In this document: one piece after another, positions 1-64,000 of the stretch
How positions within the stretch are numbered: the stretch's first letter is position 1
How the letters are laid out: every line of letters starts with the position of its first letter
Assembly (NCBI GenBank): GCA_026004495.1
Contig: BPJG01000001.1
Span: forward strand, 70,470 to 134,469
Source: Candidatus Parcubacteria bacterium
Lineage (GTDB): Bacteria > Patescibacteriota > Minisyncoccia > UBA6257 > HR35
Direction of reading: 5' to 3'
DNA: 64,000 nt
Notes under the pieces: generated by a model
The model's database searches: none
What the model was told of the DNA's origin: nothing
Seen by the model: the letters and a program-made list of their open reading frames with translations, nothing else
Position numbers and translations under genes: made by a program

Positions 1-1
1 G

Positions 2-235
2 CTTCAAGGCTTAGCAGATGAAAGAAATGAATCAGTCAAAAAATTAATTAGTGAAGTAATTAGAAAATGTAAAGAAAAAGGAAAATATGTAGGAATTTGC
101 GGACAAGCACCAAGTGATTTTCCAGAAATTGTTGAATTATTGGTCAAAGAAGGAATTGAAAGTCTAAGTGTTAATAGCGATGTAGTGGTTAAAACGATTG
201 AAATGGTTAAAAAATTTGAAGATGAAAATAAATGA
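2..235 (+). CDS. 3' end of a PEP-utilizing enzyme (PEP synthase / pyruvate phosphate dikinase C-terminal domain), partial at the window edge
   Basis: Frame 2 translates to ...KGKYVGICGQAPSDFPEIVELLVKEGIESLSVNSDVV..., matching the conserved C-terminal PEP-binding domain (GICGQAPSD). It ends at TGA 233-235. Confidence 0.55.
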   Translation, partial: LQGLADERNESVKKLISEVIRKCKEKGKYVGICGQAPSDFPEIVELLVKEGIESLSVNSDVVVKTIEMVKKFEDENK

Positions 236-1502
236 TATAAAAGTAAATAAAATTTTAGACTCAAGAGGAGAATGGACAATTGATATTGAAATTGAAAGTG
301 AAGGAATAAAAGAAAAAGCCTCAATCCCTTCTGGAAAAAGTATTGGCTCTCATGAAGTTGTTTGTTTAGATTGTGAAAAAATTAAAAAGAACTTAGATGA
401 ATTGTTGAAAGATATAAAAAATAATGATTTTCAAAATCTAAAAGAATTAGATGAATTTTTAATTAAAAGAGCAGGGAAGAATAAAGAAAAATTAGGAGGT
501 AACTTTACTTTAGGAATTTCAATTAGTTTTGCTCGCGTTTTGGCTAAAAGCAAAAATTTGGAGTTGTTTGAATATTTAAAGAACGAATATGCTCTAATAA
601 TAGAAGATGAATTTAGACAAATACCAAGATTAATTTTAAATATTATTGGTGGTGGAGTACATTCTTTTAATAATTTAGATTTTCAGGAATATTGGTTGGT
701 GACGCAGAACTACGCTGAACTGACGCAGAACTACGCAGACAATAATAAAACGCAAACCAATGCGAACTATAAGCTAAATAACGCTAAATTTCAGGTGAAC
801 TTATCCGAAGGAGAAAATTATTATGAAACGCAAAGCGATAAGAACTTAATGCGACTCAAAGCAAATAAATATGAATTTCTTATTTTTTTAATCATAGAAA
901 TCATAAATATTATTAATCAACTTGAAAATAAACTACCTAAACCATTAGGAAGAAATGATGAAGGAGCATTTTGTACAAACTTTAGTGATGATTATGAACC
1001 ATTTTTATATTTAAAAGAAGTTAATAATTTTGAACTTGGAGCTGATATTGCCGCTAATCAAATAACAAAGGTAGTTAATTGGGAAAATGTTTATCGCAAA
1101 CTAAAAATTTTGGGTGTTAAATATTTAGAAGATCCTTATAGAGAAAATGAATTTGAAAAATTTGCTGAACTTCGAAAAGAAGGATTTAAAGTAATTGGCG
1201 ATGATTTAACAGTGACCAATATTGAAAGATTAAAAATTGCCTTAGATAAAAATTCTGTTGATGGTGTAATTGTTAAACCTAATCAAATTGGCACCATAAC
1301 TGAAGCATTTAATTTTGTTAAATTAGCCAAAACAAATAATTTATTTACAATTTTTTCTCATCGAAGTGGAGAAACTAATGATAATTGGATAATTGATTTA
1401 GGAATTGCTTTTGGAGCAGATTATTTTAAAATTGGTGTTCCTTTACAAGGCGAAAGAGTGGCAAAATATAATAGACTTTTAGAGATTTATGGTAAAATTT
1501 AA
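198..1502 (+). CDS. eno: Enolase (phosphopyruvate hydratase) carrying an in-frame repeat insertion around 700-790
   Basis: N-terminus INDIKVNKILDSRGEWTIDIEI...SIPSGKSIG. C-terminus SHRSGETND...GERVAKYNRLLEI. Internal NDEGAF matches enolase. The likely true start is ATG 222, which overlaps the upstream stop. Confidence 0.88.
   Translation: MKWLKNLKMKINDIKVNKILDSRGEWTIDIEIESEGIKEKASIPSGKSIGSHEVVCLDCEKIKKNLDELLKDIKNNDFQNLKELDEFLIKRAGKNKEKLGGNFTLGISISFARVLAKSKNLELFEYLKNEYALIIEDEFRQIPRLILNIIGGGVHSFNNLDFQEYWLVTQNYAELTQNYADNNKTQTNANYKLNNAKFQVNLSEGENYYETQSDKNLMRLKANKYEFLIFLIIEIINIINQLENKLPKPLGRNDEGAFCTNFSDDYEPFLYLKEVNNFELGADIAANQITKVVNWENVYRKLKILGVKYLEDPYRENEFEKFAELRKEGFKVIGDDLTVTNIERLKIALDKNSVDGVIVKPNQIGTITEAFNFVKLAKTNNLFTIFSHRSGETNDNWIIDLGIAFGADYFKIGVPLQGERVAKYNRLLEIYGKI
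700..790 (+). repeat. GC-rich dispersed repeat copy, in-frame inside eno (encodes TQNYAELTQNYADNNKTQTNANYKLNNAK)
   Basis: ACGCAGA-type motif repeated. The core 731-764 (CTACGCAGACAATAATAAAACGCAAACCAATGCG) matches copies at 1976-2010 and 2551-2585. Local GC is much higher than the surroundings. Confidence 0.7.
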
Positions 1503-1552
1503 TGATTTATATTAAAATTTAATTAAGGTCGAATTAAAAAAAATTTTAAAAA

Positions 1553-1951
1553 ATGACTTCAGATTATATTCTTTTACTTTCAAGAGTGATTTTAGGTCTT
1601 TATTTTTTATTTAGTGGTTTTGCTCATTTTAAAAATTTAAATATGATGTCGCAGTATGCTCAAAGTAAAAATGTGCCAGCTCCTAAATTGGCTGTTATTG
1701 TTACAGGTCTTTTACTTTTAGTTGGTGGTCTTTCAATTTTACTTGGTGCTTATATTCAAGTCGGGGTTTTAGCTTTAACAATTTTCTTTTTACCTGTTAG
1801 TTTTATGATGCATAATTTTTGGACTGTTCAAGATCCACAAATGAAGATGATGGAAATGATTAATTTTATGAAAAATATGGCTATCTGGGCAGGAGTTTTA
1901 GCTTTACTTTTTATCCCTCAGCCTTGGCCATTCAGTCTTAGTTTGTTCTAA
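1553..1951 (+). CDS. DoxX family membrane protein
   Basis: 132 aa with 4 TM helices. LGLYFLFSGFAHF and the overall pattern are typical of DoxX. Confidence 0.65.
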   Translation: MTSDYILLLSRVILGLYFLFSGFAHFKNLNMMSQYAQSKNVPAPKLAVIVTGLLLLVGGLSILLGAYIQVGVLALTIFFLPVSFMMHNFWTVQDPQMKMMEMINFMKNMAIWAGVLALLFIPQPWPFSLSLF

Positions 1952-1960
1952 TTTACGGTT

Positions 1961-2062
1961 ATAGACTAACGCAGACAATATTAAAACGCAAACTAATGCA
2001 AGCTGATGCGGCTAATGAAGGTATTCGCAACGGTTCGCGTGAAAGTTCGCATAGGTTCGCGA
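1961..2062. repeat. Intergenic copy of the GC-rich dispersed repeat (CTAACGCAGACAATATTAAAACGCAAACTAATGCA), followed by a GTTCGCG x3 tract
   Basis: Sequence identity of the core to copies at 731-764 and 2551-2585. Three GGTTCGCG repeats at 2032-2062. Confidence 0.7.
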
Positions 2063-2072
2063 CAAATAAAAA

Positions 2073-3941
2073 ATGAAGATATTAATTTTAGGTGGAGGAT
2101 TTGGAGGTACTTATACTTTAAAACATTTGCATAAGTTTTTTCATAATAAGAAGAAAGTAAAATTGGTATTGGTAAATAAAAAGAATTATTTTATTTTTAC
2201 GCCTTTGCTTCATGAAGTCGCTACTGGTGGAGTTTCAATCGATAATGCTTTAGAACCTATAAGAGAAATTATTAAATGTTGCGATTTTGATTTTATCCAT
2301 GGAGAAGTTGAAAAAATTGATTTAGAAAATAAAGTTGTTTATATAAATAAAGAAAGAGAAAATTATAATGTTGATTACGATTATTTAGTTATTGCTTTAG
2401 GTTCAAAAACAAATTATTATAATATTACAGGCGCTAAAGAATTTACCTTTTCTTTAAAAACAGTTGATGATGCCATAAGGCTGAAAAATAGATTTGTTCA
2501 TATGTTTGAATTAGCGAGTGTAGCGCAGACCTGCGCAGACTACACGCAGACTAACGCAGACAATATTAAGACGCAGACTGATGCGAACTACACGCAGGCT
2601 GATGCAGGCAATAATGTAGTGCAGACTAATGCAGAAAACAACGAGAATTTTCTTTATGAAGATTTAAGCTATAAAATTATAGGAATAGCTTATAAAATTA
2701 AAAAGAATTTAGGATTGGGACATAAAGAAAAAGTTTATACGAATTCCCTTGAACTTGAACTTAAAAAAGAAAATATCATTTATAAAAGAGAGGAAAAAAT
2801 CAGCGTGGTATATGATGGAAAAATAGTAGGAAACTATATACCAGATTTTGTAATAGAGGATAAAATTATTGTGGAATTAAAAACACTCCCCTTAATAGAT
2901 GAGAAGACAAAAAAGCAAATCTGGAATTATTTAAAGGGAACTAAATATAGACTTGCAATTTTGATTAATTTTGGCAAGAAAGATGTGGAAATATCTAGGA
3001 TAATTTATGATAAAGCAAGAAATTCTAATAGTCAGCAAGAGTCTGCGTCCAGTCAGAAGGTTGATAATAATGAAAGTCTGCAAAAGTCCGCGTCCAGTCT
3101 GCAAAAGTCTGAGTCTAATAAATATTTAACTTTTGTCATTGTCGGAGGTGGAGCAACTGGAGTTGAACTTGCTGGTGAAATGAGTGATTTGTTTTATAAA
3201 ACATTTAGTAAATTATATTCATCAGATTTAATTTCACAAGTTAAAATAATTCTAATCGAAAAAGGCAAAGAATTAATTCCTCAATTTTCTCCAAAATTAA
3301 GACAAAAAGCACTTGAAAGGTTAAAAAAATTAAAAGTTGATATTAGATTGGAAAGAGGAGTAATTGAAGTTGGTGAAGATTTTATTAAACTTGATGATGG
3401 TAATGTTATCGAAACAAAAACAGTTATTTGGGCAGCAGGAGTTGAAACTAATTTACCAGAAATTATTGGCAAGGTTGAAAAGGATAATAAAGGAAGATTA
3501 GTTGTAAATGAATATCTACAAGTAAAAAAGAAAATAGATATGTTAAGTCAGCAAGAATCTGCGTTAAGTCAGCAAGAGTCTGCGTACGATAATGTTTTTG
3601 CCATTGGTGATGTTTGTTGTTTTATTCAAGACCAAAAGCCTTTGCCACAATTAGCTCAAGTTGCAGTTAGACAAGTAAAAACAGTTTCTTTAAATATTAA
3701 AAATTCGATTGAAAATAAGACTTTACAAAAATTTGCTTACAAACATACTGGTGATTTAATTTCAGTTGGTAGATTTTATGCCCTAGGAGAAATTAAAGGA
3801 GTTGAATTTTCAGGTTTAATTAGTTGGTTTATTTGGAAAGGAGTTTATTTAAGCAAAATTATTTCTTTTCGAGATCAAATCAAAACATTTATTGATTGGC
3901 TTTTGAATTTATTTTTACCCAGAGATATTACTGAATTATAA
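2073..3941 (+). CDS. ndh: Type II NADH:quinone oxidoreductase (NDH-2). It is interrupted in-frame by a ~200-aa insertion (2519-3122) and a 14-aa repeat insertion (3542-3587)
   Basis: N-terminus MKILILGGGFGGTY...FTPLLHEVATGG. Second Rossmann motif LTFVIVGGGATGVELAGE. AIGDV near the C-terminus. At 622 aa it is about 200 aa longer than a typical ~420-aa NDH-2. Confidence 0.8.
   Translation: MKILILGGGFGGTYTLKHLHKFFHNKKKVKLVLVNKKNYFIFTPLLHEVATGGVSIDNALEPIREIIKCCDFDFIHGEVEKIDLENKVVYINKERENYNVDYDYLVIALGSKTNYYNITGAKEFTFSLKTVDDAIRLKNRFVHMFELASVAQTCADYTQTNADNIKTQTDANYTQADAGNNVVQTNAENNENFLYEDLSYKIIGIAYKIKKNLGLGHKEKVYTNSLELELKKENIIYKREEKISVVYDGKIVGNYIPDFVIEDKIIVELKTLPLIDEKTKKQIWNYLKGTKYRLAILINFGKKDVEISRIIYDKARNSNSQQESASSQKVDNNESLQKSASSLQKSESNKYLTFVIVGGGATGVELAGEMSDLFYKTFSKLYSSDLISQVKIILIEKGKELIPQFSPKLRQKALERLKKLKVDIRLERGVIEVGEDFIKLDDGNVIETKTVIWAAGVETNLPEIIGKVEKDNKGRLVVNEYLQVKKKIDMLSQQESALSQQESAYDNVFAIGDVCCFIQDQKPLPQLAQVAVRQVKTVSLNIKNSIENKTLQKFAYKHTGDLISVGRFYALGEIKGVEFSGLISWFIWKGVYLSKIISFRDQIKTFIDWLLNLFLPRDITEL
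2519..3122 (+). mobile_element. In-frame insertion module: left ACGCAGAC-type repeats (2519-2645), a GxxExxY / PD-(D/E)XK-like domain (about 2649-3020), then right inverted GTCTGCGT-type repeats (3031-3116)
   Basis: The domain sequence FLYEDLSYKIIGIAYKIKKNLGLGHKEKVYTNSLELELKK...IPDFVIEDKIIVELKTL...KQIWNYLKGTKYRLAILINFG matches the GxxExxY family. The flanks are reverse complements of each other (ACGCAGAC versus GTCTGCGT). The host NDH-2 resumes exactly in frame. Confidence 0.5.
3542..3587 (+). repeat. Tandem 21/22-bp repeat (GTTAAGTCAGCAAGARTCTGCG x2) inserted in-frame in ndh, encoding LSQQESALSQQESA
   Basis: Direct tandem duplication. It contains the TCTGCG(T) motif shared with the 3031-3116 repeats. 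Confidence 0.65.
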
Positions 3942-3949
3942 TTAAATTA

Positions 3950-5386
3950 ATGGAGCCTCTTTATCTATTTAACACCCTAAGTCGAAAAAAAGAAAAATTT
4001 AAACCTTTGAAAGATAAGATAGTAACGATGTATAATTGTGGACCGACTGTTTATGAAAGACCACATATTGGTAATTTAAGAGCCTATATTTTTGCTGATA
4101 CCCTAAGAAGAACGCTTGAATACAATAGCTATAAGGTCAAACAGATTATAAATATTACTGATGTTGGGCATTTAACTTCTGATGCTGATACTGGTGAAGA
4201 TAAAATTGAAAAAACTGCTCGAAAAAAAAGAAAAACTGCCTGGGAAATCTCTCACTATTTTGAAAAACTTTTTAAGGAAGATATTAAAAAATTAAATATT
4301 AAAAATCCTTTTAAGTTTCCTCGAGCAACTCAACATATAAAAGAAATAATTGAGCTTATAAAGATTCTAGAAAAAAAAGGCTATACTTACAAAATTTCTG
4401 ATGGTATCTATTTTGATACTTCTAAATTTAAAAATTATGGTGAATTAGCTGGCTTAAAGAAAAAAAAATTCATTGCCGGTGCTAGGGTTGAAATAAATCC
4501 TGAAAAAATAAATCCAACTGATTTTGCTTTGTGGAAATTCTCGCCTAAAGATATTAAAAGACAAATGGAATGGAAAAGTCCGTGGGGTATCGGTTTTCCT
4601 GGTTGGCATATTGAATGTTCAGCAATGTCAATGAAATATTTAGGTAAAACAATTGATATTCATACTGGGGGTATAGATCATATTAATATTCATCATACAA
4701 ATGAAATTGCTCAATCAGAAGCAGCAACTGGTAAAAAATTTGTTAACTATTGGCTTCATGTAAATTTTTTAAAAGTTGAAGGAGAAAAAATGTCAAAAAG
4801 TTTAGGAAATATTGTTACCCTAGAAGATATTGAGAAAAAAGGTTTTCAACCGCTTGCTTTCAAATATTTAGTTTTAACCTCCCATTATCGTTCAGAAATG
4901 AATTTCACTTGGCAAGCAATGGAATCAGCTCAAAAAGCATATAATTTAATTTTAGAAACAATCTCCAGTTTTAATCTTTCTATTAATTTGTATAAATCAC
5001 TATCTATCAACAGACAACTTTCAATTCTACATAGCTCTGCATCTAGGGAAATATTAAATATTATTAATGATGATCTTGATACTCCTCGATTAATTGCTAA
5101 ATTATGGGAAGTTTTAAGACTAAATGAAAATTTAAAATTTAAAAAAATTTTTGTTTTAAAAGCTGATAAAATTTTAGGATTGGGATTCAAAGAATTTTTA
5201 GTAAAACAAAAGTTACCAGCCAAAATTAAAAATAAAGTATTATTGAGAGAAAAGCTGAGAAAAGAAGGGAAATGGCAAGAAGCTGATAAGATTAGAGAAA
5301 AAATATTAAAAGCTGGTTATAAAATTGAAGATACTAAACAAGGCCCAATTATTAAAAAAGTCGTTATTAAAAAATTAATAAAATAA
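3950..5386 (+). CDS. cysS: Cysteinyl-tRNA synthetase
   Basis: YNCGPTVYERPHIGNLRAYIFADTLRR (HIGH region) and KMSKSLGN (KMSKS). Confidence 0.9.
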   Translation: MEPLYLFNTLSRKKEKFKPLKDKIVTMYNCGPTVYERPHIGNLRAYIFADTLRRTLEYNSYKVKQIINITDVGHLTSDADTGEDKIEKTARKKRKTAWEISHYFEKLFKEDIKKLNIKNPFKFPRATQHIKEIIELIKILEKKGYTYKISDGIYFDTSKFKNYGELAGLKKKKFIAGARVEINPEKINPTDFALWKFSPKDIKRQMEWKSPWGIGFPGWHIECSAMSMKYLGKTIDIHTGGIDHINIHHTNEIAQSEAATGKKFVNYWLHVNFLKVEGEKMSKSLGNIVTLEDIEKKGFQPLAFKYLVLTSHYRSEMNFTWQAMESAQKAYNLILETISSFNLSINLYKSLSINRQLSILHSSASREILNIINDDLDTPRLIAKLWEVLRLNENLKFKKIFVLKADKILGLGFKEFLVKQKLPAKIKNKVLLREKLRKEGKWQEADKIREKILKAGYKIEDTKQGPIIKKVVIKKLIK

Positions 5387-5387
5387 A

Positions 5388-5912
5388 ATGAATAAAAATT
5401 TACAAATAACTTTGGGACTTTTGCGTCTTTCATTGGGCTGGATATTTTTTTGGTCATTTTTAGATAAACTTTTTGGTTTAGGTTTTTCTACTTGCAGAAA
5501 TAGAGAAATAAATATAGTAGATTATTTTTGCCGAGATGCATGGATAAATGGTGGCTCACCAACTTTTGGCTTTTTAAAATTTGCAGTAAAGGGACCTTTT
5601 GCTGAAATTTTTAGATCAATGGCAGGTAACCCAGTTGTTGATTGGCTATTTATGTTAGGACTTTTAGGAGTTGGCTTAGGATTAATGTTAGGAATTTTTA
5701 TTAAACTTTCAACATTCTTTGGCGGATTAATGCTTGTTTTAATATATATTGCTGGCTTTATTTTGCCGGAACATAATCCATTTTTAGATGAACATTTAGT
5801 TTATACAATTTTAATGGGCTTGCTTTATCTTTCAGATTCAGGTAATTATTTAGGCTTAGGTAATTGGTGGCAAAATACAAAATTAGTTCAAAAATATAAA
5901 ATTTTAAAATAA
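5388..5912 (+). CDS. DoxX-like membrane protein (hypothetical)
   Basis: 174 aa with multiple TM helices and a LGWIFFWSFLDK motif. Confidence 0.45.
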   Translation: MNKNLQITLGLLRLSLGWIFFWSFLDKLFGLGFSTCRNREINIVDYFCRDAWINGGSPTFGFLKFAVKGPFAEIFRSMAGNPVVDWLFMLGLLGVGLGLMLGIFIKLSTFFGGLMLVLIYIAGFILPEHNPFLDEHLVYTILMGLLYLSDSGNYLGLGNWWQNTKLVQKYKILK

Positions 5913-5931
5913 ATTTTATTACCTTATTTTT

Positions 5932-6510
5932 CTAATATTTTATATGAGGGAAATTTTCAATCCTGCCTAATATTCTAACTTTTAATTTTTTAACGCCCCA
6001 TTTTATAGCTTCATCTACGTTATCAAAATAAACATCAATCTTGTTTCCTTTAACTGCACTGCCAGTATCTAATGCTATGGCATAACCATAATCTGGAATT
6101 TCTAAAACAGTTCCTAATGGAATAATCTCAGGATCGACTGCAACAGTACCCTTTAATGCAGGTAACCCAGAATAAGTAATACCATAATCTTTTCTACCAG
6201 GCATCTTACCCGTAGACTCAGGCCCAGAGGTATAAGCAGTCGCTACTACTTCTAAGGTTTTTAAATATTCAATATTTTTTTGTGAATTTTCTATTATTTC
6301 TTCTAGATCTTTTTTAACTTTCTCATACATTAATTGTTTTTCTTTTAATTCTTTTTCTTTTTCTTCAATTTCTTGCCTAAGATTAGATATTTCTTTGTTA
6401 TCTTTTATAGTTTTTAAACCAAATAAAACAGCTAAAGTCATAAAAAAAGATTTCTTTAAAAAGTCTCTTCTAGAAATTTTTTTATCAAAAAATTTAGGAG
6501 TCTTTTCCAT
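5932..6510 (-). CDS. 3D-domain (MltA-like) cell-wall binding protein with an N-terminal membrane anchor and a coiled coil
   Basis: C-terminus ATAYTSGPESTGKMPG...GTVAVDP.IIPLGT...ALDTGSAVKGNKIDVYF matches the 3D domain. Confidence 0.7.
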   Translation of the reverse strand: MEKTPKFFDKKISRRDFLKKSFFMTLAVLFGLKTIKDNKEISNLRQEIEEKEKELKEKQLMYEKVKKDLEEIIENSQKNIEYLKTLEVVATAYTSGPESTGKMPGRKDYGITYSGLPALKGTVAVDPEIIPLGTVLEIPDYGYAIALDTGSAVKGNKIDVYFDNVDEAIKWGVKKLKVRILGRIENFPHIKY

Positions 6511-6552
6511 TTTTATATAAAATTATAATTATATCAAAAAAAATTATAAATT

Positions 6553-7227
6553 ATGTCAAAGCTTAAAAAAAAGATTTTTCAAATTATTAAAAAAATTCCA
6601 TCTGGTCAATTTTTGACATATAAACAAGTTGCGATATTAGCTCATAATGAAAAAGCTTTTAGAGCGGTTGGCAATATTTTAAAATATAAGGCTAAATTAG
6701 GGAAACAATTTATAAATATTCCTTGTCATCGAGTAATTAAAGGTGATTATACTGTTGGTGGATACTTGGGTAGAAAAGATTTAAATTGGTTAAAAGCAGC
6801 TTTACTTTTAAGAGAAGGAGCAATCGGAGTTATTCCAACTGATACAATTTATGGCATTTGTACATCTGCTTTTAATAAAAAGTCTGTTGAAAAAATTTAT
6901 AAATTAAGAAAAAGAAATCCTAAAAAGCCTTGTATAATTTTGATTTCTAACTTAAACGATTTAAAGCTTTTTAAGGTTCAGCTTGAAAATTGGCAAAAAT
7001 ATATTTTAAAGAAAATTTGGCCAAGTAGAATAAGCGTCATTTTGTCTTGTAAATCGAAGAAATTTTCTTATCTTCATCGCGGAACAGAAACTTTAGCCCT
7101 TAGATTACCCAAAGATAAATTTATACTAAAAATTTTAAAAATTTCAGGACCATTAATTGCTCCATCAGCAAATTGGGAAGGGCATGAATCAGCAAAAACA
7201 ATAAATAAAGCAAAAAAAATATTTTAA
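6553..7227 (+). CDS. Fusion protein: MGMT-like DNA-binding domain (PCHRV motif) plus a YrdC/TsaC threonylcarbamoyl-AMP synthase domain. The C-terminus is frameshifted, and the tail continues in the +1 frame to TAG 7370-7372
   Basis: NIPCHRVIKGDYTVGGY (Ogt C-terminal signature) and GVIPTDTIYGIC...KKPCIILISN (YrdC). Downstream, the +1 frame encodes NHVFYLDRGKLISDPSNLIDLTHKEIKIIRKGADNDKLDKFL, which is the canonical YrdC C-terminus. An A8 run lies at 7212-7219. Confidence 0.7.
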   Translation: MSKLKKKIFQIIKKIPSGQFLTYKQVAILAHNEKAFRAVGNILKYKAKLGKQFINIPCHRVIKGDYTVGGYLGRKDLNWLKAALLLREGAIGVIPTDTIYGICTSAFNKKSVEKIYKLRKRNPKKPCIILISNLNDLKLFKVQLENWQKYILKKIWPSRISVILSCKSKKFSYLHRGTETLALRLPKDKFILKILKISGPLIAPSANWEGHESAKTINKAKKIF

Positions 7228-8044
7228 TAACCATGTATTTTATTTAGATAGAGGAAAACTAATTAGTGACCCCTCAAATTTAATCGATTTAACTCACAAA
7301 GAAATAAAAATCATAAGAAAGGGAGCTGATAATGATAAATTAGATAAATTTTTAAATTATAAATTAGTATAGACAGAATAACCCTGGGTATCATTTCTAC
7401 ATAGACATACCTTAAAGTTTATATCAATCTGTGATATATATTTTTTAGGTTTTTTGTTTTTAAATCTTGGAATTATTTTAATTAAAAAAGTTAAAATATA
7501 AAAATTCATAATTTCATTAGATTATTAAAATTATATCTATCAACATTATTAGGTGATTTATTAGAAACGTAATATTTTAATAAACTTAGTAACTAAAATT
7601 ATAATAGTAAGCTGTTGGAAGCAGATTATAAAAATTTATTTTAATAAAGATAAAATGTTTTTTTATGTACTATTTATAATATGTATATAAAGAAAGTCAA
7701 AGATAATTTTAATCCCTCAAGTTTGAGAAAATAGAAATTAGCCCTTAATAAAAGCATAGAAAAAATAAAACCAGAACATAGATCTTTTTGACTATATTAG
7801 AACATTTAAAAATTACATCATTAAAAGTATAATTATCTTATAAAATTAACCTTTCTTTAGTAATTATTTGATAGTCTTAAAGCTTCTATTGTATTAGTTT
7901 TATATTTTTTTACTTTTTTTAATATAAGAAATATTAAAATATCATTAAAAAAGGGGAATTCATAAAAATGAAACCAAAAGATAAAAGTTAAAATAAAATC
8001 AGAATTTTAGTTCAATGAAAATTTATAATAAAAAAAATTAATTT

Positions 8045-8182
8045 TTAAGATTCATCATTATTATCCTTATCTTTATCACATTTACAACATTCTGGACATT
8101 TATTGCATAAATCACATATATCTTTTTGTAATTTATAACATACCTTACAGAAATTAGATCTCTTTAATTTTTCTTCTTCCAT
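8045..8182 (-). CDS. Possible small Cys-rich (multi-CxxC) protein, 45 aa
   Basis: Manual translation of the minus strand gives MEEEKLKRSNFCKVCYKLQKDICDLCNKCPECCKCDKDKDNNDES. It was not in the ORF track because it is too short. Confidence 0.25.
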   Translation of the reverse strand: MEEEKLKRSNFCKVCYKLQKDICDLCNKCPECCKCDKDKDNNDES

Positions 8183-8231
8183 TAAATTATTTAAATATTA
8201 TAAAGAATTAATTATCGACCTAAAAATTTAT

Positions 8232-9650
8232 CTATTTAAATATTTTTGACCAATCAAAGTTCCACGGATCATCTTTTCTATCAGTAGCTATATCTTTATG
8301 ACCTAAAATGTATTTTATCTGATAGCGAGATTTAATATCATTAATTAATTCATTTAAAGCTTGATATTGTAATTCGTTAGGTGATTCATTTTTATGATAT
8401 ATTAACTCAATTCCTATTGAATATAAATTTACATTGGTTCTATTATCGGGCAATTTACTTTTACCAGCATGATAAGCAATTTTATCTTCAGATAATAATT
8501 TATATATGTTGCCCTGTCTATCAATTAAATAATGAGCTAAAACTTCATAATTTTTGTAAATATTAATAATTTTATTTACATTATAGTGATCTTTATCTAA
8601 TGAATTATAAGAAGAATGAATAATTATCGTGTCTATAAATCTTCGGTGATCATATTTAAATCCCCAATTTATATTTGCGGTTAAATTTTTTATTTTAATT
8701 TTACTATTTTCTTTAATTTCGCTCTTTACACTTTTTTCATTATTTTTATTAATAAATTTATTGATTTCTGAAATAAACTTAAGGGGATCAATAGAAATAT
8801 TATTAACTTTAATAGAAAAATGTAAATGGGGACCCAAAGAATAACCAGTATTACCTACCTCCCCAATTTTCTGACCTTTATTTACAATTTCATTTTCGTT
8901 AACAAAAAATTTATTTAAGTGCAGGTATAAAGAATAAATTCCTCCACCATGATCTATGATTATGGTTTTTCCATAATTAATTAAATCTTTTGCCAGGACA
9001 ACCTTACCATTATTAACTGCATAAATCAAATCTCCGATTTTACCATCTAAATCAACACCTAAATGTTGGACCTCATTTTTACCGCTTTTCCTTATATTCC
9101 CGTAATCTCCAACAATTATAATTTTATCTAATGGATAAATAAATTCTTCATTAAAATAAAGCTGAGTTGTAAATTTATTAACCTTATTTTCAATAATTTC
9201 ATTTTCATTTTTTAGATTATTAATTATATTAGGGATAGTGAATCCCTTTTTTTCTAATGAAGGAGTTGTTTTAAGCTGGGTTATGGGAAAAATTCTTTTT
9301 TTAATTCTAATTATCTTTTCAATTTTTTTACCATTATTAAATTCAATAGTTAATTTATATTTTCCTCCTTCTTCTTTGGGATCTATGCCTATAAAACTAA
9401 CGAATTCACCATTTTTTAAATTAACAAAGTTAATCTGATTATTTTTAAAATAAGAATTAGTTATCTTTAAACCATTATTAAGAACTAATTTAACCATCAT
9501 AACATCTCCAGAATAGAAATTTTCTTTATTAATTTCAAGAGAATAGTTTTGAGCAAAAGTTAAATTAAATAAAATAAATAAAAATAATATCACTAAGGTA
9601 ATTGTCCTTTTTAAAATAATTATTCCTTTAAACTTACTATAGCATTTCAT
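8232..9650 (-). CDS. Peptidoglycan hydrolase: M23 metallopeptidase domain plus an N-acetylmuramoyl-L-alanine amidase (Amidase_2) domain, with a signal anchor
   Basis: HLGVDLDG...GNTGYSLGPHLHF (M23). IIIHSS...AYHAG...SIGIELI..LGHKDI (Amidase_2). Confidence 0.78.
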   Translation of the reverse strand: MKCYSKFKGIIILKRTITLVILFLFILFNLTFAQNYSLEINKENFYSGDVMMVKLVLNNGLKITNSYFKNNQINFVNLKNGEFVSFIGIDPKEEGGKYKLTIEFNNGKKIEKIIRIKKRIFPITQLKTTPSLEKKGFTIPNIINNLKNENEIIENKVNKFTTQLYFNEEFIYPLDKIIIVGDYGNIRKSGKNEVQHLGVDLDGKIGDLIYAVNNGKVVLAKDLINYGKTIIIDHGGGIYSLYLHLNKFFVNENEIVNKGQKIGEVGNTGYSLGPHLHFSIKVNNISIDPLKFISEINKFINKNNEKSVKSEIKENSKIKIKNLTANINWGFKYDHRRFIDTIIIHSSYNSLDKDHYNVNKIINIYKNYEVLAHYLIDRQGNIYKLLSEDKIAYHAGKSKLPDNRTNVNLYSIGIELIYHKNESPNELQYQALNELINDIKSRYQIKYILGHKDIATDRKDDPWNFDWSKIFK

Positions 9651-9694
9651 TTTAATTAATTTTAAATTAAATTAAATGAATTTAAAAACTTAAT

Positions 9695-10339
9695 TTAACG
9701 ACAAATTTTTTTAAAATATTCTTTTAATTCTTGTGGTATATTCTGGCATAATTTATAGCAATAAACCTTACCCTTAAATTCACTTAATTTTTTATCATAT
9801 TCAAATAAATCCAAAAACTTATTGTAGCGATAATAATTTACCCTACAAAAATCTTTACTGCTATTATAAGCAAAATAACTTGCTTGATAAATAGCCCCTT
9901 CTTCTGGTAATAACTTAATAAAAAATCCATATTTTCCACCTCCTCCTGTTCCCTGTGATAAAACTAATTTCTTAATTTCACCATTTTCAGTTTTAAAATT
10001 TAAAATTTCTACATTATTATAGATTTTTAAAATATTATTAAAAAAAGATTTTTTGGTTATAAGAATATAATTATCAATAGCAACCCCTCCAAATCCTAAG
10101 CTTACTAAAGCTTCTTTAATACCATCTCGGGTTAAATCAATTTCACTTTCTATTTTTAAATTATCTAAACCTTCTTCTGTTATTTTATTGACAATAATTA
10201 ATTTCCTAATTTTCGGGATTAATTTTTCATAAGGCAATTCAATTCTTATTATAATTATTAAATAAATAATAATAAAGATAATTAATAGAAAAAGTAATCT
10301 AAAAATATATTTAAATTTAATTTTATTAAATAGATTCAT
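9695..10339 (-). CDS. Hypothetical membrane-anchored protein
   Basis: ORF of 214 aa with an N-terminal TM segment and no recognisable domain. Confidence 0.35.
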   Translation of the reverse strand: MNLFNKIKFKYIFRLLFLLIIFIIIYLIIIIRIELPYEKLIPKIRKLIIVNKITEEGLDNLKIESEIDLTRDGIKEALVSLGFGGVAIDNYILITKKSFFNNILKIYNNVEILNFKTENGEIKKLVLSQGTGGGGKYGFFIKLLPEEGAIYQASYFAYNSSKDFCRVNYYRYNKFLDLFEYDKKLSEFKGKVYCYKLCQNIPQELKEYFKKICR

Positions 10340-10985
10340 AATATTATTATAATCTTCAACTTATAGTTTAAAATCAGAAATTAATTAACCAAAACTTAAT
10401 TTAAAATTATAATTACTAAAAATATGAATAGAAAAATTAAGATATATAAAAATAAAAAACAAGCTAAAGGAAGAATATTATTTTTTCAAATTAAAAAATA
10501 TGAAAATACTTATAATCTCTTAAAATTAATGAAAAAAATACATTTTAGTTAGACTAAAAAATATTAAATAAAATACCTTAAGGATTTATAATTTGCAAAA
10601 AAATGAATAACCGGGAGTAAATGATATTTATTATTTAGAAAATAATTTATTTAGGGTTATTGATAAAATAGATAAAAAAACATAAAAAATATAATTTACA
10701 TTATTCAGTTATACTCCCCATACTTTTAATCATCAACATTTTAGCTTTAAAAATTTTAAAATAATATTTATAATAAGTTATTTATAACTAACAAAAACCT
10801 AAAAGAATTAAATATAGAGACATTGTTTTTATTATGATGCTAGAATTTATAAAAAATAATCATTATATAGTAATAATATATAGTTTTAATTTATATAAAT
10901 ATTGGATATGTAAATATTAGAAAAATTAAAATAACAAATAACCTTATTTAAATAAATCTTAGATTTAATTTAAAATTTATTTAAA

Positions 10986-12674
10986 ATGATAGAATTGCCA
11001 TTTATATTCAAATTATCAATATTATTTTTAATCTCCTTTATTTTAGGTTTTTTATTTAATTTAATAAAACAACCTTTAATAATCGCCTATATTATATCTG
11101 GAATTATAGCCGGAAATTATTTAATTGATTCTTTAGAAACTAAAAATATTTTAAGCATATTTTCAGAAATCGGTGTAGCTTTAATGCTTTTTATTGTTGG
11201 CTTAGAGTTAAAACTAAAAGTTATTAAGGATATTGGAAAAAATGTTGCAATCATAGCTATCTTGCAAGAACTATCAGTAATTATTTTGGGTTTTGTGATA
11301 TCCTTAATTTTAGGTTTTAACCATATAGAATCTCTTTATATAGGAATTGCCCTTTCTTTTAGTAGTACAATTATTATTATTAAATTACTTTCTGATAAGG
11401 GCGATTTAGAAAAATTTTATGGTAAATTAGCTATTGGTTTTTTAATTATCCAAGATATAATATCAATAATTTTAATATTATTAATTCCATTTTTTTCCCT
11501 TAATAAAAATTTTATAAACCTAGAAAACAATTTATTAATTATTAGTTTTGTAATATTATTAATATTTTTTACGGTTCGTTATTTAATTCCTAAATTAGAA
11601 AATTTAATTACCAAAACAAATGAATTGCTATTTATTTTCTCATTCTCCTTTGTTTTATTATTATCTTCATTATTTAAATTAGTGGGAATAGGATTAGAAA
11701 TTGGAGCTTTGATAGCTGGACTAATATTAGCTAATTATCAATTTAGTTCAGAAATTAATTTTAAGTTGAGGCCAATAAAAAATTTTTTCTTAATAATATT
11801 TTTTATATATTTAGGTTTAAATATTAAATTTCCTCAAATAGAAAATGAATTGTTTAAAATCTTAACATTTTCCTTTTTTATTTTGATAATTCAACCAATA
11901 ATCAGTTTTTTCTTATTAAAATTACTTAAAATAGGTAATAGGCAAGCTTTTAAATTTAGTTTGATTTCGGCACAAATAAGTGAATTCTCTTTTATTATTA
12001 TCGGTCTTGGAAATAAATTAGGTCAAATAGAAAATAATTTATTCTCAACAATTTCTTTTATCGGAATTATAACTATATTTCTTTCAATTTATATGTTTTA
12101 TTATTCAGACAAAATATACAATTTAATTTTTAAAAAAATATTAAAAATAAAAGATAGGGTTAATATTGATGAAGAAATAAAAAATAAAAATTTTAATATA
12201 CTTCTTATTGGTTGTGATAGAACAGGTTATAGTTTCTTACTAAGTATTAAGGAAAATAAAGAAAAGATTTTAATAATAGAAAATAATTATCAAAAAGTTT
12301 TAGAATTAAAAAAAATAAATTATAATGTTATCTATGGTGATATAGATGAATTTGAATTGTTAGATGAAATAAATCTTAAGCAGTTTAAAATAATAATTTC
12401 TACAATACCTGATTTTGAAACAAATTTAATACTATTAAGAAGATATAAAAAAGACAATCCCAAAGGAATATTTATTTGTAATTCTAATAAATTTAAAGAT
12501 AATTTAGAATTATACAAAAATGGAGCAAGTTTTGTTAACTTACCCCATTCTTTGGGAGGAGAAAAAATAGCTGATTTAGTTAATAATTTTGGTTTTGAAA
12601 TAGATGAATATGAAGCTATTAAAAAAGAAAATTTTGAAAAGATATATAAAATAATTAATTATTTAAAAATTTAA
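10986..12674 (+). CDS. Monovalent cation:proton antiporter (CPA2, Kef-type) with a C-terminal RCK/TrkA-N domain
   Basis: About 12 TM helices, followed by NILLIGCDRTGYSFLL, a Rossmann-like RCK motif. Confidence 0.75.
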   Translation: MIELPFIFKLSILFLISFILGFLFNLIKQPLIIAYIISGIIAGNYLIDSLETKNILSIFSEIGVALMLFIVGLELKLKVIKDIGKNVAIIAILQELSVIILGFVISLILGFNHIESLYIGIALSFSSTIIIIKLLSDKGDLEKFYGKLAIGFLIIQDIISIILILLIPFFSLNKNFINLENNLLIISFVILLIFFTVRYLIPKLENLITKTNELLFIFSFSFVLLLSSLFKLVGIGLEIGALIAGLILANYQFSSEINFKLRPIKNFFLIIFFIYLGLNIKFPQIENELFKILTFSFFILIIQPIISFFLLKLLKIGNRQAFKFSLISAQISEFSFIIIGLGNKLGQIENNLFSTISFIGIITIFLSIYMFYYSDKIYNLIFKKILKIKDRVNIDEEIKNKNFNILLIGCDRTGYSFLLSIKENKEKILIIENNYQKVLELKKINYNVIYGDIDEFELLDEINLKQFKIIISTIPDFETNLILLRRYKKDNPKGIFICNSNKFKDNLELYKNGASFVNLPHSLGGEKIADLVNNFGFEIDEYEAIKKENFEKIYKIINYLKI

Positions 12675-12684
12675 TAAATAAAAA

Positions 12685-14100
12685 ATGAATGAAGGTTTAA
12701 CCTTTGACGATGTTCTTTTAATTCCTAAAGTGTCAAAAATTAATTCAAGAAAAGATATTGATTTATCAATAAAACTTCACTCTAAAATAAATTTAAATCT
12801 ACCTATTATATCCTCACCAATGGATACTGTTACTGAATCTGAAATGTCTATTTCGATGGCAAGAAATGGAGGCCTGGGTATAATTCATAGATTTTGTTCT
12901 ATTGAAGAACAAGTAAAACAAGTAAAAAGAGTAAAAAGAGCAGAGAATTATTTAATTGAAAATCCTATTTGCATTTCTCCTCAAGCTACCCTAAAAGAGA
13001 TAAAAAATAAATCGATAGAATATGATTTTGAAACTTTTTTAGTTGTCGATGAAAATAAAAAACTTTTAGGATTAATTTCTAAACGAGATTATTTCTTAGA
13101 AGAAAATGAAAACAAAAAAGCATTTCAATTAATGACTCCTTTTGAAAAATTAATTGTTAGTTATAAGAAAATATCCTTAGCTGAAGCTAAAAATATTTTT
13201 AGAAAGTATAAGATTGAAAAAATACCAATAATTGATAAAAATAGAAAAATTGTTGGATTAATTACTTTTAGAGACTTTAAAAATTCTTTAAATAAAAAAG
13301 CAAGTCGCGATAAAAATGGTAAATTATTAGTTGGAGCAGCAATTGGAATAAGAGGAGATTATTTAGAACGAGCTAAAGAATTAGTAAGGGCAGGAGTTGA
13401 TATTTTATGTATTGATGTAGCTCATGGACATTTAGAAAAATCAATTAAAACCATAAAAGAAATTAAAAAATATTTTCCCGATATTCCATTAATTGCCGGA
13501 AATATAGCAACAACTGAGGGAGCTAAAGATTTGATAAAAGCAGGAGCAGATATCATTAAAGTTGGCATAGGTCCAGGAAGTGCTTGTACTACAAGAATTA
13601 TAGCAGGAGTTGGAGTCCCTCAATTATCAGCTATTATTAAAGCTAAAAGTGGATCTAAAAATATACCAATTATTGCTGATGGAGGTTGTCGCAATTCTGG
13701 TGATATAGTTAAAGCTTTAGCTGCAGGAGCAAGTGCAGTTATGTTAGGTTCATTATTGGCAGGAACAGATGAATCTCCAGGAGAAATTTTTTATCTTAAA
13801 AATAAAAGAGTTAAGGCTTTTAGAGGAATGTCTTCAGCTGAAGCTTATAAAAACAAATTAAAATCTACTAATGATAACCCAGAATATGAACCAATATCAG
13901 AAGGAATAAATTATGGTTTTATTGAATACAAAGGTTCAGTTAAAGAAGTTTTAACTAATTTAGAAAAGGGAATTAGATCTGGTTTTTCATATTGTGGAGC
14001 AATAAATATTAAAGAATTATGGCAAAGAGCTGAATTTATTAAAATTTCTGATAAAGGATACAAGGAAAGCTTACCTCATACTATTAATTTTCTTGATTAA
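12685..14100 (+). CDS. guaB: IMP dehydrogenase
   Basis: [20 protein letters not shown], a CBS pair, and [11 protein letters not shown] for the catalytic Cys loop. Confidence 0.9.
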
Positions 14101-14671
14101 AATAGCTTAATAAATCTAATTTGTTTTTAAAAATTTTAATAATAGGCTTTTGGTAACTAACTAATTTATCTTTAGCTTCATTTAAATTAAAATATTGAAC
14201 TTTATCAATTTCTGGTATAGTAATTTTTTTATTAGATTTTGGTGGCCAATTAATAATTATAAATTTTCCCCTCTTGTTTAATGTACTACCAAAATCCTTT
14301 TCTAAGATAAAAATATATAAGATTTTATTTCTGCCCCTTACTTCATCTAAATATAAAATTTTATCTTTATCTTCCTGCGATAATTTAAAACTTGTTTCTT
14401 CTTCAAATTCTCTAATGGCAGTATTTTTTAAATCTTCATCATCTTTTACCTCACCCTTGGGAATACTCCAGCTATTCAAATCTCTATTATGCCAAAATGG
14501 ACCGCCGGGATGAACTAAAAGAATTTCTATATTATTAAATTGATATGAATTAGAATTATTTTTAGCTGATATTGAATTTAATAAATTTAACGACTTACCT
14601 TTTTCTTTTTTTACTGTTTCAATATAAATATTATTTTTTCTATAGACTAAAATACCAGCAGATTTTTTCAT
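14084..14671 (-). CDS. NUDIX hydrolase
   Basis: Nudix box GEVKDDEDLKNTAIREFEEETSF. Confidence 0.72.
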   Translation of the reverse strand: MKKSAGILVYRKNNIYIETVKKEKGKSLNLLNSISAKNNSNSYQFNNIEILLVHPGGPFWHNRDLNSWSIPKGEVKDDEDLKNTAIREFEEETSFKLSQEDKDKILYLDEVRGRNKILYIFILEKDFGSTLNKRGKFIIINWPPKSNKKITIPEIDKVQYFNLNEAKDKLVSYQKPIIKIFKNKLDLLSYFNQEN

Positions 14672-14717
14672 AATTTTTTATATTTTTTTTATCTAAAATA
14701 GATAAAAAAACTAATTA

Positions 14718-15113
14718 TTAAGAATAGCTTATTTCTTTTATTTTCTTAATAATTTCTTCTAGACCTGACGATTTATAAATAATTCCTTTTAATCCTAAAG
14801 ATCTAACAAATTCATCATTTATTTCTTGACCATCATCTGTATATTTAAGGTTGGTAATAATAATAATATTAGGACATTTTGATCCCAGGTCTTTTTTAAG
14901 ATGAACCAAAAATTCTAATCCACTTATTTCCGGCATTGATATATCTAATAAAACTAAATCGGGTTTAATTTCAATTATTTTAAGTAAAGCTTCTTTGGGG
15001 TCATAAAAACATTCTATTTCGAAACCTTCTTTTTTTAGAGCAAAAGAAATTAAATCACAAAATGATTTTTCGTCATCAACTAATAATATTCTATAGGGCC
15101 TTTGTTCGGCCAT
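14718..15113 (-). CDS. Single-domain response regulator (CheY-like receiver)
   Basis: ILLVDDE...DLVLLDISMP... receiver motifs. Confidence 0.8.
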   Translation of the reverse strand: MAEQRPYRILLVDDEKSFCDLISFALKKEGFEIECFYDPKEALLKIIEIKPDLVLLDISMPEISGLEFLVHLKKDLGSKCPNIIIITNLKYTDDGQEINDEFVRSLGLKGIIYKSSGLEEIIKKIKEISYS

Positions 15114-15271
15114 AAAAAAATTATAATTTATAATAGAAAAACAATTTAAACCTTTGTGGATAAATAATTAAATTTTAAATATTATTTTTTTTTAAAAAAA
15201 TTTAGTAGTAAAATATTATATTATTTGAAAAATAAGATTAAAGATTAAAAATTAAAAAATTATGGTTATTT

Positions 15272-17161
15272 ATGTATAAAGAAAAAAATAAAAAAGAAAA
15301 AAGGAAAAGTGAATCAAGAAAAAAGGAAAATTTCTCTCAATTATTAAATCAAGAAATTTTGTCATTTAAAAATTTTAATGAATTCAATCCAACGCAAAAT
15401 ATTTTTGAAGTTAATTTAATGGAAAAATATATAATTAGGGAAATAAAAGGAGAAGATACTTTATTGCTAAGAAAAATTACTGATACAGAAGATTTAATCG
15501 ATGATAAAGAAACTGAAATAATCGAAGTTTTAAGTTTAAATTTTCCTGAAAGCGAAGAATACAAATTTCCAATAGAATACTGGATAAATTTATGGATAAA
15601 ATATGGCGGATGGATAGATCTTAATAATCTACCTCAAAAAAATGAGCTTTCAATAAAAGAAGCCAGAGAATTTTTTAGTAAAATTCCTTCAAAAACTGAA
15701 GTAATTTTTGATTATTATTTTTCTACTGAAGAAACATTATATAACTTTTGTAAATATAAATCCCAGCATTATTTATCAAGATATATTAGTTTCTTAAATA
15801 TCCATTTAGAAAACTTTAATTATGATATTGTAGGGATTAATTTAGATTATGAAAGATTTTTAGCCCTAAAAAGATATAAATTATTTGGCCGACCGATTCC
15901 TCTTGAAATTCTAAGCTTAGAAGAAATGAATTATTTATTAAGAAATGAAAGATTAAAAGAAGAATACCTTAGTAAAACAACAAAAAGAACATTTAATTGT
16001 GATTTAAATATACAAAATCCAACTTCAAATCAATACGCCGGAACTACAAGAATTATATATACAAAATTAAAAAATCCAGAATATTATCCTTATCACATTT
16101 TTTTAGGAAATCCTTCTGAAGAAGAAATAATAGAATATATTAAAGTATTATTAATTAAGAACTTAGTTTCATCATTTACCCAAAATCAATTTGATGAAAA
16201 TACAATAATTCAAAATTTAATTTTCAATTGTCAATTATATAAAATTTTAAAATCTGAAGATAAAATAATTCTTTTACCAACTGTTGCTACAATTCCTACA
16301 GCTTTTTTATTTAAATGGCTATTAAGGTATACAAAAAAAGAACTTATTAAAAGAGGTAGAGAAGATTTAGCAGAAAAAATTGTTATTCCTAAATTTTTAT
16401 TCATCAATAGTGAAAGTATATACTTAAGAGAAAATCTTAGTAATGAAGGAATTATGAATCAAATATTTCAAAATTTAAAAGAAGGATTAACAACTAAAAC
16501 ATTAGATGAAAAATTACAAGAACTAAAAAAAGAAATTGAAGAGAAGGGAAAAAATGAAGAAGAAAAGAAAAAATTAAATTTTTTAAAATATATTATCGAA
16601 TTTTCTTTGAATCTAAAAAAAAGATTGTATATAGTTAATAAAGAGTTATTTGATGATCTAAATATTGATAACCTAAGACAAAAATTATCAGAATTAAAAA
16701 TTTCTTTTTTAGATGATGCCACAGGAATGAAAGCTACATATTTTTTGTCCTATACATCTGCTTATTTGGCTATCTTAGATATATTAAAAGATAAACTTAA
16801 GAATGATTGGGATAAAATAAGAGATGAAATTTATGATATTTTGGAAAGGGAAATAATGCCCATTCAATTTACAGCTAATTTAGAATCATTAGATTATCAA
16901 ACTATTTATAATCAAAGTGCTAATAGATTTATTATTACAGAAAGATTGTTTATTGAATTACTTCCAATATTTAAAAGAAAAAAAGAAAAAAAGTCAGAAA
17001 ATCCAGAAATTATTTTAGAAAAACCAGATATAAAAACAGAAAAAATTTTGCACGACTTTAATACAAAAAAAATAGAAATATTAAAAGAAATATCTAAATA
17101 TTTATCTCCATTTTTAGCTGACTATATAATCACTTACCCAAATTTAGTTATCCCGAATTAA
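15272..17161 (+). CDS. Large hypothetical protein with a K/E-rich N-terminus
   Basis: 629-aa ORF with no recognisable motif. Confidence 0.4.
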   Translation: MYKEKNKKEKRKSESRKKENFSQLLNQEILSFKNFNEFNPTQNIFEVNLMEKYIIREIKGEDTLLLRKITDTEDLIDDKETEIIEVLSLNFPESEEYKFPIEYWINLWIKYGGWIDLNNLPQKNELSIKEAREFFSKIPSKTEVIFDYYFSTEETLYNFCKYKSQHYLSRYISFLNIHLENFNYDIVGINLDYERFLALKRYKLFGRPIPLEILSLEEMNYLLRNERLKEEYLSKTTKRTFNCDLNIQNPTSNQYAGTTRIIYTKLKNPEYYPYHIFLGNPSEEEIIEYIKVLLIKNLVSSFTQNQFDENTIIQNLIFNCQLYKILKSEDKIILLPTVATIPTAFLFKWLLRYTKKELIKRGREDLAEKIVIPKFLFINSESIYLRENLSNEGIMNQIFQNLKEGLTTKTLDEKLQELKKEIEEKGKNEEEKKKLNFLKYIIEFSLNLKKRLYIVNKELFDDLNIDNLRQKLSELKISFLDDATGMKATYFLSYTSAYLAILDILKDKLKNDWDKIRDEIYDILEREIMPIQFTANLESLDYQTIYNQSANRFIITERLFIELLPIFKRKKEKKSENPEIILEKPDIKTEKILHDFNTKKIEILKEISKYLSPFLADYIITYPNLVIPN

Positions 17162-18715
17162 CAAGCTAACAAAAAATTTACTTCCCCTACCTTCGCCTTC
17201 TGATTCGGCCCAAATTCTGCCTTGATGAGCTTCAACTAAATTTTTAACAATATAAAGACCTAAGCCAGTACCTCTAATTTCTTTTTTAATTGAAGGATCA
17301 CGAACAAATTCACCAAAAAGCTTACTTTGTAATTCTTTTGACATTCCAATTCCAGAATCACTAACACAAATTATTAATTCATTATTTTGTTTATAAACAC
17401 TTACCTTAACCCATCCTTGAGGAGTATATTTAATAGCATTATCAATTAAATTTTGTATGACTTGAGAAAATCTTAATTTATCAACTTTCAAAATTATTTG
17501 CTCAAGATTAGTTTCAAGACTTAGCTCTAAATTCTTTTCTTTGGCTAAAATAGTAAAATTATTTAAGATTTCTTTAATCAAACTAATAATTTCAACTTCC
17601 TCAAAATTAAGGTCCATTTTACCTTCTTCAATTCGTCGATAATCCATAAATTGTTCAATTAAAACCAAAAGCTTATCAACTGAATCTTTAATTTTTTTGG
17701 CAAAATCTTTTGCTTGTTCCGGCACATTTTCAATTCCATCAGCAATTAATTCAGCATAGCCTTTAACAACAGCCATCGGTGCTTTTACCTGATGCGACGC
17801 AAACGAAAGAAACTCCGATTTAATTCTATTTAATTTTTCCAATTTTTCTCTTAATTCAACTTCTTTTCTTACAGATTGTATAGTTATTAAAGAAACAATT
17901 AATATGAAAATAAATATTATTATTCTAATTAAAATTTCGATAAAATTAATGCTTATTAATATTTGGAATGCTGTTAAAATTAATAATATACTAATTAAAA
18001 TATCAATTAAAATAAATTTAATATTTAAGAATTGATAACGAACTATTGCTAAAAAAGTAAGTAAAATTAGGGGTATAGAATATAAAATACCAAATTGAAT
18101 ATATTTAGCGTTGCCAAATACATTAGGAAATATAAAATTAAAAATTATATGTAAGGTGAAAGTAACCAAAGCTCCGATAAATATTAAGATGGCGGAATAT
18201 TTTAGATTTGTCTCTTTAACAGAATAAATTTTTTTAATAAAACCAACAAAAAAGCTAATTAACAAACCTATTGTGGTTATACCAAATAATACTATACCAA
18301 TATTAGTTTTTACGCTTCCTATAGTGCCGTCAGGTTTAAATGAAATAATTTTTTCGAAAACTAACGGCGTTAATGTGAGTATCGAAACAAAAATAGTAAG
18401 TGGTAATAAAACATATTTAAAAGTTTTAGAATAATTAAAAGAAATATTAGGAAAAGCATAATACAAATTAAATATTGAGAAAGCGTACCAAATAGCAAAA
18501 AACATGTGTATCCTTAAAAAAATAAGTGCAAGGTTATTTAAATGCGGTTGATTGTATAAAAAATTGAAAATACCCCATAAAATAGTGCTTAGACTTAAGA
18601 GTAAATATGCAAAATTAGTAGCACCTTTTCTATTTTGGTTATAAATTATAAAACCTAATACTCCCATAGCACTAGCTACCCAACCTAAGATTATAAATAT
18701 GAAATTTTGGCTCAT
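17144..18715 (-). CDS. Sensor histidine kinase with a ~7-TM N-terminal domain
   Basis: H-box FLSFASHQVKAPM and HATPase_c GTGLGLYIVKNLVEAHQGRIWAESEGEGRGSKFF. Its start overlaps the upstream MTase stop (ATGA). Confidence 0.8.
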   Translation of the reverse strand: MSQNFIFIILGWVASAMGVLGFIIYNQNRKGATNFAYLLLSLSTILWGIFNFLYNQPHLNNLALIFLRIHMFFAIWYAFSIFNLYYAFPNISFNYSKTFKYVLLPLTIFVSILTLTPLVFEKIISFKPDGTIGSVKTNIGIVLFGITTIGLLISFFVGFIKKIYSVKETNLKYSAILIFIGALVTFTLHIIFNFIFPNVFGNAKYIQFGILYSIPLILLTFLAIVRYQFLNIKFILIDILISILLILTAFQILISINFIEILIRIIIFIFILIVSLITIQSVRKEVELREKLEKLNRIKSEFLSFASHQVKAPMAVVKGYAELIADGIENVPEQAKDFAKKIKDSVDKLLVLIEQFMDYRRIEEGKMDLNFEEVEIISLIKEILNNFTILAKEKNLELSLETNLEQIILKVDKLRFSQVIQNLIDNAIKYTPQGWVKVSVYKQNNELIICVSDSGIGMSKELQSKLFGEFVRDPSIKKEIRGTGLGLYIVKNLVEAHQGRIWAESEGEGRGSKFFVSLLIRDN

Positions 18716-19464
18716 TTCTTTATGATTATTAAAATATACCTTGATCTGAAAGTATTTTTTAGATCTTTAAAGTCAATACCTAAATTTTTATATTTTTCTT
18801 TAATTTTTCTAGTAAGTCTTCTAATAAAGAGATAATATTTCTTGATCCCGATTTTTTTTAAAATTTTTTTTATTTCTGATGGTAAATAAGCTGCTCGAGC
18901 TGAATAATAAATTAATTTTTTACTTAGATTATCAGGCGGTATAACCATTTTTAAAAGATAATAAGGTACATCTCTTCTTAAATCTTGAATATAAATTAAA
19001 CTATTTTGTTTTGTCACCCTTAGCATTTCTTTTATTGCTTTAGAAGTATTTTTAAATTGATGCAAACTATCTTTACACACAACAATGTCAAAATAATTAT
19101 TAGGAAAATTTAATTTATGAATATCATCTGAGATAAATTTTGTATTTTTGCAACCCTTACAGTTTTTCTTTGCCAATTGAAGTGCAAATTTAGTGTTGTC
19201 TATTCCGATAATTAAAGCATTTGGAAACCTTAAAGCAAGCTCTTTGCATAAAAACCCAGGACCACAACCTACATCAAGAATTTTAATTTTTTTATTGGTA
19301 TCTATTTTTGTTTTGGCAAATTCAATTAAATTATCAACAAGCGGAATTATCCACTTTTTATAATTTATTGTTGACATTTTCTCAAATTCTTTATGCTCAT
19401 TAATACCCATTTCTTTAGGTTCGGGAATCCTCTTTTTAAAAAATAGTTTTACTTTATTACCCAT
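18712..19464 (-). CDS. Class I SAM-dependent methyltransferase
   Basis: Motif I ILDVGCGPGFLCKEL and post-I IIGIDN. Confidence 0.75.
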   Translation of the reverse strand: MGNKVKLFFKKRIPEPKEMGINEHKEFEKMSTINYKKWIIPLVDNLIEFAKTKIDTNKKIKILDVGCGPGFLCKELALRFPNALIIGIDNTKFALQLAKKNCKGCKNTKFISDDIHKLNFPNNYFDIVVCKDSLHQFKNTSKAIKEMLRVTKQNSLIYIQDLRRDVPYYLLKMVIPPDNLSKKLIYYSARAAYLPSEIKKILKKIGIKKYYLFIRRLTRKIKEKYKNLGIDFKDLKNTFRSRYILIIIKK

Positions 19465-20987
19465 TTTTGTTTAATACCTGCCTTAAAATAAATTGGATCT
19501 TCGTAGGGGTGAAGGAAAATTTCTGGTTCTAATTGTTTTTTATATTTTTCTGAAGCCGTTGAATAAAGATGATTATATTCTGTTGAATGTTTAATTAAGG
19601 AGTTTACTACTTCTTTTTTAATTCGTTCTTTTAATTTAAAAGCCGGTTTTATATTCTTTTTCATCTCTATATGAATATGCAATTTTTGATTGTAATTTTT
19701 ATCATAGACAACTTGCATTGTAAATTTACCTGTAATATATTTTTGTAGTTCTGATTTTAATAAAGCTTGTCTAATATATTCAGGATATAAAATAATTCCA
19801 AACAAGGATACAGTAAAGTCAGATCTTTCATAAACATATACGAATGGCAATTTAAGAATTTTATCTTTTATTTTCAACTTCTCAGATTCTTTAAAGATAT
19901 CGATGCCTACTTCTTTTAATCTTTTTATCATTTCATCAAAATAAATAACCCCTCCATAATCAGGGAAACTATATCTTAGAATAGGAATTGAATCTCCATG
20001 TCCCGAGGCCAAGATTAAGCCATCTTTTTCTTCAAACCAAACAATATAAGGATGGTATTGAGCTAAAGTAGGAGTTCTGGTAGCGTCTCTAAAGAGATTT
20101 CTAAAAACTTTATCTTTTTCAACAGCAATGTGCCTTATTAGGTTGGAAAAAGCTGTTTCATGTGCCATAGTTCCAAGTTCAACTGTACCATAAATATTGA
20201 TATTATCATTAAGCATATTTTCAAGATTGACCTTATTAGCGATATACTTTCTAAAGCTTTCAGGAAAGCTTTCAGCAGCATTTAAGATTCTTATTTTGAA
20301 TTTTTTAAATTGAACCCCGGCTGATACTGCTTCGTCGACTAAATCCTTGACAGAAGGAGGATAACCAACAAGAATTATTTGATCGTAATAAAATGATAGT
20401 TTTTGGAAAGTTTTTAATATTAATTCTTTATTTACTCCTATAGGAGCAACTGTTAATGGATATTTTTCGCTGAGTCTGTAGTAAACATAATAATTATGTA
20501 ACCCCCCAATCCATATACCTAATCCAAAGCTCAAAATAACTAAAGTATTAAATTTATTAATACCCCATTGATTTAAAAAGGCAGTTTCTAGTACATACAA
20601 TCCCTGTTCATCCAAATTTTCTCCTCTAATAAAATAAAAAGGCTCACCAGTAGAGCCCGAAGTTGCTGAAATTGTTGTTAGATTTAAATTTTCATTTGGA
20701 TAGAGTTGTTGATAAGGATATTGGCGAAGATAATTATTTTTATTCATAATTGGTAATTTAGCTAAGTCTCTAAAACCAGTAATTTCTCGATAATTAATTC
20801 CATTTTCTTTTAAGAATTGTTTATAAGCTGGTGTTGTTTCAATGGTAAATTTTACTAGTCTATCTATTTGTTTTTTGCCTAAATTCAACCAATAATCAGG
20901 TGGTCGTGTTTTTAATTCCTTCAATCTTTTATCTATGTTTTTGGGATATTTAAAATATATAAATTTTTTGTCCATTATGTTTCCCAT
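19449..20987 (-). CDS. PaaK / coenzyme F390 synthetase-like adenylate-forming ligase
   Basis: TISATSGSTGEPFYF (the SSGTTG-type AMP-binding loop) and PaaK-like N-terminal context. Confidence 0.65.
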   Translation of the reverse strand: MGNIMDKKFIYFKYPKNIDKRLKELKTRPPDYWLNLGKKQIDRLVKFTIETTPAYKQFLKENGINYREITGFRDLAKLPIMNKNNYLRQYPYQQLYPNENLNLTTISATSGSTGEPFYFIRGENLDEQGLYVLETAFLNQWGINKFNTLVILSFGLGIWIGGLHNYYVYYRLSEKYPLTVAPIGVNKELILKTFQKLSFYYDQIILVGYPPSVKDLVDEAVSAGVQFKKFKIRILNAAESFPESFRKYIANKVNLENMLNDNINIYGTVELGTMAHETAFSNLIRHIAVEKDKVFRNLFRDATRTPTLAQYHPYIVWFEEKDGLILASGHGDSIPILRYSFPDYGGVIYFDEMIKRLKEVGIDIFKESEKLKIKDKILKLPFVYVYERSDFTVSLFGIILYPEYIRQALLKSELQKYITGKFTMQVVYDKNYNQKLHIHIEMKKNIKPAFKLKERIKKEVVNSLIKHSTEYNHLYSTASEKYKKQLEPEIFLHPYEDPIYFKAGIKQKWVIK

Positions 20988-22072
20988 TGTATAAAGGGTG
21001 GTTTTTTAACCGAGATGGCCGATGGTGGATCAGCTTTTCCTATTCTCATTACTGCGGTTAAAATATAATTATTTTTATCTACTTTAAATAATTCACATAA
21101 TTTTTGATAAGAATTATTAATAATGTTTAGCTCTTCTTCATTAAAAATATTTTTGTTTCCAAAATTAGCCTGTTGCCAAAAGAAAAATATTCCTGTAATT
21201 AGATGACAAGCTAAGTTTAACTTTGTAGCTCTAAGCCAAATATTTTCTATAAGCCTACCAAGATTTATAAATTCCTTATCATTATTAATAATAGAAAAAC
21301 CAATCATTGTGTTAGTAGCTGAATACATTTTAACTGTGTCTTTATAAATAGTTCTTACGATTCCTAATTTCTTCATTAATTTAAAGAAAGTAGTATTCCT
21401 TAAAAGTTTAATCATTAATATTTGAGGTGGTTTAAACTCCATTGTTTTGATATATAATCCCCTTTCTCCCTTTTGAGCTTTTTCTTTATCAAAAATGATC
21501 TCATTAAAAAGCAATTTTCTAAGATGGTCATTGTTAAAATTCAAATAAGTGTCATAAGCCAATAAACTGCCAATTTCATTTATTAAATCACCTTCAATTA
21601 TTGAAACCTTACAATTAGAGAAAAAATTAACTTCATTTAATAAATATTTTTTTTCTTCTTCTGTTAAGGCCTCTTTTTTGTAATGGTTTCTATTGGTTGT
21701 TCTTTTTTTAATATATTCATATAAGTCATCTTTCTCTTCAACGCCTGACTTTTCTAAAATAATTGAGGCTATGATATTATTTTCAAATTTCTCATTTATT
21801 GTTATTATGGGATTTAATTTATAATGCTTGGCTGTAATTACTATATTTTCAATTAAAGCCCCACAAGCAATTAAAGTACCTCTATTATTGTAATTTAATA
21901 TTGGATGATCTTTTTCTGGTAAATATCTTATTTTTATCGTATTTTGAGAAGCAATAAATTCCCATGGTTGAGAATTGCTTCCAGATGGAGCATTTAAGCT
22001 TTCTTTTAAAATATTTTCTATTAAAGATTTTTCAGGCATTTTTATTAATAATATTTTACAGCATATAATCAA
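20975..22072 (-). CDS. Nitroreductase-superfamily protein, double length (SagB/ThcOx-like dehydrogenase candidate)
   Basis: LNAPSGSNSQPWEF near the N-terminus and a second RTTNR-type motif mid-protein. 365 aa against ~200 aa for a simple nitroreductase. Confidence 0.6.
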   Translation of the reverse strand: MIICCKILLIKMPEKSLIENILKESLNAPSGSNSQPWEFIASQNTIKIRYLPEKDHPILNYNNRGTLIACGALIENIVITAKHYKLNPIITINEKFENNIIASIILEKSGVEEKDDLYEYIKKRTTNRNHYKKEALTEEEKKYLLNEVNFFSNCKVSIIEGDLINEIGSLLAYDTYLNFNNDHLRKLLFNEIIFDKEKAQKGERGLYIKTMEFKPPQILMIKLLRNTTFFKLMKKLGIVRTIYKDTVKMYSATNTMIGFSIINNDKEFINLGRLIENIWLRATKLNLACHLITGIFFFWQQANFGNKNIFNEEELNIINNSYQKLCELFKVDKNNYILTAVMRIGKADPPSAISVKKPPFIQWET

Positions 22073-22075
22073 TAT

Positions 22076-23188
22076 TTACAATTTTTTTAATTTTTTGAGG
22101 AAATATTTTTGTTGTTTTTTAAAATCTTTAGGTAAAATCGATAACATTTTATCAATATTTAATAAAATTCTTCCTTCTTTAATTTTTCCACCAAGAATAA
22201 TTTTTTTTGATAAATAAGAAACAGCTACACCGCATAAAGTTGCAGCATTACCTAATTGTGGCCAAGAATAAATTGTTTTTCCAACTTCTATTAATGAATA
22301 TAACATTCTTGGCGTTGCTAAATTAGCGCCTGCAATTTTGGCTGTAATCTTTATCATATCTTGAGGATTTAAATTTTTTAGATTTTCGGAAGATAAATTT
22401 CCCAAAAGACCATGAAGAATAGGATAATTAGGATTTAAATCGTATCTTTCGATGTCAATTAAAATATTATCGGCATGGTCTGTTGCCATAATTACAGGAA
22501 TTCTATATTTTTTAGCTTTCTCTCTTATTTTTATTTTGAGATAGAGATTATCCATTTCTTCAATTAAAACATCAATTTTAGGTTTAAGTAAAAAATTATC
22601 TATATTTTTATAAGTAATACCTTCTGAATAAATTTTCAAGCTTGCATAAGGATTTATTTCATAAATTTGTTGAGCACAATAAATTGCTTTATTAATTCCA
22701 ATCGACGAAATAGGATAACGTAATCTATTTAAATTAGATAAAGAAATTTCATCATTATCAGCTATTTTCATATATCTAGCTCCACCTATCATTGCGAGTG
22801 TTAAGGCTATATGAGAACCCACACTAAGACCTGCTATCCCTATTCTTGATTTATAAAACTTTATTTGTTCATCTTTGGTTAGAAGGTAAATATTTCTCGC
22901 AGTTTTAGTTTCAAAAAATTCTTTTTCATCTAAACAGTGAATTAATTTTTTATTCCAGGGGAAATATATCCATTTACCAACTTTATCTAATGTTTTATTT
23001 TTTAATTTTTTCTTTAAAAAATTTTCAAAATCTTGTTGATATTCTTTGATAAATTTATATTTAGGATTTTTAATTAAAAAATAATCTTCTAATTGTTTTT
23101 CGTAATTATCTATGATTTCTGATGGGTTTAATCTCTTTTTTAATAGCTCTAAACTTATATGATGAGCGTTAAAAATTAATGGCTTCAT
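22076..23188 (-). CDS. E1-like ThiF/MoeB/HesA family adenylyltransferase with a ~100-aa N-terminal extension
   Basis: IGIAGLSVGSHIALTLAMIGGARYMKIADNDEISLSNLNRL, a Gly-rich nucleotide loop plus the D-x-D...SNLNR motif. Confidence 0.75.
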   Translation of the reverse strand: MKPLIFNAHHISLELLKKRLNPSEIIDNYEKQLEDYFLIKNPKYKFIKEYQQDFENFLKKKLKNKTLDKVGKWIYFPWNKKLIHCLDEKEFFETKTARNIYLLTKDEQIKFYKSRIGIAGLSVGSHIALTLAMIGGARYMKIADNDEISLSNLNRLRYPISSIGINKAIYCAQQIYEINPYASLKIYSEGITYKNIDNFLLKPKIDVLIEEMDNLYLKIKIREKAKKYRIPVIMATDHADNILIDIERYDLNPNYPILHGLLGNLSSENLKNLNPQDMIKITAKIAGANLATPRMLYSLIEVGKTIYSWPQLGNAATLCGVAVSYLSKKIILGGKIKEGRILLNIDKMLSILPKDFKKQQKYFLKKLKKL

Positions 23189-23212
23189 TGTCTAATTTGA
23201 ATATTATTTTAA

Positions 23213-23223
23213 ATTATATCACA
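23213..23223 (-). promoter_or_regulatory. Extended -10 element (TGATATAAT on the minus strand), about 25 nt upstream of the E1-like gene start
   Basis: Reverse complement of plus-strand 23213-23223 is TGTGATATAAT. Confidence 0.4.
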
Positions 23224-23272
23224 ATCAATATAGTTTTTAAAAAATTATTTATTTTTTACTTATTTATTTCTC

Positions 23273-23288
23273 AATTTCTTAAGAAATT
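23273..23288. promoter_or_regulatory. 16-bp perfect palindrome AATTTCTTAAGAAATT, a candidate operator upstream of the operon promoter
   Basis: Perfect dyad symmetry read directly from the sequence. Confidence 0.35.
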
Positions 23289-23427
23289 AAGAAAAACAAA
23301 ATTTTCTAATTTAATACATACGATGTCTTATTAATTTTTTTCATTATTCATCTCTATAGCAGAAAATAATGAAAATGCTTTGGAGTTTTGGAAAAATAAT
23401 AAAAACTTTGAATAAGGAGGTAAGACC

Positions 23428-23580
23428 ATGAGAGCCGTTCGAGTTGAAGAGCTAGAAATAATTTGTCACGAAGTAAGGCGCCGGATGTTCCAAACCATCC
23501 TCAATGCGGGAAGCGGTCATCTCTGTAGTTCGTCTTCCTCTGTGGAATGCATTTTTAGAAGTCTACAGAAATTTATAAAT
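23428..23580 (+). pseudogene. Transketolase / DXP-synthase N-terminal fragment (~45 aa of homology) behind a strong AAGGAGGT SD, then degenerate
   Basis: MRAVRVEELEIICHEVRRRMFQTILNAGSGHLCSSSSSVECIF resembles the SGHxGxSLSxxEI motif of transketolase N-termini. The ORF stops after 76 aa. Confidence 0.4.
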
Positions 23581-23893
23581 CTATATGTCTTCTGTTTAAT
23601 TTGTTTTGGTAATGTAAAATCCCATTCAGAATCTATACCCGGAGAACTGAAAGTATAAAGAAGTGATAGTCTGCTGTTTATAGAACTAGTAATTTCAAGA
23701 AGATGAGATAGAGTCATCCCATATCCGATAGAAGCAGAAACTGGTTTCTGGCTATTGTAATTGATCCCAAAAAGAAGTATTCTGCTGTCGATAAATTGTG
23801 TGGTAGTAAAATTGCTTCCGTGTATATTCTTTTGCCTACCCAGTTTTGTAGATGCCTCTCGACAAAAAATATATCAACGGCTAAAATTTATTG

Positions 23894-24723
23894 CTAAATT
23901 GAATAAAGCTCGTTGGCAATTGATGAAACCTTTTCATTTGGGTTTTTTATTTTGTGTAAAAACTCCTTGAAAACACCTCGCGCATTTGACTGATTGATTT
24001 CTAAATTTTTTAAGTAAGGGTATATTGCATTAAAAATACTAAGAAATTCTGAGTCAAACATTTGATCTATAACGCGGTCGCTCATGTTTGTACCAATTCA
24101 ATTATATCTCTCAAATGACCATTCGTCGTCTAGTTTTTCTAATGAGTCAGCAACCATGGCTTTTGCACCTGGAGGCGAAAATTTTTTTCATTTAGTTGCT
24201 TTACAGCTGGATCTTTGAATAACGGGTTAGGATAATTTAATGATTTTTCTCCGTTATGTTTAACGATAAATCTTTTCTCCTTGTAGATATCAAAGACCGA
24301 ACGAACGAATTCCTGATACAATTTGTTGTTTGTATTGAAGTAATTGTCGTAATCACAGCTTATCTGAATACTTTTCAAATCTTTCAGAATTACATCGCTA
24401 AAATAATTCAGAACGCTTATTGGTTCAGTAAATTTATACAAGTGACTTTTCGGGATCTTATAAAAATTGAAAATAAGATCTAATGTTCTTTGATCTGTAT
24501 CATTTAGTTTTCGTTTTTGTAGAAAATTTGATACTGCATTGGCAATTTTAAAAACGGTAGAACCGCTATAATGCATGCAAATTGGGAATCGAACAGAAAA
24601 TCCCTGTTTTCGTTTCCATCTAGCCCAAACGTCAGCCAATACAAAAATCCTTGCATGACTTAAACTCAGCGGGCACACCGGATGCATGTGAGCAATATCA
24701 ATAAAATATTTTTTATCTTCCAT
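23894..24723 (-). pseudogene. N-terminal fragment of a class I aminoacyl-tRNA synthetase (MetRS-like), split by a frameshift/stop near 24086-24139, with a degenerate HIGH motif
   Basis: LADVWARWKRKQGFSVRFPICMHYSGST matches MetRS ADVWVRYQRMRGHEVNF. CDYDNYFNTNNKLYQEFVRSVFDIYKEKRFI matches MetRS YDNYHSTHSEEN...GFI. Only ~260 aa are present, against more than 500 expected. GC is higher than the surroundings. Confidence 0.5.
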
Positions 24724-24726
24724 AGC

Positions 24727-25341
24727 TTATATAAATAACGGTTTTATTTTTTCAAAAATTTTTCGGTGCCCAATTTCGTTAGGATGAATACCATCTTCGG
24801 AAAGCAACCCTAGATAATCAGACCTTAGCCATTCTTCAGCAATACTCAAAAAGGCGATATTCTTTTTTTTACACTCATCGCCAATGATCTTTTCATACGT
24901 TACGATTTTTTCATTCAAAAAATATACATTGTCCAATGGTGTTGTTTTTCGTTCGTCAACCGGGGTTAAACCAACGAAAATAATGTGATTGGTGTATTTA
25001 CTTGCGTTCTTAATGAGAAGTCTTATATTGTTTTTGAAGCCTTCTGCATTTGTAATAGGGTTGTCTATGGATTCGACGCATTTTGTATCGTTGATACCTA
25101 CTGCGAAAATGATAGAGGAATGATCGTCGGGATAAATTTTTCTACATCTTGCTTCAGCCTCAATTGGAAGTCGTTTAATAACTTCATTGGTTGATTCACC
25201 CGAGATGCTTAAATTATGGGTAAGAGTAAAATCTTTATCTTTTTTATCAAATTGTTGAATTAAAAGAGAGGGCCAAGATTTTATTTTTTCCACTTTTCTA
25301 CCCGCCGCTATGCTGTCTCCAAAAATTAGTATGTTGTACAT
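24727..25341 (-). CDS. SGNH/GDSL-family hydrolase
   Basis: N-terminus IFGDSIA (GDS motif) and C-terminus DGIHPN (catalytic His block). Confidence 0.68.
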   Translation of the reverse strand: MYNILIFGDSIAAGRKVEKIKSWPSLLIQQFDKKDKDFTLTHNLSISGESTNEVIKRLPIEAEARCRKIYPDDHSSIIFAVGINDTKCVESIDNPITNAEGFKNNIRLLIKNASKYTNHIIFVGLTPVDERKTTPLDNVYFLNEKIVTYEKIIGDECKKKNIAFLSIAEEWLRSDYLGLLSEDGIHPNEIGHRKIFEKIKPLFI

Positions 25342-25412
25342 TAATTATTTTAAATTAAGTTTAATTTTTTATTTGTACGAATTATCTAATATAATAATGA
25401 CCTAATTATAAC

Positions 25413-26177
25413 TTAAAAATCAATAAATTTAAAAAGGAAAGGGAAAGATGGTGATCCAAGAAATATAGAAGTGCGTAAGTCCTCAAATCGCACCCCTTTT
25501 TCATTACTTTGAATGATTAACTTATATTTTTTGAGGTTCCAATAAGTCTTTATAAAGTTTCTTATTGCTTCTCGTCTGATTTGTTCTATAATCTTTTCAT
25601 AATAATTATCTAGAAATAATTTCTTAAAATAAAATAAAGCGTAAAGATTATCAAGAAAATAATCTCGAGGATCATCCATAACCAAATTGTTTCTATTAAT
25701 CAAATATTTTTTAATTAACTTAATTTCTTCAACTTCAGGTAGAATTTTTATTTCATTAAAAATAATATTTAAAATCTCCCTAATATTTTTTAGATCACTG
25801 CTAAATTCTATATAAACATAACCAAAATTATTGCCAGCTAGATAAGATCCAGAATAAACATCATAAATCAGACCATTTTCTTGTCTTAAAATTTTAAATA
25901 ATCTACTATTTTGCGGACCAGCTAATGTATTTAAAATAACCCCTTGTAAAATTGAATTCTCAACCCCAGTTTTTCTACTAATAGAAGGAATAATTAGACT
26001 AACACTTATGGTTTTTAGGTTGTGGTTGTGATTAAAAGCAAAATTTTTATTAAACCAATCTTTAGAATTAATGTGGATATCAATAGCTTTGGGATTTTTC
26101 TCAATATTATCAAATTGTTTATTCAATATATTTTTTAATTTATTAATCTTAAAGCCCCCTGTTATTGCTAAAATCAA
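25413..26177 (-). pseudogene. C-terminal (inactive-domain) half of an M16 family peptidase. It starts at TTG and the N-terminal catalytic half is absent
   Basis: ILNTLAGPQNSRLFKILRQENGLIYDVYSGSY..GNNFGYVYIEFSSDLKNIREI matches the M16 C-terminal domain consensus (GGGMSSRLFQELRE..GLAYSVYS). Confidence 0.45.
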
Positions 26178-26497
26178 TTGACTTCTCGAAATAATCTAAT
26201 ACAGTTACTACTGTCCCTTCTTTCGCCATCAAGGAAGATTCGTAACCTCCGCCACAACCGCATTCTATGCATTTTAAATTTATAAAATTTCCTATTATCG
26301 ATTTATAGTGATTATTTAATGCTTCGTTACAATAAAAATCCCATTTATCATTAATTTCAAATATATCGCCATGTTTTTTATAATAATTTAATCATTTTTT
26401 CCCAGTGATTATCCCAAAAGCGTCTTTCATCTAAAGCAAAGTCTTTTCGATGAAAAAATAATAAATCTATTATTTTTGTTAGCCATCTGTTAATCAT
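26170..26497 (-). pseudogene. Frameshifted N-terminal fragment of a class I SAM-dependent methyltransferase
   Basis: Two frames together read MINRWLTKIIDLLFFHRKDFALDERRFWDNHWEK... and ...CIECGCGGGYESSLMAKEGTVVTVLDYFEKSI (motif I), then terminate. Confidence 0.4.
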
Positions 26498-26860
26498 TTT
26501 TTTATTAATCTTTTTATTATTTTTAGGGGCCTAAAATTTCTACTTATTTCTTCAAAATTTTTTTTACATATATCTCTATTATCTTTTGGGTAGTTACAAA
26601 GATAAATATCTAAAGTAAGGTAATTCAATTCAGGCCAAGTATGAATAGTAATGTGAGATTCAACCAAGCTAATCGGATCAGTGAAACCACCAGCAGAAAA
26701 TTTATAATAAAAGGATCCTAATTCGTGTATATTATATTTTTTAACAATGTTGTGAATGTATTTTTTCGTTTGATTTAAAGATTTCAGTTCTTCAACTTCT
26801 TTTGTGGTAATTTCTCCTAATATATGAAGTCTGGTAAATGGTCCGTTCTTGTTTTATTCA
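26494..26860 (-). pseudogene. Second S-adenosylmethionine decarboxylase (speH-type) copy with a 1-nt frameshift near its 5' end
   Basis: LVESHITIHTWPELNYLTLDIYLCNYP carries the AdoMetDC signature. The ATG at 26858-26860 is in the +1 frame relative to the body (MNKTRTDHLPDFIY* versus NGPFTRLHILGEITTKE). Confidence 0.5.
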
Positions 26861-26885
26861 TACACATCCTTTTATTGAATGATAA

Positions 26886-27920
26886 CTAATGTGTTCCTTT
26901 TTCTACAATTTCAAAAAGGTTTTTTGAGCAATCAATTACGGCCTTAACACCTAATGGTATTGTAAGTATAGGATCAGTATGGCCTATATCAACATTAGCA
27001 AGAATTGGAAATTTATAACCAGTAGTTCTTATTTTAACTAATCTTATGGCTTCTTTTTTTTCTTTATCAGAATAACCAAAAAACCTTCCAATTATCATTC
27101 CTTTGACTTTTTTAAAAATACCAGATAACTCAAGATCAGTTAAATAAGAATCTATATTTTCTATTCTTTCTCCTCTTGTAAAGTCATTATCACTCTCTGG
27201 TATCTCCCAAAAAAGAATTTTGTTAGTAAAATCAGGCCAATATTTTGTCCCTCTTAAATGCATCATTGAAGTAATACAGCCACCCAAAATTGGTCCTTCT
27301 ACTTTACCTTGTTTTAACCATTGCCAACCTTTGTTCTTTTTCATTTTTCTTGGTCTTCTTAGATCTTCTTTTTTAAACCAATCAAGAATTTCATAGGTCC
27401 AACAAGAAGAAGGCTTAATCACACCGATAGGTTTGTCTTCCATTAATGCTTTTTTAAAATATTCTTCAGTATAAGGGAGTATTCTTGGGTTTTCTGCAAA
27501 TTGAGTAAGAGCTGCTGGCCCATAAAATGTTATTAAATTTGCCTGGGTATAAAACGCAAAATGTAAAACTGTAGCGTCGGAATAACCAACAAAAATTTTT
27601 GGGTTTTTCTTTATGAGATTAAAATCTAAATATTTTAAAACTTGATTAGAGTGATTTCCTCCTATAAAACAAATTATTGCTTTAACTTCTTTATCTTTAA
27701 AAAATAAATTAATATCTTCTGCTCTTTCCTTAGGCGAACCGGCAGTATAACCAGTAATATTTAAAGCATTTTTACCAATTTTAACTTTAAATCCCATATT
27801 GTTTAACATTTTAATAGCTCTTTTTGTTCTGTGTGGTACTAAACCAGCAAGTGGGGCTGATGGACTTATTAATCCGATTGTATCTCCTAATTTAAGTTTT
27901 GGTGGTTTAATTAATTTCAT
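26886..27920 (-). CDS. LD-carboxypeptidase (peptidase S66, LdcA/MccF family)
   Basis: LKLGDTIGLISPS... layout and length (344 aa) are typical of S66. Confidence 0.75.
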   Translation of the reverse strand: MKLIKPPKLKLGDTIGLISPSAPLAGLVPHRTKRAIKMLNNMGFKVKIGKNALNITGYTAGSPKERAEDINLFFKDKEVKAIICFIGGNHSNQVLKYLDFNLIKKNPKIFVGYSDATVLHFAFYTQANLITFYGPAALTQFAENPRILPYTEEYFKKALMEDKPIGVIKPSSCWTYEILDWFKKEDLRRPRKMKKNKGWQWLKQGKVEGPILGGCITSMMHLRGTKYWPDFTNKILFWEIPESDNDFTRGERIENIDSYLTDLELSGIFKKVKGMIIGRFFGYSDKEKKEAIRLVKIRTTGYKFPILANVDIGHTDPILTIPLGVKAVIDCSKNLFEIVEKGTH

Positions 27921-27933
27921 ACCTATTTTAAAG

Positions 27934-28227
27934 CTATTGGAAAATTATGGATGAATTTGACCCTCTACACATAGGAATGGTTTTGTTTCCCAGATAAAAG
28001 GTAATTTTAAAATTACCTGGATAAATCTTTCTATCCCCATTCCCCAACCGCAGTGAATTTTTTGTTTTTTTACTACTCTTGAATCGATATATGGTTGATA
28101 ATCTGTATAACATAGCCCCTTTATATATAACAAAATCTTTGTCTTTAATAATATCTAAAATTACTCCTCTTAATTCATTGTAGGCTATATCAGTGCAGTC
28201 AGTTATAAAAACAATTCGCTTTTTCAT
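27934..28227 (-). pseudogene. Chimeric remnant: DUF62 (SAM hydroxide adenosyltransferase) N-terminus in one frame and a class II aaRS (Asp/Asn/Lys-type) motif-3 C-terminus in the overlapping frame
   Basis: MKKRIVFITDCTDIAYNELRGVILDII resembles DUF62 TDFG..D.YVG..KGVIL. The overlapping 62-aa frame has HCGWGMGIERFIQVIL, matching class II motif 3 (GGFGLGLERLV). Confidence 0.4.
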
Positions 28228-28229
28228 AA

Positions 28230-29027
28230 TTAAATTAAATTTAAATTAATTATTCGTTTTTTATCAAAAAGTTTTTTAAAATCGTGTCCAATCTTGTCCA
28301 TCAAAAAAACTTTTGCTTTAGAACATTTTGTTCTTTGAAAAAAAATAGAACTGGTGTAGTTAATTGTTTCATCTGATTTACCGTGAAATATAATGATGTT
28401 AGGGTAATTTTTATCCATTTTGATAAAAGAGTCAGCCTCCTTGCCGGAAAAATATTTATCCCAACATTTATTTTCTATTCCCCTGAAAGCAAATTTATAA
28501 CCTCTTCTAAGAAATTCGAGGAAAGATATATTGAATTCATAAAATGCTTCTATATTTTTTGGGTTTTCTAGATATGCTAAAACCTCTTTTTTATGTAAAA
28601 ATAGTAAAGGAGCAAATAATAAAACATTCTTTACATCATTTTTGGATACTTTTGCAGAGATAACCGGATTACCAGCAAAACTGTAACCAATTAAATGTAG
28701 ATTTTTGTAATTCCAATATATCTCTTTATTGTCAAAAGTTTTTATCCCTTTTTTCTTTTTTACGAACTCAACTGCTAATTCTACAGTTTTTTTGCAGTTC
28801 TTATAGGTAAAACTGCCTCCACTTAACCAGCTTCCCAGATAATAAACGCTGAAGAAAGCAGTTTTTTTATCTACCTTATCAATAAAAAAATCTTTATCGA
28901 TTATTTGCGGTAACCCAGGGAAATAAATAAAAATATTTTCGACATTTACCTTGCCATTGTTAAAACTATCTTTTGTATAGTAGAAATGCAGTGCTACATT
29001 TTTATAGATAAAAAGTTCTAATTCCAT
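28230..29027 (-). CDS. Alpha/beta-hydrolase fold protein
   Basis: GYSFAG nucleophile elbow, FHGKSDE and GHDF blocks. Confidence 0.6.
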   Translation of the reverse strand: MELELFIYKNVALHFYYTKDSFNNGKVNVENIFIYFPGLPQIIDKDFFIDKVDKKTAFFSVYYLGSWLSGGSFTYKNCKKTVELAVEFVKKKKGIKTFDNKEIYWNYKNLHLIGYSFAGNPVISAKVSKNDVKNVLLFAPLLFLHKKEVLAYLENPKNIEAFYEFNISFLEFLRRGYKFAFRGIENKCWDKYFSGKEADSFIKMDKNYPNIIIFHGKSDETINYTSSIFFQRTKCSKAKVFLMDKIGHDFKKLFDKKRIINLNLI

Positions 29028-29890
29028 ATTTTTTTAAGCTAATAAATATTTTTCCCTTTACCGCATCGATAATAATTTTTTTATTTCTATAGTTATCAAT
29101 TTTTCCTTTGATTATTTTTGATTCTACAAGACAAAAAATATTAAACTCTCTCGCTATGACTGCTATGTGTAAAAGAATGCCTCCAGTTATTATTAATCCA
29201 TTAATAAATGGAATTTTTTTAATCAACGAAATGTCCAGATTGCGTTTTACTAAAACAATATCATTTTATATTTATTTTATCATAATCTTCAATGTTTTTA
29301 ATTATTTTTAAAAATCAACTTGCGATACCCTTGTAAGCAATATTTCCTGTTCCTATGATTTTACTTTTGTCAAAAGTATAATTTATAATTTGGGGATATT
29401 TGTTCAGAGTTGTAATATTTCTACTTTGGAAAATATAAATTTCCTTACCGTCCCATCCCCATTCAATATCTAAGTATTCCCAAATATACCTTCAAGATTT
29501 AATGCTATCTTTGACAATTTTTTCAAAAATTTAGATTTCAGGTTATTTATTTTGGCTTTTTCAATTACCTTGATAATTGGTTTTTTATGACAACTAACAA
29601 CAGAATCTCCCAAGTCTTGGGTATATTCTACAATCATCTTATTGATATTTTGATTAAATGGATCGGCAGTAAATATCACTCCCGCAACACCTACGGGAAT
29701 CAATTCTTGAATGGCAATAGCCATACTTTCAAATTCCAGTCTGATATCATTTATTCGCGCGTATATTTTAGCATTATCACTAAATAAAGATCGATAACAT
29801 AATATAATTGCCTTTATAATATTTTCTTCCCCTTTTATATTTAAGAAGCTTGAATATTGACCAGCAAAGCTGAAAAAAGGGGGGATCCTC
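29002..29890 (-). pseudogene. PEP synthase (ppsA-like) N-terminal and phospho-His region, broken by several frameshifts
   Basis: SFAGQYSSFLNIKGEENIIKAIILCYRSLFSDNAKIYAR (PpsA SFAGQQETFLNV...ASLFNDRAISYR), MAIAIQELIPVGVAGVIFTADP (PpsA MAVGVQRMV..SGVMFS) and GGILLHIAVIAREFNI (phospho-His loop GGRTSHAAIIARE) lie in three different frames. Confidence 0.5.
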
Positions 29891-30073
29891 TACCCACACT
29901 TTTCTTTGATTATTTTTATTTTTTTGGATTTAGTTCCTACTTCTAAATTATCATAATCTTCTATAAGTTTTATATTATGGTAAATGAAATGTTTATCACA
30001 CATTAGCTTTAAAACCTCTTCTTTTAAAAAGTTCCTTTCATCTTGGATTAATCAAATATTATTTTATAGGTCC

Positions 30074-30163
30074 TTATTTTTCCCAACGATAAATAGTAAT
30101 ATATCTAACATTAAGTAATTTCGCTATTTCAATTGTGGTCAAATAAACGTTCTTATTTTTCAT
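30074..30163 (-). CDS. Very small HTH protein (AlpA/Xis-like), 29 aa
   Basis: Manual translation gives MKNKNVYLTTIEIAKLLNVRYITIYRWEK, which matches the excisionase-type HTH signature ...LLxVxxxTIYRW. Confidence 0.3.
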   Translation of the reverse strand: MKNKNVYLTTIEIAKLLNVRYITIYRWEK

Positions 30164-30558
30164 ACAATTCATATCATTAAATGACTTTGTTATACTTATA
30201 ATATAATTGCTGAACACTTTGCTAATGGTTTAGTATAATAATAGTAAAGGTCGAACACATCACAAACTATCTACTAAAACAGTTATCATAACTAATTATA
30301 ATAAAAAAGCTTTTATTCAAGAACAAGGGTCAAATGTTCTTGACATGGGCGGATTAAAAATAAAAATCAAAAATTAGAAGAAATAGAGAGATTAGAAGAA
30401 ATAGAGAGATTAGAAATCAAATATCTTTACATCAGACCTTGACGACCTCATAACGAGTTTAATAAAAGGGCTATCTAAATATGGAAAAAGATATTTTAGA
30501 TATGTTTTATTAGTTTTAGATGATAAATAGTTTTATATAATAAAATATTTATATACAA

Positions 30559-31020
30559 ATGAATGATTACTATAAAATATATAATTATTTTTTGACCGCC
30601 ATTAAAAAAGATAATCCTTATGGTACTCCCCCAAAAATTAGTGGAGGAAATACAAAAAATATTAAAAATGCTTTATTAAAATTTTTAATTACCCTCGAAA
30701 AAATAACAACTTCGTCAAAATTAAAATATCAAGATATTTCTATATTTGTTTTAACTGACCCCAAATTTTTCTTTCCTCATAAAAAATCGAACATTACATT
30801 AGATGATTATGGAGCGCATTTAAAAGTAAGTACCAAGGGTTTGTTGTATCAAATCTTTCAAGCTTTGGATTTATCTAGACATTTTAATTTAGTCATAAAA
30901 TTATATAATCTACTTTCAGATTTACATTTATACTTATCAATGAATGATATCCCCTCAGTAGAAATATATAAAAATAAAACTTTGAAATTATTGAAAAAGT
31001 TAAAAGAATTGGTAATTTGA
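30559..31020 (+). CDS. Hypothetical protein
   Basis: 153-aa ORF with no motif. Confidence 0.35.
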   Translation: MNDYYKIYNYFLTAIKKDNPYGTPPKISGGNTKNIKNALLKFLITLEKITTSSKLKYQDISIFVLTDPKFFFPHKKSNITLDDYGAHLKVSTKGLLYQIFQALDLSRHFNLVIKLYNLLSDLHLYLSMNDIPSVEIYKNKTLKLLKKLKELVI

Positions 31021-31308
31021 GAGTTGTTCTAATGAATTTTCAAGAAATTTTACAAAATTTAAACTTGACGGAGGAGTATTTTGATATTCAAAGAAGGATA
31101 AAAAAATTTAAGAGTTGATCAAATTTGTTCTTTAAGTGAATTGGTTGGGGGTCAAATTTAAAAGGTTAAATTTAAAAGAGAAGATTTAGAAAAGATAGCA
31201 AAATTAATTAAAGAAACAGACTCTGTTAATTTAGATACTATAATAACAGAAGCAAATTCAATTAAAGATCTTATTTTTTGGTTAGAAATTTTTGAAAAAT
31301 ATAAATAA

Positions 31309-31878
31309 ATGTATATTTCTCAGGGTAGATTTTGTTATATTGAAGAACTAACAACAGCCAATGATAAAGAATTATTTGAATTAATGAAAGAAAATGAAGA
31401 AGAGTATAGAAATTTAATTAGTGATCAACCCCTACCTCAAACTTATGAAGAATTTCGGGAAACATTGAAAACTTGGTTTACTCATGGAAGAAATTTTCAG
31501 TTTTTAGTCAGAAAAAGAGAAGGAGACAAAGTTATAGGTACTTTTTTCTTTTATTTTTGGGATCAAGAAAATAAAACAACTAAAATATCAGCCTATTTTA
31601 TTCCTGAAGTAAGAAAGACACCATTAATTGAAGAAGCATTAGGATTAGCTTTGATGTTTGCTTATAAAATAATGCATGTAGAAAAAGTAGAATTTTATGT
31701 TTATAGAGAAAACACTGAAATGCTTAACTTAGTTAAAAAATATAAGATTAATAAAGTATGTGAATCTCAAAGCGAAGTTAATCCTGAAAGAACATTAATA
31801 AACTTAGAAATCTCAAAAGAACAATTACAAGAAATATATAAAAAATTAAGAAGATTTTATGAGAGAAAGATAAGGTAA
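31309..31878 (+). CDS. GNAT-family N-acetyltransferase (probable)
   Basis: Length and pattern (VIGTFFFYFWD..., ALGLALMFAYKIMHVEKVEFYVYRENTEMLNLVKKYKI) resemble RimJ/RimL-like GNATs. Confidence 0.5.
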   Translation: MYISQGRFCYIEELTTANDKELFELMKENEEEYRNLISDQPLPQTYEEFRETLKTWFTHGRNFQFLVRKREGDKVIGTFFFYFWDQENKTTKISAYFIPEVRKTPLIEEALGLALMFAYKIMHVEKVEFYVYRENTEMLNLVKKYKINKVCESQSEVNPERTLINLEISKEQLQEIYKKLRRFYERKIR

Positions 31879-32140
31879 AAACCTGAATTTTTCTTAAATT
31901 TTTAACCTCCATCCAACCCCTGATAAATTGATTCTTGACCCGAATCCCATTAGAAGAAGCAAAAAAATTTATTCCATTTTGAAATTAAATTTAAAATAAA
32001 AGGTTATAAATAAAGAAAATTCTTGAATTAAAAAGTTTGATTTTAAGTAAAAAATTAAAAAAAAGAAGTATATAATATATAAAAAATTTTTCAGTTGATT
32101 AAAAAAGATTAAGAAAAGAAATTATTTGAATCAGTTATTT

Positions 32141-32309
32141 ATGGAAAAAAGAAACATTCTCAATAAATATCAAAAAAGATATATTTTCTCAAGATAACTT
32201 AAGTAAAAATTTCTATTTAACTGGTGGAACAGCCTTATCAAATTTATTAGTAACTTTTTATTTAAATAATAAAATTGATGAAAATTTAGATTTTTATATC
32301 AGAAATTGA
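32141..32309 (+). pseudogene. Frameshifted N-terminal fragment of an AbiEii/AbiGii-family nucleotidyltransferase toxin
   Basis: Two frames read MEKRNILNKYQKRYIFS / QDNLSKNFYLTGGTALSNLL...DENLDFYIRN*, matching the FxLKGGTAL and SEDIDF motifs of AbiEii. Confidence 0.35.
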
Positions 32310-32362
32310 TTTTACGTGATAAAATAATTACATATATTTTTTTTAATAAATTATAATTTTTT

Positions 32363-33409
32363 ATGATAAAAGAATTTAAAAGAGATCAACATAAAAATCA
32401 AACTTTATTTGAAAGATTCTTTGAATATAGACAACAAATAAAGAATTTATTTTTTCTATTAAAAAGAATTTTAACGATACCTATTATATACTATGATTAT
32501 CCGAGTGAAAAGATAAAAAATAGTCTTCAAAGAATTATTGACAACTTAGAAAAGAAGTACCCAGGTGATCAATGTCGTAAATATTTAACCTATCTTTTAC
32601 TAAAAGAAAATATAATTGGAGAAAGGGGAATAGTTCCTAAAAAAAGTGAGATTGAAAAGTTTGATTTTAAAGGCGAAGATTCTATTATTTATCAACTACA
32701 ATTATTTATTAAAAACTGGCAAAAAGAAAATGAGGAAATAATAAAACTTAGAAAAGAAAAAAATTTTAAGTCATATTTAGAATTATTAAAATTAACCGAG
32801 AATAATTTAAAAAATAAAAAAATTTTAGATATTGGAACAGGAGAAAATTATTTTATTGACTATTTATATGATAAAGAATTAACAAGTGGTTCTTATGGGT
32901 TAGATATTAAACCTCCAATATTAAATGAGGGACATTTTTTTATTGGTAAATTAGAAGAATTATCTTTTCAATCGGAATCCTTCGATTTGGTCACTTGTGT
33001 AAGTTCTTATCCTGGAATTTTTGTTTTTGAACTAATAGAATCAGAAGAAGTAAATGAATTAAATGAAGAAAAAATAAGAGAATTAATTAGGCAAGGATTA
33101 GAAGAAATGCTAAGAGTAACTAAAAAAGGTGGTGAAATAAGAATTACTCCATTTGCAAAAGAAATTATTTTTGATGAAGAAAAAATTAAGAAATACAAAA
33201 AAATTTATGAAAGATTAATTAAACAAAAAAAGCTAAATGAAATTATAATAGAGGAAATTGAAAATTATTGTAAGGAAACTCAAGCAAAATTAGAAATGGA
33301 ATTTCTTAAAAAAGAAAAATGTCCTATTTATATTAATAAAGATAACCAACCATTTAAAACAAAAAATTATTATATTGCTAATAATTATGTAATTATCATT
33401 AAAAAATAA
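32363..33409 (+). CDS. SAM-dependent methyltransferase-domain protein with a K/E-rich C-terminal extension
   Basis: ILDIGTGENYFIDYL (motif I), GLDIKP and FDLVTC. Confidence 0.55.
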   Translation: MIKEFKRDQHKNQTLFERFFEYRQQIKNLFFLLKRILTIPIIYYDYPSEKIKNSLQRIIDNLEKKYPGDQCRKYLTYLLLKENIIGERGIVPKKSEIEKFDFKGEDSIIYQLQLFIKNWQKENEEIIKLRKEKNFKSYLELLKLTENNLKNKKILDIGTGENYFIDYLYDKELTSGSYGLDIKPPILNEGHFFIGKLEELSFQSESFDLVTCVSSYPGIFVFELIESEEVNELNEEKIRELIRQGLEEMLRVTKKGGEIRITPFAKEIIFDEEKIKKYKKIYERLIKQKKLNEIIIEEIENYCKETQAKLEMEFLKKEKCPIYINKDNQPFKTKNYYIANNYVIIIKK

Positions 33410-33428
33410 AAAAAGAATAAATTTACTC

Positions 33429-33456
33429 TTGACAAATTTTTTTATTGAGGTATAAT
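33429..33456 (+). promoter_or_regulatory. Sigma70-type promoter for tandem unit 1 (TTGACA, 16-nt spacer, TATAAT)
   Basis: Both hexamers match the consensus: 33429-33434 and 33451-33456. Confidence 0.55.
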
Positions 33457-33462
33457 TATTAT

Positions 33463-33527
33463 CGGCTCTAACCCCTATGTCCTCGTCTCTGATATGGAAT
33501 GGAAGCTCCTGCTTCCATTTTTTTTTA
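33463..33527 (+). ncRNA. Candidate small RNA, unit 1 (a ~60-nt transcript ending in an intrinsic terminator)
   Basis: Consensus promoter, then a ~37-nt unique core, then a GGAAGC-TCCT-GCTTCC hairpin and a T9 run (33501-33526). Confidence 0.35.
33495..33527 (+). terminator. Rho-independent terminator (hairpin GGAAGCTCCTGCTTCC plus T-run)
   Basis: A 6-8 bp GC-containing stem with a 4-nt loop, followed by TTTTTTTTT. Confidence 0.6.
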
Positions 33528-33576
33528 TTCGTGTATTAAATTTAGATTTTCATGATATAATAATTAAAAAAATATC

Positions 33577-33604
33577 TTGACAAATTTTTTTATTGAGGTA
33601 TAAT
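33577..33604 (+). promoter_or_regulatory. Sigma70-type promoter for tandem unit 2 (identical to unit 1)
   Basis: TTGACA 33577-33582 and TATAAT 33599-33604. Confidence 0.55.
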
Positions 33605-33610
33605 TATTAT

Positions 33611-33672
33611 TAGTCTTGCCATAACCGTATCCGAATCACCTAAATTTGGAAGCTCCTGCTTCCATTTTTTTT
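33611..33672 (+). ncRNA. Candidate small RNA, unit 2 (diverged core, identical terminator)
   Basis: Same architecture as unit 1. The core is TAGTCTTGCCATAACCGTATCCGAATCACCTAAATT. Hairpin 33648-33663 and T-run 33665-33672. Confidence 0.35.
33642..33672 (+). terminator. Rho-independent terminator of unit 2
   Basis: GGAAGCTCCTGCTTCC followed by T8. Confidence 0.6.
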
Positions 33673-33767
33673 ATTCGTGTATTAAATTTAGATTTACATG
33701 ATATAATAATTAAAAAATAAAACTTTTTATGTTTTTAAATAAATTTTATAATATAAAAAAATAGAAA

Positions 33768-34502
33768 ATGGATAAAACTTTAAGGAATTCAATCATAGTT
33801 TTTTTATTTTCCTTTTTAATAATATGTTTTTGGTTTGCTTATGAATACTCAAAAAATGTTAAAGTCAAAAGATTAATTACTGTAATCGGCGAAGGGGAAG
33901 AAATTGTTACGCCTAACATTGCCGAAATAAGAATTGGAATAATTACGAAGGGTGAAGATTTAAAAACTATTCAAGAAGAAAATGATAATAAAATAAATAA
34001 AATTATAGATTTTATAAAGTCAAATGGAATTGATAGTAAAGATATTAAAACAGAAAATTATACAATTCATCCAGATTATGATTATAATACTTATCCTTCT
34101 CAAATTATTGGCTATAGCATAAGTCAAAATTTGAAAGTTAAAATTAGAGATTTGAATAAAATAAGCAATATTTTAAAAAAAGTAGTGTCTGAATATGGTG
34201 CTAATGATGTTTATGGACCTGATTTTACTGTTGACGAAATAGAAAATTATTTAGAAAAAGCAAAAGAAAAAGCAATTTTAAATGCCAAAGAAAAAGCTGA
34301 AAAAATTGCAAAAACAGCTGGAGTTAAATTAGGTAGAATAATAAGTATAAGCGAATCTTCAATATCTGGTAGAGACTTAAGTTCATTTTATAATTCCGCT
34401 GGTCGAGGAGGTGGTGAGTATATTATACAATCATCTCCCAAAATAGAACCTGGGTCTCAAGAAATAAAAACTCAAGTAAGCGTAATTTTCGAAATTAAAT
34501 GA
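33768..34502 (+). CDS. SIMPL-domain (DUF541, BP26/OMP28-like) protein with a signal anchor
   Basis: The pattern ...IHPDYDYN...YSISQNLKVKIRDLNKISNIL...AKEKAILNAKEKAEKIAK is typical of the SIMPL family. Confidence 0.65.
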   Translation: MDKTLRNSIIVFLFSFLIICFWFAYEYSKNVKVKRLITVIGEGEEIVTPNIAEIRIGIITKGEDLKTIQEENDNKINKIIDFIKSNGIDSKDIKTENYTIHPDYDYNTYPSQIIGYSISQNLKVKIRDLNKISNILKKVVSEYGANDVYGPDFTVDEIENYLEKAKEKAILNAKEKAEKIAKTAGVKLGRIISISESSISGRDLSSFYNSAGRGGGEYIIQSSPKIEPGSQEIKTQVSVIFEIK

Positions 34503-34551
34503 ATATTCTTTAAAAAAATAAATATTTTAAAATAGTAACCTAAATAATTAT

Positions 34552-35388
34552 TTACTTATATTTGCTTTTATAAAGTAAAGGGGCGGCTAAAAAAATAGAA
34601 GAGTAGGTACCAATAACAATTCCAATCTGAATTGATAGAATAAAAGGTCTTAAATCTTGAATTAGAATAGATAGAGGTACAATAGATATAATTGTAGATA
34701 GTGAAGTAAAAATAGATCTTCTTAATGTCTGATTAATACTTAAATTGAATATTTCAGCAGTATTTTTGCCTGTCTTTAAAATATTTTCCCTCAAACGATC
34801 GAAAACAACAATTGTATCATGTACAGAAAAACCAGCAATAATTAATAAGGCAGTAATAAATCTAAAATCTAAATCAAAATTATAAAACTTAGAAAGAAAA
34901 ATATAAAAACCAGTTGTAGCTATAACATCATGAAAAAGAGTAATAATAACAATAAAACCCAAGAAGAAAGGGGAAAATTGATTTTTTAATTTATAGAAAG
35001 AAAAAGAAACATAAGAGCCAATTGCTAATAAAACCAAAACAATCATTAAAAATGCCTTACGTCTTAACTCTGAGCTTAAGCTACTACTAATAGATTCAAA
35101 TTTTATCTGTTCACTTTGATTATCTCGATTTTTAATTTCTTGCCAAACAATATTTAAATCTTGTTGACTCTTAATTATATATCCCTCTTCAGTTGGATAA
35201 TAAATTGCCTTTAATTTTAAATTATTAATAATTAAAGGAACATCAGCTTTGGTTTTAATTTCAAGAATATTGCCACCAACTAAATCAATACCTAAATTAG
35301 GATTAAAAAGATAAAAACTTAAAACTCCAAAAATAACTAAAATTAAACTTAAAAAATAAAAATAATAACGATATTTAATAAAGTCCAT
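34552..35388 (-). CDS. secF: Protein translocase subunit SecF
   Basis: GIDLVGGNILEI and ITALLIIAGFSVHDTIVVFDRLREN (SecF signature). Confidence 0.8.
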   Translation of the reverse strand: MDFIKYRYYFYFLSLILVIFGVLSFYLFNPNLGIDLVGGNILEIKTKADVPLIINNLKLKAIYYPTEEGYIIKSQQDLNIVWQEIKNRDNQSEQIKFESISSSLSSELRRKAFLMIVLVLLAIGSYVSFSFYKLKNQFSPFFLGFIVIITLFHDVIATTGFYIFLSKFYNFDLDFRFITALLIIAGFSVHDTIVVFDRLRENILKTGKNTAEIFNLSINQTLRRSIFTSLSTIISIVPLSILIQDLRPFILSIQIGIVIGTYSSIFLAAPLLYKSKYK

Positions 35389-35899
35389 ATTATAAATTTA
35401 ATTTAACATATAAGAAAATTTAATTATAACTTAATTCTAAATTATTTTAAATGATTTCAAAAATTTTTATAATTAAAATAATTTTAAAAAAATCGATAAA
35501 AATGATTATAAAAAAATTAAAATAATTATCAACAATTATTAGTTAGTAAATTAAATAAATAAATAAATATGTAATTTTTTTATTTTATATAATTAATACA
35601 ACATTAACCATAATACTCTATAGAGTTTACACTTCCAAAAAAAGCTTTAAATATTTTTTAAATAGACGGGTTTAATCAACTAAAAAAAGAAGAGAATGTA
35701 GGGCGAATAATTAATTTCTAAATTAAAAGAAGACTTAAAAAACCTAAAATCAGATTAAGAAATAAATTAAAAAATAAAATATACTTCATTATTTGGTTAA
35801 ATCAATAAAAATTTTTATTATAGAATAGTTGAAAAATAAAAATAGTAAAAATAAAAATAATTCTCATTAAAATGAATATAAACAAAGAAATGACATAAT

Positions 35900-36289
35900 T
35901 CAGATTATTTTTAATATAATTTCTCTTTCTCTTGGTCCGTCAAATTCAATTAAAATTACTTTTTGCCAAGTTCCCAAAATTAAGTTCTTGTTTTCAAATG
36001 GAATAAAAAGAGAAACACCAATAAGTGAAGATAAAAAATGATCGGGAAAATGTTCAGGATTATGAGGATGAATATAATTTGCTCGAGGGGTAATTTTTTC
36101 AAAGGCAGTTAAATAATCTTTATTAGCACCAGGGTCTAGATCAGCAACAGTTAAAGCGCAGGTTGTATGTAGGGCAAAAAGGAAAACTAAGCTATTTTCT
36201 TTTTCTTGGTTGGTTAAAATTTTATTTATTTCTTCAGTAATATCAATAATTTCTTTTTTTTTATTAGTTCTAATAATTAATTTAAACAT
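35900..36289 (-). CDS. YjbQ/UPF0047 family protein (secondary thiamine-phosphate synthase-like)
   Basis: HTTCALTVADLDPGANKDY...HPHNPEHFPDHFLSSLIGVSLFIPFENKNLILGTWQKVILIEFDGPRER. Confidence 0.72.
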   Translation of the reverse strand: MFKLIIRTNKKKEIIDITEEINKILTNQEKENSLVFLFALHTTCALTVADLDPGANKDYLTAFEKITPRANYIHPHNPEHFPDHFLSSLIGVSLFIPFENKNLILGTWQKVILIEFDGPREREIILKII

Positions 36290-36843
36290 TACTGATTTAT
36301 CTCTTCATTAATTTCAATAATTTTAAATTTTAATTTATCAGGATCAATATTTAGAACTTCAATAGATTTAGGCAGATTAATTAGATTATTTCTATTAATA
36401 GAAATATTATAATTACTAGGCTCTAAATCAGATAAATCAATTACTGCTTTAATATTTTCAGTTTTAAAATTTTTAAAATCAAGTTCATTGCCAGAAATTA
36501 AAACTTTTATTTTTGAAATATTTAAATTAGACACACTTAAATTATCTTTAAGGTTAATAAATTCAATTGGAACTTCAACGATTTTTTGAATCTTTGTTTT
36601 GTTATAATTATTAACTATCCAAATTGAAAAAGAAATAAATAAAGCTAAAAAGCCAAAACCAATATTTTTTATTATTTTGCTATAATCAGACTTAAAAAGA
36701 TCATTAAAGGAATTTTGAAAATAATAATTTTTTAATTCTTTTATAATCTTGTCTTCGCTAATATTAAAAAATAATTTAGTATCTTTAACAAAAGAAATTT
36801 TTCCAGTTTCTTCAGAGATAATAATAATTAAAGCATCAGATGA
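36289..36843 (-). CDS. CdaR/YbbR-like regulator region, in the same reading frame as cdaA but separated from it by one in-frame TAA
   Basis: The continuation of the cdaA frame reads SSDALIIIISEETGKISFVKD... (CdaA C-terminus), then a TM segment and YbbR-like repeats (...KIKVLISGNELDFKNFKTENIKAVIDLSDL...). Confidence 0.45.
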   Translation of the reverse strand, partial: SSDALIIIISEETGKISFVKDTKLFFNISEDKIIKELKNYYFQNSFNDLFKSDYSKIIKNIGFGFLALFISFSIWIVNNYNKTKIQKIVEVPIEFINLKDNLSVSNLNISKIKVLISGNELDFKNFKTENIKAVIDLSDLEPSNYNISINRNNLINLPKSIEVLNIDPDKLKFKIIEINEEINQ

Positions 36844-37491
36844 TTAAGATAAACCTATGGCTGATCTATGACGAGTGCCTAATCTTTGATTATAATCATA
36901 AAAATCAGGCAACGGTAAATGAGCTGAAGCATATTTAATTTTATCATTTTTAATAATAATTGCGCCATCATGGAGCGGTGAGTTTTTATTGAAAATAGTT
37001 ATTATTAGTTCTGTGCTTATTTCACTGTTAAGTAGCTTTGCACCTTGGATAATAGAATCTAGAGTGATATTTTTTTCAAAAACTAAGATGGCTCCTATTT
37101 TATTTTGAGACAAATATTTTATAGCATTTAAGATGTTATCAATTAAAACATCTTTATTATTGAGATTTTTCTTTCTTTTTGGTACAATAATAGCAATCTG
37201 TTCTAAAAAAATCCTAAGCTCTCTCTGAAAAATTACGATTAAACTTAAAATTACAAAAGGTAGATAAAATTGAAGCAAATTTTTAGTTAGAGTAAGGTTT
37301 ACCCAATTAGCTACAAGAAATAAAAATACAAGAATTGAAAAACCAAAAATGATTTTATAAGAACGTGTTTTATTAATTATAGATATAGTAAAAAATACAA
37401 GAATACTTAATAAGAAAATATCTATAACATCTTTAATATAGATATTTTTAATTAAATAAATTAATTTTTGATAATCAATAAAATTATTCAT
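36844..37491 (-). CDS. cdaA: Diadenylate cyclase CdaA (TM plus DAC domain), terminated prematurely by an in-frame TAA at 36844-36846
   Basis: Motifs HDGAIII, AAHLPL and LGTRHRSAIGLS. The stop replaces the conserved E of ...GLSE.TDA... Confidence 0.72.
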   Translation of the reverse strand: MNNFIDYQKLIYLIKNIYIKDVIDIFLLSILVFFTISIINKTRSYKIIFGFSILVFLFLVANWVNLTLTKNLLQFYLPFVILSLIVIFQRELRIFLEQIAIIVPKRKKNLNNKDVLIDNILNAIKYLSQNKIGAILVFEKNITLDSIIQGAKLLNSEISTELIITIFNKNSPLHDGAIIIKNDKIKYASAHLPLPDFYDYNQRLGTRHRSAIGLS

Positions 37492-37521
37492 TTTAAATTA
37501 TATTATAATTAAAAAATTGAA

Positions 37522-38325
37522 ATGCCTGAGCTTCCTGAAATTGAAACTATTAAAAGATATTTAGAAAAAGAAATTATAGATCAAAAAATAAAAAATATTG
37601 AAATTTTTAATAAAAGAAGTTTTAAGGGTAATAAGAAAAATATTCAAGGAGCGAAAGTTATAAGACTCGAAAGAAAAGGCAAAGTGTTAGTTTTTGTTTT
37701 AAGTAATGGTTATAATCTGATGTTTCATTTAAAGATGACAGGACAAATTTTATTTTTCAATTTCTTAAAAAAATTAGCAATAGACAAATCAACGAGAGTT
37801 ATTTTTATTTTAGATAATAGCTATCTTGTTTTTAATGACATTCGTAAGTTTGGTTGGGTAAAAGTTGTTGATGATAAAAATTTAAGAGAAGAGATAAAAA
37901 GGTTGGGCATTGATGCTTTAAATTTAACTTTTGATAATCTGAAAAGAATTCTAAATAACACTAAAAGGCCAATTAAATTGGTTTTAATGGATCAAGCAAA
38001 AATCGCTGGAATTGGAAATATTTATGCAAACGAATCATTATTTTTAGCTAAAATTAATCCTCAAACTCCAGCAAATAAAATATCTGAAGAAAAAATAAAA
38101 GAATTATTAAAGGCAATTATAAAAATTTTGAAAAAAGCAATTAAATATGGAGGGACAAGTTTTAGTCTTTACCTCAAACCAGATGAGTCTAAAGGAAAAT
38201 ATCAAGAAAAATTTTTAGTTTATAAAAGAGAAGATAAAAAATGTTGGCGATGTCATAAAAATATAAAAAGAATAATTTTAGGAGGAAGAAGTACTTTCTA
38301 TTGCCTTAATTGTCAAAAATTATAA
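37522..38325 (+). CDS. mutM: Formamidopyrimidine-DNA glycosylase
   Basis: MPELPEIETIKRYL at the N-terminus and a C-terminal zinc finger CWRC...CLNC. Confidence 0.85.
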   Translation: MPELPEIETIKRYLEKEIIDQKIKNIEIFNKRSFKGNKKNIQGAKVIRLERKGKVLVFVLSNGYNLMFHLKMTGQILFFNFLKKLAIDKSTRVIFILDNSYLVFNDIRKFGWVKVVDDKNLREEIKRLGIDALNLTFDNLKRILNNTKRPIKLVLMDQAKIAGIGNIYANESLFLAKINPQTPANKISEEKIKELLKAIIKILKKAIKYGGTSFSLYLKPDESKGKYQEKFLVYKREDKKCWRCHKNIKRIILGGRSTFYCLNCQKL

Positions 38326-38368
38326 TTTAAATACTGCAATTAATTAATTTTTTCAATTAATCTTTGTT

Positions 38369-38695
38369 TTAATCTAAACCTAATTCTTCTATAGTTTTAT
38401 CTAAATATTGTTCAATTGAATCTTCACCAGGGAGATCAATATCTTTAATTTGTTCCTCAATTGGCGTACTGCCTATTAAGATATGGTAAGCCGAGTATTT
38501 TAATAATTCATCTTGTCCATATTTTTCTTCAAGTTTCTTACAAAATTGGGTTATTATTCTATGATATTCTTCTCTAAAGTTTTTAGATTGTAATATATGT
38601 TTATTAAAAATAATTTCTATTTTTTTTCTAATCCGCTCATTGATTTCTTTGTTATTGTCATTTCTTTCTAAATTAAAATTAAATTTATCTTTCAT
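38369..38695 (-). CDS. Hypothetical protein
   Basis: 108-aa ORF. Confidence 0.35.
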   Translation of the reverse strand: MKDKFNFNLERNDNNKEINERIRKKIEIIFNKHILQSKNFREEYHRIITQFCKKLEEKYGQDELLKYSAYHILIGSTPIEEQIKDIDLPGEDSIEQYLDKTIEELGLD

Positions 38696-38765
38696 TATTT
38701 TTATTAATTTATAATAATTTAAATATTATTATAAAATAATAACTTAAAATATTAAAATTATAATT

Positions 38766-39155
38766 ATGCCAGGTGAAAAACATAGACAACCTGAAAGAAA
38801 AAGACAAGAAAAAGAAGAATATAACAAAGAAAGAAGAGAATTTTTAAAATATTTATTAGGTTTTGGTTTAACTAGTACATTAACATTAGGAGGTTTATTT
38901 CTTCTATTGAAAAATTTACCTAAAAAAGAAAGAAGAAAATTTATTTTAAAAGAAATAATAAAAAAAAGACAAGAAAATATCAATAAAATAGAGAAAATTA
39001 GTAAATTTAATCCTAATGAAAAAATTAAAGTAGAAATAAATTCTGAATTAAAGAAATTCTTGAAAGAAACAAAAATAAGTGGATTAATAGAATATTATTT
39101 TCCTGAGACAATTGACGATAAAATATCTCCTAGGCTTATTTTAGATAATTTATGA
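38766..39155 (+). CDS. Hypothetical K/E-rich membrane protein
   Basis: 129-aa ORF with one TM segment. Confidence 0.35.
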   Translation: MPGEKHRQPERKRQEKEEYNKERREFLKYLLGFGLTSTLTLGGLFLLLKNLPKKERRKFILKEIIKKRQENINKIEKISKFNPNEKIKVEINSELKKFLKETKISGLIEYYFPETIDDKISPRLILDNL

Positions 39156-39344
39156 GAAGAAAAAAATAATAAATTTAGTGAAAATAAAGAATTAGAAGAA
39201 TCTTTTCGAGAATTAAAATTAGATATCTTAGAAAATTATGAAAAAGAACCAGGTGAAAAAACTAATATTGAAAATTTCATTAATTATCTTATTTTTTGTC
39301 TCATTAAAAGTATATTAATTTTAAATATAAAAAAATTATCTGAC

Positions 39345-40106
39345 TTGTTTATATTTCCTAAAAAAGAAGAGAATTTATCAACCGAAGAAAGAAATTTACT
39401 AAAAGAAAAGAGGGAATTATTAGAATTTATTTTAAACGATGATTCATTTTATCAATATTTATTACTAACTTTAGTTGTTATTATTTTAAATGAAATATGT
39501 TTTGCCTCCGAAAATAATCCTGAAATAAATTTAAATATCTTAGAATATTTGATTTCAAATTTTGGTATTAATTTTATAAGCTGTATCCCTGCAATTTATG
39601 ATAAAAGGTTATCATTTGGTCCGTTTCAATTAACTGATTTAGTTGTCGGCAAAAATACGGCTGAAAAAATATATCCTATTACTACAATTAATCTATGTTT
39701 ATCAGATAAATTTGAAGATTACAAATTACCCAATAATTTAGCTGAATTTAGAAACCAGGATCATTATCAAGGAGTGATCTTTTTATGTATTTATTATTTA
39801 TGTAAATATATAAAAAACCTAGATGAAACGAAAATTAAAGAATTAAAAGACTTAACAAAACAAACTGCTCATATAAGAGAAGAATTCTATAAAAAATTAT
39901 CGTTAATGTTTTGTAGTTGCCATCATAATGGTGAAGCACAAATTAAAAAATTTATAGAAGATAGATTAGAATTAGATAAAGATGAATACCTAGAACGTTC
40001 AATAAAGAATTTCGAAATCGTTGAACAAAATTTGAGAAAAAAAGTTAAAGAATTAATTAATAAAATCATGAAAGAAATAAAGGAAGAAATGAAATCATTT
40101 GAATAA
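39345..40106 (+). CDS. Hypothetical protein
   Basis: 253-aa ORF. Confidence 0.35.
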   Translation: MFIFPKKEENLSTEERNLLKEKRELLEFILNDDSFYQYLLLTLVVIILNEICFASENNPEINLNILEYLISNFGINFISCIPAIYDKRLSFGPFQLTDLVVGKNTAEKIYPITTINLCLSDKFEDYKLPNNLAEFRNQDHYQGVIFLCIYYLCKYIKNLDETKIKELKDLTKQTAHIREEFYKKLSLMFCSCHHNGEAQIKKFIEDRLELDKDEYLERSIKNFEIVEQNLRKKVKELINKIMKEIKEEMKSFE

Positions 40107-40135
40107 ATAAATTATAATTATTAAAAATAACTAAA

Positions 40136-40960
40136 ATGAAAAATAAAGAAATAAAAACGAAAACTTTATTAGATTTTTCTATAAAAACAGCTCATAGTGT
40201 TGGAATTATATTAGAAAAACTTTTTAGAAAAGAAAATCCATTTATTCGTGGCACTTCAAAGGAAATAAAAACATTTTATGATGAATTAACAGATAAAATT
40301 ATTAAAAAATCAATTGAGAAAAATTTTAAAAATCATTCCTATTTAACTGAAGAAACTGGCTTAGTTGATAAACATTCAGATTATCTTTGGATCATTGATC
40401 CATTAGATGGAACTGGTAATTTTGTTAATCATAATCCATTTTTTTCTGTTTCTATTGCTTTATGGTATAAAGGTGAGCCATTATTAGGAGTTATCGAAGC
40501 CCCAATATTAAAAGAAAGATTTATTGCTATAAAAAATAAAGGTTCTTTTCATTATGATTTAAATAAAAAAAATAAAAAAAATGAAGCGAAATTATCAGAT
40601 ATAAATCATTTAAAAGAAAGTTATGTTGTCTACTGTGAAGGCAGTGAAAAAAATAAATTAAGGATCGTCAATTTATTTGATAAAATTTATCCTCAAGTAA
40701 AAGAAGTTAGAAAATTAGGTTCGGCTGCTCTCGAATTAGCCTGGATAGCCTTAGGTAGGGCAGATATATATTTTACTACCCAAATTTCGCTTTGGGATAT
40801 AGCAAGTGGATTAATTTTTACTTCTGAAGCTGGAGCAAAATTATTTAAGTTTAACGGAGAAGAATATAAATTTAAAGAATTTTACAATAACTTATTAAAT
40901 AAATTTGATTTGATTGCAGGTAAAGATTTTTTAGTAAAAAAATTTTTAAAGTTGATTTAA
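40136..40960 (+). CDS. Inositol monophosphatase family protein
   Basis: WIIDPLDGTGNFVNHNPFFSVSIAL. Confidence 0.8.
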   Translation: MKNKEIKTKTLLDFSIKTAHSVGIILEKLFRKENPFIRGTSKEIKTFYDELTDKIIKKSIEKNFKNHSYLTEETGLVDKHSDYLWIIDPLDGTGNFVNHNPFFSVSIALWYKGEPLLGVIEAPILKERFIAIKNKGSFHYDLNKKNKKNEAKLSDINHLKESYVVYCEGSEKNKLRIVNLFDKIYPQVKEVRKLGSAALELAWIALGRADIYFTTQISLWDIASGLIFTSEAGAKLFKFNGEEYKFKEFYNNLLNKFDLIAGKDFLVKKFLKLI

Positions 40961-41358
40961 ATATCTAGAGAAAGTTGATCCTCATTATTTTGCTGATTTT
41001 CAGCTCGTAATCTTCTTTGGTAATCTTTGTAAATTGCTAAAGCTCGGTTGAGCATATCTTTAAAACATTTGTTAGAAATCTCAGTATAAGCCTTAAAATC
41101 ATTAGAAATATTTACACCAACAGGACTCTCGCTTGAGATTATTTTTGTCGATACCCTTCCTTCATTATTAAAAATAAACCTTTTAACTATAACTACATTA
41201 TGCCTATTAATTACCTCAAAGTCAACAATAAAATTATTGTTATAATCATAGCCAATATATTTAGGTTGCCTTTTAACTTTTTCAAAAGGAGTAATCTGAT
41301 CCCAGCCTTCGAGTTCATCAGAATTGTCATAAAAATTAAATCTAAGTTGTTCTCTCAT
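40957..41358 (-). CDS. Hypothetical protein
   Basis: 133-aa ORF. Confidence 0.35.
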   Translation of the reverse strand: MREQLRFNFYDNSDELEGWDQITPFEKVKRQPKYIGYDYNNNFIVDFEVINRHNVVIVKRFIFNNEGRVSTKIISSESPVGVNISNDFKAYTEISNKCFKDMLNRALAIYKDYQRRLRAENQQNNEDQLSLDI

Positions 41359-41410
41359 AATTAATTAATTTTATAATATAATTAATAATTTTAAAAATTA
41401 ATTTTTAATT

Positions 41411-42226
41411 ATGAAATTTTTTGACACTCACTGTCATCTTAATATTCCACCATTAAGAGAAATTTATAAAGAAATAATTGAATCAGCACAAAAAAATAAT
41501 ATTGACTATATAGTTATTCCAGGTACCAATTATGAGGACAGTATTTTTGCCATAGAAATTGCTAATAGTTTCAATAATATATATTGTGCCTTAGGATTTC
41601 ATCCTAATGAAATTATAGAATTATCTTTAAAGGAGATAATAATAAAATTAGATAAGTTAAAAAATAATTTAAATGAAGATAAAGTAATAGCAATTGGAGA
41701 AATAGGTTTAGATAAAAAAGCGGGAAATTTTGATTTTCAAAAAGAAATTTTTATTTTACAAATAAGATTAGCTAAAAAATATAACAAACCTTTAATAATT
41801 CACAATCGAGAATTAAGCAATGATTTATTAAAAATATTAAAACAAGAATGGAACGATTATTTTGAAAATAATATAGTCTTCCATTGCACTGAGCCAAATG
41901 AAGAAATATTAGAATTTGCTAAAATTAAAAAATTATATTTAGGTTTTGATGGTGATTTAACTTATAGAAAAGATAAACAGGAATTTATAAAAAAAGTTCC
42001 ATTGGATTTGATAGTGATGGAAACAGACTCACCATTTCTTCTGCCTGAACCATTAAGAACATTTATTAAACACCAAACTCGTAATAAGGAAGAAAACTTT
42101 TTCCCTAATAAGCCTGAAAATTTAATTTTAATCTTCAATAAGATTGTCGAGATTTTAAATCTTGATAAAGAAATATTAGCTCAAAAATTATTAGAAAATA
42201 GTCTAAGATTGTTCAATTTAAAATAA
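41411..42226 (+). CDS. TatD family metal-dependent hydrolase
   Basis: FDTHCHLN, AIGEIGLD and IIHNRE. Confidence 0.85.
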   Translation: MKFFDTHCHLNIPPLREIYKEIIESAQKNNIDYIVIPGTNYEDSIFAIEIANSFNNIYCALGFHPNEIIELSLKEIIIKLDKLKNNLNEDKVIAIGEIGLDKKAGNFDFQKEIFILQIRLAKKYNKPLIIHNRELSNDLLKILKQEWNDYFENNIVFHCTEPNEEILEFAKIKKLYLGFDGDLTYRKDKQEFIKKVPLDLIVMETDSPFLLPEPLRTFIKHQTRNKEENFFPNKPENLILIFNKIVEILNLDKEILAQKLLENSLRLFNLK

Positions 42227-42312
42227 ATATTCTTTTAAAGAATTATTAAGCAGTTAATATTTCAAGAGATTAATAATTAATTTATTTTTAATTTATATTT
42301 ATAATAATTTTT

Positions 42313-43518
42313 ATGAGAAAAATAATATTTATTCTAATAGATGGATTAGCAGACATCGCAACCAAAAATACTCCTTTAAGATTGGCATCAAAAATATTTT
42401 TGGATTCACTCAAAGGTAGAATTCATTTATCATATATTTATCCTTTAAAAAAAGAGTATTGGCCTAAAGGTGGTAATTATAGTGTTAGTGGATTAGCTAA
42501 TTTTCACTTGTTAGGATATAAATTAAAGATTAAACAATTTAAACGTGGCCCTTATGAAGCAATTGGAAGTAATATTAAGTTTAAAAATGGTTGGTTAGCC
42601 TTTAGAGTTAACTTTGCAACAGTTGATGAAAAATCATATGTTATAGATAGAAGAGCAGGAAGAAATATTTATGGTTTAGAAAAATTAACTAAAGAAATAA
42701 ATTCAATCAAATTTAAAATACCCTTTGAACTTTATCACATTGCTGGCCATCGAGGAGTTTTAATTTTTAAAACCAAACTTTCAGAAAATATTTCAGAAAA
42801 TGATCCTTATAAAACAAATTTAAGAATAAAAAAGATTAAACCCTCAAAAAAAGATTATTTATCAAAAAAAACAGCTGAATTAATTAATAATTTTTTAGAG
42901 ATAGCTTATGAAAAAATAAAAATTAGCAAAATAAATTTAGAAAGGCAAAAAAGAAATATTTTACCCGCAAATTATCTTTTAATAAGAGAGCCAGGAAATA
43001 AAATATTGAAGTTAAAAAATTTTTTTAGAAAATATAGCTTTAAAAATGGCCTTATAATAGCAACTAATGGAGTTGATAAAGGAACTTGCTTAAGTGTAGG
43101 TTTTAAAAAGTATGACCTTAATTATCCTAACAGTATTATTAATGAATTAAATAATTTAACTAAAGCTATATTTAATTTAGGAGATAAATATCAATTACTC
43201 TATTGTCATCTTAAAAAGGCAGATGAATTAAGTCATGATAAAAATTTCAATGGTAAAAAAGAATTTTTTGAAAAATTTGATGATTTTTTAAAAAAGATAT
43301 TCGCTAAATTTAAAAATGATATTTTTGTTATCACCGGTGATCATATTACTAATACTCAATCCGGCGAACATATGTTTGGTCCAGTACCTTTAATTATTAT
43401 TAACTCAAATCTAATTAATAAACCCAAAGAGATTAGTGAAATTGAAGCTATAAAATTGGGCGAGTATTTTAAAAATACTAATGATTTATGGAAATTTTTA
43501 AAACAAAATGTTAGCTAA
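42313..43518 (+). CDS. apgM: Cofactor-independent phosphoglycerate mutase, archaeal-type (ApgM family)
   Basis: ILIDGLADI at the N-terminus, VITGDH at the C-terminus, and a length of 401 aa. Confidence 0.7.
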   Translation: MRKIIFILIDGLADIATKNTPLRLASKIFLDSLKGRIHLSYIYPLKKEYWPKGGNYSVSGLANFHLLGYKLKIKQFKRGPYEAIGSNIKFKNGWLAFRVNFATVDEKSYVIDRRAGRNIYGLEKLTKEINSIKFKIPFELYHIAGHRGVLIFKTKLSENISENDPYKTNLRIKKIKPSKKDYLSKKTAELINNFLEIAYEKIKISKINLERQKRNILPANYLLIREPGNKILKLKNFFRKYSFKNGLIIATNGVDKGTCLSVGFKKYDLNYPNSIINELNNLTKAIFNLGDKYQLLYCHLKKADELSHDKNFNGKKEFFEKFDDFLKKIFAKFKNDIFVITGDHITNTQSGEHMFGPVPLIIINSNLINKPKEISEIEAIKLGEYFKNTNDLWKFLKQNVS

Positions 43519-45169
43519 AAGAATAGAAAACAGATTAAAAATTTTAGGCAGAAAATTAATTGATAAAGATTTTAATGATTTGAAAAAAAATTTATTTATT
43601 TCTCACTGCGATAATTTAGATCATGGTGACTACTATTCTAATTTTATATTTTTATTAGCAAATAAAACAAAATTAAGCGCTAGGGAAATATTTGAAAAAA
43701 CTAAAGATTATTTAGAAAAACTATCCTATATTAAAAAGGTTGAACTTATTAACGGTTATCTTAATATTTTTATTCAAAAAAAAGTTTTTTTTGAAGACTA
43801 TAAAAAAGTTTTATTAAAAAAAGAAAATTTTTTAAAGAATAACTGGGGAAGAAATAAGAAATTAATAATTGAATATATTTCAGCTAATCCAACTGGACCT
43901 TTACACATAGGTAATGGTAGAGGAGCAGTTTTAGGAGATATTTTAACTAATGTACTTAAACTATCAAACTTTAGGGTAACTAAAGAATATTATGTTAACG
44001 ATAGAGGTAATCAAATAGATTTATTGGTAAAATCTGTTTTACATTATCTAGGTAAAATTTCAAATGAAGAAAATATTTATAAGGGTGATTATCTTAAAGA
44101 ATTTGCCTTTAAATATAAGAAAGAATTAGAAAATATGTCAATTGAAGAAATTAAAAAATTTACCGTTAAATATATCTTATCTAAATTAATTAAACAAACA
44201 TTAAAAAATTTTGGCACTAATTTTGATAATTTTTATTTTGAAACTGATCTTTATTCTAAAAATACAGATAAAGAAGTAATAAAAATTTTAACTAAAAAAG
44301 GATTAATTTATGAAAAAGATGGAGCTACTTGGCTTAACTTAAAAAAATTTAATGAAGCTAAAGATGAAGTATTAATTAAAAATAATGGCGAACAAACTTA
44401 TTTTTTATCTGATATTATTTATAACTATGATAAATTTTTTATCAGAAAGTTTCACTATTCAATTATGATTGTCGGTAGTGATCATCATGATCATATTAGA
44501 AGATTACAAAAAACATTTGAATATATTTTTAATGTTGAAGCCAAAAGATTTAAATTTATTGAATATCAAATGGTTCATCTGTATAAACAGGGTGAAAAAA
44601 TTAAAATGTCAAAAAGAAAGGGTGAATTTGTAACCCTTGATGAATTAATTAAAGAAGTAGGAGTTGAACCAATAAGATTTTATTTTGCTAAATATTCACC
44701 TGAAATTACTATTAATTTTGATTTAAATGTGGTCAAGAAAGAAAATATTAATAATCAAATTTGGTATTTAATGTATACCTACGCCAGATTTAATAAGATT
44801 TTAGAAAAAGCAAAAGAAAAAAAATTTAAATTTGATTATCGACAAAACTTAAAAACTAATCTAACTAAAAGTTTCATTTATTTAATAAATCAAGATAATT
44901 ACTTAAAAATATTTAGAAGAATAAATCAATTTCCTTTAGTAATTTTAAATTCAGCAATCAATCTAAGGCAAAATTATGTAATTAGTTATTTACTAAAATT
45001 AGCAGATGAACTTAATAGTTTTTATGAAAAAGAAATAATAATTAAAGGCGATTCAAAAGAAATTAGATATAAACTTATTTTTATCTATTATCTCAAAAAT
45101 ATTCTTGATTTAGGCCTTCATCTTATTAATATAAAGCCTAAAAAAGAATTGCATAACCCGATAAGTTAA
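43508..45169 (+). CDS. argS: Arginyl-tRNA synthetase
   Basis: SANPTGPLHIGNGRGAVLGD and KMSKRKG. Confidence 0.9.
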   Translation: MLAKRIENRLKILGRKLIDKDFNDLKKNLFISHCDNLDHGDYYSNFIFLLANKTKLSAREIFEKTKDYLEKLSYIKKVELINGYLNIFIQKKVFFEDYKKVLLKKENFLKNNWGRNKKLIIEYISANPTGPLHIGNGRGAVLGDILTNVLKLSNFRVTKEYYVNDRGNQIDLLVKSVLHYLGKISNEENIYKGDYLKEFAFKYKKELENMSIEEIKKFTVKYILSKLIKQTLKNFGTNFDNFYFETDLYSKNTDKEVIKILTKKGLIYEKDGATWLNLKKFNEAKDEVLIKNNGEQTYFLSDIIYNYDKFFIRKFHYSIMIVGSDHHDHIRRLQKTFEYIFNVEAKRFKFIEYQMVHLYKQGEKIKMSKRKGEFVTLDELIKEVGVEPIRFYFAKYSPEITINFDLNVVKKENINNQIWYLMYTYARFNKILEKAKEKKFKFDYRQNLKTNLTKSFIYLINQDNYLKIFRRINQFPLVILNSAINLRQNYVISYLLKLADELNSFYEKEIIIKGDSKEIRYKLIFIYYLKNILDLGLHLINIKPKKELHNPIS

Positions 45170-45634
45170 ATAAAAACATATAAAGGCTATAATAATTCCA
45201 AAAATTATATCAATTGGCCAATGCATTAATGATAACCAACTTAAAATTGCTATCAAAATTGATAAAATAAATAAAAAGAATCCTAATTGAATATTAGAAA
45301 TTAAAGTTACGAATGAAATAGCAAAGGATAAGGTTGTGTGTCTTGAGGGGAAACTATCTAATCTTTGCTCCTCAAAAGGAAAAAAATAACTTATTGGCCT
45401 TAAGGACTTAAATTGACCATTGATTAAAATAATAAAAATAAAAGAAAAGAAAAGAACTATTACTAACTCTAAAAGGTAGATTTTATTTAATTTTTTATTA
45501 TGAATAAAAGATAAAATAATATTACCAAAAGAAAAAATGAAAACTAATCCAAGTAAAAAATCTCTTAAAACATCAAAAAAGTATATTAAGTTATAATTAT
45601 CTTTTAAAATTAAAAAAATGAATTCTGTGGCCAT
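45110..45634 (-). CDS. PAP2-family phosphatase (membrane)
   Basis: SFPSRHTT and the later H..D block. Confidence 0.62.
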   Translation of the reverse strand: MATEFIFLILKDNYNLIYFFDVLRDFLLGLVFIFSFGNIILSFIHNKKLNKIYLLELVIVLFFSFIFIILINGQFKSLRPISYFFPFEEQRLDSFPSRHTTLSFAISFVTLISNIQLGFFLFILSILIAILSWLSLMHWPIDIIFGIIIAFICFYLTYRVMQFFFRLYINKMKA

Positions 45635-47108
45635 TAATAAAATTATAAATATATTTTTAAAAAATTTAACTTTTAATCAAACAATAATTAAAAATAGTTT
45701 TTGGCTTATTGCTGGTAAATTAATAAGTGGAATATTAAGGGCTTTATTAGTTATTTTTTCAGCCAGATTATTAGGAACAAGTGAATATGGAAGTTTTTCT
45801 TTGGCAATGAATTTTGTTCTCCTATTTTCATTCTTGCCCGAATTAGGATTAACCTCAATTTTAACTAGAGAATTATCTAAAACTGAAGACAAAAAAGAAA
45901 GACAAATTATTTTTAATAATATATTCATAATCTCTTTAATCTTAAGCTTCATATCTTATTTATTGATATTTTTTTTAGGACAATTATTTTTAAAAGACGA
46001 ATTAGCTAAAATAATTTTACCCATATTATCTTTAATGTTAATTTTTGATATCTTTAGGGAATTTTCTTATGCTATTTATAGATCAGAACTAAAAAGTGAA
46101 TTACAAGGAATTTTTCATTTTCTAACAAATCTTTTGCTTTTTATTGGTGGTTTAATAAGCTTATATTTATTTCGGAAAGCAATTTATTTATCGTGGGCCT
46201 ATTTAATAACCATAACTATTGGATTTATAATAAGCAATATTTTTCTTATTGACTACTTTAAAAAATTTAAATTAGTTCTTGATTATAAAAAATGGATATA
46301 TTATTTTAATTCATCCTGGCCAATCGCTATTGCTAATGCTTTATACTTATTATTACTTTTTATAGATTCAATAATATTAGGTTGGTATTTTCCCAGTAAC
46401 ATAGTGGGAATTTATACCTCTTCAGTCAAAGTAAATGAATTTTTAATAATTTTTCCCACAGGAATTTCGTTAGCTCTTTTACCTATATTTTCAAAAAATA
46501 CTCTAGATAAAGAAAAATTAAAAACTACTTTAGAGCTAGGCCTAAGATTAACCTATATTTTAATTTTACCAATAATATTTGGCGGCATTTTACTTTCTGA
46601 AAATTTAATTAATTTTATATTTGGAAAAGAATACTCGGATTCACATTATGCCTTTAAAATTTTAATTCCTTCACTAATAGCTACTTCAATTTTTATGATA
46701 TTATCCCAACTATTAATTGCTCTAAACAAAAGAAAAGAATTATTAATATACGAGTTTTTTATATTTTTGATCAATCTAATAGGTAATATAATATTAATTC
46801 CATCTTTAAGCTTTATGGGTGCTGCCTATATGACAACCATAAGTAATTTCTTAGGGCTAATATTAATCATTTTAATAACCAATAAATATTTAAATTTTGA
46901 TATCTATTTCGGTATAAAAAAACCCTTTTTAGCTTCGGTTTTGATGAGTTTAATAATTTTAGCTTTAAATAAAATTAACTTTTTATTAGCAATTATAGTG
47001 GGCAGCATTTTATATTTTATAGTACTAATTTTAATAAGAGAAGAACTTATAATTAAAATAATTAATAACATTATAACTATCATTAAGTTTAAAAAATATG
47101 ATAATTAG
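45618..47108 (+). CDS. Wzx/MurJ-type polysaccharide or lipid-linked oligosaccharide flippase
   Basis: About 14 TM helices and 496 aa, with an N-terminal pattern typical of polysaccharide biosynthesis proteins. Confidence 0.6.
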   Translation: MNSVAINKIINIFLKNLTFNQTIIKNSFWLIAGKLISGILRALLVIFSARLLGTSEYGSFSLAMNFVLLFSFLPELGLTSILTRELSKTEDKKERQIIFNNIFIISLILSFISYLLIFFLGQLFLKDELAKIILPILSLMLIFDIFREFSYAIYRSELKSELQGIFHFLTNLLLFIGGLISLYLFRKAIYLSWAYLITITIGFIISNIFLIDYFKKFKLVLDYKKWIYYFNSSWPIAIANALYLLLLFIDSIILGWYFPSNIVGIYTSSVKVNEFLIIFPTGISLALLPIFSKNTLDKEKLKTTLELGLRLTYILILPIIFGGILLSENLINFIFGKEYSDSHYAFKILIPSLIATSIFMILSQLLIALNKRKELLIYEFFIFLINLIGNIILIPSLSFMGAAYMTTISNFLGLILIILITNKYLNFDIYFGIKKPFLASVLMSLIILALNKINFLLAIIVGSILYFIVLILIREELIIKIINNIITIIKFKKYDN

Positions 47109-48666
47109 TTTATTATTATCCTTAATATTTTTTTTAGTTATTGGTATAAATTTTTTAAGATTAGTCCAAATAAAAGATTATTTTTTTCCATCAATCTTAG
47201 CCTATTTTGATTATCCTTCAAATTATCGTCATTTTTTTAGACTATATGAATTAATTTTAATTATAATTTGGTTATTTTTAATTTTTTTTTCTTTTAAAAA
47301 TGGGAAGATATATATTAATGAAAATATTTTATTGTTAATTTTATTAATTTTTGGCATTTTAATATATTTAAGAAAAGATCAAATAAAAAAAATAAGGTGG
47401 AATCTTAAAGGTTTATTTATTTTTTATTTAACTACTTTAATTAACTACAGAATTTTATCAGCAACCAATAATGATTTAACTATTGTCATCATTCTTTTAA
47501 CATCAGCAATTCAATTTTCAATAGTAATTTTTTCGACTTTTATAGCTAATATTATTACTAAAGTTTATGCTGAATATTTATTTAAGATAACAAAAAATAA
47601 AATTTCAAAATGGCTAAAAAAAGATAAAAATAGATTAGTTATTGGTATCTCAGGTAGCTATGGGAAAACATCGACTAAAGAAATCTTATCACAACTTTTA
47701 GAAGAAAAATTTAAAGTTTTAAAATCACCACTTAGACTTAATGCCGAAATAGGTTTAGCAAAATTTATTTTAAAGAGTCAATTAAAAAATTATGATATCT
47801 TAGTTTTAGAATTAGGATCCAGAAAGCTGGGTGAAATTTCAAAAATGGTAGATATTTTTCAGCCTAAATGTGTTTTTTTAACAGGCCTAGGTCCACAACA
47901 CATTGCTACTTTTGGCTCCTTTGAAAATATGATTAAGGGAGAAACTGAAATATTTAAAAAAATAGATGATAGTGGGATAGCATTTTTAAATATTAAGGAT
48001 AGATGGATAAAAGAATATGAAAAAAAATTGAATATAAAAAATAAATATCTTTATGGTGACAAGGATGGGAATTTTTATTTTAAAGAAGAAATTTTAACTT
48101 TAGATGGCTCAGAATTTATTTTTGTCTATCCCGAAGGAGAAGAAAAATTATTTACCAATATCGTTGGTAATCAATTTTTAGAAAACTTATGTGGAGCCTT
48201 GGGATTGTGTTATATATTAGGCATTCAACCCTATCAATTAAAAGAAAAATTAAAAAATCTTAAATTACTTTCAAATCAATTTGAAATCGTAAAAAGAGCC
48301 AATCCTTTAATTATTAATGATTCTTATAATGCTAATTTAATTGGGGTTCAAAGGGGAATTGAATTTTTTAATAAAATTTTTAAGGGTAAAAAAATATTAT
48401 TTTTTGGAGGAATATTAGAATTAGGAGAGGAAACAGAAAAAATTTACCAACAATTAATAGAATATTTTAAAATATTTGATTTGATAATTTTAACTTTTAA
48501 TGATTTTAGTGAAATATTCCTTAAAAATATTGAAAATGAAAAAATTTTAATTTATGATAATCAAGAATTAGATAAAATTATAAAATTTTATGATTTAAAC
48601 GATTTGGGATTATTAATTTTAGGAAGAATTCCAGAAAAATTATTAAATAGAATTAAAGAATTATGA
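47098..48666 (+). CDS. Mur ligase family protein (MurF-like) with a ~170-aa N-terminal membrane domain
   Basis: LVIGISGSYGKTSTKEIL (P-loop) and IINDSYNANLIG (MurF C-terminal motif). 4-5 TM helices precede the ligase domain. Confidence 0.62.
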   Translation: MIISLLLSLIFFLVIGINFLRLVQIKDYFFPSILAYFDYPSNYRHFFRLYELILIIIWLFLIFFSFKNGKIYINENILLLILLIFGILIYLRKDQIKKIRWNLKGLFIFYLTTLINYRILSATNNDLTIVIILLTSAIQFSIVIFSTFIANIITKVYAEYLFKITKNKISKWLKKDKNRLVIGISGSYGKTSTKEILSQLLEEKFKVLKSPLRLNAEIGLAKFILKSQLKNYDILVLELGSRKLGEISKMVDIFQPKCVFLTGLGPQHIATFGSFENMIKGETEIFKKIDDSGIAFLNIKDRWIKEYEKKLNIKNKYLYGDKDGNFYFKEEILTLDGSEFIFVYPEGEEKLFTNIVGNQFLENLCGALGLCYILGIQPYQLKEKLKNLKLLSNQFEIVKRANPLIINDSYNANLIGVQRGIEFFNKIFKGKKILFFGGILELGEETEKIYQQLIEYFKIFDLIILTFNDFSEIFLKNIENEKILIYDNQELDKIIKFYDLNDLGLLILGRIPEKLLNRIKEL

Positions 48667-49901
48667 ACAAAAAATTGATTTCGACAGATTTTTTCCCAAA
48701 TTTTGAAGATGATGATTATTTATTGATAAAAAAAATTTTAAAAAATAAGAACAGCTGGCAAGAGGGAAGGGAATTAGAAATTTTAGAATATGAATTAAAA
48801 AAATTTTTTCCCAAAGGAGAAATATTTTTATTTACTACCGAAAGAGGTGCCTTAGAATATTTTTTGAAATTTTATTTAAAAAAAACAAAACATAAAAAAG
48901 TAGCTACCCAAGCCTTTACTTGTTTTGTAATACCCAAATCAATTATCAATGCTGGTGGAATTCCTATTTATATTGATATATCTGAAGGTTATTTAAATTT
49001 TACTCAAAAAGAATTAGAAAAAGTATTTAAAAATAACCAAGATATTTCAGTGATTATTCTACAAAATACATTTGGGGTTCCTAACGATTTAAATAAAATT
49101 TTAGGCTTTTTAAAAGACAAAAATTGTTTAATTATTGAAAACTTAGCTCATAGTTTTGGAGCTAAATTTAACAGTTATTATTTAGGAAATTTTGGTGATA
49201 TTGCCTTAATTAGTTTTGGTAGAAGCAAGGTTATATCTTCAATTTTTGGAGGCGTATTAATAATTAATGACAAACAATTAGCTGAGGAATTTAAAAACTA
49301 CTATAAAGAATTAGACTATCCTTCAAAATCATTCATTATTAAATGCTTGATCTATGCCTTAAATATGGGACATTTAAGGAATAATTTTACTATTTATGGT
49401 AAATATTTAATGTATTTAATTAGAAAATTAAATTTAGCTGTTTTAGAAATTTCAACAAAAGAAAAAAATGGTTTAACAGAAAATTATTCAATTAAAAAAT
49501 TACCTAATTCTTTTGCTATTATAGCGCTCAATCAATTAAAAAAAATTTTTAAATTCAGTGATCATCGTAAAAAAATTTCTAAAATTTATATTAAAGAAGG
49601 GTTAATACCTTATGGCGAAGTTTATAATGAAGCTGAATATTATTACTTAAGATTACCCCTAACAAATGTTAAACCACAAAAATTAATTGATAGCCTTAAA
49701 AAATATAACATCTATTTAGGTAATTGGTATAATTCAGCCCTAGCTCCACTTACACGAAGATTAGACAGATTTGGTTATTATTATGGAATGTGTCCTAATG
49801 CAGAAAAATTAGCTTTATCAATTTATAATTTACCTACCAACATTTTAACAACCCCAGATGATGCTTATTTAATAGTAGAATTAATTAAAAAATGGAATTA
49901 A
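48663..49901 (+). CDS. DegT/DnrJ/EryC1/StrS-family PLP-dependent aminotransferase
   Basis: ISFGRSKVIS (the Lys-containing block) and the general layout. Confidence 0.72.
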   Translation: MNKKLISTDFFPNFEDDDYLLIKKILKNKNSWQEGRELEILEYELKKFFPKGEIFLFTTERGALEYFLKFYLKKTKHKKVATQAFTCFVIPKSIINAGGIPIYIDISEGYLNFTQKELEKVFKNNQDISVIILQNTFGVPNDLNKILGFLKDKNCLIIENLAHSFGAKFNSYYLGNFGDIALISFGRSKVISSIFGGVLIINDKQLAEEFKNYYKELDYPSKSFIIKCLIYALNMGHLRNNFTIYGKYLMYLIRKLNLAVLEISTKEKNGLTENYSIKKLPNSFAIIALNQLKKIFKFSDHRKKISKIYIKEGLIPYGEVYNEAEYYYLRLPLTNVKPQKLIDSLKKYNIYLGNWYNSALAPLTRRLDRFGYYYGMCPNAEKLALSIYNLPTNILTTPDDAYLIVELIKKWN

Positions 49902-50905
49902 AAGATATATCAGAAAAAGATTATAAAAATTTTATTAAAGAACAGAAACCAATATCTTTTCTCCATAATTATGAATGGGGTGAGGTAGAAAAAAAATTAG
50001 GTAAAGAATTTTTTAGATTTGGAATTTATAAATCTCAAACTCTTATTGCTGTAGTTCAAATTATAGGTCATAAATCTAAGAGAGGTAATTTTTTAACAAT
50101 TTCTCATGGTCCTATAATTAATCCAAATTTTAAAGAAAATTTCTTAGAAATAATTGATTTAATTATAGAAAAAATTAAAAAATTAAATTTGAAAAAAAAA
50201 TATTCATTTCTAAGAGTAAATTTTTTATTTGAAAATTCAGAAGAAATTTTAAAAAATTTGATAGTCAGAAAATTTAAATTAGCTCCACGCTGGTTTGTAA
50301 GTGAAAATTTTTGGATTAAAGAAATAGATAAAACAGAAGAAGATTTACTAAAAGAAATGGATAATAATCACCGAAAGCAAATTTTAGATTCACTAACAAA
50401 GCCATATTTAGAAATAGAGAAATCAGATAAAATTGAAACAATAAAAATATTTTGGGATTTATATAAGAATTTAGCTAAAGAAAAAAATTTTATTCCGTAT
50501 AGCTACAATCTTATAAAAAATGAATTTGAAATATTTACTAAAGAAGATAAAGCCCTCTGGTATTTAGGTAAAATTGAAAATAAGTATTATTCAGCAGCTC
50601 TAATAATTTTTGATAATAATTTTGCCTATTATCATCATTCTGCTTCTATAAAAATAAAAGAGCCATTAAACTATAAATTGCAATGGCAAATTATCTTAGA
50701 CGCTAGACAAAGAGGGTGTAAATTTTATAATATGTGGGGAATAACAAATCAAGGTAAAGAACATCCTTGGTATGGTTTAACTCAATTTAAAAAAGGTTTT
50801 GGTGGAAAAATGATTAATTTCTTGCCGACATTAGATTTTCGCTTAAACTGGAAATATTATTTAACTTATGCTTACGAAAAAATATATAAAAAAATAAAAA
50901 ATTAA
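49892..50905 (+). CDS. FemAB-family peptidyltransferase (peptidoglycan interpeptide bridge formation)
   Basis: ...YYHHSASIK...LQWQIILDARQRGCKFYNMWGI...LTQFKKGFGG. Confidence 0.72.
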   Translation: MELKDISEKDYKNFIKEQKPISFLHNYEWGEVEKKLGKEFFRFGIYKSQTLIAVVQIIGHKSKRGNFLTISHGPIINPNFKENFLEIIDLIIEKIKKLNLKKKYSFLRVNFLFENSEEILKNLIVRKFKLAPRWFVSENFWIKEIDKTEEDLLKEMDNNHRKQILDSLTKPYLEIEKSDKIETIKIFWDLYKNLAKEKNFIPYSYNLIKNEFEIFTKEDKALWYLGKIENKYYSAALIIFDNNFAYYHHSASIKIKEPLNYKLQWQIILDARQRGCKFYNMWGITNQGKEHPWYGLTQFKKGFGGKMINFLPTLDFRLNWKYYLTYAYEKIYKKIKN

Positions 50906-50953
50906 TATTAAAAATAGATTATGGTATAATAATATAAAAATTGTAAATTTTCT

Positions 50954-51038
50954 GCCCGGGTGGCGGAATTGGAAGACGCGTATGACTCAAAATCATATGG
51001 GTGAAAACCTGTGTGGGTTCGAGTCCCACCCCGGGCAA
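50954..51038 (+). tRNA. tRNA-Leu (anticodon CAA), long variable arm, no encoded CCA
   Basis: Manual cloverleaf: acceptor GCCCGGG/CCCGGGC, anticodon loop CUCAAAA, T-arm GTGGG-TTCGAGT-CCCAC. Confidence 0.85.
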
Positions 51039-51091
51039 TTAAATTTTAATTTTTAAAATAACATTGATAAAATAAAAAATAGTTAATAAAA

Positions 51092-51164
51092 GCCCCCATA
51101 GCTCAATTGGTAGAGCAGCTGGCTCTTAACCAGAAGGCTGGAGGTTCAAATCCTCCTGGGGGCA
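51092..51164 (+). tRNA. tRNA-Lys (anticodon CUU)
   Basis: Acceptor GCCCCCA/TGGGGGC, D-arm GCTC-AATTGGTA-GAGC, anticodon loop CUCUUAA, T-arm GGAGG-TTCAAAT-CCTCC. Confidence 0.85.
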
Positions 51165-51182
51165 AAGTAGATTAAGAATAAA

Positions 51183-52190
51183 ATGGAAAATAAATTTAAA
51201 AATATAAAAAGACAATTAGAAAATATTATTAAAAAAAATCCCTACTTAGGTAGTCTTTATGATTATTTTCTTAATTTAATCTACAAAGAAAGAAGAAATA
51301 TAGAAGAAGCTCAAGATATAGCAAATGTCATTAGATATTTATTTAACCCTCTTGAAAGTCATATAAAAGATTTAAATATTATATTAGAAAATTTTAGTAG
51401 TCTACCATACTTCAACGAGCAAGAAAAATTAATTATAAATAAATTAAAAAATGATTTACAAATTATATATCCACCAACTAAAATCTTGAAATTTATTACT
51501 AATTTTTCTGAAAAAATTTATTTTCTTTTTAGAAAATATGAAGATGAAATAAATAAAATTAATCAAGAAACTATTCCTTGGAGTGAATTTTATCCAACTT
51601 TAAATAACTTGATAGACGATTATTTTAAAGATTTAGATAGTATAGTTAAAAATGAACTTCAAAAAGAAAGGCGGTGTATATATATCGTTTATAGGTTATT
51701 AAAAAATACAATTCAAGAAATAAAAAATTTATTTAATTCAAAAAATGCTGAAGTTAAAAATATTTTAAGACAACAAATAGAAGCAATAGAATTAGAATCA
51801 AACGATTATTTAACTTTAAACATTATTGAAAATAATTTTAAAAATAGAATTGATGATCTTTTAAAGGAGCCTATAAATTATTTAATTTTAGATAAAGCAT
51901 TAGAAAATGAAACTATTGGACCATCCCAAGAGCATCTTTTTAGTTTAATCAAAGAAGGTAAAGATTTAGAAATGGATCAAGAATATCTAGATAAGCTAAG
52001 AATTGAATCTAATATTGAAGAAAATTTAAGACAATTGAATGTTTCTTATATAATTGATAAAATAAAAGATGAATTCTTAATTATACAATCTTATTTTTGG
52101 TATGGCACGGATTTAGATACATTCAATGACATTACATATATAACATTAGATCAAAAATTAAGATTATTAAAAGAATTAATAGAAGAATAG
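51183..52190 (+). CDS. Hypothetical protein
   Basis: 335-aa ORF. Confidence 0.35.
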   Translation: MENKFKNIKRQLENIIKKNPYLGSLYDYFLNLIYKERRNIEEAQDIANVIRYLFNPLESHIKDLNIILENFSSLPYFNEQEKLIINKLKNDLQIIYPPTKILKFITNFSEKIYFLFRKYEDEINKINQETIPWSEFYPTLNNLIDDYFKDLDSIVKNELQKERRCIYIVYRLLKNTIQEIKNLFNSKNAEVKNILRQQIEAIELESNDYLTLNIIENNFKNRIDDLLKEPINYLILDKALENETIGPSQEHLFSLIKEGKDLEMDQEYLDKLRIESNIEENLRQLNVSYIIDKIKDEFLIIQSYFWYGTDLDTFNDITYITLDQKLRLLKELIEE

Positions 52191-52216
52191 AAAAACAATA
52201 ATTTATTTTAATTAAT

Positions 52217-53026
52217 TTATAAACCTAAAACTTTAATTTCTTCTATTATTTTTTTAATTTTATTGGTATCTATTTTTGTTTTCTGAGAAATATTTTCTAT
52301 ACTATCTCTTAGTAAATCATTTGTTAAAACATAATGATTTTCGATAAATTTCTTTATTATAAATTTATTGGCATTGAGAATTATAGTTACTGGATATAAA
52401 TTTTTATCTTCTATTAATCTTTCTAAAGATTCGTCTGGGGGGTAATGCCAGGCAGTTAATCTTATATTTCGACAATTAGCGAAATTAATTGCCTCGGCTG
52501 AAATTTGAGTATTGGTAACTAACCATGGAATCAAATAGGGATACTTTTCATTTATATCAATCCATCTACCATAAATATATAAAACATTTTTTAGGTCTGA
52601 TCTTATTTCAAAAGAATTGTGAAATTTACATTCAATTATATATTTTTTTTCTTCTTTAATAGCAACTATATCTATTTCGTAATTTAAACATTTACCTTCA
52701 ATAAATTCGTTAATTATGGTATCATAACCATATTCAGCCAAAATTTTAGCAAAATACTGCTCAAAGGGATAGCCCGTAGGTCCCAAATCAAAAATGGCTC
52801 TCTTTAAATTATAACGAAGTGCATAATAATGATTAATTTTTTTTAATTCTTTTATGGTCAATTTGAAAATATCAGAACTTTTAGATACTAAAGGTAATTT
52901 ATTATAGATTCTACGACAAATATTATTAGCAGCTGGATAATCAATCCCGATCCTGCTTAAACTATTACAAAATTTTTCTTCATTAAAAATTTCTTCTTCG
53001 CCAAATTTTTTAATTATTTTTTTCAT
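52217..53026 (-). CDS. ATP-cone domain fused to a PD-(D/E)XK (Mrr-like) restriction-endonuclease-like domain
   Basis: The N-terminus (GEEEIFNEEKFCNSLSRIGI) is ATP-cone-like. The core EIDIVAIKEEKKYIIECKF has a D...E.K nuclease motif. Confidence 0.55.
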   Translation of the reverse strand: MKKIIKKFGEEEIFNEEKFCNSLSRIGIDYPAANNICRRIYNKLPLVSKSSDIFKLTIKELKKINHYYALRYNLKRAIFDLGPTGYPFEQYFAKILAEYGYDTIINEFIEGKCLNYEIDIVAIKEEKKYIIECKFHNSFEIRSDLKNVLYIYGRWIDINEKYPYLIPWLVTNTQISAEAINFANCRNIRLTAWHYPPDESLERLIEDKNLYPVTIILNANKFIIKKFIENHYVLTNDLLRDSIENISQKTKIDTNKIKKIIEEIKVLGL

Positions 53027-53784
53027 TTTTTTTTAAAAATAAAAAACATATCGAAAATTTCTTTGAGCGATAAATTTCTTGGTCTTTTTAAAAGTAAATT
53101 TTTATCTTTAATTTTATATATTTCTTTTGAATAAAATCTTTTTAAATTATTGAGAACAGTTCTTTTATTATTAATAAAAAATCTTTTAAGAAACATTTCA
53201 AAATCTTCAACTTCTGAAATGAGAGGCTGTGAATAAAAAGAAAATTTAAGAGCTATTGAATCAACCTTGGGGGTAGGGAAGAAATATTTATTTTTGATTA
53301 CCATAATTTTTTTTATTTCAGTAAAATTTCTTATAAAACAGTGTAAAAAATTATTACCATTTTCACCTAAAATTTTTTGACCATATTCTTTCTGTAAAAC
53401 CAAAACAGCTATTTTAGGATGATTATCTTTATTAAATATTTTTCTTAAAATCTTGCCAGTAATAAAATAAGGTATATTACCTATGAGCAAAAAATCATTA
53501 TTAAATTTCTTTAAATTGCTTTTTAAAAAATCTTTATTAATTATTTTTACATTTTTATAGTTCTTAAATCTTTCTTCTAAAAATTTTGATAAATTTTTAT
53601 CAATTTCATAAACTATTAATTTTTTTGCTGATAATAAAAATTGAGTTAAATTACCACTACCACCTCCTATTTCAATAATTGTTTCGTTGTGGATAACTCC
53701 CAAGCTATTAGCTAAAAACATCAAAAATTTAGTATTTTTTAAAAAATATTGACCCAATGTTTTTTTTAACCTAAATCTTATCAT
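53023..53784 (-). CDS. rsmA: 16S rRNA (adenine1518/1519-N6)-dimethyltransferase
   Basis: LGQYFLKN... and IIEIGGGSGNLTQFL. Confidence 0.85.
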   Translation of the reverse strand: MIRFRLKKTLGQYFLKNTKFLMFLANSLGVIHNETIIEIGGGSGNLTQFLLSAKKLIVYEIDKNLSKFLEERFKNYKNVKIINKDFLKSNLKKFNNDFLLIGNIPYFITGKILRKIFNKDNHPKIAVLVLQKEYGQKILGENGNNFLHCFIRNFTEIKKIMVIKNKYFFPTPKVDSIALKFSFYSQPLISEVEDFEMFLKRFFINNKRTVLNNLKRFYSKEIYKIKDKNLLLKRPRNLSLKEIFDMFFIFKKK

Positions 53785-54144
53785 AAATTAATTATATGTT
53801 ATAATAGTATTTATCAGAAAATTTTAAATAAAATTAATAATATTTTAATTATAGGTAATTGTCGAAATTAAATTCTAAGAATAAAGAAAATTAGTAGGTT
53901 ACTAGTTTTTATTTTAATTTTAACAATCTATTTTACAATTAATTTTGATAAAGAATCATCTTTACCTGATGAAAATATAAGTTATTCGAGTAATAATTAT
54001 GAAAATTTTATTATAGATAGTAATTTTAACAACGATTTAATATCAATAGATAACCAATCTATTGAAATTAGTTCAGATATTGCTTATTTAGTTAATAGCA
54101 ATATAAATAATAATTATTTTATTGAAAATAAGAAAAAATTAGAA

Positions 54145-54759
54145 ATGTCAATTGCCGAAAATCTAGTCATTAATAATAATAAATATTTAAAGTATATGGT
54201 TAAAAAGGGAGATAATTTAGAAAAAATAGCTAAATCATTTGGTTTAAGCGTAAAAGAAATAAAAAATATTAACAATTTAAAAAATGATAAGATAATAGCA
54301 GGAAAAATATTATTAATACCATCAAACGTAAAAATAACGGCTAAAATTAATAATAATGAAAAAAAGTATAAAATTAAACCAGAATATGTATCAGCCCTAA
54401 CAGAAATTAATGGTTTATTAATACCAACAGATGGTATTAACCAAAAACATGTCCATTCCAACAATGGAGTAGATATTTCAACAGATTGTGGAATGCCAGT
54501 ATATTCAGCTGCAGATGGAATAGTTATTAAAGCCGAATCAAGCGGTTATAATGGTGGTTATGGAAATTATATACTTATCCAACACAGAAATTTTGAAACA
54601 TTATATGGTCATTTGTCAAGAGTTTTTGTAAATTCAGGAGATAATGTTTCTAAGGGAGAATTAATAGGATTAGTAGGCAATACAGGATATACAATTGGAT
54701 TAACAGGTTGCCATCTTCATTTTGAAACCCGTGGCTTAAAAAACCCTTTATCTAAATAA
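54145..54759 (+). CDS. LysM-domain M23 peptidase. The true start is probably upstream: an in-frame TM segment lies at 53872-54144 without a canonical start codon
   Basis: LysM YMVKKGDNLEKIAKSFGLSVKEIKNIN. M23 HSNNGVDI...GNTGYTIGLTGCHLHFE. Confidence 0.72.
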   Translation: MSIAENLVINNNKYLKYMVKKGDNLEKIAKSFGLSVKEIKNINNLKNDKIIAGKILLIPSNVKITAKINNNEKKYKIKPEYVSALTEINGLLIPTDGINQKHVHSNNGVDISTDCGMPVYSAADGIVIKAESSGYNGGYGNYILIQHRNFETLYGHLSRVFVNSGDNVSKGELIGLVGNTGYTIGLTGCHLHFETRGLKNPLSK

Positions 54760-54775
54760 TATAAAATAAATATTT

Positions 54776-54846
54776 TGCCCTCGCCAGGAATCGAACCTGG
54801 ATCTTAACCTCCGCAGGGTTACGTTTTTCCGTTAAACTACAAGGGC
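54776..54846 (-). tRNA. tRNA-Arg (anticodon GCG as read)
   Basis: The reverse complement folds as acceptor GCCCTTG/CGAGGGC, D-arm GTTT-AACGGAA-AAAC, anticodon stem TAACC/GGTTA with loop CUGCGGA, and T-arm CCAGG-TTCGATT-CCTGG. Confidence 0.7.
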
Positions 54847-55081
54847 TATTATTTTAAAATTAGAATTAAATTAATTATAAATTATCTCTTATAATCATAG
54901 AATTTTAACTAATTAAATTATAAATTTTTATAAATTTAAATTATAAATTAATTTTAGAATTAAATAGTTAAATATTTAAATATTTTTTATTTTTATTTTT
55001 TAATAATTTTAATTATAATTTAATTATATTTTAAAAAAATAATTAAAAATATTAATAAAAAATAATAAATTATCGAATAAT

Positions 55082-55152
55082 CGGGGTGTAGTATAGCGGC
55101 AGTACGCACCCTTGGGGTGGGTGTAGGCCGGGTTCAATTCCCGGCACCCCGA
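55082..55152 (+). tRNA. tRNA-Pro (anticodon GGG)
   Basis: Acceptor CGGGGTG/CACCCCG, anticodon stem CACCC/GGGTG with loop UUGGGGU, T-arm CCGGG-TTCAATT-CCCGG. Confidence 0.8.
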
Positions 55153-55308
55153 AAAATATTAGTAAAAAGATAAAATAGTAAATATATATAAAATATAATA
55201 AAAATATAAATATAAAATAAGATATTTTTATTAATTATTTTTTAGTTCGCAAAAGATATATTTTGCGAACTAAAAATTAAAGCTAAAATTAAATAAAATA
55301 TCCCTTGA

Positions 55309-56166
55309 TTAAACATAATAAAATAATCTCTGGTAAAGTATTATTTTTCTTTTTAATTTTTCTATTATCTTATCTAAAATTTTATAAGGAATAACAGTTT
55401 TTTCTTTAATCAATTTTGATAATTCTTCTTTCCAAATTTTTCTAAATTCGGTATTAATATGAATAATAGAAATACCATTATTAATTGCCTTAATAAAATC
55501 TTTTTTTGTTAATCCAGAGCCTCCATGTAAAACTAACGGTAGATTAACTTTATTTTTTATTTCTTTAATTAAATTAAAATTTAAAGTTATTTTTTTAAAT
55601 TCTTTATTTTTAAATTTTATTTTTTGGGGTATACCATGGACATTACCTACTGATATTGCCAGTAAATCAACTTTAGTTTGATCGACAAATTCTTTGGCTA
55701 AATCAGGTGAAGTAAAATATTCTTCTTTTAATTCAATAGTATTTTCAATATCTGAGTGGCCAGTTAAATAACCCAATTCTCCTTCAATTAAACTTTTTTT
55801 ATTATTTTTATTCCTATAATTAACAACTTTTTGAGTAATCAAAATATTTTTTTTAAAACTTAATTCGCTACCATCAAATAAAACAAAATCAAAATCATAA
55901 TCTATAGCTTCGTAAGCTTTTTTAATATTTTTAGTGTGATCAGCATTTGAATAAACTTTAATTCCCCTTTCTTTCGCTTCATCAATTAAATCTTCAAAAT
56001 AATTTATACCCCAAAACTTTCTTTCACCTTCAGAAACTCCAATAATTAAGGGAATCTTTGATTCTTTAACAGCTTCAATCCCTGCCTTAAATTGTTCAAA
56101 GGTAGAAACATTAATATGTAAAATGGCTTTCTTTTTTTTGCCTTGAAAAATATTTAAAACTTCCAT
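55309..56166 (-). CDS. fba: Class II fructose/ketose-bisphosphate aldolase
   Basis: NADHTKN (zinc-ligand block), GELGYLTGHS and VLHGGSG. Confidence 0.8.
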   Translation of the reverse strand: MEVLNIFQGKKKKAILHINVSTFEQFKAGIEAVKESKIPLIIGVSEGERKFWGINYFEDLIDEAKERGIKVYSNADHTKNIKKAYEAIDYDFDFVLFDGSELSFKKNILITQKVVNYRNKNNKKSLIEGELGYLTGHSDIENTIELKEEYFTSPDLAKEFVDQTKVDLLAISVGNVHGIPQKIKFKNKEFKKITLNFNLIKEIKNKVNLPLVLHGGSGLTKKDFIKAINNGISIIHINTEFRKIWKEELSKLIKEKTVIPYKILDKIIEKLKRKIILYQRLFYYV

Positions 56167-56376
56167 TTATTTTCTAAATATAATCCACAATATTAATGAA
56201 ATAAATAAACTTATTATTAAACTCGTAGCCAAAGGAAAATAAAAAGTAAAATTTTCCTTTTTAATTAATATATCCCCAGGAAGTAGGGGCAAGTTTATAA
56301 TTTTTGATTCAATCAACTTAATTAAAATTCCTATTCCTAATAAAATTAAAGAAAAATAAATTATTAAATTACCCAT
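56167..56376 (-). CDS. Small two-TM membrane protein (hypothetical)
   Basis: 69-aa hydrophobic ORF, adjacent to and co-directional with fba. Confidence 0.3.
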   Translation of the reverse strand: MGNLIIYFSLILLGIGILIKLIESKIINLPLLPGDILIKKENFTFYFPLATSLIISLFISLILWIIFRK

Positions 56377-56384
56377 TATTTTGT

Positions 56385-56753
56385 TTATGTTATCCTAATA
56401 ATTTTTTTAAAAATAGTTTTTTTAGGTTTTAATAATTTTTTAAAGTCTTTATAAGAATTTAATATCTGCTGATGATAATTTTTAGTAAAATTACAAATAA
56501 ATAAATCTAAATTAACTAAATTTTTTTCGGGCCAAGTATGAATTGAAAGATGAGAATTAGACAAAATAAATACTATTGTTGTTCCATTATTTTTTTTAAA
56601 TGTATGATAAAGATATTTAATAAATTTTATTTTGTTTATTTTGAGAATTTTTTTTATTTCTGTTAAAAAATAATTAAATTTAACTAAGTTAAAATCACAA
56701 TTAATAAAATCTACAGAAATTTGATAACTTCTTGAAAACTTTGTTGTTTTCAT
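56385..56753 (-). CDS. speH: S-adenosylmethionine decarboxylase proenzyme (SpeH/SpeD type); the intact copy
   Basis: ILSNSHLSIHTWPEKNLVNLDLFIC carries the AdoMetDC signature (ESHxSIHTWPE). Confidence 0.7.
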   Translation of the reverse strand: MKTTKFSRSYQISVDFINCDFNLVKFNYFLTEIKKILKINKIKFIKYLYHTFKKNNGTTIVFILSNSHLSIHTWPEKNLVNLDLFICNFTKNYHQQILNSYKDFKKLLKPKKTIFKKIIRIT

Positions 56754-56883
56754 ACAGTGTTAAGTTAAAATTAATTATATAAATAGTTTAAATATTAATT
56801 TAAAAAATTTAACTGAAATTAAAATAACCACTAAATTAGAATTATAATTTAAAAAAAATTAAAAAGCAAATAAAAATTTAAAA

Positions 56884-57375
56884 ATGCTAGCAGGAAGTCA
56901 TATTATTTTTGCTAATGCAATTTTTTCCAATTTAACTCAAAATAATTTTTCTGCTTTTATTTTAGGAATTATTTCTCATCATATAGCCGATAGATTACCT
57001 CATTTAGATTTAAATTTAATTAGACATACAAAATTTAATAATTTAGATTTTTTTAAACTTCCTCTCAAAATCCAATTAATTGTTTATGCAGAATTTTTAT
57101 TAGGTATATTTTTTGTTTATTATTATTTCATTGATAATTATAAAATAAACAATTTAATAGTATTTTATTTAAGCTTAGGAGCCATTTTCCCAGATCTAAT
57201 TAATATTTTTTTAAAAAATAAATTAGAAAAAATTCCGTTGATAAATTATTATGTAAAATTTCATAAAAATTTCCATTTTAAGCTAAAGGAAAATAGTAAA
57301 ACTAAAATTCTATTTTTACAAATAGTAGTTTTGTTATTTTCATTGTTTTTCTTCAGGTTAACATTAACTAATTAA
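56884..57375 (+). CDS. YdjM/DUF457-like membrane-bound metal-dependent hydrolase (probable)
   Basis: MLAGSHIIFANAIF...GIISHHIADRLPH. Confidence 0.45.
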   Translation: MLAGSHIIFANAIFSNLTQNNFSAFILGIISHHIADRLPHLDLNLIRHTKFNNLDFFKLPLKIQLIVYAEFLLGIFFVYYYFIDNYKINNLIVFYLSLGAIFPDLINIFLKNKLEKIPLINYYVKFHKNFHFKLKENSKTKILFLQIVVLLFSLFFFRLTLTN

Positions 57376-58351
57376 TATAATTTTTTACAATATTTAAACA
57401 ATCATTTTTATTTTTTACCCAAATTAAATCTTTCATTTTTATTAACTCTCTATACTGTTTGCGAGCAAATCTTCTTATATCACGATAGCAATTTTCGAAA
57501 ATATTTTGATAAAAATTATCTCTTTTTAGAATTATGAATTTATTATAATCAAAACTTTTTATTTCTAAATTTTTTACTAATAAACCAAACCAACGATATT
57601 CAAGACCAAAATTAATTATTCTTTCAAAACTTAATCCCCTTCTCTTTAATTTTAAAATCTCTAAAATTATTCTAAAGCTTCTTACCTTTAATCTTTTTTT
57701 TATTTTATTTTCTAATTTATTCCAATCAAAATCTGGAGCTATAGTTAAAATATTATATTTAGGTGTCTTAACTAATTCTGGTATTGATCCTTGTTGTTTT
57801 ATTATTTCAATAGCTCTAATTAGTCTTCGCTTATTATTTTTGTCTATATTTTTAGCTCTTTCTTTATTTAAGCTGATCAAATATTTATAAAGTTCATCAA
57901 CTGATAATTTTTCCAATTCTTTTCTTAGATTATAATTAGGTTTTACCTTAGGTAATTGCCAGCCTTCTTTTAATGCCCTTAAATAAAGTATAGTTCCCCC
58001 ACAAATAATTATCTTTTTTGCTTTATTGTTTATATATCCTATTAATAAATCAATGTCTTCTAGCCATTTACCTAAGGAATAATTATATTTAGGATGTTGT
58101 TGGGAAATTAAATAATGAGGAATATTAAATTTTTTTGAATAACAGATAATAAACTTTTTATTTTTAAATCTAATTTCTTTTAGTTTATCTATTTCTATTT
58201 TTCCGCTTCCAACATCTAAAAATTTATAAACTTGCCTTGAATCTGCATTTATAATTTCTCCATCTATTTTTTTAGCCAACCAAATGGCTAAATCTGATTT
58301 GCCACTTGCTGTTAAGCCTGTAATAAAAATTAAATTAATATTATTCATCAC
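57368..58351 (-). CDS. miaA: tRNA dimethylallyltransferase
   Basis: IFITGLTASGKSDLAIWLAKKIDGEIINADSRQVYKFLDVGSGK. Confidence 0.85.
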   Translation of the reverse strand: MMNNINLIFITGLTASGKSDLAIWLAKKIDGEIINADSRQVYKFLDVGSGKIEIDKLKEIRFKNKKFIICYSKKFNIPHYLISQQHPKYNYSLGKWLEDIDLLIGYINNKAKKIIICGGTILYLRALKEGWQLPKVKPNYNLRKELEKLSVDELYKYLISLNKERAKNIDKNNKRRLIRAIEIIKQQGSIPELVKTPKYNILTIAPDFDWNKLENKIKKRLKVRSFRIILEILKLKRRGLSFERIINFGLEYRWFGLLVKNLEIKSFDYNKFIILKRDNFYQNIFENCYRDIRRFARKQYRELIKMKDLIWVKNKNDCLNIVKNYIN

Positions 58352-60153
58352 TTTATTTTTAAAACTTTTATTATTACATCATTAGGTACCTTGACTCTAC
58401 CCTTGCCTAATATTGTTAATTTTTTCTTGCCTTCTTTTTGTTTTTGCCATAATTTCATTTTTCTCGTAATGTCTCCCCCGTATAGCCAACCAGCAACATC
58501 TTTTTTAAGTGCTGGTATTGTCTCTCTAGCTATTATTTTACCCCCTATAGCTGCTTGAAGTTTAACTGGAAATTGTTGTTTGGGTAATATTTTTTTTAAT
58601 TCTAAAATTATTTTTCTTCCAACCTCTTCTGCCTTTTCTTTTACTACTAATCTACTTAAGGAAGAATGAATTTCTTCAGCTATTAAGATATCTAATTTTA
58701 CTAAATTTGATTTGCGATAATCTAAAAATTTCCAATTAAGACTTGCGTAACCCGAGGTAATTGATTTTAAATCATCATAAAAACCCGAAACTAACTCTTC
58801 GAGTGGCATTTCGGCTTTAATTATTAAAAAAGAAGATAACATATCTTGACTTTTTATTGTTCCCCTTCTCTTTTTTATTAAATTAGAAACAAGCTCAACA
58901 TAATTAAATTGAGTAAATATCTCAATTTCTAACCATGGCTCATTAATTTCTAAAATTTTAGAAAATTCAGGCAGTTCATTAATATTTTCGATTTCAATTT
59001 TTTGTCCATTTTTCAAAATAACTTGATATTTTACTGAGGGTGAAGTTATAATAACCTCAGTATTAAATTCTCTTTTTAATCTTTCATAAAATATTTCTAA
59101 ATGAAGTAATCCTAAACAACCAACCTTATAACCCCTACCCAAAATATTTGAAAAGCATGGTTCTATTTTTAATGACCAATCATTTAATTTTAATTTAAAC
59201 ATATTATCTTTGAATTTTTCATAACTTATTTCTTCTGAGGGATAAACATTAGCAAAAACTACTGCTAAGGGTTCTCTATAACTATTAATTGCCTGAATTT
59301 CTATATCATTAACTATCGTATCGCCTATTTTAACAAGGCTTGATATCTTATCTTTATCACCAAATAATTCTTTTATACCTGTAGCAATATAACCAATTTC
59401 TCCTACCTTTAAAGAATCAACTTTTTTTATTTCAGGAGTAAAAAATCCTACCTCAAAAGATTTAAAGCTATAATTATTTGATTTAAAAAAATAAATATTT
59501 CCAGCCTTAAATTCCCCACTTATAACTCTAATGTATGCTAAAATACCCTTATAGGGATCGAAATAAGAATCAAAAATTAAAGCTTGACATTTATTATTAA
59601 CAGATAAGATACGAGGTGAGGGTATTTTTTTAATAACTCCATCTAATAATTCTTCAACTCCTAAACCAGTTTTAGCAGAAATTAAATAAATATCTTTCTC
59701 CTCACAACCAACCAGCTTCTTTATATCATTAATAAGATAATCTAAATCAATAATATTCAAATCTATTTTATTTATAGCTGGAATAATTATTAAACCTAAA
59801 TCTTGAGCTAATTTGAGATTATAGAAAGTTTGAGCCTGTATTCCTTGCGTTCCATCAATTAATAAAATAACACCCTCAACACATGACAAAGCGCGAGAAA
59901 CTTCATAAGAAAAATCACTATGTCCCGGAGTATCAATTAAATTTAAAACATAGCCATTATATTCCATTCTTACCGGTTGCATTTTAATCGTAATTCCCTT
60001 CTCTCTTTCCAATGATAATCTATCTAAATATTGTGGGATTAACTTATCTTTAGGAACAGTTTTGGTAATTTCTAAAAATCTATCCGCTAAAGTTGATTTG
60101 CCATGATCAATATGTGCAATGATAGCAAAATTTCTTATTTTGTCTATATTCAT
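58348..60153 (-). CDS. lepA: Elongation factor 4
   Basis: IRNFAIIAHIDHGKSTLADR, the GTPase motifs, and a length of 601 aa. Confidence 0.93.
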   Translation of the reverse strand: MNIDKIRNFAIIAHIDHGKSTLADRFLEITKTVPKDKLIPQYLDRLSLEREKGITIKMQPVRMEYNGYVLNLIDTPGHSDFSYEVSRALSCVEGVILLIDGTQGIQAQTFYNLKLAQDLGLIIIPAINKIDLNIIDLDYLINDIKKLVGCEEKDIYLISAKTGLGVEELLDGVIKKIPSPRILSVNNKCQALIFDSYFDPYKGILAYIRVISGEFKAGNIYFFKSNNYSFKSFEVGFFTPEIKKVDSLKVGEIGYIATGIKELFGDKDKISSLVKIGDTIVNDIEIQAINSYREPLAVVFANVYPSEEISYEKFKDNMFKLKLNDWSLKIEPCFSNILGRGYKVGCLGLLHLEIFYERLKREFNTEVIITSPSVKYQVILKNGQKIEIENINELPEFSKILEINEPWLEIEIFTQFNYVELVSNLIKKRRGTIKSQDMLSSFLIIKAEMPLEELVSGFYDDLKSITSGYASLNWKFLDYRKSNLVKLDILIAEEIHSSLSRLVVKEKAEEVGRKIILELKKILPKQQFPVKLQAAIGGKIIARETIPALKKDVAGWLYGGDITRKMKLWQKQKEGKKKLTILGKGRVKVPNDVIIKVLKIK

Positions 60154-60250
60154 TTTATTTTTTTTAGTTTATTAACCCTTAGCTTACTTTTAGTATTAAC
60201 TAAAGTAAAACTAAGGATAATTTTAAAAAATTATATTAAAATTTTATTAA

Positions 60251-61111
60251 ATGTATGATGGGATAAAAAAACCTTTATTAAAGATATTTTTAATATTAGA
60301 AAATATTTTAATATCTGTATTAATATTCTACTTTATTATAAATAATTTTAAAGATTTTAATAAGAGTTTTTTTTACTATTTATACATTTTCGATATATTT
60401 ATCTCAGAAAATTATTTATTTTTCTTCATTAGTTTGCTCTTTTCTATTTTAGTTTTATTATCCCAAGCATTATTATGGAAAAAAATCTTTGAAATTAACA
60501 ATATAAATATAAAGTACTTATCTTCTTTAAATTTATTTTCTCTTATTCATTTTAAAAGATTATTTTCCCCTTTTGGTCCAATTTCACCTATTTTAAATAT
60601 AGGCGGAGATATTAAAAAATCTACTTTTATATATTCTACTTATATAATTTTTATAACATTAGGTTCGATATTTTTTTTCTTTTCAGCCCTTGCTTCAATT
60701 TATCCTAATTTAATTATTCTTTTTTCTTTATTATTTTTTTTAATCTTAAAATTATTAACCAAAAGAAAATTAGGTAATTTAAACTTTAAAAATTTTTTTA
60801 TCTTAATCTTCCTATCTTATCTGAATGAATTTTTTAGTTACGCGACATTTTTATTTTCTTTAAAAATTTTTTCATTAAACATTGATTTCTATAACAGCTT
60901 GTTTATATATTTAACCTGGGTAATAGTAAGTAGTTTATTTCCCTTCCTTTATGGAACTGGTTCAAGTGAATTAACTTCTATCTACCTGGCTAATTATTTA
61001 GGTTATGATAGTGCTTTATTTGCCTTAGGAATTATTTTTTATAGAATTATAATCACTTACTTCCCTATATTATTTTTAATACTAACAAAAATTATTAAAT
61101 TAAGAAAATAA
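60251..61111 (+). CDS. Hypothetical polytopic membrane protein
   Basis: 286 aa with about 8 TM helices. Confidence 0.4.
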   Translation: MYDGIKKPLLKIFLILENILISVLIFYFIINNFKDFNKSFFYYLYIFDIFISENYLFFFISLLFSILVLLSQALLWKKIFEINNINIKYLSSLNLFSLIHFKRLFSPFGPISPILNIGGDIKKSTFIYSTYIIFITLGSIFFFFSALASIYPNLIILFSLLFFLILKLLTKRKLGNLNFKNFFILIFLSYLNEFFSYATFLFSLKIFSLNIDFYNSLFIYLTWVIVSSLFPFLYGTGSSELTSIYLANYLGYDSALFALGIIFYRIIITYFPILFLILTKIIKLRK

Positions 61112-61256
61112 ATTTATTTATTTAGAATTTTTAAAATTAAATTTATCTTACAAAATTTAGAAATTAAAATTCCCACAATTAAAATAATTCTCACTTAAGG
61201 TAGGAATTATTTTATATATTTTGAAATTTTAAAAAATAATTTTAAAATTAAAAATT

Positions 61257-63053
61257 ATGAAAATTGATAAATTATATAAAATTCGTCATTCTCTAGCACA
61301 TCTTTTGGCAACTGCTATCCTAGAAATAGATCCTAAAGCAAAATTCGGTATTGGCCCAGTTACTGAAAATGGATTTTATTATGATTTTTTACTATCGAAA
61401 AAAATCGAGCAAAAAGATTTACCATTAATTGAAAACAAAATTAAAGAATTAATTAAAAAGAATATAAAATTTGAAAGAAAAAAAATAAGTTTAACTAAAG
61501 CTAAAAAATTTTTCAAAAATCTTAATCAACCATTTAAGTTAGAATTAATTAATGATTTACAAAAATATAGCACAACTGAATATGAAAAAATTTTAGATAT
61601 CAAAGACAAAAAAATAAAACCTAAAAAAATAAATTATGTAACTTTATATAAAACTTATAAATTTATAGATCTTTGTCGAGGTGGACACGTATCCAAGTCA
61701 TCAGAAATAAACCTTGAATCTTTTAAATTAACTAAAATAGCTGGAGCTCATTGGAGAGGAAACGAAAATAATCCAATGTTAACTAGGATCTATGGAGTTG
61801 CTTTTGAAACTAAAGAACAATTAGAAAGCTATCTTAAATGGGAAGAAGAAGTTCAAAAAAGGGATCATCGTATATTAGGTCAAGAATTAGAGTTATTTAC
61901 CGTTGATGAAAATGTAGGATCAGGTTTAATTTTATGGCTACCCAAAGGAGCAATAATTAGACAAACTATTCAAGAATTTATAATAGATATTTATAAAAAA
62001 AATAATTATCAATTAGTATTTACCCCTCATATTACTAAACAAAAATTATTTGAAATTTCAGGTCACCTTTCTTATTATCAAGAAAATATGTATTATCCTA
62101 TAAAAATTGAGGGAGAAAATTATTATCTTAAACCAATGAATTGTCCTTTTCATTTAACTATTTATAAACAAAAAACTAAAAGCTATCGTGATTTACCAAT
62201 TCGTTATGCTGAATTGGGAACTGTTTATCGTTACGAAAGATCAGGTACCCTTTCAGGTTTAACTCGAGTTAGAGGTTTTACCCAAGATGATGGTCATATA
62301 ATTTGCACCTTCAATCAGCTACCGGAAGAAATACATAATTGCTTAAATTTAGTTAAATTTATTTTAGAAAAATTTGGTTTTAAAGATTTTAAGGTCTTTT
62401 TAAGTATCTGGGATAAATCAAATAAGAAAAAATATTTAGGCACAAATAAAGAATGGCAATTTGCTATTGAAAGTTTAAAAAAATCGGTTGAAAAATTAAA
62501 TTGGCAATATGAAATAATGAAGGGAGAGGCAGCTTTTTATGGACCTAAAATTGATGTTGTTGTTAAAGATGCCCTCGGAAGAGATTGGCAAATTTCAACT
62601 ATTCAATTAGACTTTAACTTAACCAAAAAATTTGATTTAGCTTATATTGATAAAGATAATAAAACCAAGAAGCCTTATTTAATTCACCGAGCTTTATTAG
62701 GTTCAATTGAAAGATTTATTGGTTTATTAATAGAGCATTATGAAGGAAATTTACCCTTTTGGCTTTCGCCTATTCAAATTGCTATCATTCCCGTGAATAT
62801 AAATCATCTAAGTTACGCAGAAAAATTATTAGAATTATTAAAGGAAAAAAATTATCGTGTAAAAATATTAGAAGCAACAGAAAGTTTATCTAAAAGAATA
62901 CTTATTGCTGAAAAAGAAAAAATTCCCTATATGATTATAATCGGTGATAAAGAAATAAAAGAAAATAAAATATCTATTAGAAAACATAAGATAGGTAATA
63001 TTGGAACATTAAGTTTAAATAAATTTTTACAAATTATCAGTAAAGAATATTGA
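61257..63053 (+). CDS. thrS: Threonyl-tRNA synthetase lacking the N-terminal TGS domain
   Basis: RHSLAHLLATAILEI, class II motifs (FRYERSGTLSGLTRVRGFTQDDGHIIC) and a C-terminal anticodon-binding domain. Confidence 0.9.
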   Translation: MKIDKLYKIRHSLAHLLATAILEIDPKAKFGIGPVTENGFYYDFLLSKKIEQKDLPLIENKIKELIKKNIKFERKKISLTKAKKFFKNLNQPFKLELINDLQKYSTTEYEKILDIKDKKIKPKKINYVTLYKTYKFIDLCRGGHVSKSSEINLESFKLTKIAGAHWRGNENNPMLTRIYGVAFETKEQLESYLKWEEEVQKRDHRILGQELELFTVDENVGSGLILWLPKGAIIRQTIQEFIIDIYKKNNYQLVFTPHITKQKLFEISGHLSYYQENMYYPIKIEGENYYLKPMNCPFHLTIYKQKTKSYRDLPIRYAELGTVYRYERSGTLSGLTRVRGFTQDDGHIICTFNQLPEEIHNCLNLVKFILEKFGFKDFKVFLSIWDKSNKKKYLGTNKEWQFAIESLKKSVEKLNWQYEIMKGEAAFYGPKIDVVVKDALGRDWQISTIQLDFNLTKKFDLAYIDKDNKTKKPYLIHRALLGSIERFIGLLIEHYEGNLPFWLSPIQIAIIPVNINHLSYAEKLLELLKEKNYRVKILEATESLSKRILIAEKEKIPYMIIIGDKEIKENKISIRKHKIGNIGTLSLNKFLQIISKEY

Positions 63054-63056
63054 TTT

Positions 63057-63656
63057 TTATTTTCTTTGATAAATTCTTACAGTAGCCGAACCCCAAGAAA
63101 AAGGATATAAACCTTCGTTAATCATTTCAAAATTTGAATTATCATTTATTTTCTTGGTTAAAATTATCAACCTGCTACCCTTCTTAAGCTCTAATGACAT
63201 ATTGACAATCCTTTCTAATTGTTCATCATTAAAACAAGTTGAATTAACAAAAACCAAATCACCATCACTAAAATCATTATCAAAAATATCACCCTTAATA
63301 AATTCGATAGAATTTTCGTCTTTTAAATTAAAAATATCTTTAAATCTACTATAGGCTAATTGACTTGCTTCTATAAGAGATTCAAGATACTCTATACCGA
63401 TTGATTTTTTAACATCAAAAATCAATTTAGCTAATATTACTGCCTTGCCAGTGCCAGAACCTAAATCATAAAAGATAGAATATTTATCTGCATGAGCTTT
63501 TTCTAATATTTCACAAAAACCTTCTGGTATTATTTCTCCATAAACAAAAGATTTATCATTAATGCCCCTTTTACTTCTTTCTGACAATGAAAGACTAAAA
63601 CCATCAATATCTTTATATATTTCGTTAAAAATTTTAATTTTTTCTTCCTTAGTCAT
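63057..63656 (-). CDS. Class I SAM-dependent methyltransferase (DOT1-like fold)
   Basis: FYDLGSGTGKAVILAKLI (motif I), IGIEY and GDIF. Confidence 0.55.
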   Translation of the reverse strand: MTKEEKIKIFNEIYKDIDGFSLSLSERSKRGINDKSFVYGEIIPEGFCEILEKAHADKYSIFYDLGSGTGKAVILAKLIFDVKKSIGIEYLESLIEASQLAYSRFKDIFNLKDENSIEFIKGDIFDNDFSDGDLVFVNSTCFNDEQLERIVNMSLELKKGSRLIILTKKINDNSNFEMINEGLYPFSWGSATVRIYQRK

Positions 63657-63800
63657 TTTTATATTATTATAATTATTTAATTAAATTATATTGAAAGAAT
63701 ATTTAGTGATATGATATAATATTATAATCTATTGTCAATATTAAGGTCGTTAATTTAATTAAATTATTAATTTAAATTTAAGATATTAATAAGAAATACA

Positions 63801-64000
63801 ATGCAAAATTTTTTAAATCTATTATTTATTTTAATCTTGTTATCTCTTTTAATAAGTGGTTTTTTTAATATTATACCTTGGAAATTTAATATTTCAGCTT
63901 TAATTGTAGGAATTATTCTCTGGTTGATTTTGATTTACAATTCATTTATATCGCTTAATCAAAGAGTTAAAGAAGCTGAAAGCGATATTGAGGTTCAAAT
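63801..64000 (+). CDS. LemA family protein, 5' part (runs off the window)
   Basis: An N-terminal TM segment followed by LNQRVKEAESDIEVQ, the LemA signature. Confidence 0.55.
   Translation, partial: MQNFLNLLFILILLSLLISGFFNIIPWKFNISALIVGIILWLILIYNSFISLNQRVKEAESDIEVQ

What the first reader, a model, noticed from the sequence alone, without database searches (positions are those of the whole stretch)
23894..24723. MetRS-like N-terminal fragment with a degenerate HIGH motif
The fragment keeps the ADVW.R..R..G..V.F and YDNY...GFI blocks of methionyl-tRNA synthetase. The HIGH signature reads SLSHAR instead of HxGH, and the ORF is broken near an A7 run (about 24185). It is either a dead copy or the remnant of a non-catalytic aaRS-like paralog. 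Together with the class II aaRS C-terminal fragment at 27945-28133, this gives two independent aaRS remnants in one island.
Basis: partly seen in the sequence, partly recalled or inferred. Interest (0 to 1): 0.5.

Follow-up and report, generated by a model that had tools for sequence, protein, structure and literature searches.

The report
Dead copy of LeuRS-like paralog
The fragment is a recently broken gene from a small, apparently undescribed family of shortened leucyl-tRNA-synthetase-like proteins found in ultra-small bacteria and archaea; the odd "HIGH" motif is normal for that family, not a sign of decay.

Summary
The protein is not MetRS-like. Its best matches are archaeal-type leucyl-tRNA synthetase (NCBIfam 1.6e-26, against 1.7e-5 for MetRS). 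The window comes from a Parcubacteria (CPR) genome.

Intact relatives of 450-499 aa exist. They form a distinct family with about 25-30 representatives at 50% identity among 1.84 billion proteins, and 21 loci in 185,579 species genomes. Most are Patescibacteria, with a few Nanoarchaeota.

The family lacks the CP1 editing domain and the C-terminal domain. In nearly all members the HIGH position reads S-[LI]-[SDN]-H. The KMSKS position reads [IV]DSASRG or RMSASRG.

The window copy is a pseudogene. It carries:
- a 1-nt loss in the A run;
- in-frame TGA, TAG and TAA codons;
- a second frameshift;
- a deletion of about 2.9 kb that removed its last 82 or so codons, its methyltransferase partner, and most of a transketolase gene (a remnant sits at 23443-23553).

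dN/dS against intact relatives is 0.06-0.21, the same range as between intact copies, so the inactivation is recent. The function of the family is unknown.

The parts
24178..24723 (-). Segment A of the pseudogene. It corresponds to residues 1-183 of the intact family member P0009 and covers the first half of the Rossmann fold. The annotated 194-aa ORF runs on to a TAG at 24139-24141.
   Evidence: tblastn with P0009 gives 74% identity. NCBIfam archaeal LeuRS gives E 1.6e-26 over model positions 31-176 of 946.
24649..24666 (-). SLSHAR, at the position of the class I HIGH signature. Canonical archaeal-type LeuRS has H[IVL]GH here.
   Evidence: Read directly from the sequence. The motif table of 33 short CP1-less relatives (32 family members plus P0137) and 14 canonical LeuRS is.
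24182..24188 (-). A7 homopolymer where one base has been lost. An A8 run would give ...NEKKFSPPGAK... as in intact relatives. This is the first frameshift.
23747..24181 (-). Segment B, residues 183-327 of P0009. It replaces the CP1 region with a short linker and includes the start of the second half of the Rossmann fold. It contains in-frame stops: TGA at 24098-24100, TAG at 23894-23896 and TAA at 23888-23890.
   Evidence: tblastn gives 75% identity, with stops aligned to sense residues.
23532..23753 (-). Segment C, residues 326-404 of P0009, in a third frame. A second frameshift lies at about 23747-23760. The KMSKS position reads VSASIG (23724-23741). Homology ends at about 23532, and residues 405-486 are missing.
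   Evidence: tblastn gives 43% identity. This region is also variable between intact members.
23443..23553 (+). Remnant of the transketolase N-terminus (residues 4-40). It marks the junction of a deletion of about 2.9 kb that removed the C-terminus of the LeuRS-like gene, the 264-aa methyltransferase partner, and most of the transketolase gene.
   Evidence: tblastn with the L004 transketolase gives 70% identity over 37 aa, E 4.6e-8. The ancestral order GDSL > LeuRS-like > MT > <TK is seen in L004, L010, L013-L015 and L018.
24727..25341 (-). Intact GDSL/SGNH hydrolase gene immediately upstream, with a 3-nt spacer. It is the conserved upstream neighbour of this clade of the family.
   Evidence: Pfam Lipase_GDSL_2 gives 9.7e-19. 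It is conserved in L001, L003, L004, L010 and L013-L018.

Best explanation
Window 23532-24723 (minus strand) is a recently inactivated pseudogene. It belongs to a conserved family of about 470-aa LeuRS-derived paralogs, here called LRSL, found in Patescibacteria (CPR) and Nanoarchaeota. The family derives from archaeal-type LeuRS. It has lost the CP1 editing domain and the C-terminal tRNA-binding domain. Its ATP-binding signatures are remodelled: HIGH has become S[LI][SDN]H in nearly all members (three sampled keep the first His), and KMSKS has become [IV]DSASRG or RMSASRG. In this genome the gene was destroyed by several events: a 1-nt loss in an A-run, three nonsense substitutions, a second frameshift, and a deletion of about 2.9 kb that also removed its downstream methyltransferase partner and most of a transketolase gene. 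What is shown: the homology, the family-wide motif states, the lesions, the deletion junction, and the conserved neighbourhoods. What is inferred: that the copy is non-functional here; that the intact protein is not the housekeeping LeuRS, because it is rare and has been lost repeatedly; and that it acts with its SAM-methyltransferase or radical-SAM neighbours on an amino-acid- or nucleotide-derived substrate, possibly without canonical ATP-dependent adenylation.
For: Source and identity. P0001 is 100% identical to the ORF and comes from Candidatus Parcubacteria bacterium KatS3mg094. LeuRS similarity is shown.

The family. Intact relatives of 450-499 aa were found and aligned. In a profile search of 1.84e9 representatives, family members score 260-650 bits and canonical LeuRS score 200 bits or less. 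The genome scan found 21 loci. An NJ tree places the family as a single group with the window copy inside clade A.

Loss of domains. The PDB alignment covers LeuRS residues 32-179 and 446-786 only.

Lesions. See; the transketolase remnant is. Relatives are broken independently and in different ways: L003 has multiple frameshifts and a stop at other positions, L001 is truncated at residue 308 next to a GIY-YIG gene, and L002 is truncated at residue 192.

Timing. dN/dS against intact copies is 0.06-0.21, compared with 0.09-0.19 between intact copies. The window copy departs from the consensus at 4 of the 59 family columns that are at least 90% conserved, compared with 0-2 in intact clade-A members.

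Partners. The methyltransferase-like 264-266-aa gene overlaps the 3' end of the LRSL gene and occurs on the same contigs. Its AF2 model resembles small-molecule and peptide methyltransferases. Clade B members sit next to a MoaA-like radical SAM gene, an IMP-cyclohydrolase-like gene, and a PP-loop ATPase or a 198-aa methyltransferase.
Against: - The 194-aa N-terminal ORF is intact, has an ATG, is tightly coupled to the GDSL gene, and is annotated as a protein in NCBI.
- Two relatives also end near residue 192, so a truncated product cannot be formally excluded.
- No read-level data were available to rule out a homopolymer sequencing error at the A7 run.
- dN/dS shows no clear relaxation of selection. 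The case for 'dead' therefore rests on the lesions, not on the substitution pattern.
- No function has been tested for any family member.
- Several strongly conserved polar residues suggest a working active site, so 'non-catalytic' is not established.
- I could not check the rest of the genome for a canonical leuS.
Confidence: 0.88

Rival explanations
1. The 194-aa N-terminal ORF (24139-24723) is a functional truncated protein. It would have been selected as a stand-alone half-Rossmann module after the rest of the gene was lost.
For: The ORF is intact and sits 3 nt after the GDSL stop codon. Similar ORFs of about 192 aa occur in P0002 and P0005. dN/dS of segment A is low, 0.06-0.21.
Against: - The downstream sequence is still 75% identical to intact relatives in another frame, so the break is recent. 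The low dN/dS reflects history before the break.
- The truncation points differ between relatives, at residues 170, 192, 194 and 308.
- The fragment ends in the middle of the fold, before the second half of the Rossmann domain (secondary structure).
Confidence: 0.05
2. The gene is intact in the organism, and the breaks are sequencing or assembly errors.
For: The first frameshift lies in a 7-nt homopolymer, which is a classic error site.
Against: - There are three different in-frame stop codons at positions that are sense codons in relatives.
- There is a second frameshift outside any long homopolymer.
- The last 82 or so codons and the partner gene are missing.
- A transketolase N-terminal remnant abuts the end of the homology.
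- Several other gene remnants lie within 6 kb.
Confidence: 0.03
3. It is a decayed copy of a genuine housekeeping synthetase (MetRS or LeuRS), and its HIGH motif degenerated after the gene was inactivated.
For: Pfam's only hit is the MetRS-type catalytic domain PF09334.
Against: - SLSH or SIDH at the HIGH position is present in intact relatives that are only 28-85% identical to each other.
- The ancestral protein was about 480 aa and had no CP1 domain.
- Bit scores are far below the curated LeuRS and MetRS cutoffs: 92.6 against 677, and 23.8 against 336.
Confidence: 0.02
4. LRSL is a minimal but genuine LeuRS used for translation in some CPR and DPANN organisms, and this genome simply lost a redundant second copy.
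For: - Neighbouring genes are often housekeeping synthetases: ValRS, CysRS, MetRS and ThrRS.
- Clade B keeps RMSASRG, which is close to the KMS[AS]SKG of some full-length LeuRS.
- The amino-acid-site motifs HxSG, D.S and E.H are conserved.
- CP1-less LeuRS exist naturally, for example in Mycoplasma mobile (3ziu).
Against: - The first His and the Gly of HIGH are replaced in nearly all members.
- The C-terminal domain, which in archaeal-type LeuRS binds tRNA-Leu (established knowledge from the 1wz2 complex), is absent.
- The family is very rare, at 21 of 185,579 species genomes.
- It is repeatedly pseudogenised or truncated in close relatives.
- It is tightly linked to methyltransferase and radical SAM genes.
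Confidence: 0.1

Closest known systems
Archaeal/eukaryotic-type leucyl-tRNA synthetase (Pyrococcus horikoshii LeuRS, PDB 1wkb/1wz2; NCBIfam NF008957, TIGR00395)
   Same: It is the best sequence and fold match. The profile E-value is 1e-49, and Foldseek gives TM 0.83-0.84 normalised to the query. The class Ia Rossmann core and the helical anticodon-binding-type domain are shared. Motifs such as (F/W)HxTG ~ HYSG, SDS ~ FDSE, and P.D...HL are recognisable.
   Different: The family has no CP1 editing domain (LeuRS residues 180-445 or so are unmatched) and no C-terminal domain (nothing matches beyond about residue 786). HIGH is replaced by S[LI][SDN]H, and KMSKS by [IV]DSASRG or RMSASRG. Bit scores are about seven-fold below the curated cutoffs.
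LeuRS-I of Sulfolobaceae and LeuRS2 of Halobacteria (duplicated LeuRS with little or no aminoacylation activity; review PMC9437257)
   Same: These are LeuRS-derived paralogs that appear to have left canonical translation. LeuRS-I has a disrupted CP1 domain and a divergent C-terminus.
   Different: They are full-length proteins of roughly 900 aa or more that still form Leu-AMP or charge tRNA weakly. LRSL is about 470 aa, lacks CP1 and the C-terminal domain entirely, has altered HIGH and KMSKS motifs, and occurs in CPR and DPANN. The review lists no LeuRS-like protein class.
Mycoplasma mobile LeuRS, naturally lacking CP1 (PDB 3ziu)
   Same: It is a naturally occurring LeuRS without the editing domain (hits).
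   Different: It is of the bacterial type, is 637 aa long, and is a working synthetase. That it retains canonical signatures is from my own knowledge and was not tested here. The match to LRSL is much weaker (E 4.6e-12, TM 0.62).
Truncated class I aaRS paralogs with non-translational roles: MshC (CysRS-like), GluQRS/YadB (GluRS-like), and cyclodipeptide synthases (TyrRS/TrpRS-like)
   Same: The concept is the same: a class I catalytic core recruited to ligate an amino acid to a non-tRNA or non-canonical acceptor. Cyclodipeptide synthases have lost the ATP motifs and use aminoacyl-tRNA instead (established knowledge; MshC and YadB are listed in PMC9437257).
   Different: The parent synthetases are different. 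There is no sequence relationship beyond the class I fold. No activity is known for LRSL.

Membership tests
Class I aminoacyl-tRNA synthetase (catalytically canonical) | HIGH signature (HxGH) at the start of the first Rossmann helix | tested here: not met
   The window reads SLSH (24655-24666). In clade-A relatives the same position reads SLSH, in clade B SIDH or SINH, and in a few members HVDH or HPAH. Canonical relatives have H[IVL]GH.
Class I aminoacyl-tRNA synthetase (catalytically canonical) | KMSKS loop | tested here: not met
   The window reads VSASIG (23724-23741). Clade A has [IV]DSASRG and clade B has RMSASRG. Caveat: some full-length LeuRS in the same search have KMS[AS]SKG.
Class I aminoacyl-tRNA synthetase (catalytically canonical) | Rossmann-fold catalytic core of the class Ia type | tested here: met
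   This was tested on an intact relative, P0009. The AF2 model has pLDDT 92 and pTM 0.92. The top PDB hits are LeuRS (TM 0.83) and then MetRS (0.65). The window copy is 74-75% identical to P0009 over residues 1-327.
Archaeal-type LeuRS (TIGR00395 / NF008957) | Score above the curated family cutoff | tested here: not met
   Scores are 92.6 bits against a cutoff of 677, and 72.7 against 648.5. The intact P0009 scores 124 against 677.
Archaeal-type LeuRS (TIGR00395 / NF008957) | CP1 editing domain inserted in the Rossmann fold | tested here: not met
   The profile-to-1wkb alignment jumps from LeuRS residue 179 to residue 446. The family has a linker of about 30 residues there.
Archaeal-type LeuRS (TIGR00395 / NF008957) | C-terminal tRNA-Leu-binding domain | tested here: not met
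   The alignment ends at LeuRS residue 786 of 967. Family proteins end there.
MetRS (TIGR00398; Pfam PF09334) | Best match to MetRS models, above the curated cutoff | tested here: not met
   metG gives E 1.7e-5 and 23.8 bits against a cutoff of 336. PF09334 scores 25.9 bits, just above its domain cutoff of 20.1, but the LeuRS models score far better.
LRSL family (the CP1-less LeuRS-like paralogs of CPR and DPANN defined here) | Signature motifs P-[VIL]-C-P-[LI]-S-x-x-H, HYSG, DPMFD[SA]E and E[ER]HL[QK]NW | tested here: met
   The window has PVCPLSLSH, MHYSG, DQMFDSE (with a P to Q change) and VERHLQNW.
LRSL family (the CP1-less LeuRS-like paralogs of CPR and DPANN defined here) | Uninterrupted ORF of 450-499 aa | tested here: not met
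   The window copy has two frameshifts, three internal stops, and is missing the last 82 or so residues. It is a pseudogene of the family.
LRSL family (the CP1-less LeuRS-like paralogs of CPR and DPANN defined here) | Clade-A gene order: GDSL hydrolase > LRSL > 264-266-aa methyltransferase > <transketolase | tested here: inconclusive
   The GDSL gene is present and adjacent. The methyltransferase is absent. The transketolase is reduced to a 37-aa remnant at 23443-23553. This fits a deletion within the ancestral arrangement.

The most novel reading that the evidence does not exclude
The intact LRSL proteins are a new class of aaRS-like enzyme. They would be a LeuRS core that has given up canonical ATP-dependent adenylation and tRNA-Leu charging. 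Together with a dedicated SAM methyltransferase (clade A and archaea), or with a MoaA-like radical SAM enzyme, an IMP-cyclohydrolase-like protein and a PP-loop ATPase (clade B), they would modify or build an amino-acid- or purine-derived molecule or an RNA. The genes would be shared as a cassette between CPR bacteria and DPANN archaea. The window would then record one of several independent recent losses of this accessory system.
Probability: 0.4. Interest if true: 0.65.

Novelty: new variant of a known kind. Interest (0 to 1): 0.42.

Why it matters
In itself the window feature is one more pseudogene in a shrinking CPR genome. Its value is as a pointer. It led to a compact, well-folded, LeuRS-derived family with remodelled catalytic signatures and conserved partner genes. 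The family is restricted to episymbiotic CPR bacteria and Nanoarchaeota. A 2022 review of aaRS duplications lists no LeuRS-like protein class, and four full-text searches found no description of this family. If the family has a non-translational activity, it would add a new case of aaRS recruitment. It would also be a possible example of gene-cassette sharing between CPR and DPANN. Its repeated decay in close relatives gives natural knock-outs for comparative work.

Tried and rejected
- MetRS assignment: rejected, because the LeuRS models score about 20 orders of magnitude better.
- Alternative genetic code (TGA read as an amino acid): rejected. All three stop codons occur in frame, neighbouring genes are intact under table 11, and two frameshifts remain.
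- Anti-phage defence context: PADLOC gave no hits for LRSL or its partners, apart from generic radical-SAM and viperin similarity.
- The window's own 250-aa methyltransferase (18712-19464) as the displaced partner: rejected. It shares only a 48-aa SAM-motif match with the L004 partner, E 0.003.
- Relaxed selection in the pseudogene: not detectable by pairwise dN/dS, because dS is mostly saturated. The only hint is a small excess of changes at conserved columns.
- AFDB fold search: the library was unavailable.
- Literature searches for LeuRS-like paralogs in CPR and DPANN found nothing specific.

Full report
**Observation.** On the minus strand, ORF 24139-24723 encodes 194 aa. It begins MEDKKYFIDIAHMHPVCPLSLSHARIFVLADVWARWKRKQGFSVRFPICMHYSGS and contains ...ISCDYDNYFNT.... 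The exception is 'GFI', which reads RFI here and GFI in relatives. The minus-strand A7 run is at 24182-24188. The window has 24% G+C. The ORF is 100% identical to 'hypothetical protein KatS3mg094_089' of a Candidatus Parcubacteria bacterium, on a 634-kb contig.

**What it resembles.** Pfam gives only a marginal MetRS-type catalytic domain hit (PF09334, 5.4e-6). NCBIfam places it with archaeal-type LeuRS: NF008957 at 1.6e-26 over model positions 31-176 of 946, and TIGR00395 at 1.7e-20. MetRS scores 1.7e-5 and ValRS 7.6e-5. All these scores are far below the curated family cutoffs. So the fragment is LeuRS-derived, not MetRS-derived, and it is not a bona fide LeuRS.

**Relatives and the ancestral gene.**
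- The 194-aa query found seven close relatives at 70-85% identity. Every one that includes the N-terminus has SLSHAR (one has SLSYAR).
- One of them, the 308-aa P0006, reads straight through the window's frameshift and matches the window in a second frame.
- A JGI contig (L003) carries another multiply frameshifted copy. It allowed me to stitch together an ancestral sequence of about 482 aa.
- Searching with that sequence found intact proteins of 450-499 aa, from 85% down to 27% identity (alignment A1).
- A profile of A1 hits P. horikoshii LeuRS (1wkb) at 1e-49, in two pieces covering LeuRS residues 32-179 and 446-786. The CP1 editing domain and the C-terminal domain are therefore absent.
- AlphaFold2 models the intact relative P0009 confidently, with pLDDT 92 and pTM 0.92. 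Foldseek ranks archaeal and human LeuRS first (TM 0.83) and MetRS next (0.65).

**The family.**
- In an exhaustive HMM search of 1.84 billion representatives, family members score 260-650 bits. A gap follows, and then canonical LeuRS of 850-1000 aa appear at 200 bits or less. That leaves roughly 25-30 clusters at 50% identity.
- A scan of 185,579 species genomes found 21 loci. They are in Paceibacterota, Saccharibacteria, Gracilibacteria, Shapirobacteria, CPR2 and a Nanoarchaeota archaeon, plus a few short contigs binned to other phyla. One further member sits on a contig with archaeal ribosomal and prefoldin genes.
- An NJ tree keeps the family as a single group apart from the sampled canonical LeuRS, and places the window copy inside the Parcubacteria clade.
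- At the HIGH position the family has S[LI][SDN]H, and rarely HVDH or HPAH. Canonical relatives have H[IVL]GH.
- At the KMSKS position the family has [IV]DSASRG (the window's clade) or RMSASRG.
- A near-invariant Cys precedes the HIGH position (PVCPLS).
- Other active-site-region motifs are strongly conserved: HYSG, SCDY, DPMFDSE and E[ER]HL[QK]NW.
- The 'degenerate HIGH' is therefore a conserved family character and not decay.

**State of the window copy.** Compared with the intact P0009 (coordinates):
- Residues 1-183 match 24723-24178 at 74% identity.
- A 1-nt loss in the A-run shifts the frame.
- Residues 183-327 match 24181-23747 at 75% identity. This stretch has in-frame TGA (24098-24100), TAG (23894-23896) and TAA (23888-23890) codons where relatives have sense codons.
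- A second frameshift lies at about 23747-23760.
- Residues 326-404 match 23753-23532 at 43% identity. This region is also variable between intact members.
- Residues 405-486 are missing.

Directly against the end of the homology, on the opposite strand, 23443-23553 encodes residues 4-40 of a transketolase (70% identity to the L004 enzyme, E 4.6e-8). In intact relatives the gene order is GDSL hydrolase > LRSL > 264-266-aa methyltransferase-like gene > <transketolase. A single deletion of about 2.9 kb therefore explains three losses at once: the LRSL C-terminus, the methyltransferase, and most of the transketolase.

The lesions in L003 lie at different positions. L001 is truncated at residue 308 next to a GIY-YIG gene, and L002 at residue 192 next to unrelated genes. 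The gene is thus being lost repeatedly in this clade.

**Timing.** Pairwise dN/dS between the window segments and five intact genes is 0.06-0.21. Intact-versus-intact pairs give 0.09-0.19, and the neighbouring intact GDSL gene gives 0.065-0.107. dS is mostly saturated. The least saturated comparison (L015, dS 0.45) gives 0.21. The window copy departs from the consensus at 4 of the 59 family columns that are at least 90% conserved, against 0-2 in intact clade-A members. Together these results indicate purifying selection for most of the gene's history and a recent inactivation.

**Context and possible function of the intact family (inference).** I clustered the ORFs around 27 loci. The recurrent neighbours are:
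- transketolase, 13 loci;
- a MoaA-like radical SAM protein, 13 loci (TIGR02668, 5e-33);
- an IMP-cyclohydrolase/MGS-like protein of 196 aa, 11 loci;
- the 266-aa methyltransferase-like protein, 9 loci, including both archaeal loci;
- GDSL hydrolase, 8 loci;
- a zinc-finger PP-loop ATPase, 5 loci;
- a 198-aa methyltransferase, 5 loci;
- housekeeping CysRS, ValRS or MetRS genes.

The 266-aa partner has only 14 database relatives, and these lie on the same contigs as LRSL. Its AF2 model (pLDDT 86) resembles small-molecule and peptide methyltransferases such as HvrF, JHAMT, Tam, BioC and BamL, not dedicated tRNA methyltransferases. PADLOC found no defence-system link.

The rarity of the family, its repeated loss, its altered ATP-binding signatures and its dedicated partners all argue that it is an accessory, non-translational aaRS-like enzyme. 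No activity has been tested. A 'minimal LeuRS' role is not excluded, and I put that at about 0.1.

**Comparison with known systems.** A 2022 review of aaRS duplications lists only two LeuRS duplicates: Sulfolobaceae LeuRS-I, which has a disrupted CP1 domain and forms Leu-AMP but does not charge tRNA, and haloarchaeal LeuRS2. It lists no LeuRS-like protein class. Four full-text searches found no description of a CP1-less, HIGH-less LeuRS-like family in CPR or DPANN. The closest analogies in concept are MshC, GluQRS and the cyclodipeptide synthases.

**The 'island'.** The second remnant (27945-28133) matches the last 55 or so residues of AsnRS or of the AsnRS-like asparagine synthetase A (NCBIfam 2.1e-5 and 9.8e-5). 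The same stretch of about 7 kb also holds:
- an AdoMet decarboxylase fragment (26494-26667, 2.9e-12);
- PEP-synthase/PigC-like fragments (29002-29724, down to 7e-10);
- a peptidase M16 C-terminal half without its N-terminal half (25413-26177);
- the transketolase stub.

This is a general zone of gene decay with slightly raised G+C (27-30% against 21-24% in most of the rest of the window). It is not an aaRS-specific island.

**Verdict.** The feature is a recently killed member of an apparently undescribed LeuRS-derived paralog family, and its unusual HIGH motif is ancestral to that family. The window element itself is ordinary, since it is a pseudogene. The family it reveals is moderately novel.

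Noticed in passing
window 23443-23553 (+): A 37-aa remnant of a transketolase N-terminus (70% identity to the transketolase next to intact LRSL genes). It marks a deletion of about 2.9 kb. No other transketolase was seen in the window.
   Followed up: yes
window 27945-28133 (-), overlapping ORF 27934-28227: A 62-aa ORF matches the extreme C-terminus (the class II motif 3 region) of asparagine synthetase A (AsnRS-like) and of AsnRS (NCBIfam 2.1e-5 and 9.8e-5). A 97-aa ORF in another frame overlaps it and has no family hit. This is probably another deletion junction.
   Followed up: partly
window 25413-26177, 26494-26667, 29002-29724 (all -): More gene remnants: a peptidase M16 C-terminal (inactive) domain without the N-terminal half, a 57-aa AdoMet decarboxylase fragment (2.9e-12), and PEP-synthase/PigC-like fragments (7e-10). 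The 23.2-30.5 kb stretch is a zone of gene decay.
   Followed up: partly
window 17144-23188 (-): A co-directional run of genes with overlapping ends: a ThiF/E1-like protein (22076-23188) and a nitroreductase-like protein (20975-22072), which together match the two halves of the Rv1355c family (3.5e-97 and 7e-42); a PaaK-like adenylating enzyme (19449-20987); a class I methyltransferase (18712-19464); and a histidine kinase (17144-18715). It looks like an intact accessory operon lying next to the decayed zone.
   Followed up: partly
window 2073-3941 (+): A 622-aa NDH-2/pyridine-nucleotide-disulphide oxidoreductase-like ORF carries a PD-(D/E)XK nuclease (PDDEXK_3) domain at residues 197-309. It lies between two stretches of the oxidoreductase match.
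   Followed up: no
window 20000-30000: G+C is 27-30% here, against 21-24% in most of the rest of the window.
   Followed up: no
L001 1809-2180: In one relative the LRSL ORF is cut off at residue 308, just after the HLQNW motif. A GIY-YIG nuclease gene follows immediately. This may be disruption by a mobile endonuclease.
   Followed up: no
L029 (Nanoarchaeota contig) and L011 (archaeal contig) compared with L004, L010 and L013-L018 (Paceibacterota and similar): The LRSL > 258-278-aa methyltransferase pair occurs both in archaeal (DPANN) contigs and in CPR bacterial contigs. Transketolase lies next to the pair in L029 and in most of the CPR loci. This suggests that a small cassette moved between the two domains.
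   Followed up: partly
L013 compared with L014 and L015 (LRSL genes): Divergence between intact LRSL genes is mosaic. For L013 against L014, dS is 0.39 in residues 1-183 but saturated in residues 184-327. This hints at recombination between alleles.
   Followed up: no
P0137 (557 aa): A single, different CP1-less LeuRS-like protein with LSVGH at the HIGH position and a canonical KMSKSEGN. It branches next to the LRSL family in the NJ tree and may be an intermediate form.
   Followed up: no

Follow-up and report, generated by a model that had tools for sequence, protein, structure and literature searches.

As far as we know, Patescibacteria (CPR) have yielded practically no descriptions of regulatory small RNAs, and a pair of intergenic units in the hot-spring genome Ca. 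Parcubacteria KatS3mg094 raises the question of whether two such RNAs are encoded there. A preliminary description of the 64-kb stretch of DNA analysed here (the window) had listed the pair as candidate small-RNA genes, each with a consensus promoter, a variable core of ~37 nt and an intrinsic terminator. Reading of the sequence and a repeat search place two head-to-tail units at 33427-33574 and 33575-33720, with a unit period of 146-148 bp. As had been stated, they lie downstream of a methyltransferase gene and upstream of a SIMPL-family gene (Table 1), and they are co-oriented with both. From the protein search output, the products of these two neighbours are apparently KatS3mg094_100 and KatS3mg094_101.

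Table 1. Features of the two units and of the genes on either side, in window coordinates
Feature	Position	Strand	Details
Upstream neighbour, class-I SAM methyltransferase gene	32363-33409	+	348 aa; N-terminal domain unknown
Unit 1 promoter block P1	33427-33462	+	-35 TTGACA 33429-33434, 16-nt spacer, -10 TATAAT 33451-33456
Core 1, variable transcribed body (predicted)	33463-33499	+	37 nt
Terminator 1	33500-33526	+	stem-loop GGAAGC-TCCT-GCTTCC 33501-33516, extendable to 33496-33521; T9 33518-33526
Tail 1	33527-33574	+	extended -10 motif TGATATAAT 33553-33561, a possible second promoter P2 that reads into unit 2
Junction of tail 1 and unit 2 promoter			AAAAAAATATCTTGACA
Unit 2 promoter block P1	33575-33610	+	-35 33577-33582, -10 33599-33604
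Core 2, variable transcribed body (predicted)	33611-33646	+	36 nt
Terminator 2	33647-33672	+	stem-loop as in terminator 1, 33648-33663; T8 33665-33672
Tail 2	33673-33720	+	TGATATAAT 33699-33707, pointing to the SIMPL gene
Downstream neighbour, SIMPL/YggE-family gene	33768-34502	+	extra TATAAT 14 nt ahead of the ATG

When aligned with each other, the two units are conserved everywhere except in their cores. The promoter block, TCTTGACAAATTTTTTTATTGAGGTATAATTATTAT, is identical at 36/36 positions. The terminator hairpin TGGAAGCTCCTGCTTCCA is also the same in both units, followed by T9 in unit 1 and T8 in unit 2, and the segment TGGAAGCTCCTGCTTCCATTTTTTTT agrees at 26/26 positions (33500-33525 vs 33647-33672); the tandem pair with identical promoters and identical terminators is thus as first described. 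T-run and tail together agree at 52/53 positions (33519-33571 vs 33665-33717). The tails, ~47 nt per unit, had been called identical, which holds apart from one SNP (33550 T / 33696 A). Outside the cores, this SNP and two homopolymer lengths (unit 1 vs unit 2: T9 vs T8 and A7 vs A6) are the only differences, and the conserved terminator-tail-promoter block around the cores amounts to ~110 bp. Unit 1 also carries a TATTAT between its -10 hexamer and ~+1. The cores, by contrast, are unrelated. They have about the length originally given (37 and 36 nt within the strict bounds of Table 1), and both the global and the local alignment score of core 1 against core 2 equal the mean of 5000 shuffles (p ~0.5). 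Their similarity does not exceed that of shuffled sequence, and the TAACC..TAT..TCC skeleton that they were thought to retain is therefore a product of chance. Identity of the blocks ends 6 nt past the -10 hexamer, close to where +1 is expected, and sets in again where the terminator stem begins; the variable part thus coincides exactly with what the predicted transcript contains besides its terminator.

The signals that frame the cores are rare in this DNA. Both promoters match the sigma-70 consensus at 12/12 positions with a 16-nt spacer. Two exact TTGACA-N16-TATAAT sites occur in the 64-kb window, where 0.04 are expected, and both belong to the units; at least two such sites were found in 0/100 shuffles, and the window scan returned no other 12/12 promoter. 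Both intrinsic terminators were called, and good intrinsic terminators are very few across the window. Each unit therefore has what is asked of an sRNA gene, namely its own promoter and Rho-independent terminator bounding a non-coding intergenic stretch of 50-300 nt, with no ORF conserved between the units on either strand. Even with 3 mismatches allowed, the window has no further copy of the promoter block, hairpin or tail. A scan of the window and 86 loci for a promoter, a short body and a terminator in succession returned only these two units, apart from ordinary gene starts and, in locus L086, an unrelated RNA. Additional units with the same promoter and terminator, for which a search had been proposed, were thus found neither in the window nor in the collections searched (see below). 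A dispersed repeat of the MITE or REP type was rejected, as there are only two adjacent copies in the window and the repeat search found no terminal inverted repeats at the units.

The transcripts predicted from these signals, 66-68 nt long, fold better than shuffled sequences (z = -3.7 and -3.4). In RNA 1 the first 15 nt are predicted to be unpaired, and there is a 7-bp hairpin with a C/U-rich, unpaired loop of 9 nt; in RNA 2 the first ~33 nt are largely unpaired, and core 2 is almost fully so. Functional RNAs in AT-rich genomes tend to be GC-enriched. The cores are GC islands, comparable to but weaker than tRNA genes: GC content is 50% for the core 1 string (38 nt tested) and 38% for the core 2 string (37 nt tested), vs 24% for the genome. 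Going by sequence, the units are most likely two small RNAs and probably an isolated pair of orphan transcription units. The original proposal of candidate small-RNA genes is partly supported: it agrees with this anatomy (promoter, divergence from ~+1, terminator, GC-enriched and largely unpaired 5' bodies), but no further copies or targets were found in the searches reported here.

The fuller account that we put forward, tentatively, is that of two adjacent, independently transcribed sRNAs of ~65 nt that come from a recently duplicated promoter-terminator cassette, with the cores replaced or the flanks homogenised. A sigma-70-type promoter would start transcription at ~33463 in unit 1 and at 33611-33613 in unit 2, and the GGAAGC/GCUUCC hairpin with its U-run would stop it ~65 nt further on. 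The promoters being identical, co-regulation and high expression of both RNAs are implied. The RNAs would have only the 3' terminator hairpin in common, with a role in termination and stability, while the unrelated, accessible and GC-enriched 5' bodies would be the specificity parts, each base pairing in trans with a different partner.

Another reading takes the units for small-peptide genes, and we consider it extremely unlikely. The candidates are the 20-aa ORF of unit 1, ORFs of 28 and 24 aa that run through hairpin and tail, and a minus-strand peptide beginning MEAGAS. Such ORFs are present on the plus strand (33477-33539, 33494-33580 and 33646-33720), and both tails have one open frame, but the ORFs differ between units in start, frame and sequence and they cross the terminator hairpin. 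The 20-aa ORF at 33477-33539 has, as had been noted from the start, no counterpart in unit 2. On the minus strand the peptides, read by eye, are 16 and 9 aa long and the promoter-like match is weak, at 9/12. A type I toxin-antitoxin system was rejected along with the antisense RNAs of that style that had been suggested: there is no conserved hydrophobic toxin ORF and no antisense partner, the weak 9/12 promoter-like matches of the minus strand come without a terminator, and nothing complementary to the cores was found in the window.

Is the tandem copy real? The genome is metagenome-assembled, and short-k assemblies are broken by repeats of 36-72 bp, as would be consistent with an assembly artefact in which two strain alleles of one unit were misplaced in tandem. 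The same sample (run DRR290133) has been assembled independently by Logan with k=31, and there the flanking genes are on two separate, short contigs. One contig (L002) stops at window position 33456, one k-mer short of the block common to both promoters; the other (L001) starts at 33666, in the T-run and tail of unit 2, and its first 31-mer ends on the unit-2 tail SNP. These break points imply that the promoter block occurs with two left contexts and that two tail variants are present in the reads, whereas a two-allele bubble predicts one left context of the promoter and one tail variant. The units differ, in addition, in two homopolymer lengths. Judging from the contig ends, the tandem copy is real, and misplaced strain alleles are scarcely credible as its source.

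We then compared the units with relatives and with sequence collections. Neither the 185,579 species genomes of GTDB nor IMG/VR nor the JGI metagenomes contain a match to the hairpin with its T-run; promoter and tail had none in IMG/VR, and a degenerate promoter...hairpin pattern had none in JGI metagenomes. Searches of Rfam, at gathering and at permissive settings, assigned no family at gathering score, the best match being an L20 leader on the minus strand (22.4 bits vs a gathering score of 58.7). For the SIMPL gene 80 loci were fetched. The 7 closest (L003-L009; 54-60% identity) have upstream sequence unrelated to the units, and the same is true of the two best SIMPL matches in a large protein collection (L085 and L086; 70% and 61%). 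The only close homologue of the methyltransferase, that of the sister genome KatS3mg095 (L083; 58%), is not followed by such units, and none of the fetched loci matched the units in BLAST. As nothing matched in the searched collections or in the syntenic loci of relatives, the element appears to be specific to KatS3mg094 alone, as far as visible. Conservation or covariation of the kind that marks sRNA genes accordingly lends the units no support, with no homologue in these collections or loci.

To characterise the surroundings of the units, Pfam domains were sought in 60 ORFs of the window, which is all of its 62 except 29002-29226 and 45110-45634. The domains found are those of an ordinary small-genome Patescibacteria region, with enolase, aminoacyl-tRNA synthetases, IMPDH, Mur ligase, SecF, CdaA, Fpg and LepA. 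Many genes carry a TATAAT 6-12 nt ahead of the ATG. The 29-33 kb stretch is decaying and variable: it contains an AbiEii remnant and a fragment of PPDK, and the genes are ordered differently in KatS3mg095. Such a rearranged setting, a pair that this genome does not share with its relatives, and the lack of targets in the window are all compatible with a functionless by-product: a region holding the methyltransferase terminator and the SIMPL promoters would have been tandemly duplicated, the transcripts would be idle and the cores mere leftovers or filler, such as what remains of genes since deleted. Moreover, the methyltransferase gene has no terminator of its own, so that terminator 1, the only one available to it, would end its transcript too. 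We regard a by-product of this sort as possible, though unlikely. Neutral duplication cannot yield 99%-identical flanks with unrelated cores, and a flank divergence of ~1% around such cores is not what duplication followed by drift would leave. The window has no other 12/12 promoter and few strong terminators, the cores are GC-enriched, unlike neutral sequence at 24% GC, and the SIMPL gene has its own TATAAT near its ATG.

That inserts of equal length are unrelated while the promoters and terminators on either side are near-identical requires either replacement of the cores or concerted evolution of the flanks. Under the two-sRNA account that we prefer, a tandem duplication of 147/148 bp would have copied the whole promoter-core-terminator-tail cassette, and would have done so recently, given that the flanks differ by one SNP and two homopolymer lengths. 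One or both cores would then have been replaced, whether through recombination, with an allele or a third copy as the partner, or through a process resembling insertion. Alternatively, the flanks may have been kept identical by short-tract gene conversion, with the cores held apart by selection. The preliminary description had named, as grounds against its own proposal, a simple recent duplication of an intergenic region with no additional copies or targets. This applies only by half. Copies and targets are indeed absent from the sequences searched, but the duplication is not a simple one, since the cores are unrelated and the flanks nearly identical.

The position of the units directly 5' of the SIMPL gene could also indicate an element that acts in cis, either an attenuator controlling read-through into SIMPL or an insulator shielding it from the methyltransferase transcript, with the cores serving as regulator sites. 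The classic attenuator layout is a short leader between promoter and terminator, placed directly ahead of a gene; co-orientation with both neighbours and the extended -10 motif of the tail, which points downstream, agree with it. We nevertheless judge a cis-acting role improbable. Among Rfam leaders and riboswitches none scores above threshold, the L20-leader match being sub-threshold and on the wrong strand, and known riboswitches are larger than a leader of 36-37 nt that has no antiterminator alternative. Unit 1 precedes another promoter and not a gene, nothing comparable lies upstream of SIMPL homologues, and TGNTATAAT occurs only at chance frequency (13 sites vs 10 expected).

If the RNAs act in trans, partners for the cores should exist, and these were sought in the 64-kb window, which is ~10% of the genome. 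The longest match to the cores, from BLAST and k-mers, is 11 nt (8377-8387, antisense within an ORF). Duplex energies of the cores with 62 start regions are no better than those of shuffled cores, and the longest Watson-Crick or G-U helix with either strand of the window is no longer than for shuffles. A search at 33768-33800 in particular had been proposed; neither there nor elsewhere in the window did any stand above shuffled controls. Fifteen Patescibacteria tRNAs contain no core target above shuffles, the cores align to an E. coli rRNA operon no better than shuffles do, and pairing of core 1 with core 2 has p = 0.13. An apparent mimicry of the 16S rRNA 3' end by core 2 (UAACCGUA...AUCACCU, by eye) was put down to chance on the strength of the same E. 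coli operon alignments. Against a hypothetical core1+core2 ancestor, the segment 31880-31995 gave a shuffle p of 0.004; it was rejected as a core1+core2 paralogue because unrelated windows genome-wide and a reversed control match its score.

The commonest sRNA mechanism is occlusion of the ribosome-binding site. A Shine-Dalgarno motif was seen in 1/59 genes, and anti-SD pairing or ribosome-binding-site occlusion is unlikely here because the genome is almost without SD sequences and its mRNAs are very AT-rich. If the units do encode two trans-acting sRNAs, we infer that the cell's own mRNAs might be poorer pairing partners for their GC-enriched cores than nucleic acids that are structured, or foreign and GC-richer.

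A further reading is that of a guide-RNA cassette without cas genes. There, the 110-bp block would be the 'repeat' that receives foreign 'spacers' of ~37 nt, each giving its own RNA of ~65 nt with a common 3' hairpin as protein handle, and the effector would be encoded elsewhere in the genome or be the adjacent methyltransferase. Near-identical flanks around unrelated inserts of equal length (37/36 nt) are the signature of insert-acquiring arrays, the cores are GC-richer than the host in a way compatible with foreign origin, and the units lie in a variable island with an Abi remnant. However, there are two units only, and the searched collections hold no related array. In IMG/VR, INPHARED and PLSDB no protospacer-like match was seen: exact core halves are absent from IMG/VR, the cores gave only matches at E >= 2 in INPHARED, and the whole unit region gave at most chance matches in INPHARED and none in PLSDB. 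The 60 Pfam-scanned ORFs of the window contain no Cas, TnpB/IscB, Argonaute, reverse-transcriptase or Nop domain, and the guide-like function that the preliminary description had offered is without support from any RNA-guided effector among them. As for the methyltransferase, its model (pLDDT 70) matches generic class-I methyltransferases only, with TM ~0.3, and there is no PDB sequence match. A generic class-I fold lends no support to an RNA-guided enzyme, and on this modelled structure the protein was rejected as an RNA-related partner; its KatS3mg095 homologue, too, lacks such units after it. Taken together, a guide-RNA cassette appears very improbable.

A strongly signalled pair of sRNA genes would be a concrete starting point for Patescibacteria (CPR). 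Because the genome has almost no Shine-Dalgarno sites and the usual sRNA mode is unlikely to apply, any function that the pair may have would be mechanistically informative. Further units of this kind in the genome, if present, would point to a cassette mechanism. As read from the sequence, the modular pattern is unusual, and it is known from one locus in one metagenome-assembled genome.

Several known systems resemble the units in part. Type II-C CRISPR arrays, as in Neisseria and Campylobacter, have promoters within their repeats. They share with the units the alternation of conserved blocks with unrelated inserts of ~36-37 nt, each transcribed from the promoter of the preceding block, but their repeat is ~36 bp, whereas the block of the units is ~110 bp and carries a terminator too. 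A CRISPR array proper, with at least 3 direct repeats of 23-55 bp and spacers of similar length, was rejected: there are two units and a ~110-bp block, the 37/36-nt cores being the sole matching feature. No cas gene was found in the 60/62 Pfam-scanned window ORFs, no spacer match to mobile elements was found in IMG/VR, INPHARED or PLSDB, and no tracrRNA was found for the units. ToxI repeats of type III toxin-antitoxin systems are near-identical units of 34-36 nt that form a single transcript and precede an endoribonuclease toxin. The likeness is that short RNA-coding repeats stand in tandem, have a terminator and precede a gene; such a system was rejected, as the transcribed bodies of the units are unrelated and the downstream gene is of the SIMPL family.

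TIGR-Tas arrays, which have been reported from Patescibacteria among others (PMC12045711), likewise consist of tandem, interspaced, guide-like units. A TIGR unit is 36 nt long, has two 9-nt spacers with edge and loop repeats around them, is part of one processed precursor and adjoins a Nop-domain Tas gene (PMC12045711). A TIGR array was rejected for the present locus, which has a period of 147 nt, in which each unit would be its own transcription unit, and for which no Nop-domain protein was found among the Pfam-scanned window ORFs.

Tandem sibling sRNAs are the closest known kind. Pairs such as OmrA/OmrB of E. coli, PrrF1/PrrF2 and AbcR1/AbcR2 are, like the units, two short head-to-tail RNA genes in one intergenic region, each with a promoter and a Rho-independent terminator (PMC4211561). 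The locus has the two or more tandem copies expected of siblings, but not the RNA or seed similarity (p ~0.5, with the terminator hairpin alone in common). Siblings are defined by the similarity of their RNAs; the units are the inverse, with promoters and terminator identical and the 5' body, including any seed, unrelated, and they come without known Hfq-type context or targets. In OmrA/OmrB the first 21 and the last 35 nt are common and the promoters differ (PMC4211561); what this pair and the units have in common is a divergent middle between conserved ends.

Window segments 31298-31879 and 32011-32350 were set against the locus of the sister genome KatS3mg095 that carries a methyltransferase homologue (L083). 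At the DNA level the two genomes share 89% identity over their GNAT acetyltransferase gene; for the methyltransferase adjoining it, identity is only 72%. KatS3mg095 has an intact AbiEii gene, of which a remnant is left in the window. Because gene order here differs between the two genomes, the comparison suggests that this region is a recombining variable island. Elsewhere in the window, a 108-aa ORF weakly resembles the unknown N-terminal domain of the methyltransferase (pairwise E = 0.001; similar segment LEEKYGQDELLKY...GEDSI), and on this sequence likeness the two may form a lineage-specific domain family.

In KatS3mg095, a GC-rich element of 139 nt with a strong terminator at its end lies 3' of the methyltransferase homologue; its predicted fold has an energy of -48.7 kcal/mol (z = -3.9). 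This element has neither a match in Rfam nor a counterpart in the window, and is a candidate for a novel structured RNA. Between the SIMPL homologue and yjbQ in JGI 3300022544 there is an 11/12 promoter with a GGA-rich RNA of ~115 nt and a 15-bp terminator; its CsrB/RsmB match is sub-threshold (24 bits vs a gathering score of 71). Finally, the ENA contig that carries the closest SIMPL homologue (70%) begins, directly 5' of that gene, with a very GC-rich, hairpin-forming sequence, GGGGGGGCGGGGC...GCCCCCGCCCCCC, apart from which this genome is AT-rich. It had no match in Rfam.

Several other properties of the window were recorded. A Shine-Dalgarno motif was detected in only 1 of 59 genes, and TATAAT stands 6-12 nt 5' of the ATG in many, pointing to leaderless or SD-independent initiation. 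One stretch of 1.5 kb lacks intact genes and contains an 84-aa fragment of pyruvate-phosphate dikinase; genes switch there from the minus to the plus strand, and the minimum of cumulative GC skew coincides with it. A second stretch, of 1 kb, holds no ORF of at least 60 aa. The window also harbors a gene cluster that resembles a peptide-modification (RiPP-type) cluster, with a histidine kinase, a SAM methyltransferase, a 512-aa protein of unknown function, and nitroreductase-like and ThiF-like members. KatS3mg095 has the kinase, 509-aa, nitroreductase-like and ThiF genes as well.

Coordinates of features in the window and at related loci
Feature	Sequence	Positions	Strand	Flanks or counterpart
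Further decamer-repeat sites (enolase ORF; upstream of NDH2)	window	700-790 and 1985-2071		
NDH2-type ORF with PD-(D/E)XK domain	window	2073-3941, especially 2520-3120		
ORF-free 1 kb	window	7228-8231		Sua5/YrdC-like gene; M23 peptidase/amidase gene
Gene cluster	window	17144-23188	minus	L083 3911-9096
Gene with Shine-Dalgarno motif	window	23428-23658		
Stretch without intact genes	window	29027-30559		
AbiEii remnant	window	32114-32350		
Methyltransferase gene	window	32363-33409		
108-aa ORF	window	38369-38695		
139-nt element	L083 (KatS3mg095)	11684-11822		
Promoter, GGA-rich RNA, terminator	L086 (JGI 3300022544)	952-1104		
GC-rich hairpin sequence	L085 (ENA contig)	1-90		
aatcagcgtttatccgttta repeats	L003 (bacterium HR35)	3680-3770		

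Within the NDH2-type oxidoreductase ORF, a PD-(D/E)XK domain (PF13366) occupies aa 197-309 in frame. Tandem ACGCAGACT-type decamers border it on the left, and their inverse, AGTCTGCGT, lies on its right. Decamers of the ACGCAGACT type are also present between the N- and C-terminal domains of the enolase ORF, and again 5' of the NDH2 ORF. The domain and its decamers look like a mobile insertion that housekeeping genes tolerate in frame. In bacterium HR35, the sequence 5' of the SIMPL gene carries direct repeats of aatcagcgtttatccgttta, which are reminiscent of these decamer repeats in the housekeeping genes of the window.

What the first reader, a model, noticed from the sequence alone, without database searches (positions are those of the whole stretch)
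36289..37491. In-frame TAA at a conserved Glu codon splits a cdaA-cdaR fusion reading frame
The 1203-nt minus-strand frame encodes a TM segment plus a diadenylate-cyclase domain (HDGAIII, LGTRHRSAIGLS), then a stop, then SSDALIIIISEETGKISF, which is the canonical continuation of CdaA, running without a further stop into a TM segment and YbbR-type CdaR repeats. The TAA sits where homologs have GAA/CAA (GLS-E-TDA), so it is a single G-to-T change. There are three possibilities: (a) recent inactivation of c-di-AMP synthesis, which is notable because CdaA is often essential; (b) a sequencing error; or (c) translational read-through. The CdaA-CdaR single-polypeptide fusion is itself uncommon.
Basis: partly seen in the sequence, partly recalled or inferred. 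Interest (0 to 1): 0.65.

Follow-up and report, generated by a model that had tools for sequence, protein, structure and literature searches.

The report
Single stop codon breaks cdaA-ybbR gene
In a tiny hot-spring Parcubacteria genome, one TAA stop codon cuts the gene for the enzyme that makes the signalling molecule c-di-AMP, and the most likely reading is an ordinary, very recent knock-out mutation, not a recoding event or an assembly error.

Summary
Window 36289-37491 (minus strand) is one 401-codon frame with a single internal TAA at 36844-36846 (codon 216). The stop lies inside the diadenylate-cyclase (DAC) domain, upstream of the invariant D219/S226/E227.

The window comes from the MAG Candidatus Parcubacteria bacterium KatS3mg094 (Katase hot spring; PacBio HiFi, 21.6x, metaFlye). 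A separate k-mer assembly (Logan, run DRR290133) reproduces 4,377 bp around the site, including the TAA, at 100% identity. A consensus error is therefore unlikely.

TAA ends 36 of 50 long ORFs in the window. The stop is absent from every homolog; the syntenic ortholog in sister MAG KatS3mg095 has GAA. No RNA structure follows the stop. Read-through or recoding therefore has no support.

Nothing else in the gene is damaged, and the downstream half is as conserved as it is in intact homologs, so the lesion is very young.

Best reading (about 0.7): a genuine GAA-to-TAA null allele in a genome that also holds an older, multi-lesion pseudogene.

The CdaA-YbbR fusion is the normal form in this clade. 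Loss of all c-di-AMP synthesis cannot be claimed: relatives carry a second copy next to enolase-PPDK, and that position lies just outside this window. Interest is low.

The parts
36289..37491 (-). Complete interrupted cdaA-ybbR reading frame: 400 sense positions plus the internal TAA, ending in a terminal TAA
   Evidence: Pfam and NCBIfam hits; tblastn of intact homologs aligns straight through the stop
36844..36846 (-). Internal TAA (codon 216), followed by T. The ortholog in KatS3mg095 has GAA here
36847..37491 (-). The 215-aa product that would actually be made (GIW65586.1, deposited as 'ABC transporter permease'). It has 3 TM helices and a DAC domain truncated before D219/S226/E227
37219..37446 (-). 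CdaA_N transmembrane domain, residues 16-91 (three hydrophobic segments, 17-89)
36775..37128 (-). DAC (diadenylate cyclase) domain, residues 122-239, spanning the stop. DGA is at 36961-36969, RHR at 36865-36873 and SEETG at 36802-36816
36613..36663 (-). Fourth hydrophobic segment (IGFGFLALFISFSIWIV, residues 277-293), which would carry the chain back across the membrane
   Evidence: read from the sequence; aligned with hydrophobic segments in all fused homologs. The topology is inferred
36319..36573 (-). Single YbbR (CdaR-type) domain, residues 307-391
36289..36534 (-). 81-aa GTG-start ORF, deposited as hypothetical protein KatS3mg094_104 (GIW65585.1). It is the tail of the YbbR domain and is most likely an annotation by-product of the stop
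35900..36289 (-). Downstream yjbQ/UPF0047 gene. Its ATG overlaps the terminal TAA of cdaA-ybbR by one base (TAATG), so premature termination may remove translational coupling (inferred)
37522..38325 (+). Divergent fpg (formamidopyrimidine-DNA glycosylase) gene. The order fpg | cdaA-ybbR | yjbQ is shared with KatS3mg095, which identifies P0001 as the ortholog

Best explanation
This is a genuine, very recent nonsense mutation, most economically GAA to TAA at codon 216. It lies in the fpg-linked cdaA-ybbR gene of the dominant genotype of Candidatus Parcubacteria bacterium KatS3mg094. Intact, the gene encodes one membrane protein: three N-terminal TM helices, a cytoplasmic diadenylate-cyclase domain, a fourth TM helix and one extracytoplasmic YbbR (CdaR-type) domain. 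With the stop, ribosomes release a 215-residue product. That product keeps the DGA and RHR motifs but lacks the invariant D219, S226 and E227 of the nucleotide and metal pocket, the fourth helix and the YbbR domain. It should therefore be catalytically dead, and this copy is a null allele or nascent pseudogene. Shown: the stop, its support by two assemblies, its absence in relatives, normal use of TAA as a terminator, and the lack of any other lesion. Inferred: loss of activity, membrane topology, loss of coupling to yjbQ, and whether the allele is fixed or merely the majority in the population.
For: 1. The stop is in the reads. The source MAG (identified; paper PMC9671151) is a single 634,165-bp contig at 21.6x PacBio HiFi coverage. 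The Logan assembly of run DRR290133 gives a 4,377-bp stretch 100% identical to the window, with the same 215-aa product. The site is not in a homopolymer.

2. TAA is a normal terminator here. It ends 36 of 50 ORFs of at least 150 aa, 13 of them as TAA-T, the same context as this stop. No suppressor-type tRNA is present among the window's 4 tRNAs.

3. The stop is not conserved. All homologs have a sense codon at this column (E80/Q16/L14/S5/R4/T1). The syntenic ortholog in KatS3mg095 is an intact 402-aa ORF with GAA.

4. The truncation removes essential parts. D219, S226 and E227 are invariant in 120 of 120 homologs. E227 corresponds by motif spacing to Glu223 of the Listeria CdaA ATP pocket (PMC10167629; alignment to solved CdaA structures).

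5. The lesion is recent. It is the only one in 401 codons. All 21 invariant columns are retained. The ratio of C-part to N-part identity to homologs is 0.94 +/- 0.12, against 1.00 +/- 0.12 among intact pairs.

6. The genome does carry real pseudogenes. A PPDK_N/PEP-utilizers remnant at about 29.0-30.3 kb has many stops and at least two frame changes.
Against: No read pile-up could be inspected. The Logan contig almost certainly derives from the same single SMRT cell as the MAG, so it is an independent assembly but not independent sequencing. No second strain of this organism exists in the collections searched, so the allele cannot be confirmed in another sample. The complete absence of any further damage is also what a consensus error or a functional, read-through gene would give. 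4.8% of random substitutions in the downstream half would create a stop, so stop-freeness alone only bounds the age to fewer than about 60 substitutions.
Confidence: 0.7

Rival explanations
1. Consensus or sequencing error: the organism really has GAA and an intact 400-aa gene.
For: Nothing else in the gene is damaged, and the downstream half is as conserved as in intact homologs. The source is an unpolished long-read metagenome assembly. The sister MAG's second copy is split by one extra T in a T-run, a typical HiFi/assembly indel, so such assemblies do contain errors.
Against: The change is a substitution outside any homopolymer, which is the rare HiFi error class. Coverage is 21.6x. A second, k-mer-based assembly of the run gives the identical base and 100% identity over 4,377 bp. 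None of the three other double-open stops examined in the 64-kb window interrupts a gene.
Confidence: 0.12
2. The TAA allele is real but is only one variant in a mixed population. An intact allele coexists, and the assemblers reported the more abundant or simply one path.
For: Metagenome consensus collapses strains. The mutation is very young. The Logan contig is only about 4.5 kb long, as expected if nearby variation or low k-mer depth breaks the graph.
Against: No alternative full-length protein (E, Q, K, S, L or Y at position 216) exists in the 15-billion-protein collection, which includes Logan calls from the same run. This check is weak, because a minor allele could be lost at the k-mer threshold.
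Confidence: 0.1
3. Programmed or leaky read-through, or suppression, of the TAA gives a low, possibly regulated, level of full-length CdaA-YbbR.
For: The open and conserved downstream 184 codons are compatible with continued translation. The column tolerates E, Q, L, S, R and T, so insertion of almost any residue would be acceptable.
Against: TAA, and specifically TAA-T, is the main terminator in this window. The stop is not conserved in any relative. The RNA after the stop folds no better than shuffles (z = +0.5). There is no Rfam element and no suppressor tRNA in the window. From general knowledge, UAA is read by both release factors and is the least leaky stop in bacteria.
Confidence: 0.04
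4. Functional gene fission: separate CdaA-like and CdaR-like proteins are made from the two halves, as in the Firmicutes cdaA-cdaR operon.
For: CdaA and CdaR are separate proteins in Bacillus, Listeria and Staphylococcus (PMC10636490). An 81-aa ORF was annotated downstream.
Against: The break lies inside the DAC domain, not at the domain border. There is no ATG, GTG or TTG in frame between the TAA and the GTG at 36534, which sits inside the YbbR domain and after the TM helix. The upstream product lacks invariant pocket residues.
Confidence: 0.02

Closest known systems
CdaA (DacA) membrane diadenylate cyclase, TIGR00159 / Pfam CdaA_N + DAC; solved structures include 9g69, 6hvl, 4rv7, 6gyw
   Same: Three N-terminal TM helices and a DAC domain with DGA, RHR and SEE(T)G motifs. 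It passes the equivalog cutoff when the stop is masked (209.3 vs 188.8 bits). Best match to a solved full-length CdaA is E 1e-40.
   Different: The frame is interrupted by TAA at codon 216. The protein continues into a fourth TM helix and a YbbR domain instead of ending after the DAC domain. No glmM is adjacent; the neighbours are fpg and yjbQ.
CdaR (YbbR) regulator of CdaA in Firmicutes
   Same: A TM helix followed by a YbbR domain (PF07949, 32.8 bits). In the fusion, the predicted topology puts the YbbR domain outside the membrane, as described for CdaR (PMC10636490).
   Different: There is one YbbR domain rather than four, and it is covalently fused to CdaA rather than encoded by a separate gene.
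Fused CdaA-YbbR proteins of Paceibacteria/Parcubacteria and other phyla (P0001-P0011, P0013, P0015, P0016, P0020, P0028, P0032, P0051, P0070)
   Same: Same length (about 390-420 aa) and architecture. Identity is 40-55% over 96-99% of the query. P0001 shares the fpg | cdaA-ybbR | yjbQ gene order.
   Different: All of them are intact ORFs with a sense codon (E, Q or S) at the stop column.
Second cdaA-ybbR copy of KatS3mg095 (P0012 plus a 98-aa upstream ORF, L084 5757-6981)
   Same: It is another broken cdaA-ybbR gene, in a MAG from the same sample.
   Different: It belongs to a different clade, the enolase-PPDK-linked one shared with P0004, P0005 and P0006. It is broken by one extra T in a run of T, which is as likely a HiFi indel error as a real frameshift.

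Membership tests
CdaA-type diadenylate cyclase (TIGR00159) | Whole-protein score above the curated equivalog cutoff | tested here: met
   209.3 bits vs cutoff 188.8, with the stop masked as E
CdaA-type diadenylate cyclase (TIGR00159) | N-terminal three-helix membrane domain (PF19293) | tested here: met
   31.4 bits vs 23.8 at residues 16-91; three hydrophobic segments at 17-89
CdaA-type diadenylate cyclase (TIGR00159) | DAC domain with DGA, RHR and SEE pocket motifs | tested here: met
   PF02457 at 131.5 bits; HDGA 174-177, TRHR 206-209, SEETG 226-230; these columns are invariant in homologs
CdaA-type diadenylate cyclase (TIGR00159) | Uninterrupted coding sequence giving a complete DAC domain | tested here: not met
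   TAA at codon 216, inside the DAC match. The sequence belongs to the family by descent but is not an intact gene
CdaA-type diadenylate cyclase (TIGR00159) | Synthesis of c-di-AMP from ATP | not testable with these tools
   Needs an enzyme assay on the 215-aa product and on the repaired 400-aa protein
CdaR / YbbR regulator | TM anchor followed by YbbR domains (four in the Bacillus protein) | tested here: inconclusive
   One YbbR domain above the cutoff (32.8 vs 22.3 bits), after a hydrophobic segment at 277-293. The count is one, not four, and it is fused rather than separate (PMC10636490)
Conserved cdaA-cdaR-glmM operon | glmM directly downstream | tested here: not met
   The downstream genes are yjbQ/UPF0047 and secF. 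The only phosphomutase-like gene nearby (42313-43518) matches PhosphMutase/Metalloenzyme and lies on the other side
Programmed stop-codon read-through or stop reassignment | The stop is conserved at the same site in relatives | tested here: not met
   0 of 120 homologs show a break at this column; the ortholog has GAA
Programmed stop-codon read-through or stop reassignment | The codon is not used as the ordinary terminator, or in-frame copies occur in other conserved genes | tested here: not met
   TAA ends 36 of 50 long ORFs. None of the three other double-open stops examined interrupts a gene
Programmed stop-codon read-through or stop reassignment | Stimulatory RNA structure or cognate suppressor tRNA | tested here: not met
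   Fold z-score +0.5; no Rfam hit apart from 4 tRNAs; the tRNA anticodons are CAA, CTT, GCG and GGG. Only the window was searched, not the whole genome

The most novel reading that the evidence does not exclude
The TAA is real, fixed, and sits in the organism's only diadenylate cyclase. In that case either this Paceibacteria episymbiont lives without c-di-AMP, a fresh natural loss of a messenger that is conditionally essential in model bacteria, or it makes a trickle of full-length enzyme by UAA read-through. My evidence does not exclude this, because the rest of the genome and the reads were out of reach.
Probability: 0.08. Interest if true: 0.45.

Novelty: new member of a known kind. Interest (0 to 1): 0.18.

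Why it matters
It matters little beyond annotation.

The two deposited proteins are fragments of a single cdaA-ybbR pseudogene and should be re-annotated. They are GIW65586.1, named 'ABC transporter permease', and GIW65585.1, named hypothetical.

The CdaA-YbbR fusion is the standard form of the enzyme in this Paceibacteria clade. That gives a natural covalent version of the CdaA-CdaR pair for anyone studying how CdaR controls the cyclase.

If the stop proved to be fixed and in the sole cyclase gene, it would be a snapshot of c-di-AMP signalling being lost during genome reduction. The present data do not show that.

Tried and rejected
1. Genome-contig scan with the family alignment. It found neither the source genome nor close relatives. 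Long 'query residues matched' spans there do not prove fusion: L002 and L042 have separate cdaA and cdaR ORFs, whereas L006 has a single 411-aa ORF.

2. Metagenome-contig scan for the 37-nt site with NNN at the stop found 0 matches.

3. Exact look-up of six repaired full-length alleles found none in the collection.

4. I tried to reach the DNA upstream of window position 1, where a second copy might lie, through exact look-ups of enolase (two candidate starts) and DoxX. Nothing was on record. The Fpg look-up also failed. The source record appears not to be served by that tool.

5. The window's own 215-aa product did not appear among the homology hits, although it is in the collection. The absence of a KatS3mg094 paralog from that list is therefore not evidence of absence.

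6. A Pfam survey of about 55 ORFs and an Rfam scan looked for other c-di-AMP parts. No pgpH, gdpP, darA, kimA or ydaO-type riboswitch was found. The only loosely related gene is a Na_H_Exchanger+TrkA_N antiporter at 10986-12674. The window is about 10% of the genome, so this absence says little.

7. The review of DAC domain architectures (Galperin 2023, PMC10127676) is not held, so I could not check whether it already lists the YbbR fusion.

8. Considered and rejected: an alternative genetic code (ORFs are long and dense under table 11); a restart at the +1-frame ATG just after the stop (it runs ATG CTT TAA); and the M16_C-only ORF as a pseudogene (the upstream gap holds an AdoMet_dc gene, not an M16 remnant).

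Full report
**The observation**

The minus strand of window 36289-37491 is a 401-codon frame that starts with ATG and ends with TAA. It contains exactly one internal stop, TAA, at codon 216 (window 36844-36846).

With that codon masked, Pfam finds three domains:
- CdaA_N at residues 16-91.
- A DAC domain at 122-239, E 1.5e-38, aligned continuously across the stop.
- One YbbR domain at 307-391.

The NCBIfam CdaA equivalog TIGR00159 scores 209.3 bits against a cutoff of 188.8. The motifs are HDGA 174-177, TRHR 206-209 and SEETG 226-230. A fourth hydrophobic segment lies at 277-293.

This is not a chance pattern. The window is 24% G+C, and only six stops in all six frames have at least 70 open codons on both sides. 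The three I translated (22076, 24727, 39153) are junctions between separate genes; 45677 and 56167 were not inspected.

**Where the sequence comes from**

Exact look-ups show that the 215-aa upstream product is GIW65586.1, deposited as 'ABC transporter permease'. An 81-aa downstream ORF is GIW65585.1 (KatS3mg094_104). Both belong to Candidatus Parcubacteria bacterium KatS3mg094, on a 634,165-bp contig.

The MAG comes from Katase hot-spring sediment. It was sequenced on one PacBio Sequel II SMRT cell (HiFi reads above Q20) and assembled with metaFlye, with no short-read step mentioned (PMC9671151). Supplementary Table S3 lists the following:
- 21.6x coverage
- one contig, not circular
- 623 CDS
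- 25.6% G+C
- GTDB placement Patescibacteria; Paceibacteria; UBA6257; HR35, a new genus

**Is the stop an artefact?**

The Logan assembly of run DRR290133 contains a 4.5-kb contig on which the same 215-aa product was called. Its 4,377 bp are 100% identical to the window, including the TAA. The same run also holds the KatS3mg095 ortholog contig, so it is the Katase sample and presumably the same SMRT cell.

This is an independent assembly, not independent sequencing. Even so, a substitution outside any homopolymer, at 21.6x HiFi coverage, reproduced by a k-mer assembler, is unlikely to be a consensus error.

No intact allele with E, Q, K, S, L or Y at position 216 is present among about 15 billion proteins. 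The 90% cluster of the fragment has a single member. A scan of JGI metagenome contigs for the site found nothing. There is therefore no second strain to compare with.

**Is TAA read as sense?**

No evidence supports that reading.
- TAA terminates 36 of 50 ORFs of at least 150 aa in the window, 13 of them as TAA-T, the same context as the internal stop.
- Genes are long and dense under table 11.
- The four tRNAs in the window have anticodons CAA, CTT, GCG and GGG.
- Rfam finds nothing apart from those tRNAs.
- The 131 nt around and after the stop fold no better than shuffled sequence (z = +0.5).
- No relative has a stop at this column. Among the best 120 homologs it is E 80, Q 16, L 14, S 5, R 4, T 1.

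**The ortholog**

The closest homolog is P0001 (55% identity, 402 aa, KatS3mg095_0851). It lies in the same gene order as in the window, from the SIMPL gene and yjbQ on one side to fpg, the inositol monophosphatase, TatD, the phosphoglycerate mutase-like gene and ArgRS on the other. It is therefore the ortholog.

Its codon at the site is GAA. A single G-to-T change is thus the most economical history. However, the column is only 67% Glu, and CAA, TTA and TCA are also one step from TAA.

**What the stop does**

Residues D219, S226 and E227 are invariant in 120 of 120 homologs, and all lie after the stop. By the spacing of the DGA, TRHR and SEE motifs, E227 corresponds to Glu223 of Listeria CdaA. 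That residue is one of the ATP-pocket side chains named in PMC10167629. The query aligns without gaps to solved CdaA structures over this stretch.

The 215-residue product keeps the membrane domain and about four fifths of the DAC fold. It lacks part of the pocket, the fourth helix and the YbbR domain. I infer that it is inactive.

There is no ATG, GTG or TTG in frame between the stop and the GTG at 36534, which lies inside the YbbR domain. A useful downstream product is therefore unlikely.

The ATG of yjbQ overlaps the gene's terminal TAA by one base (TAATG). Early termination may therefore also weaken yjbQ translation. That is an inference.

**How old is it?**

The TAA is the only lesion. 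All 21 columns invariant in the 18-sequence alignment are retained.

The downstream half is as similar to homologs, relative to the upstream half, as it is among intact homologs: the ratio is 0.94 +/- 0.12 against 1.00 +/- 0.12.

Because only 4.8% of random substitutions downstream would create a new stop, stop-freeness alone bounds the age loosely, at fewer than about 60 substitutions at the 5% level. Together with the absence of indels, it points to a very young event or a still-segregating allele.

**Context in the genome**

The window contains at least one older pseudogene. On the minus strand at about 29.0-30.3 kb, PPDK_N and PEP-utilizers matches are broken by many stops, and the DIEW...QSR motif lies in another frame. 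This remnant is not the organism's main PPDK, whose C-terminal end is at window 2-244. Gene decay is therefore occurring in this lineage.

A Pfam survey of the window found no pgpH, gdpP, darA or kimA. The only loosely c-di-AMP-related gene is a Na_H_Exchanger+TrkA_N antiporter at 10986-12674. The window is about a tenth of the genome, so this absence means little.

**Is c-di-AMP synthesis lost?**

That cannot be said from this window.

KatS3mg095 carries a second cdaA-ybbR copy (P0012 plus a 98-aa upstream ORF). It is split by one extra T in a run of T. That MAG has 7x coverage and 8.6% estimated contamination.

This second clade (P0004, P0005, P0006, P0012) sits next to enolase and PPDK in three unrelated samples and in KatS3mg095. 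The window begins exactly at the PPDK tail and enolase. A second copy in KatS3mg094 would therefore lie a few kilobases outside the window.

I could not fetch that DNA. The homology search does not show the window's own product, so its silence about a KatS3mg094 paralog is uninformative.

The complete genome KatS3mg097 shows one copy, in a third context.

From the literature, c-di-AMP is only conditionally essential: a B. subtilis strain lacking it cannot grow at otherwise tolerated potassium levels or with glutamate. CdaR is a TM protein with four extracellular YbbR domains (PMC10636490).

**The fusion**

It is not unusual in this clade. All eleven closest homologs (40-55% identity, 96-99% coverage) and 19 of the best 120 hits are single proteins of 389-691 aa. 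A Deltaproteobacteria MAG has a single 411-aa ORF of this kind.

Other loci from the genome scan have separate cdaA and cdaR genes despite long tblastn spans.

The predicted topology is three helices, a cytoplasmic DAC domain, a fourth helix and an outside YbbR domain. This matches the arrangement of separate CdaA and CdaR, but it is inferred, not shown.

**Verdict**

The feature is real. It is best explained as an ordinary, very recent nonsense allele of a clade-typical cdaA-ybbR gene in a reduced Paceibacteria genome (about 0.7).

| Alternative | Probability |
|---|---|
| Consensus error | about 0.12 |
| Mixed population | about 0.10 |
| Read-through | about 0.04 |
| Functional fission | about 0.02 |

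The practical outcome is an annotation correction. Scientific interest is low unless the reads and the rest of the genome show that the stop is fixed and lies in the only cyclase gene.

Noticed in passing
window 29000-30300 (minus strand): Multi-lesion pseudogene of a PPDK_N + PEP-utilizers family protein. The domain matches sit in one frame, interrupted by many stops, and the DIEW...QSR motif and part of the mobile domain are in another frame. Only an 84-aa ORF (29470-29724) survives. It is not the main PPDK, whose C-terminal end is at window 2-244.
   Followed up: partly
window 2073-3941 (+): A 622-aa NDH-2-like pyridine-nucleotide-disulphide oxidoreductase with a PD-(D/E)XK nuclease domain (PF13366, 112.8 bits) at residues 197-309, in frame. 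Pyr_redox_2 matched in two stretches, the best at 340-534. This is an unusual domain insertion, possibly a mobile-element remnant.
   Followed up: no
window 63057-63656 (-): A 199-aa protein with a clear DOT1-type methyltransferase match (PF08123, 76 bits). This family is known mainly from eukaryotic histone H3K79 methylation and is odd in a Patescibacteria genome.
   Followed up: no
window 24139-24723 (-) and the 950-nt gap 23189-24138: A 194-aa ORF with only a weak class-I aminoacyl-tRNA-synthetase (MetRS-type) match, far too short for a synthetase. It is followed by about 950 nt with no ORF over 80 aa. This may be another gene remnant. The plus-strand frame tested and the three minus-strand frames gave no Pfam hit in the gap.
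   Followed up: partly
L084 5757-6981 (KatS3mg095, BPJH01000002): The second cdaA-ybbR copy of the sister MAG is split into a 98-aa and a 326-aa ORF by one extra T in a run of T (ATCATTTTTTCAATCAGAA). This is either a HiFi homopolymer error at 7x coverage or a real frameshift. This clade of the gene is always near enolase-PPDK (L085, L086, L087).
   Followed up: partly
window 36847-37491 and 36289-36534: The public annotation is misleading. The 215-aa CdaA fragment is named 'ABC transporter permease' (GIW65586.1), and the tail of the YbbR domain is a separate 'hypothetical protein' (GIW65585.1).
   Followed up: yes
window 10986-12674 (+): A CPA2-type Na+/H+ (K+/H+) exchanger fused to a TrkA_N (RCK) domain, with only about 45 residues after it. 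This architecture is similar to cation/proton antiporters reported to bind c-di-AMP, but no RCK_C domain was detected.
   Followed up: no
window ~26550-26830 (-) and 56385-56753 (-): Two S-adenosylmethionine-decarboxylase-type (PF02675) genes lie in one 64-kb stretch of a 634-kb genome. The first is missed by the 80-aa ORF list because of its start codon.
   Followed up: no
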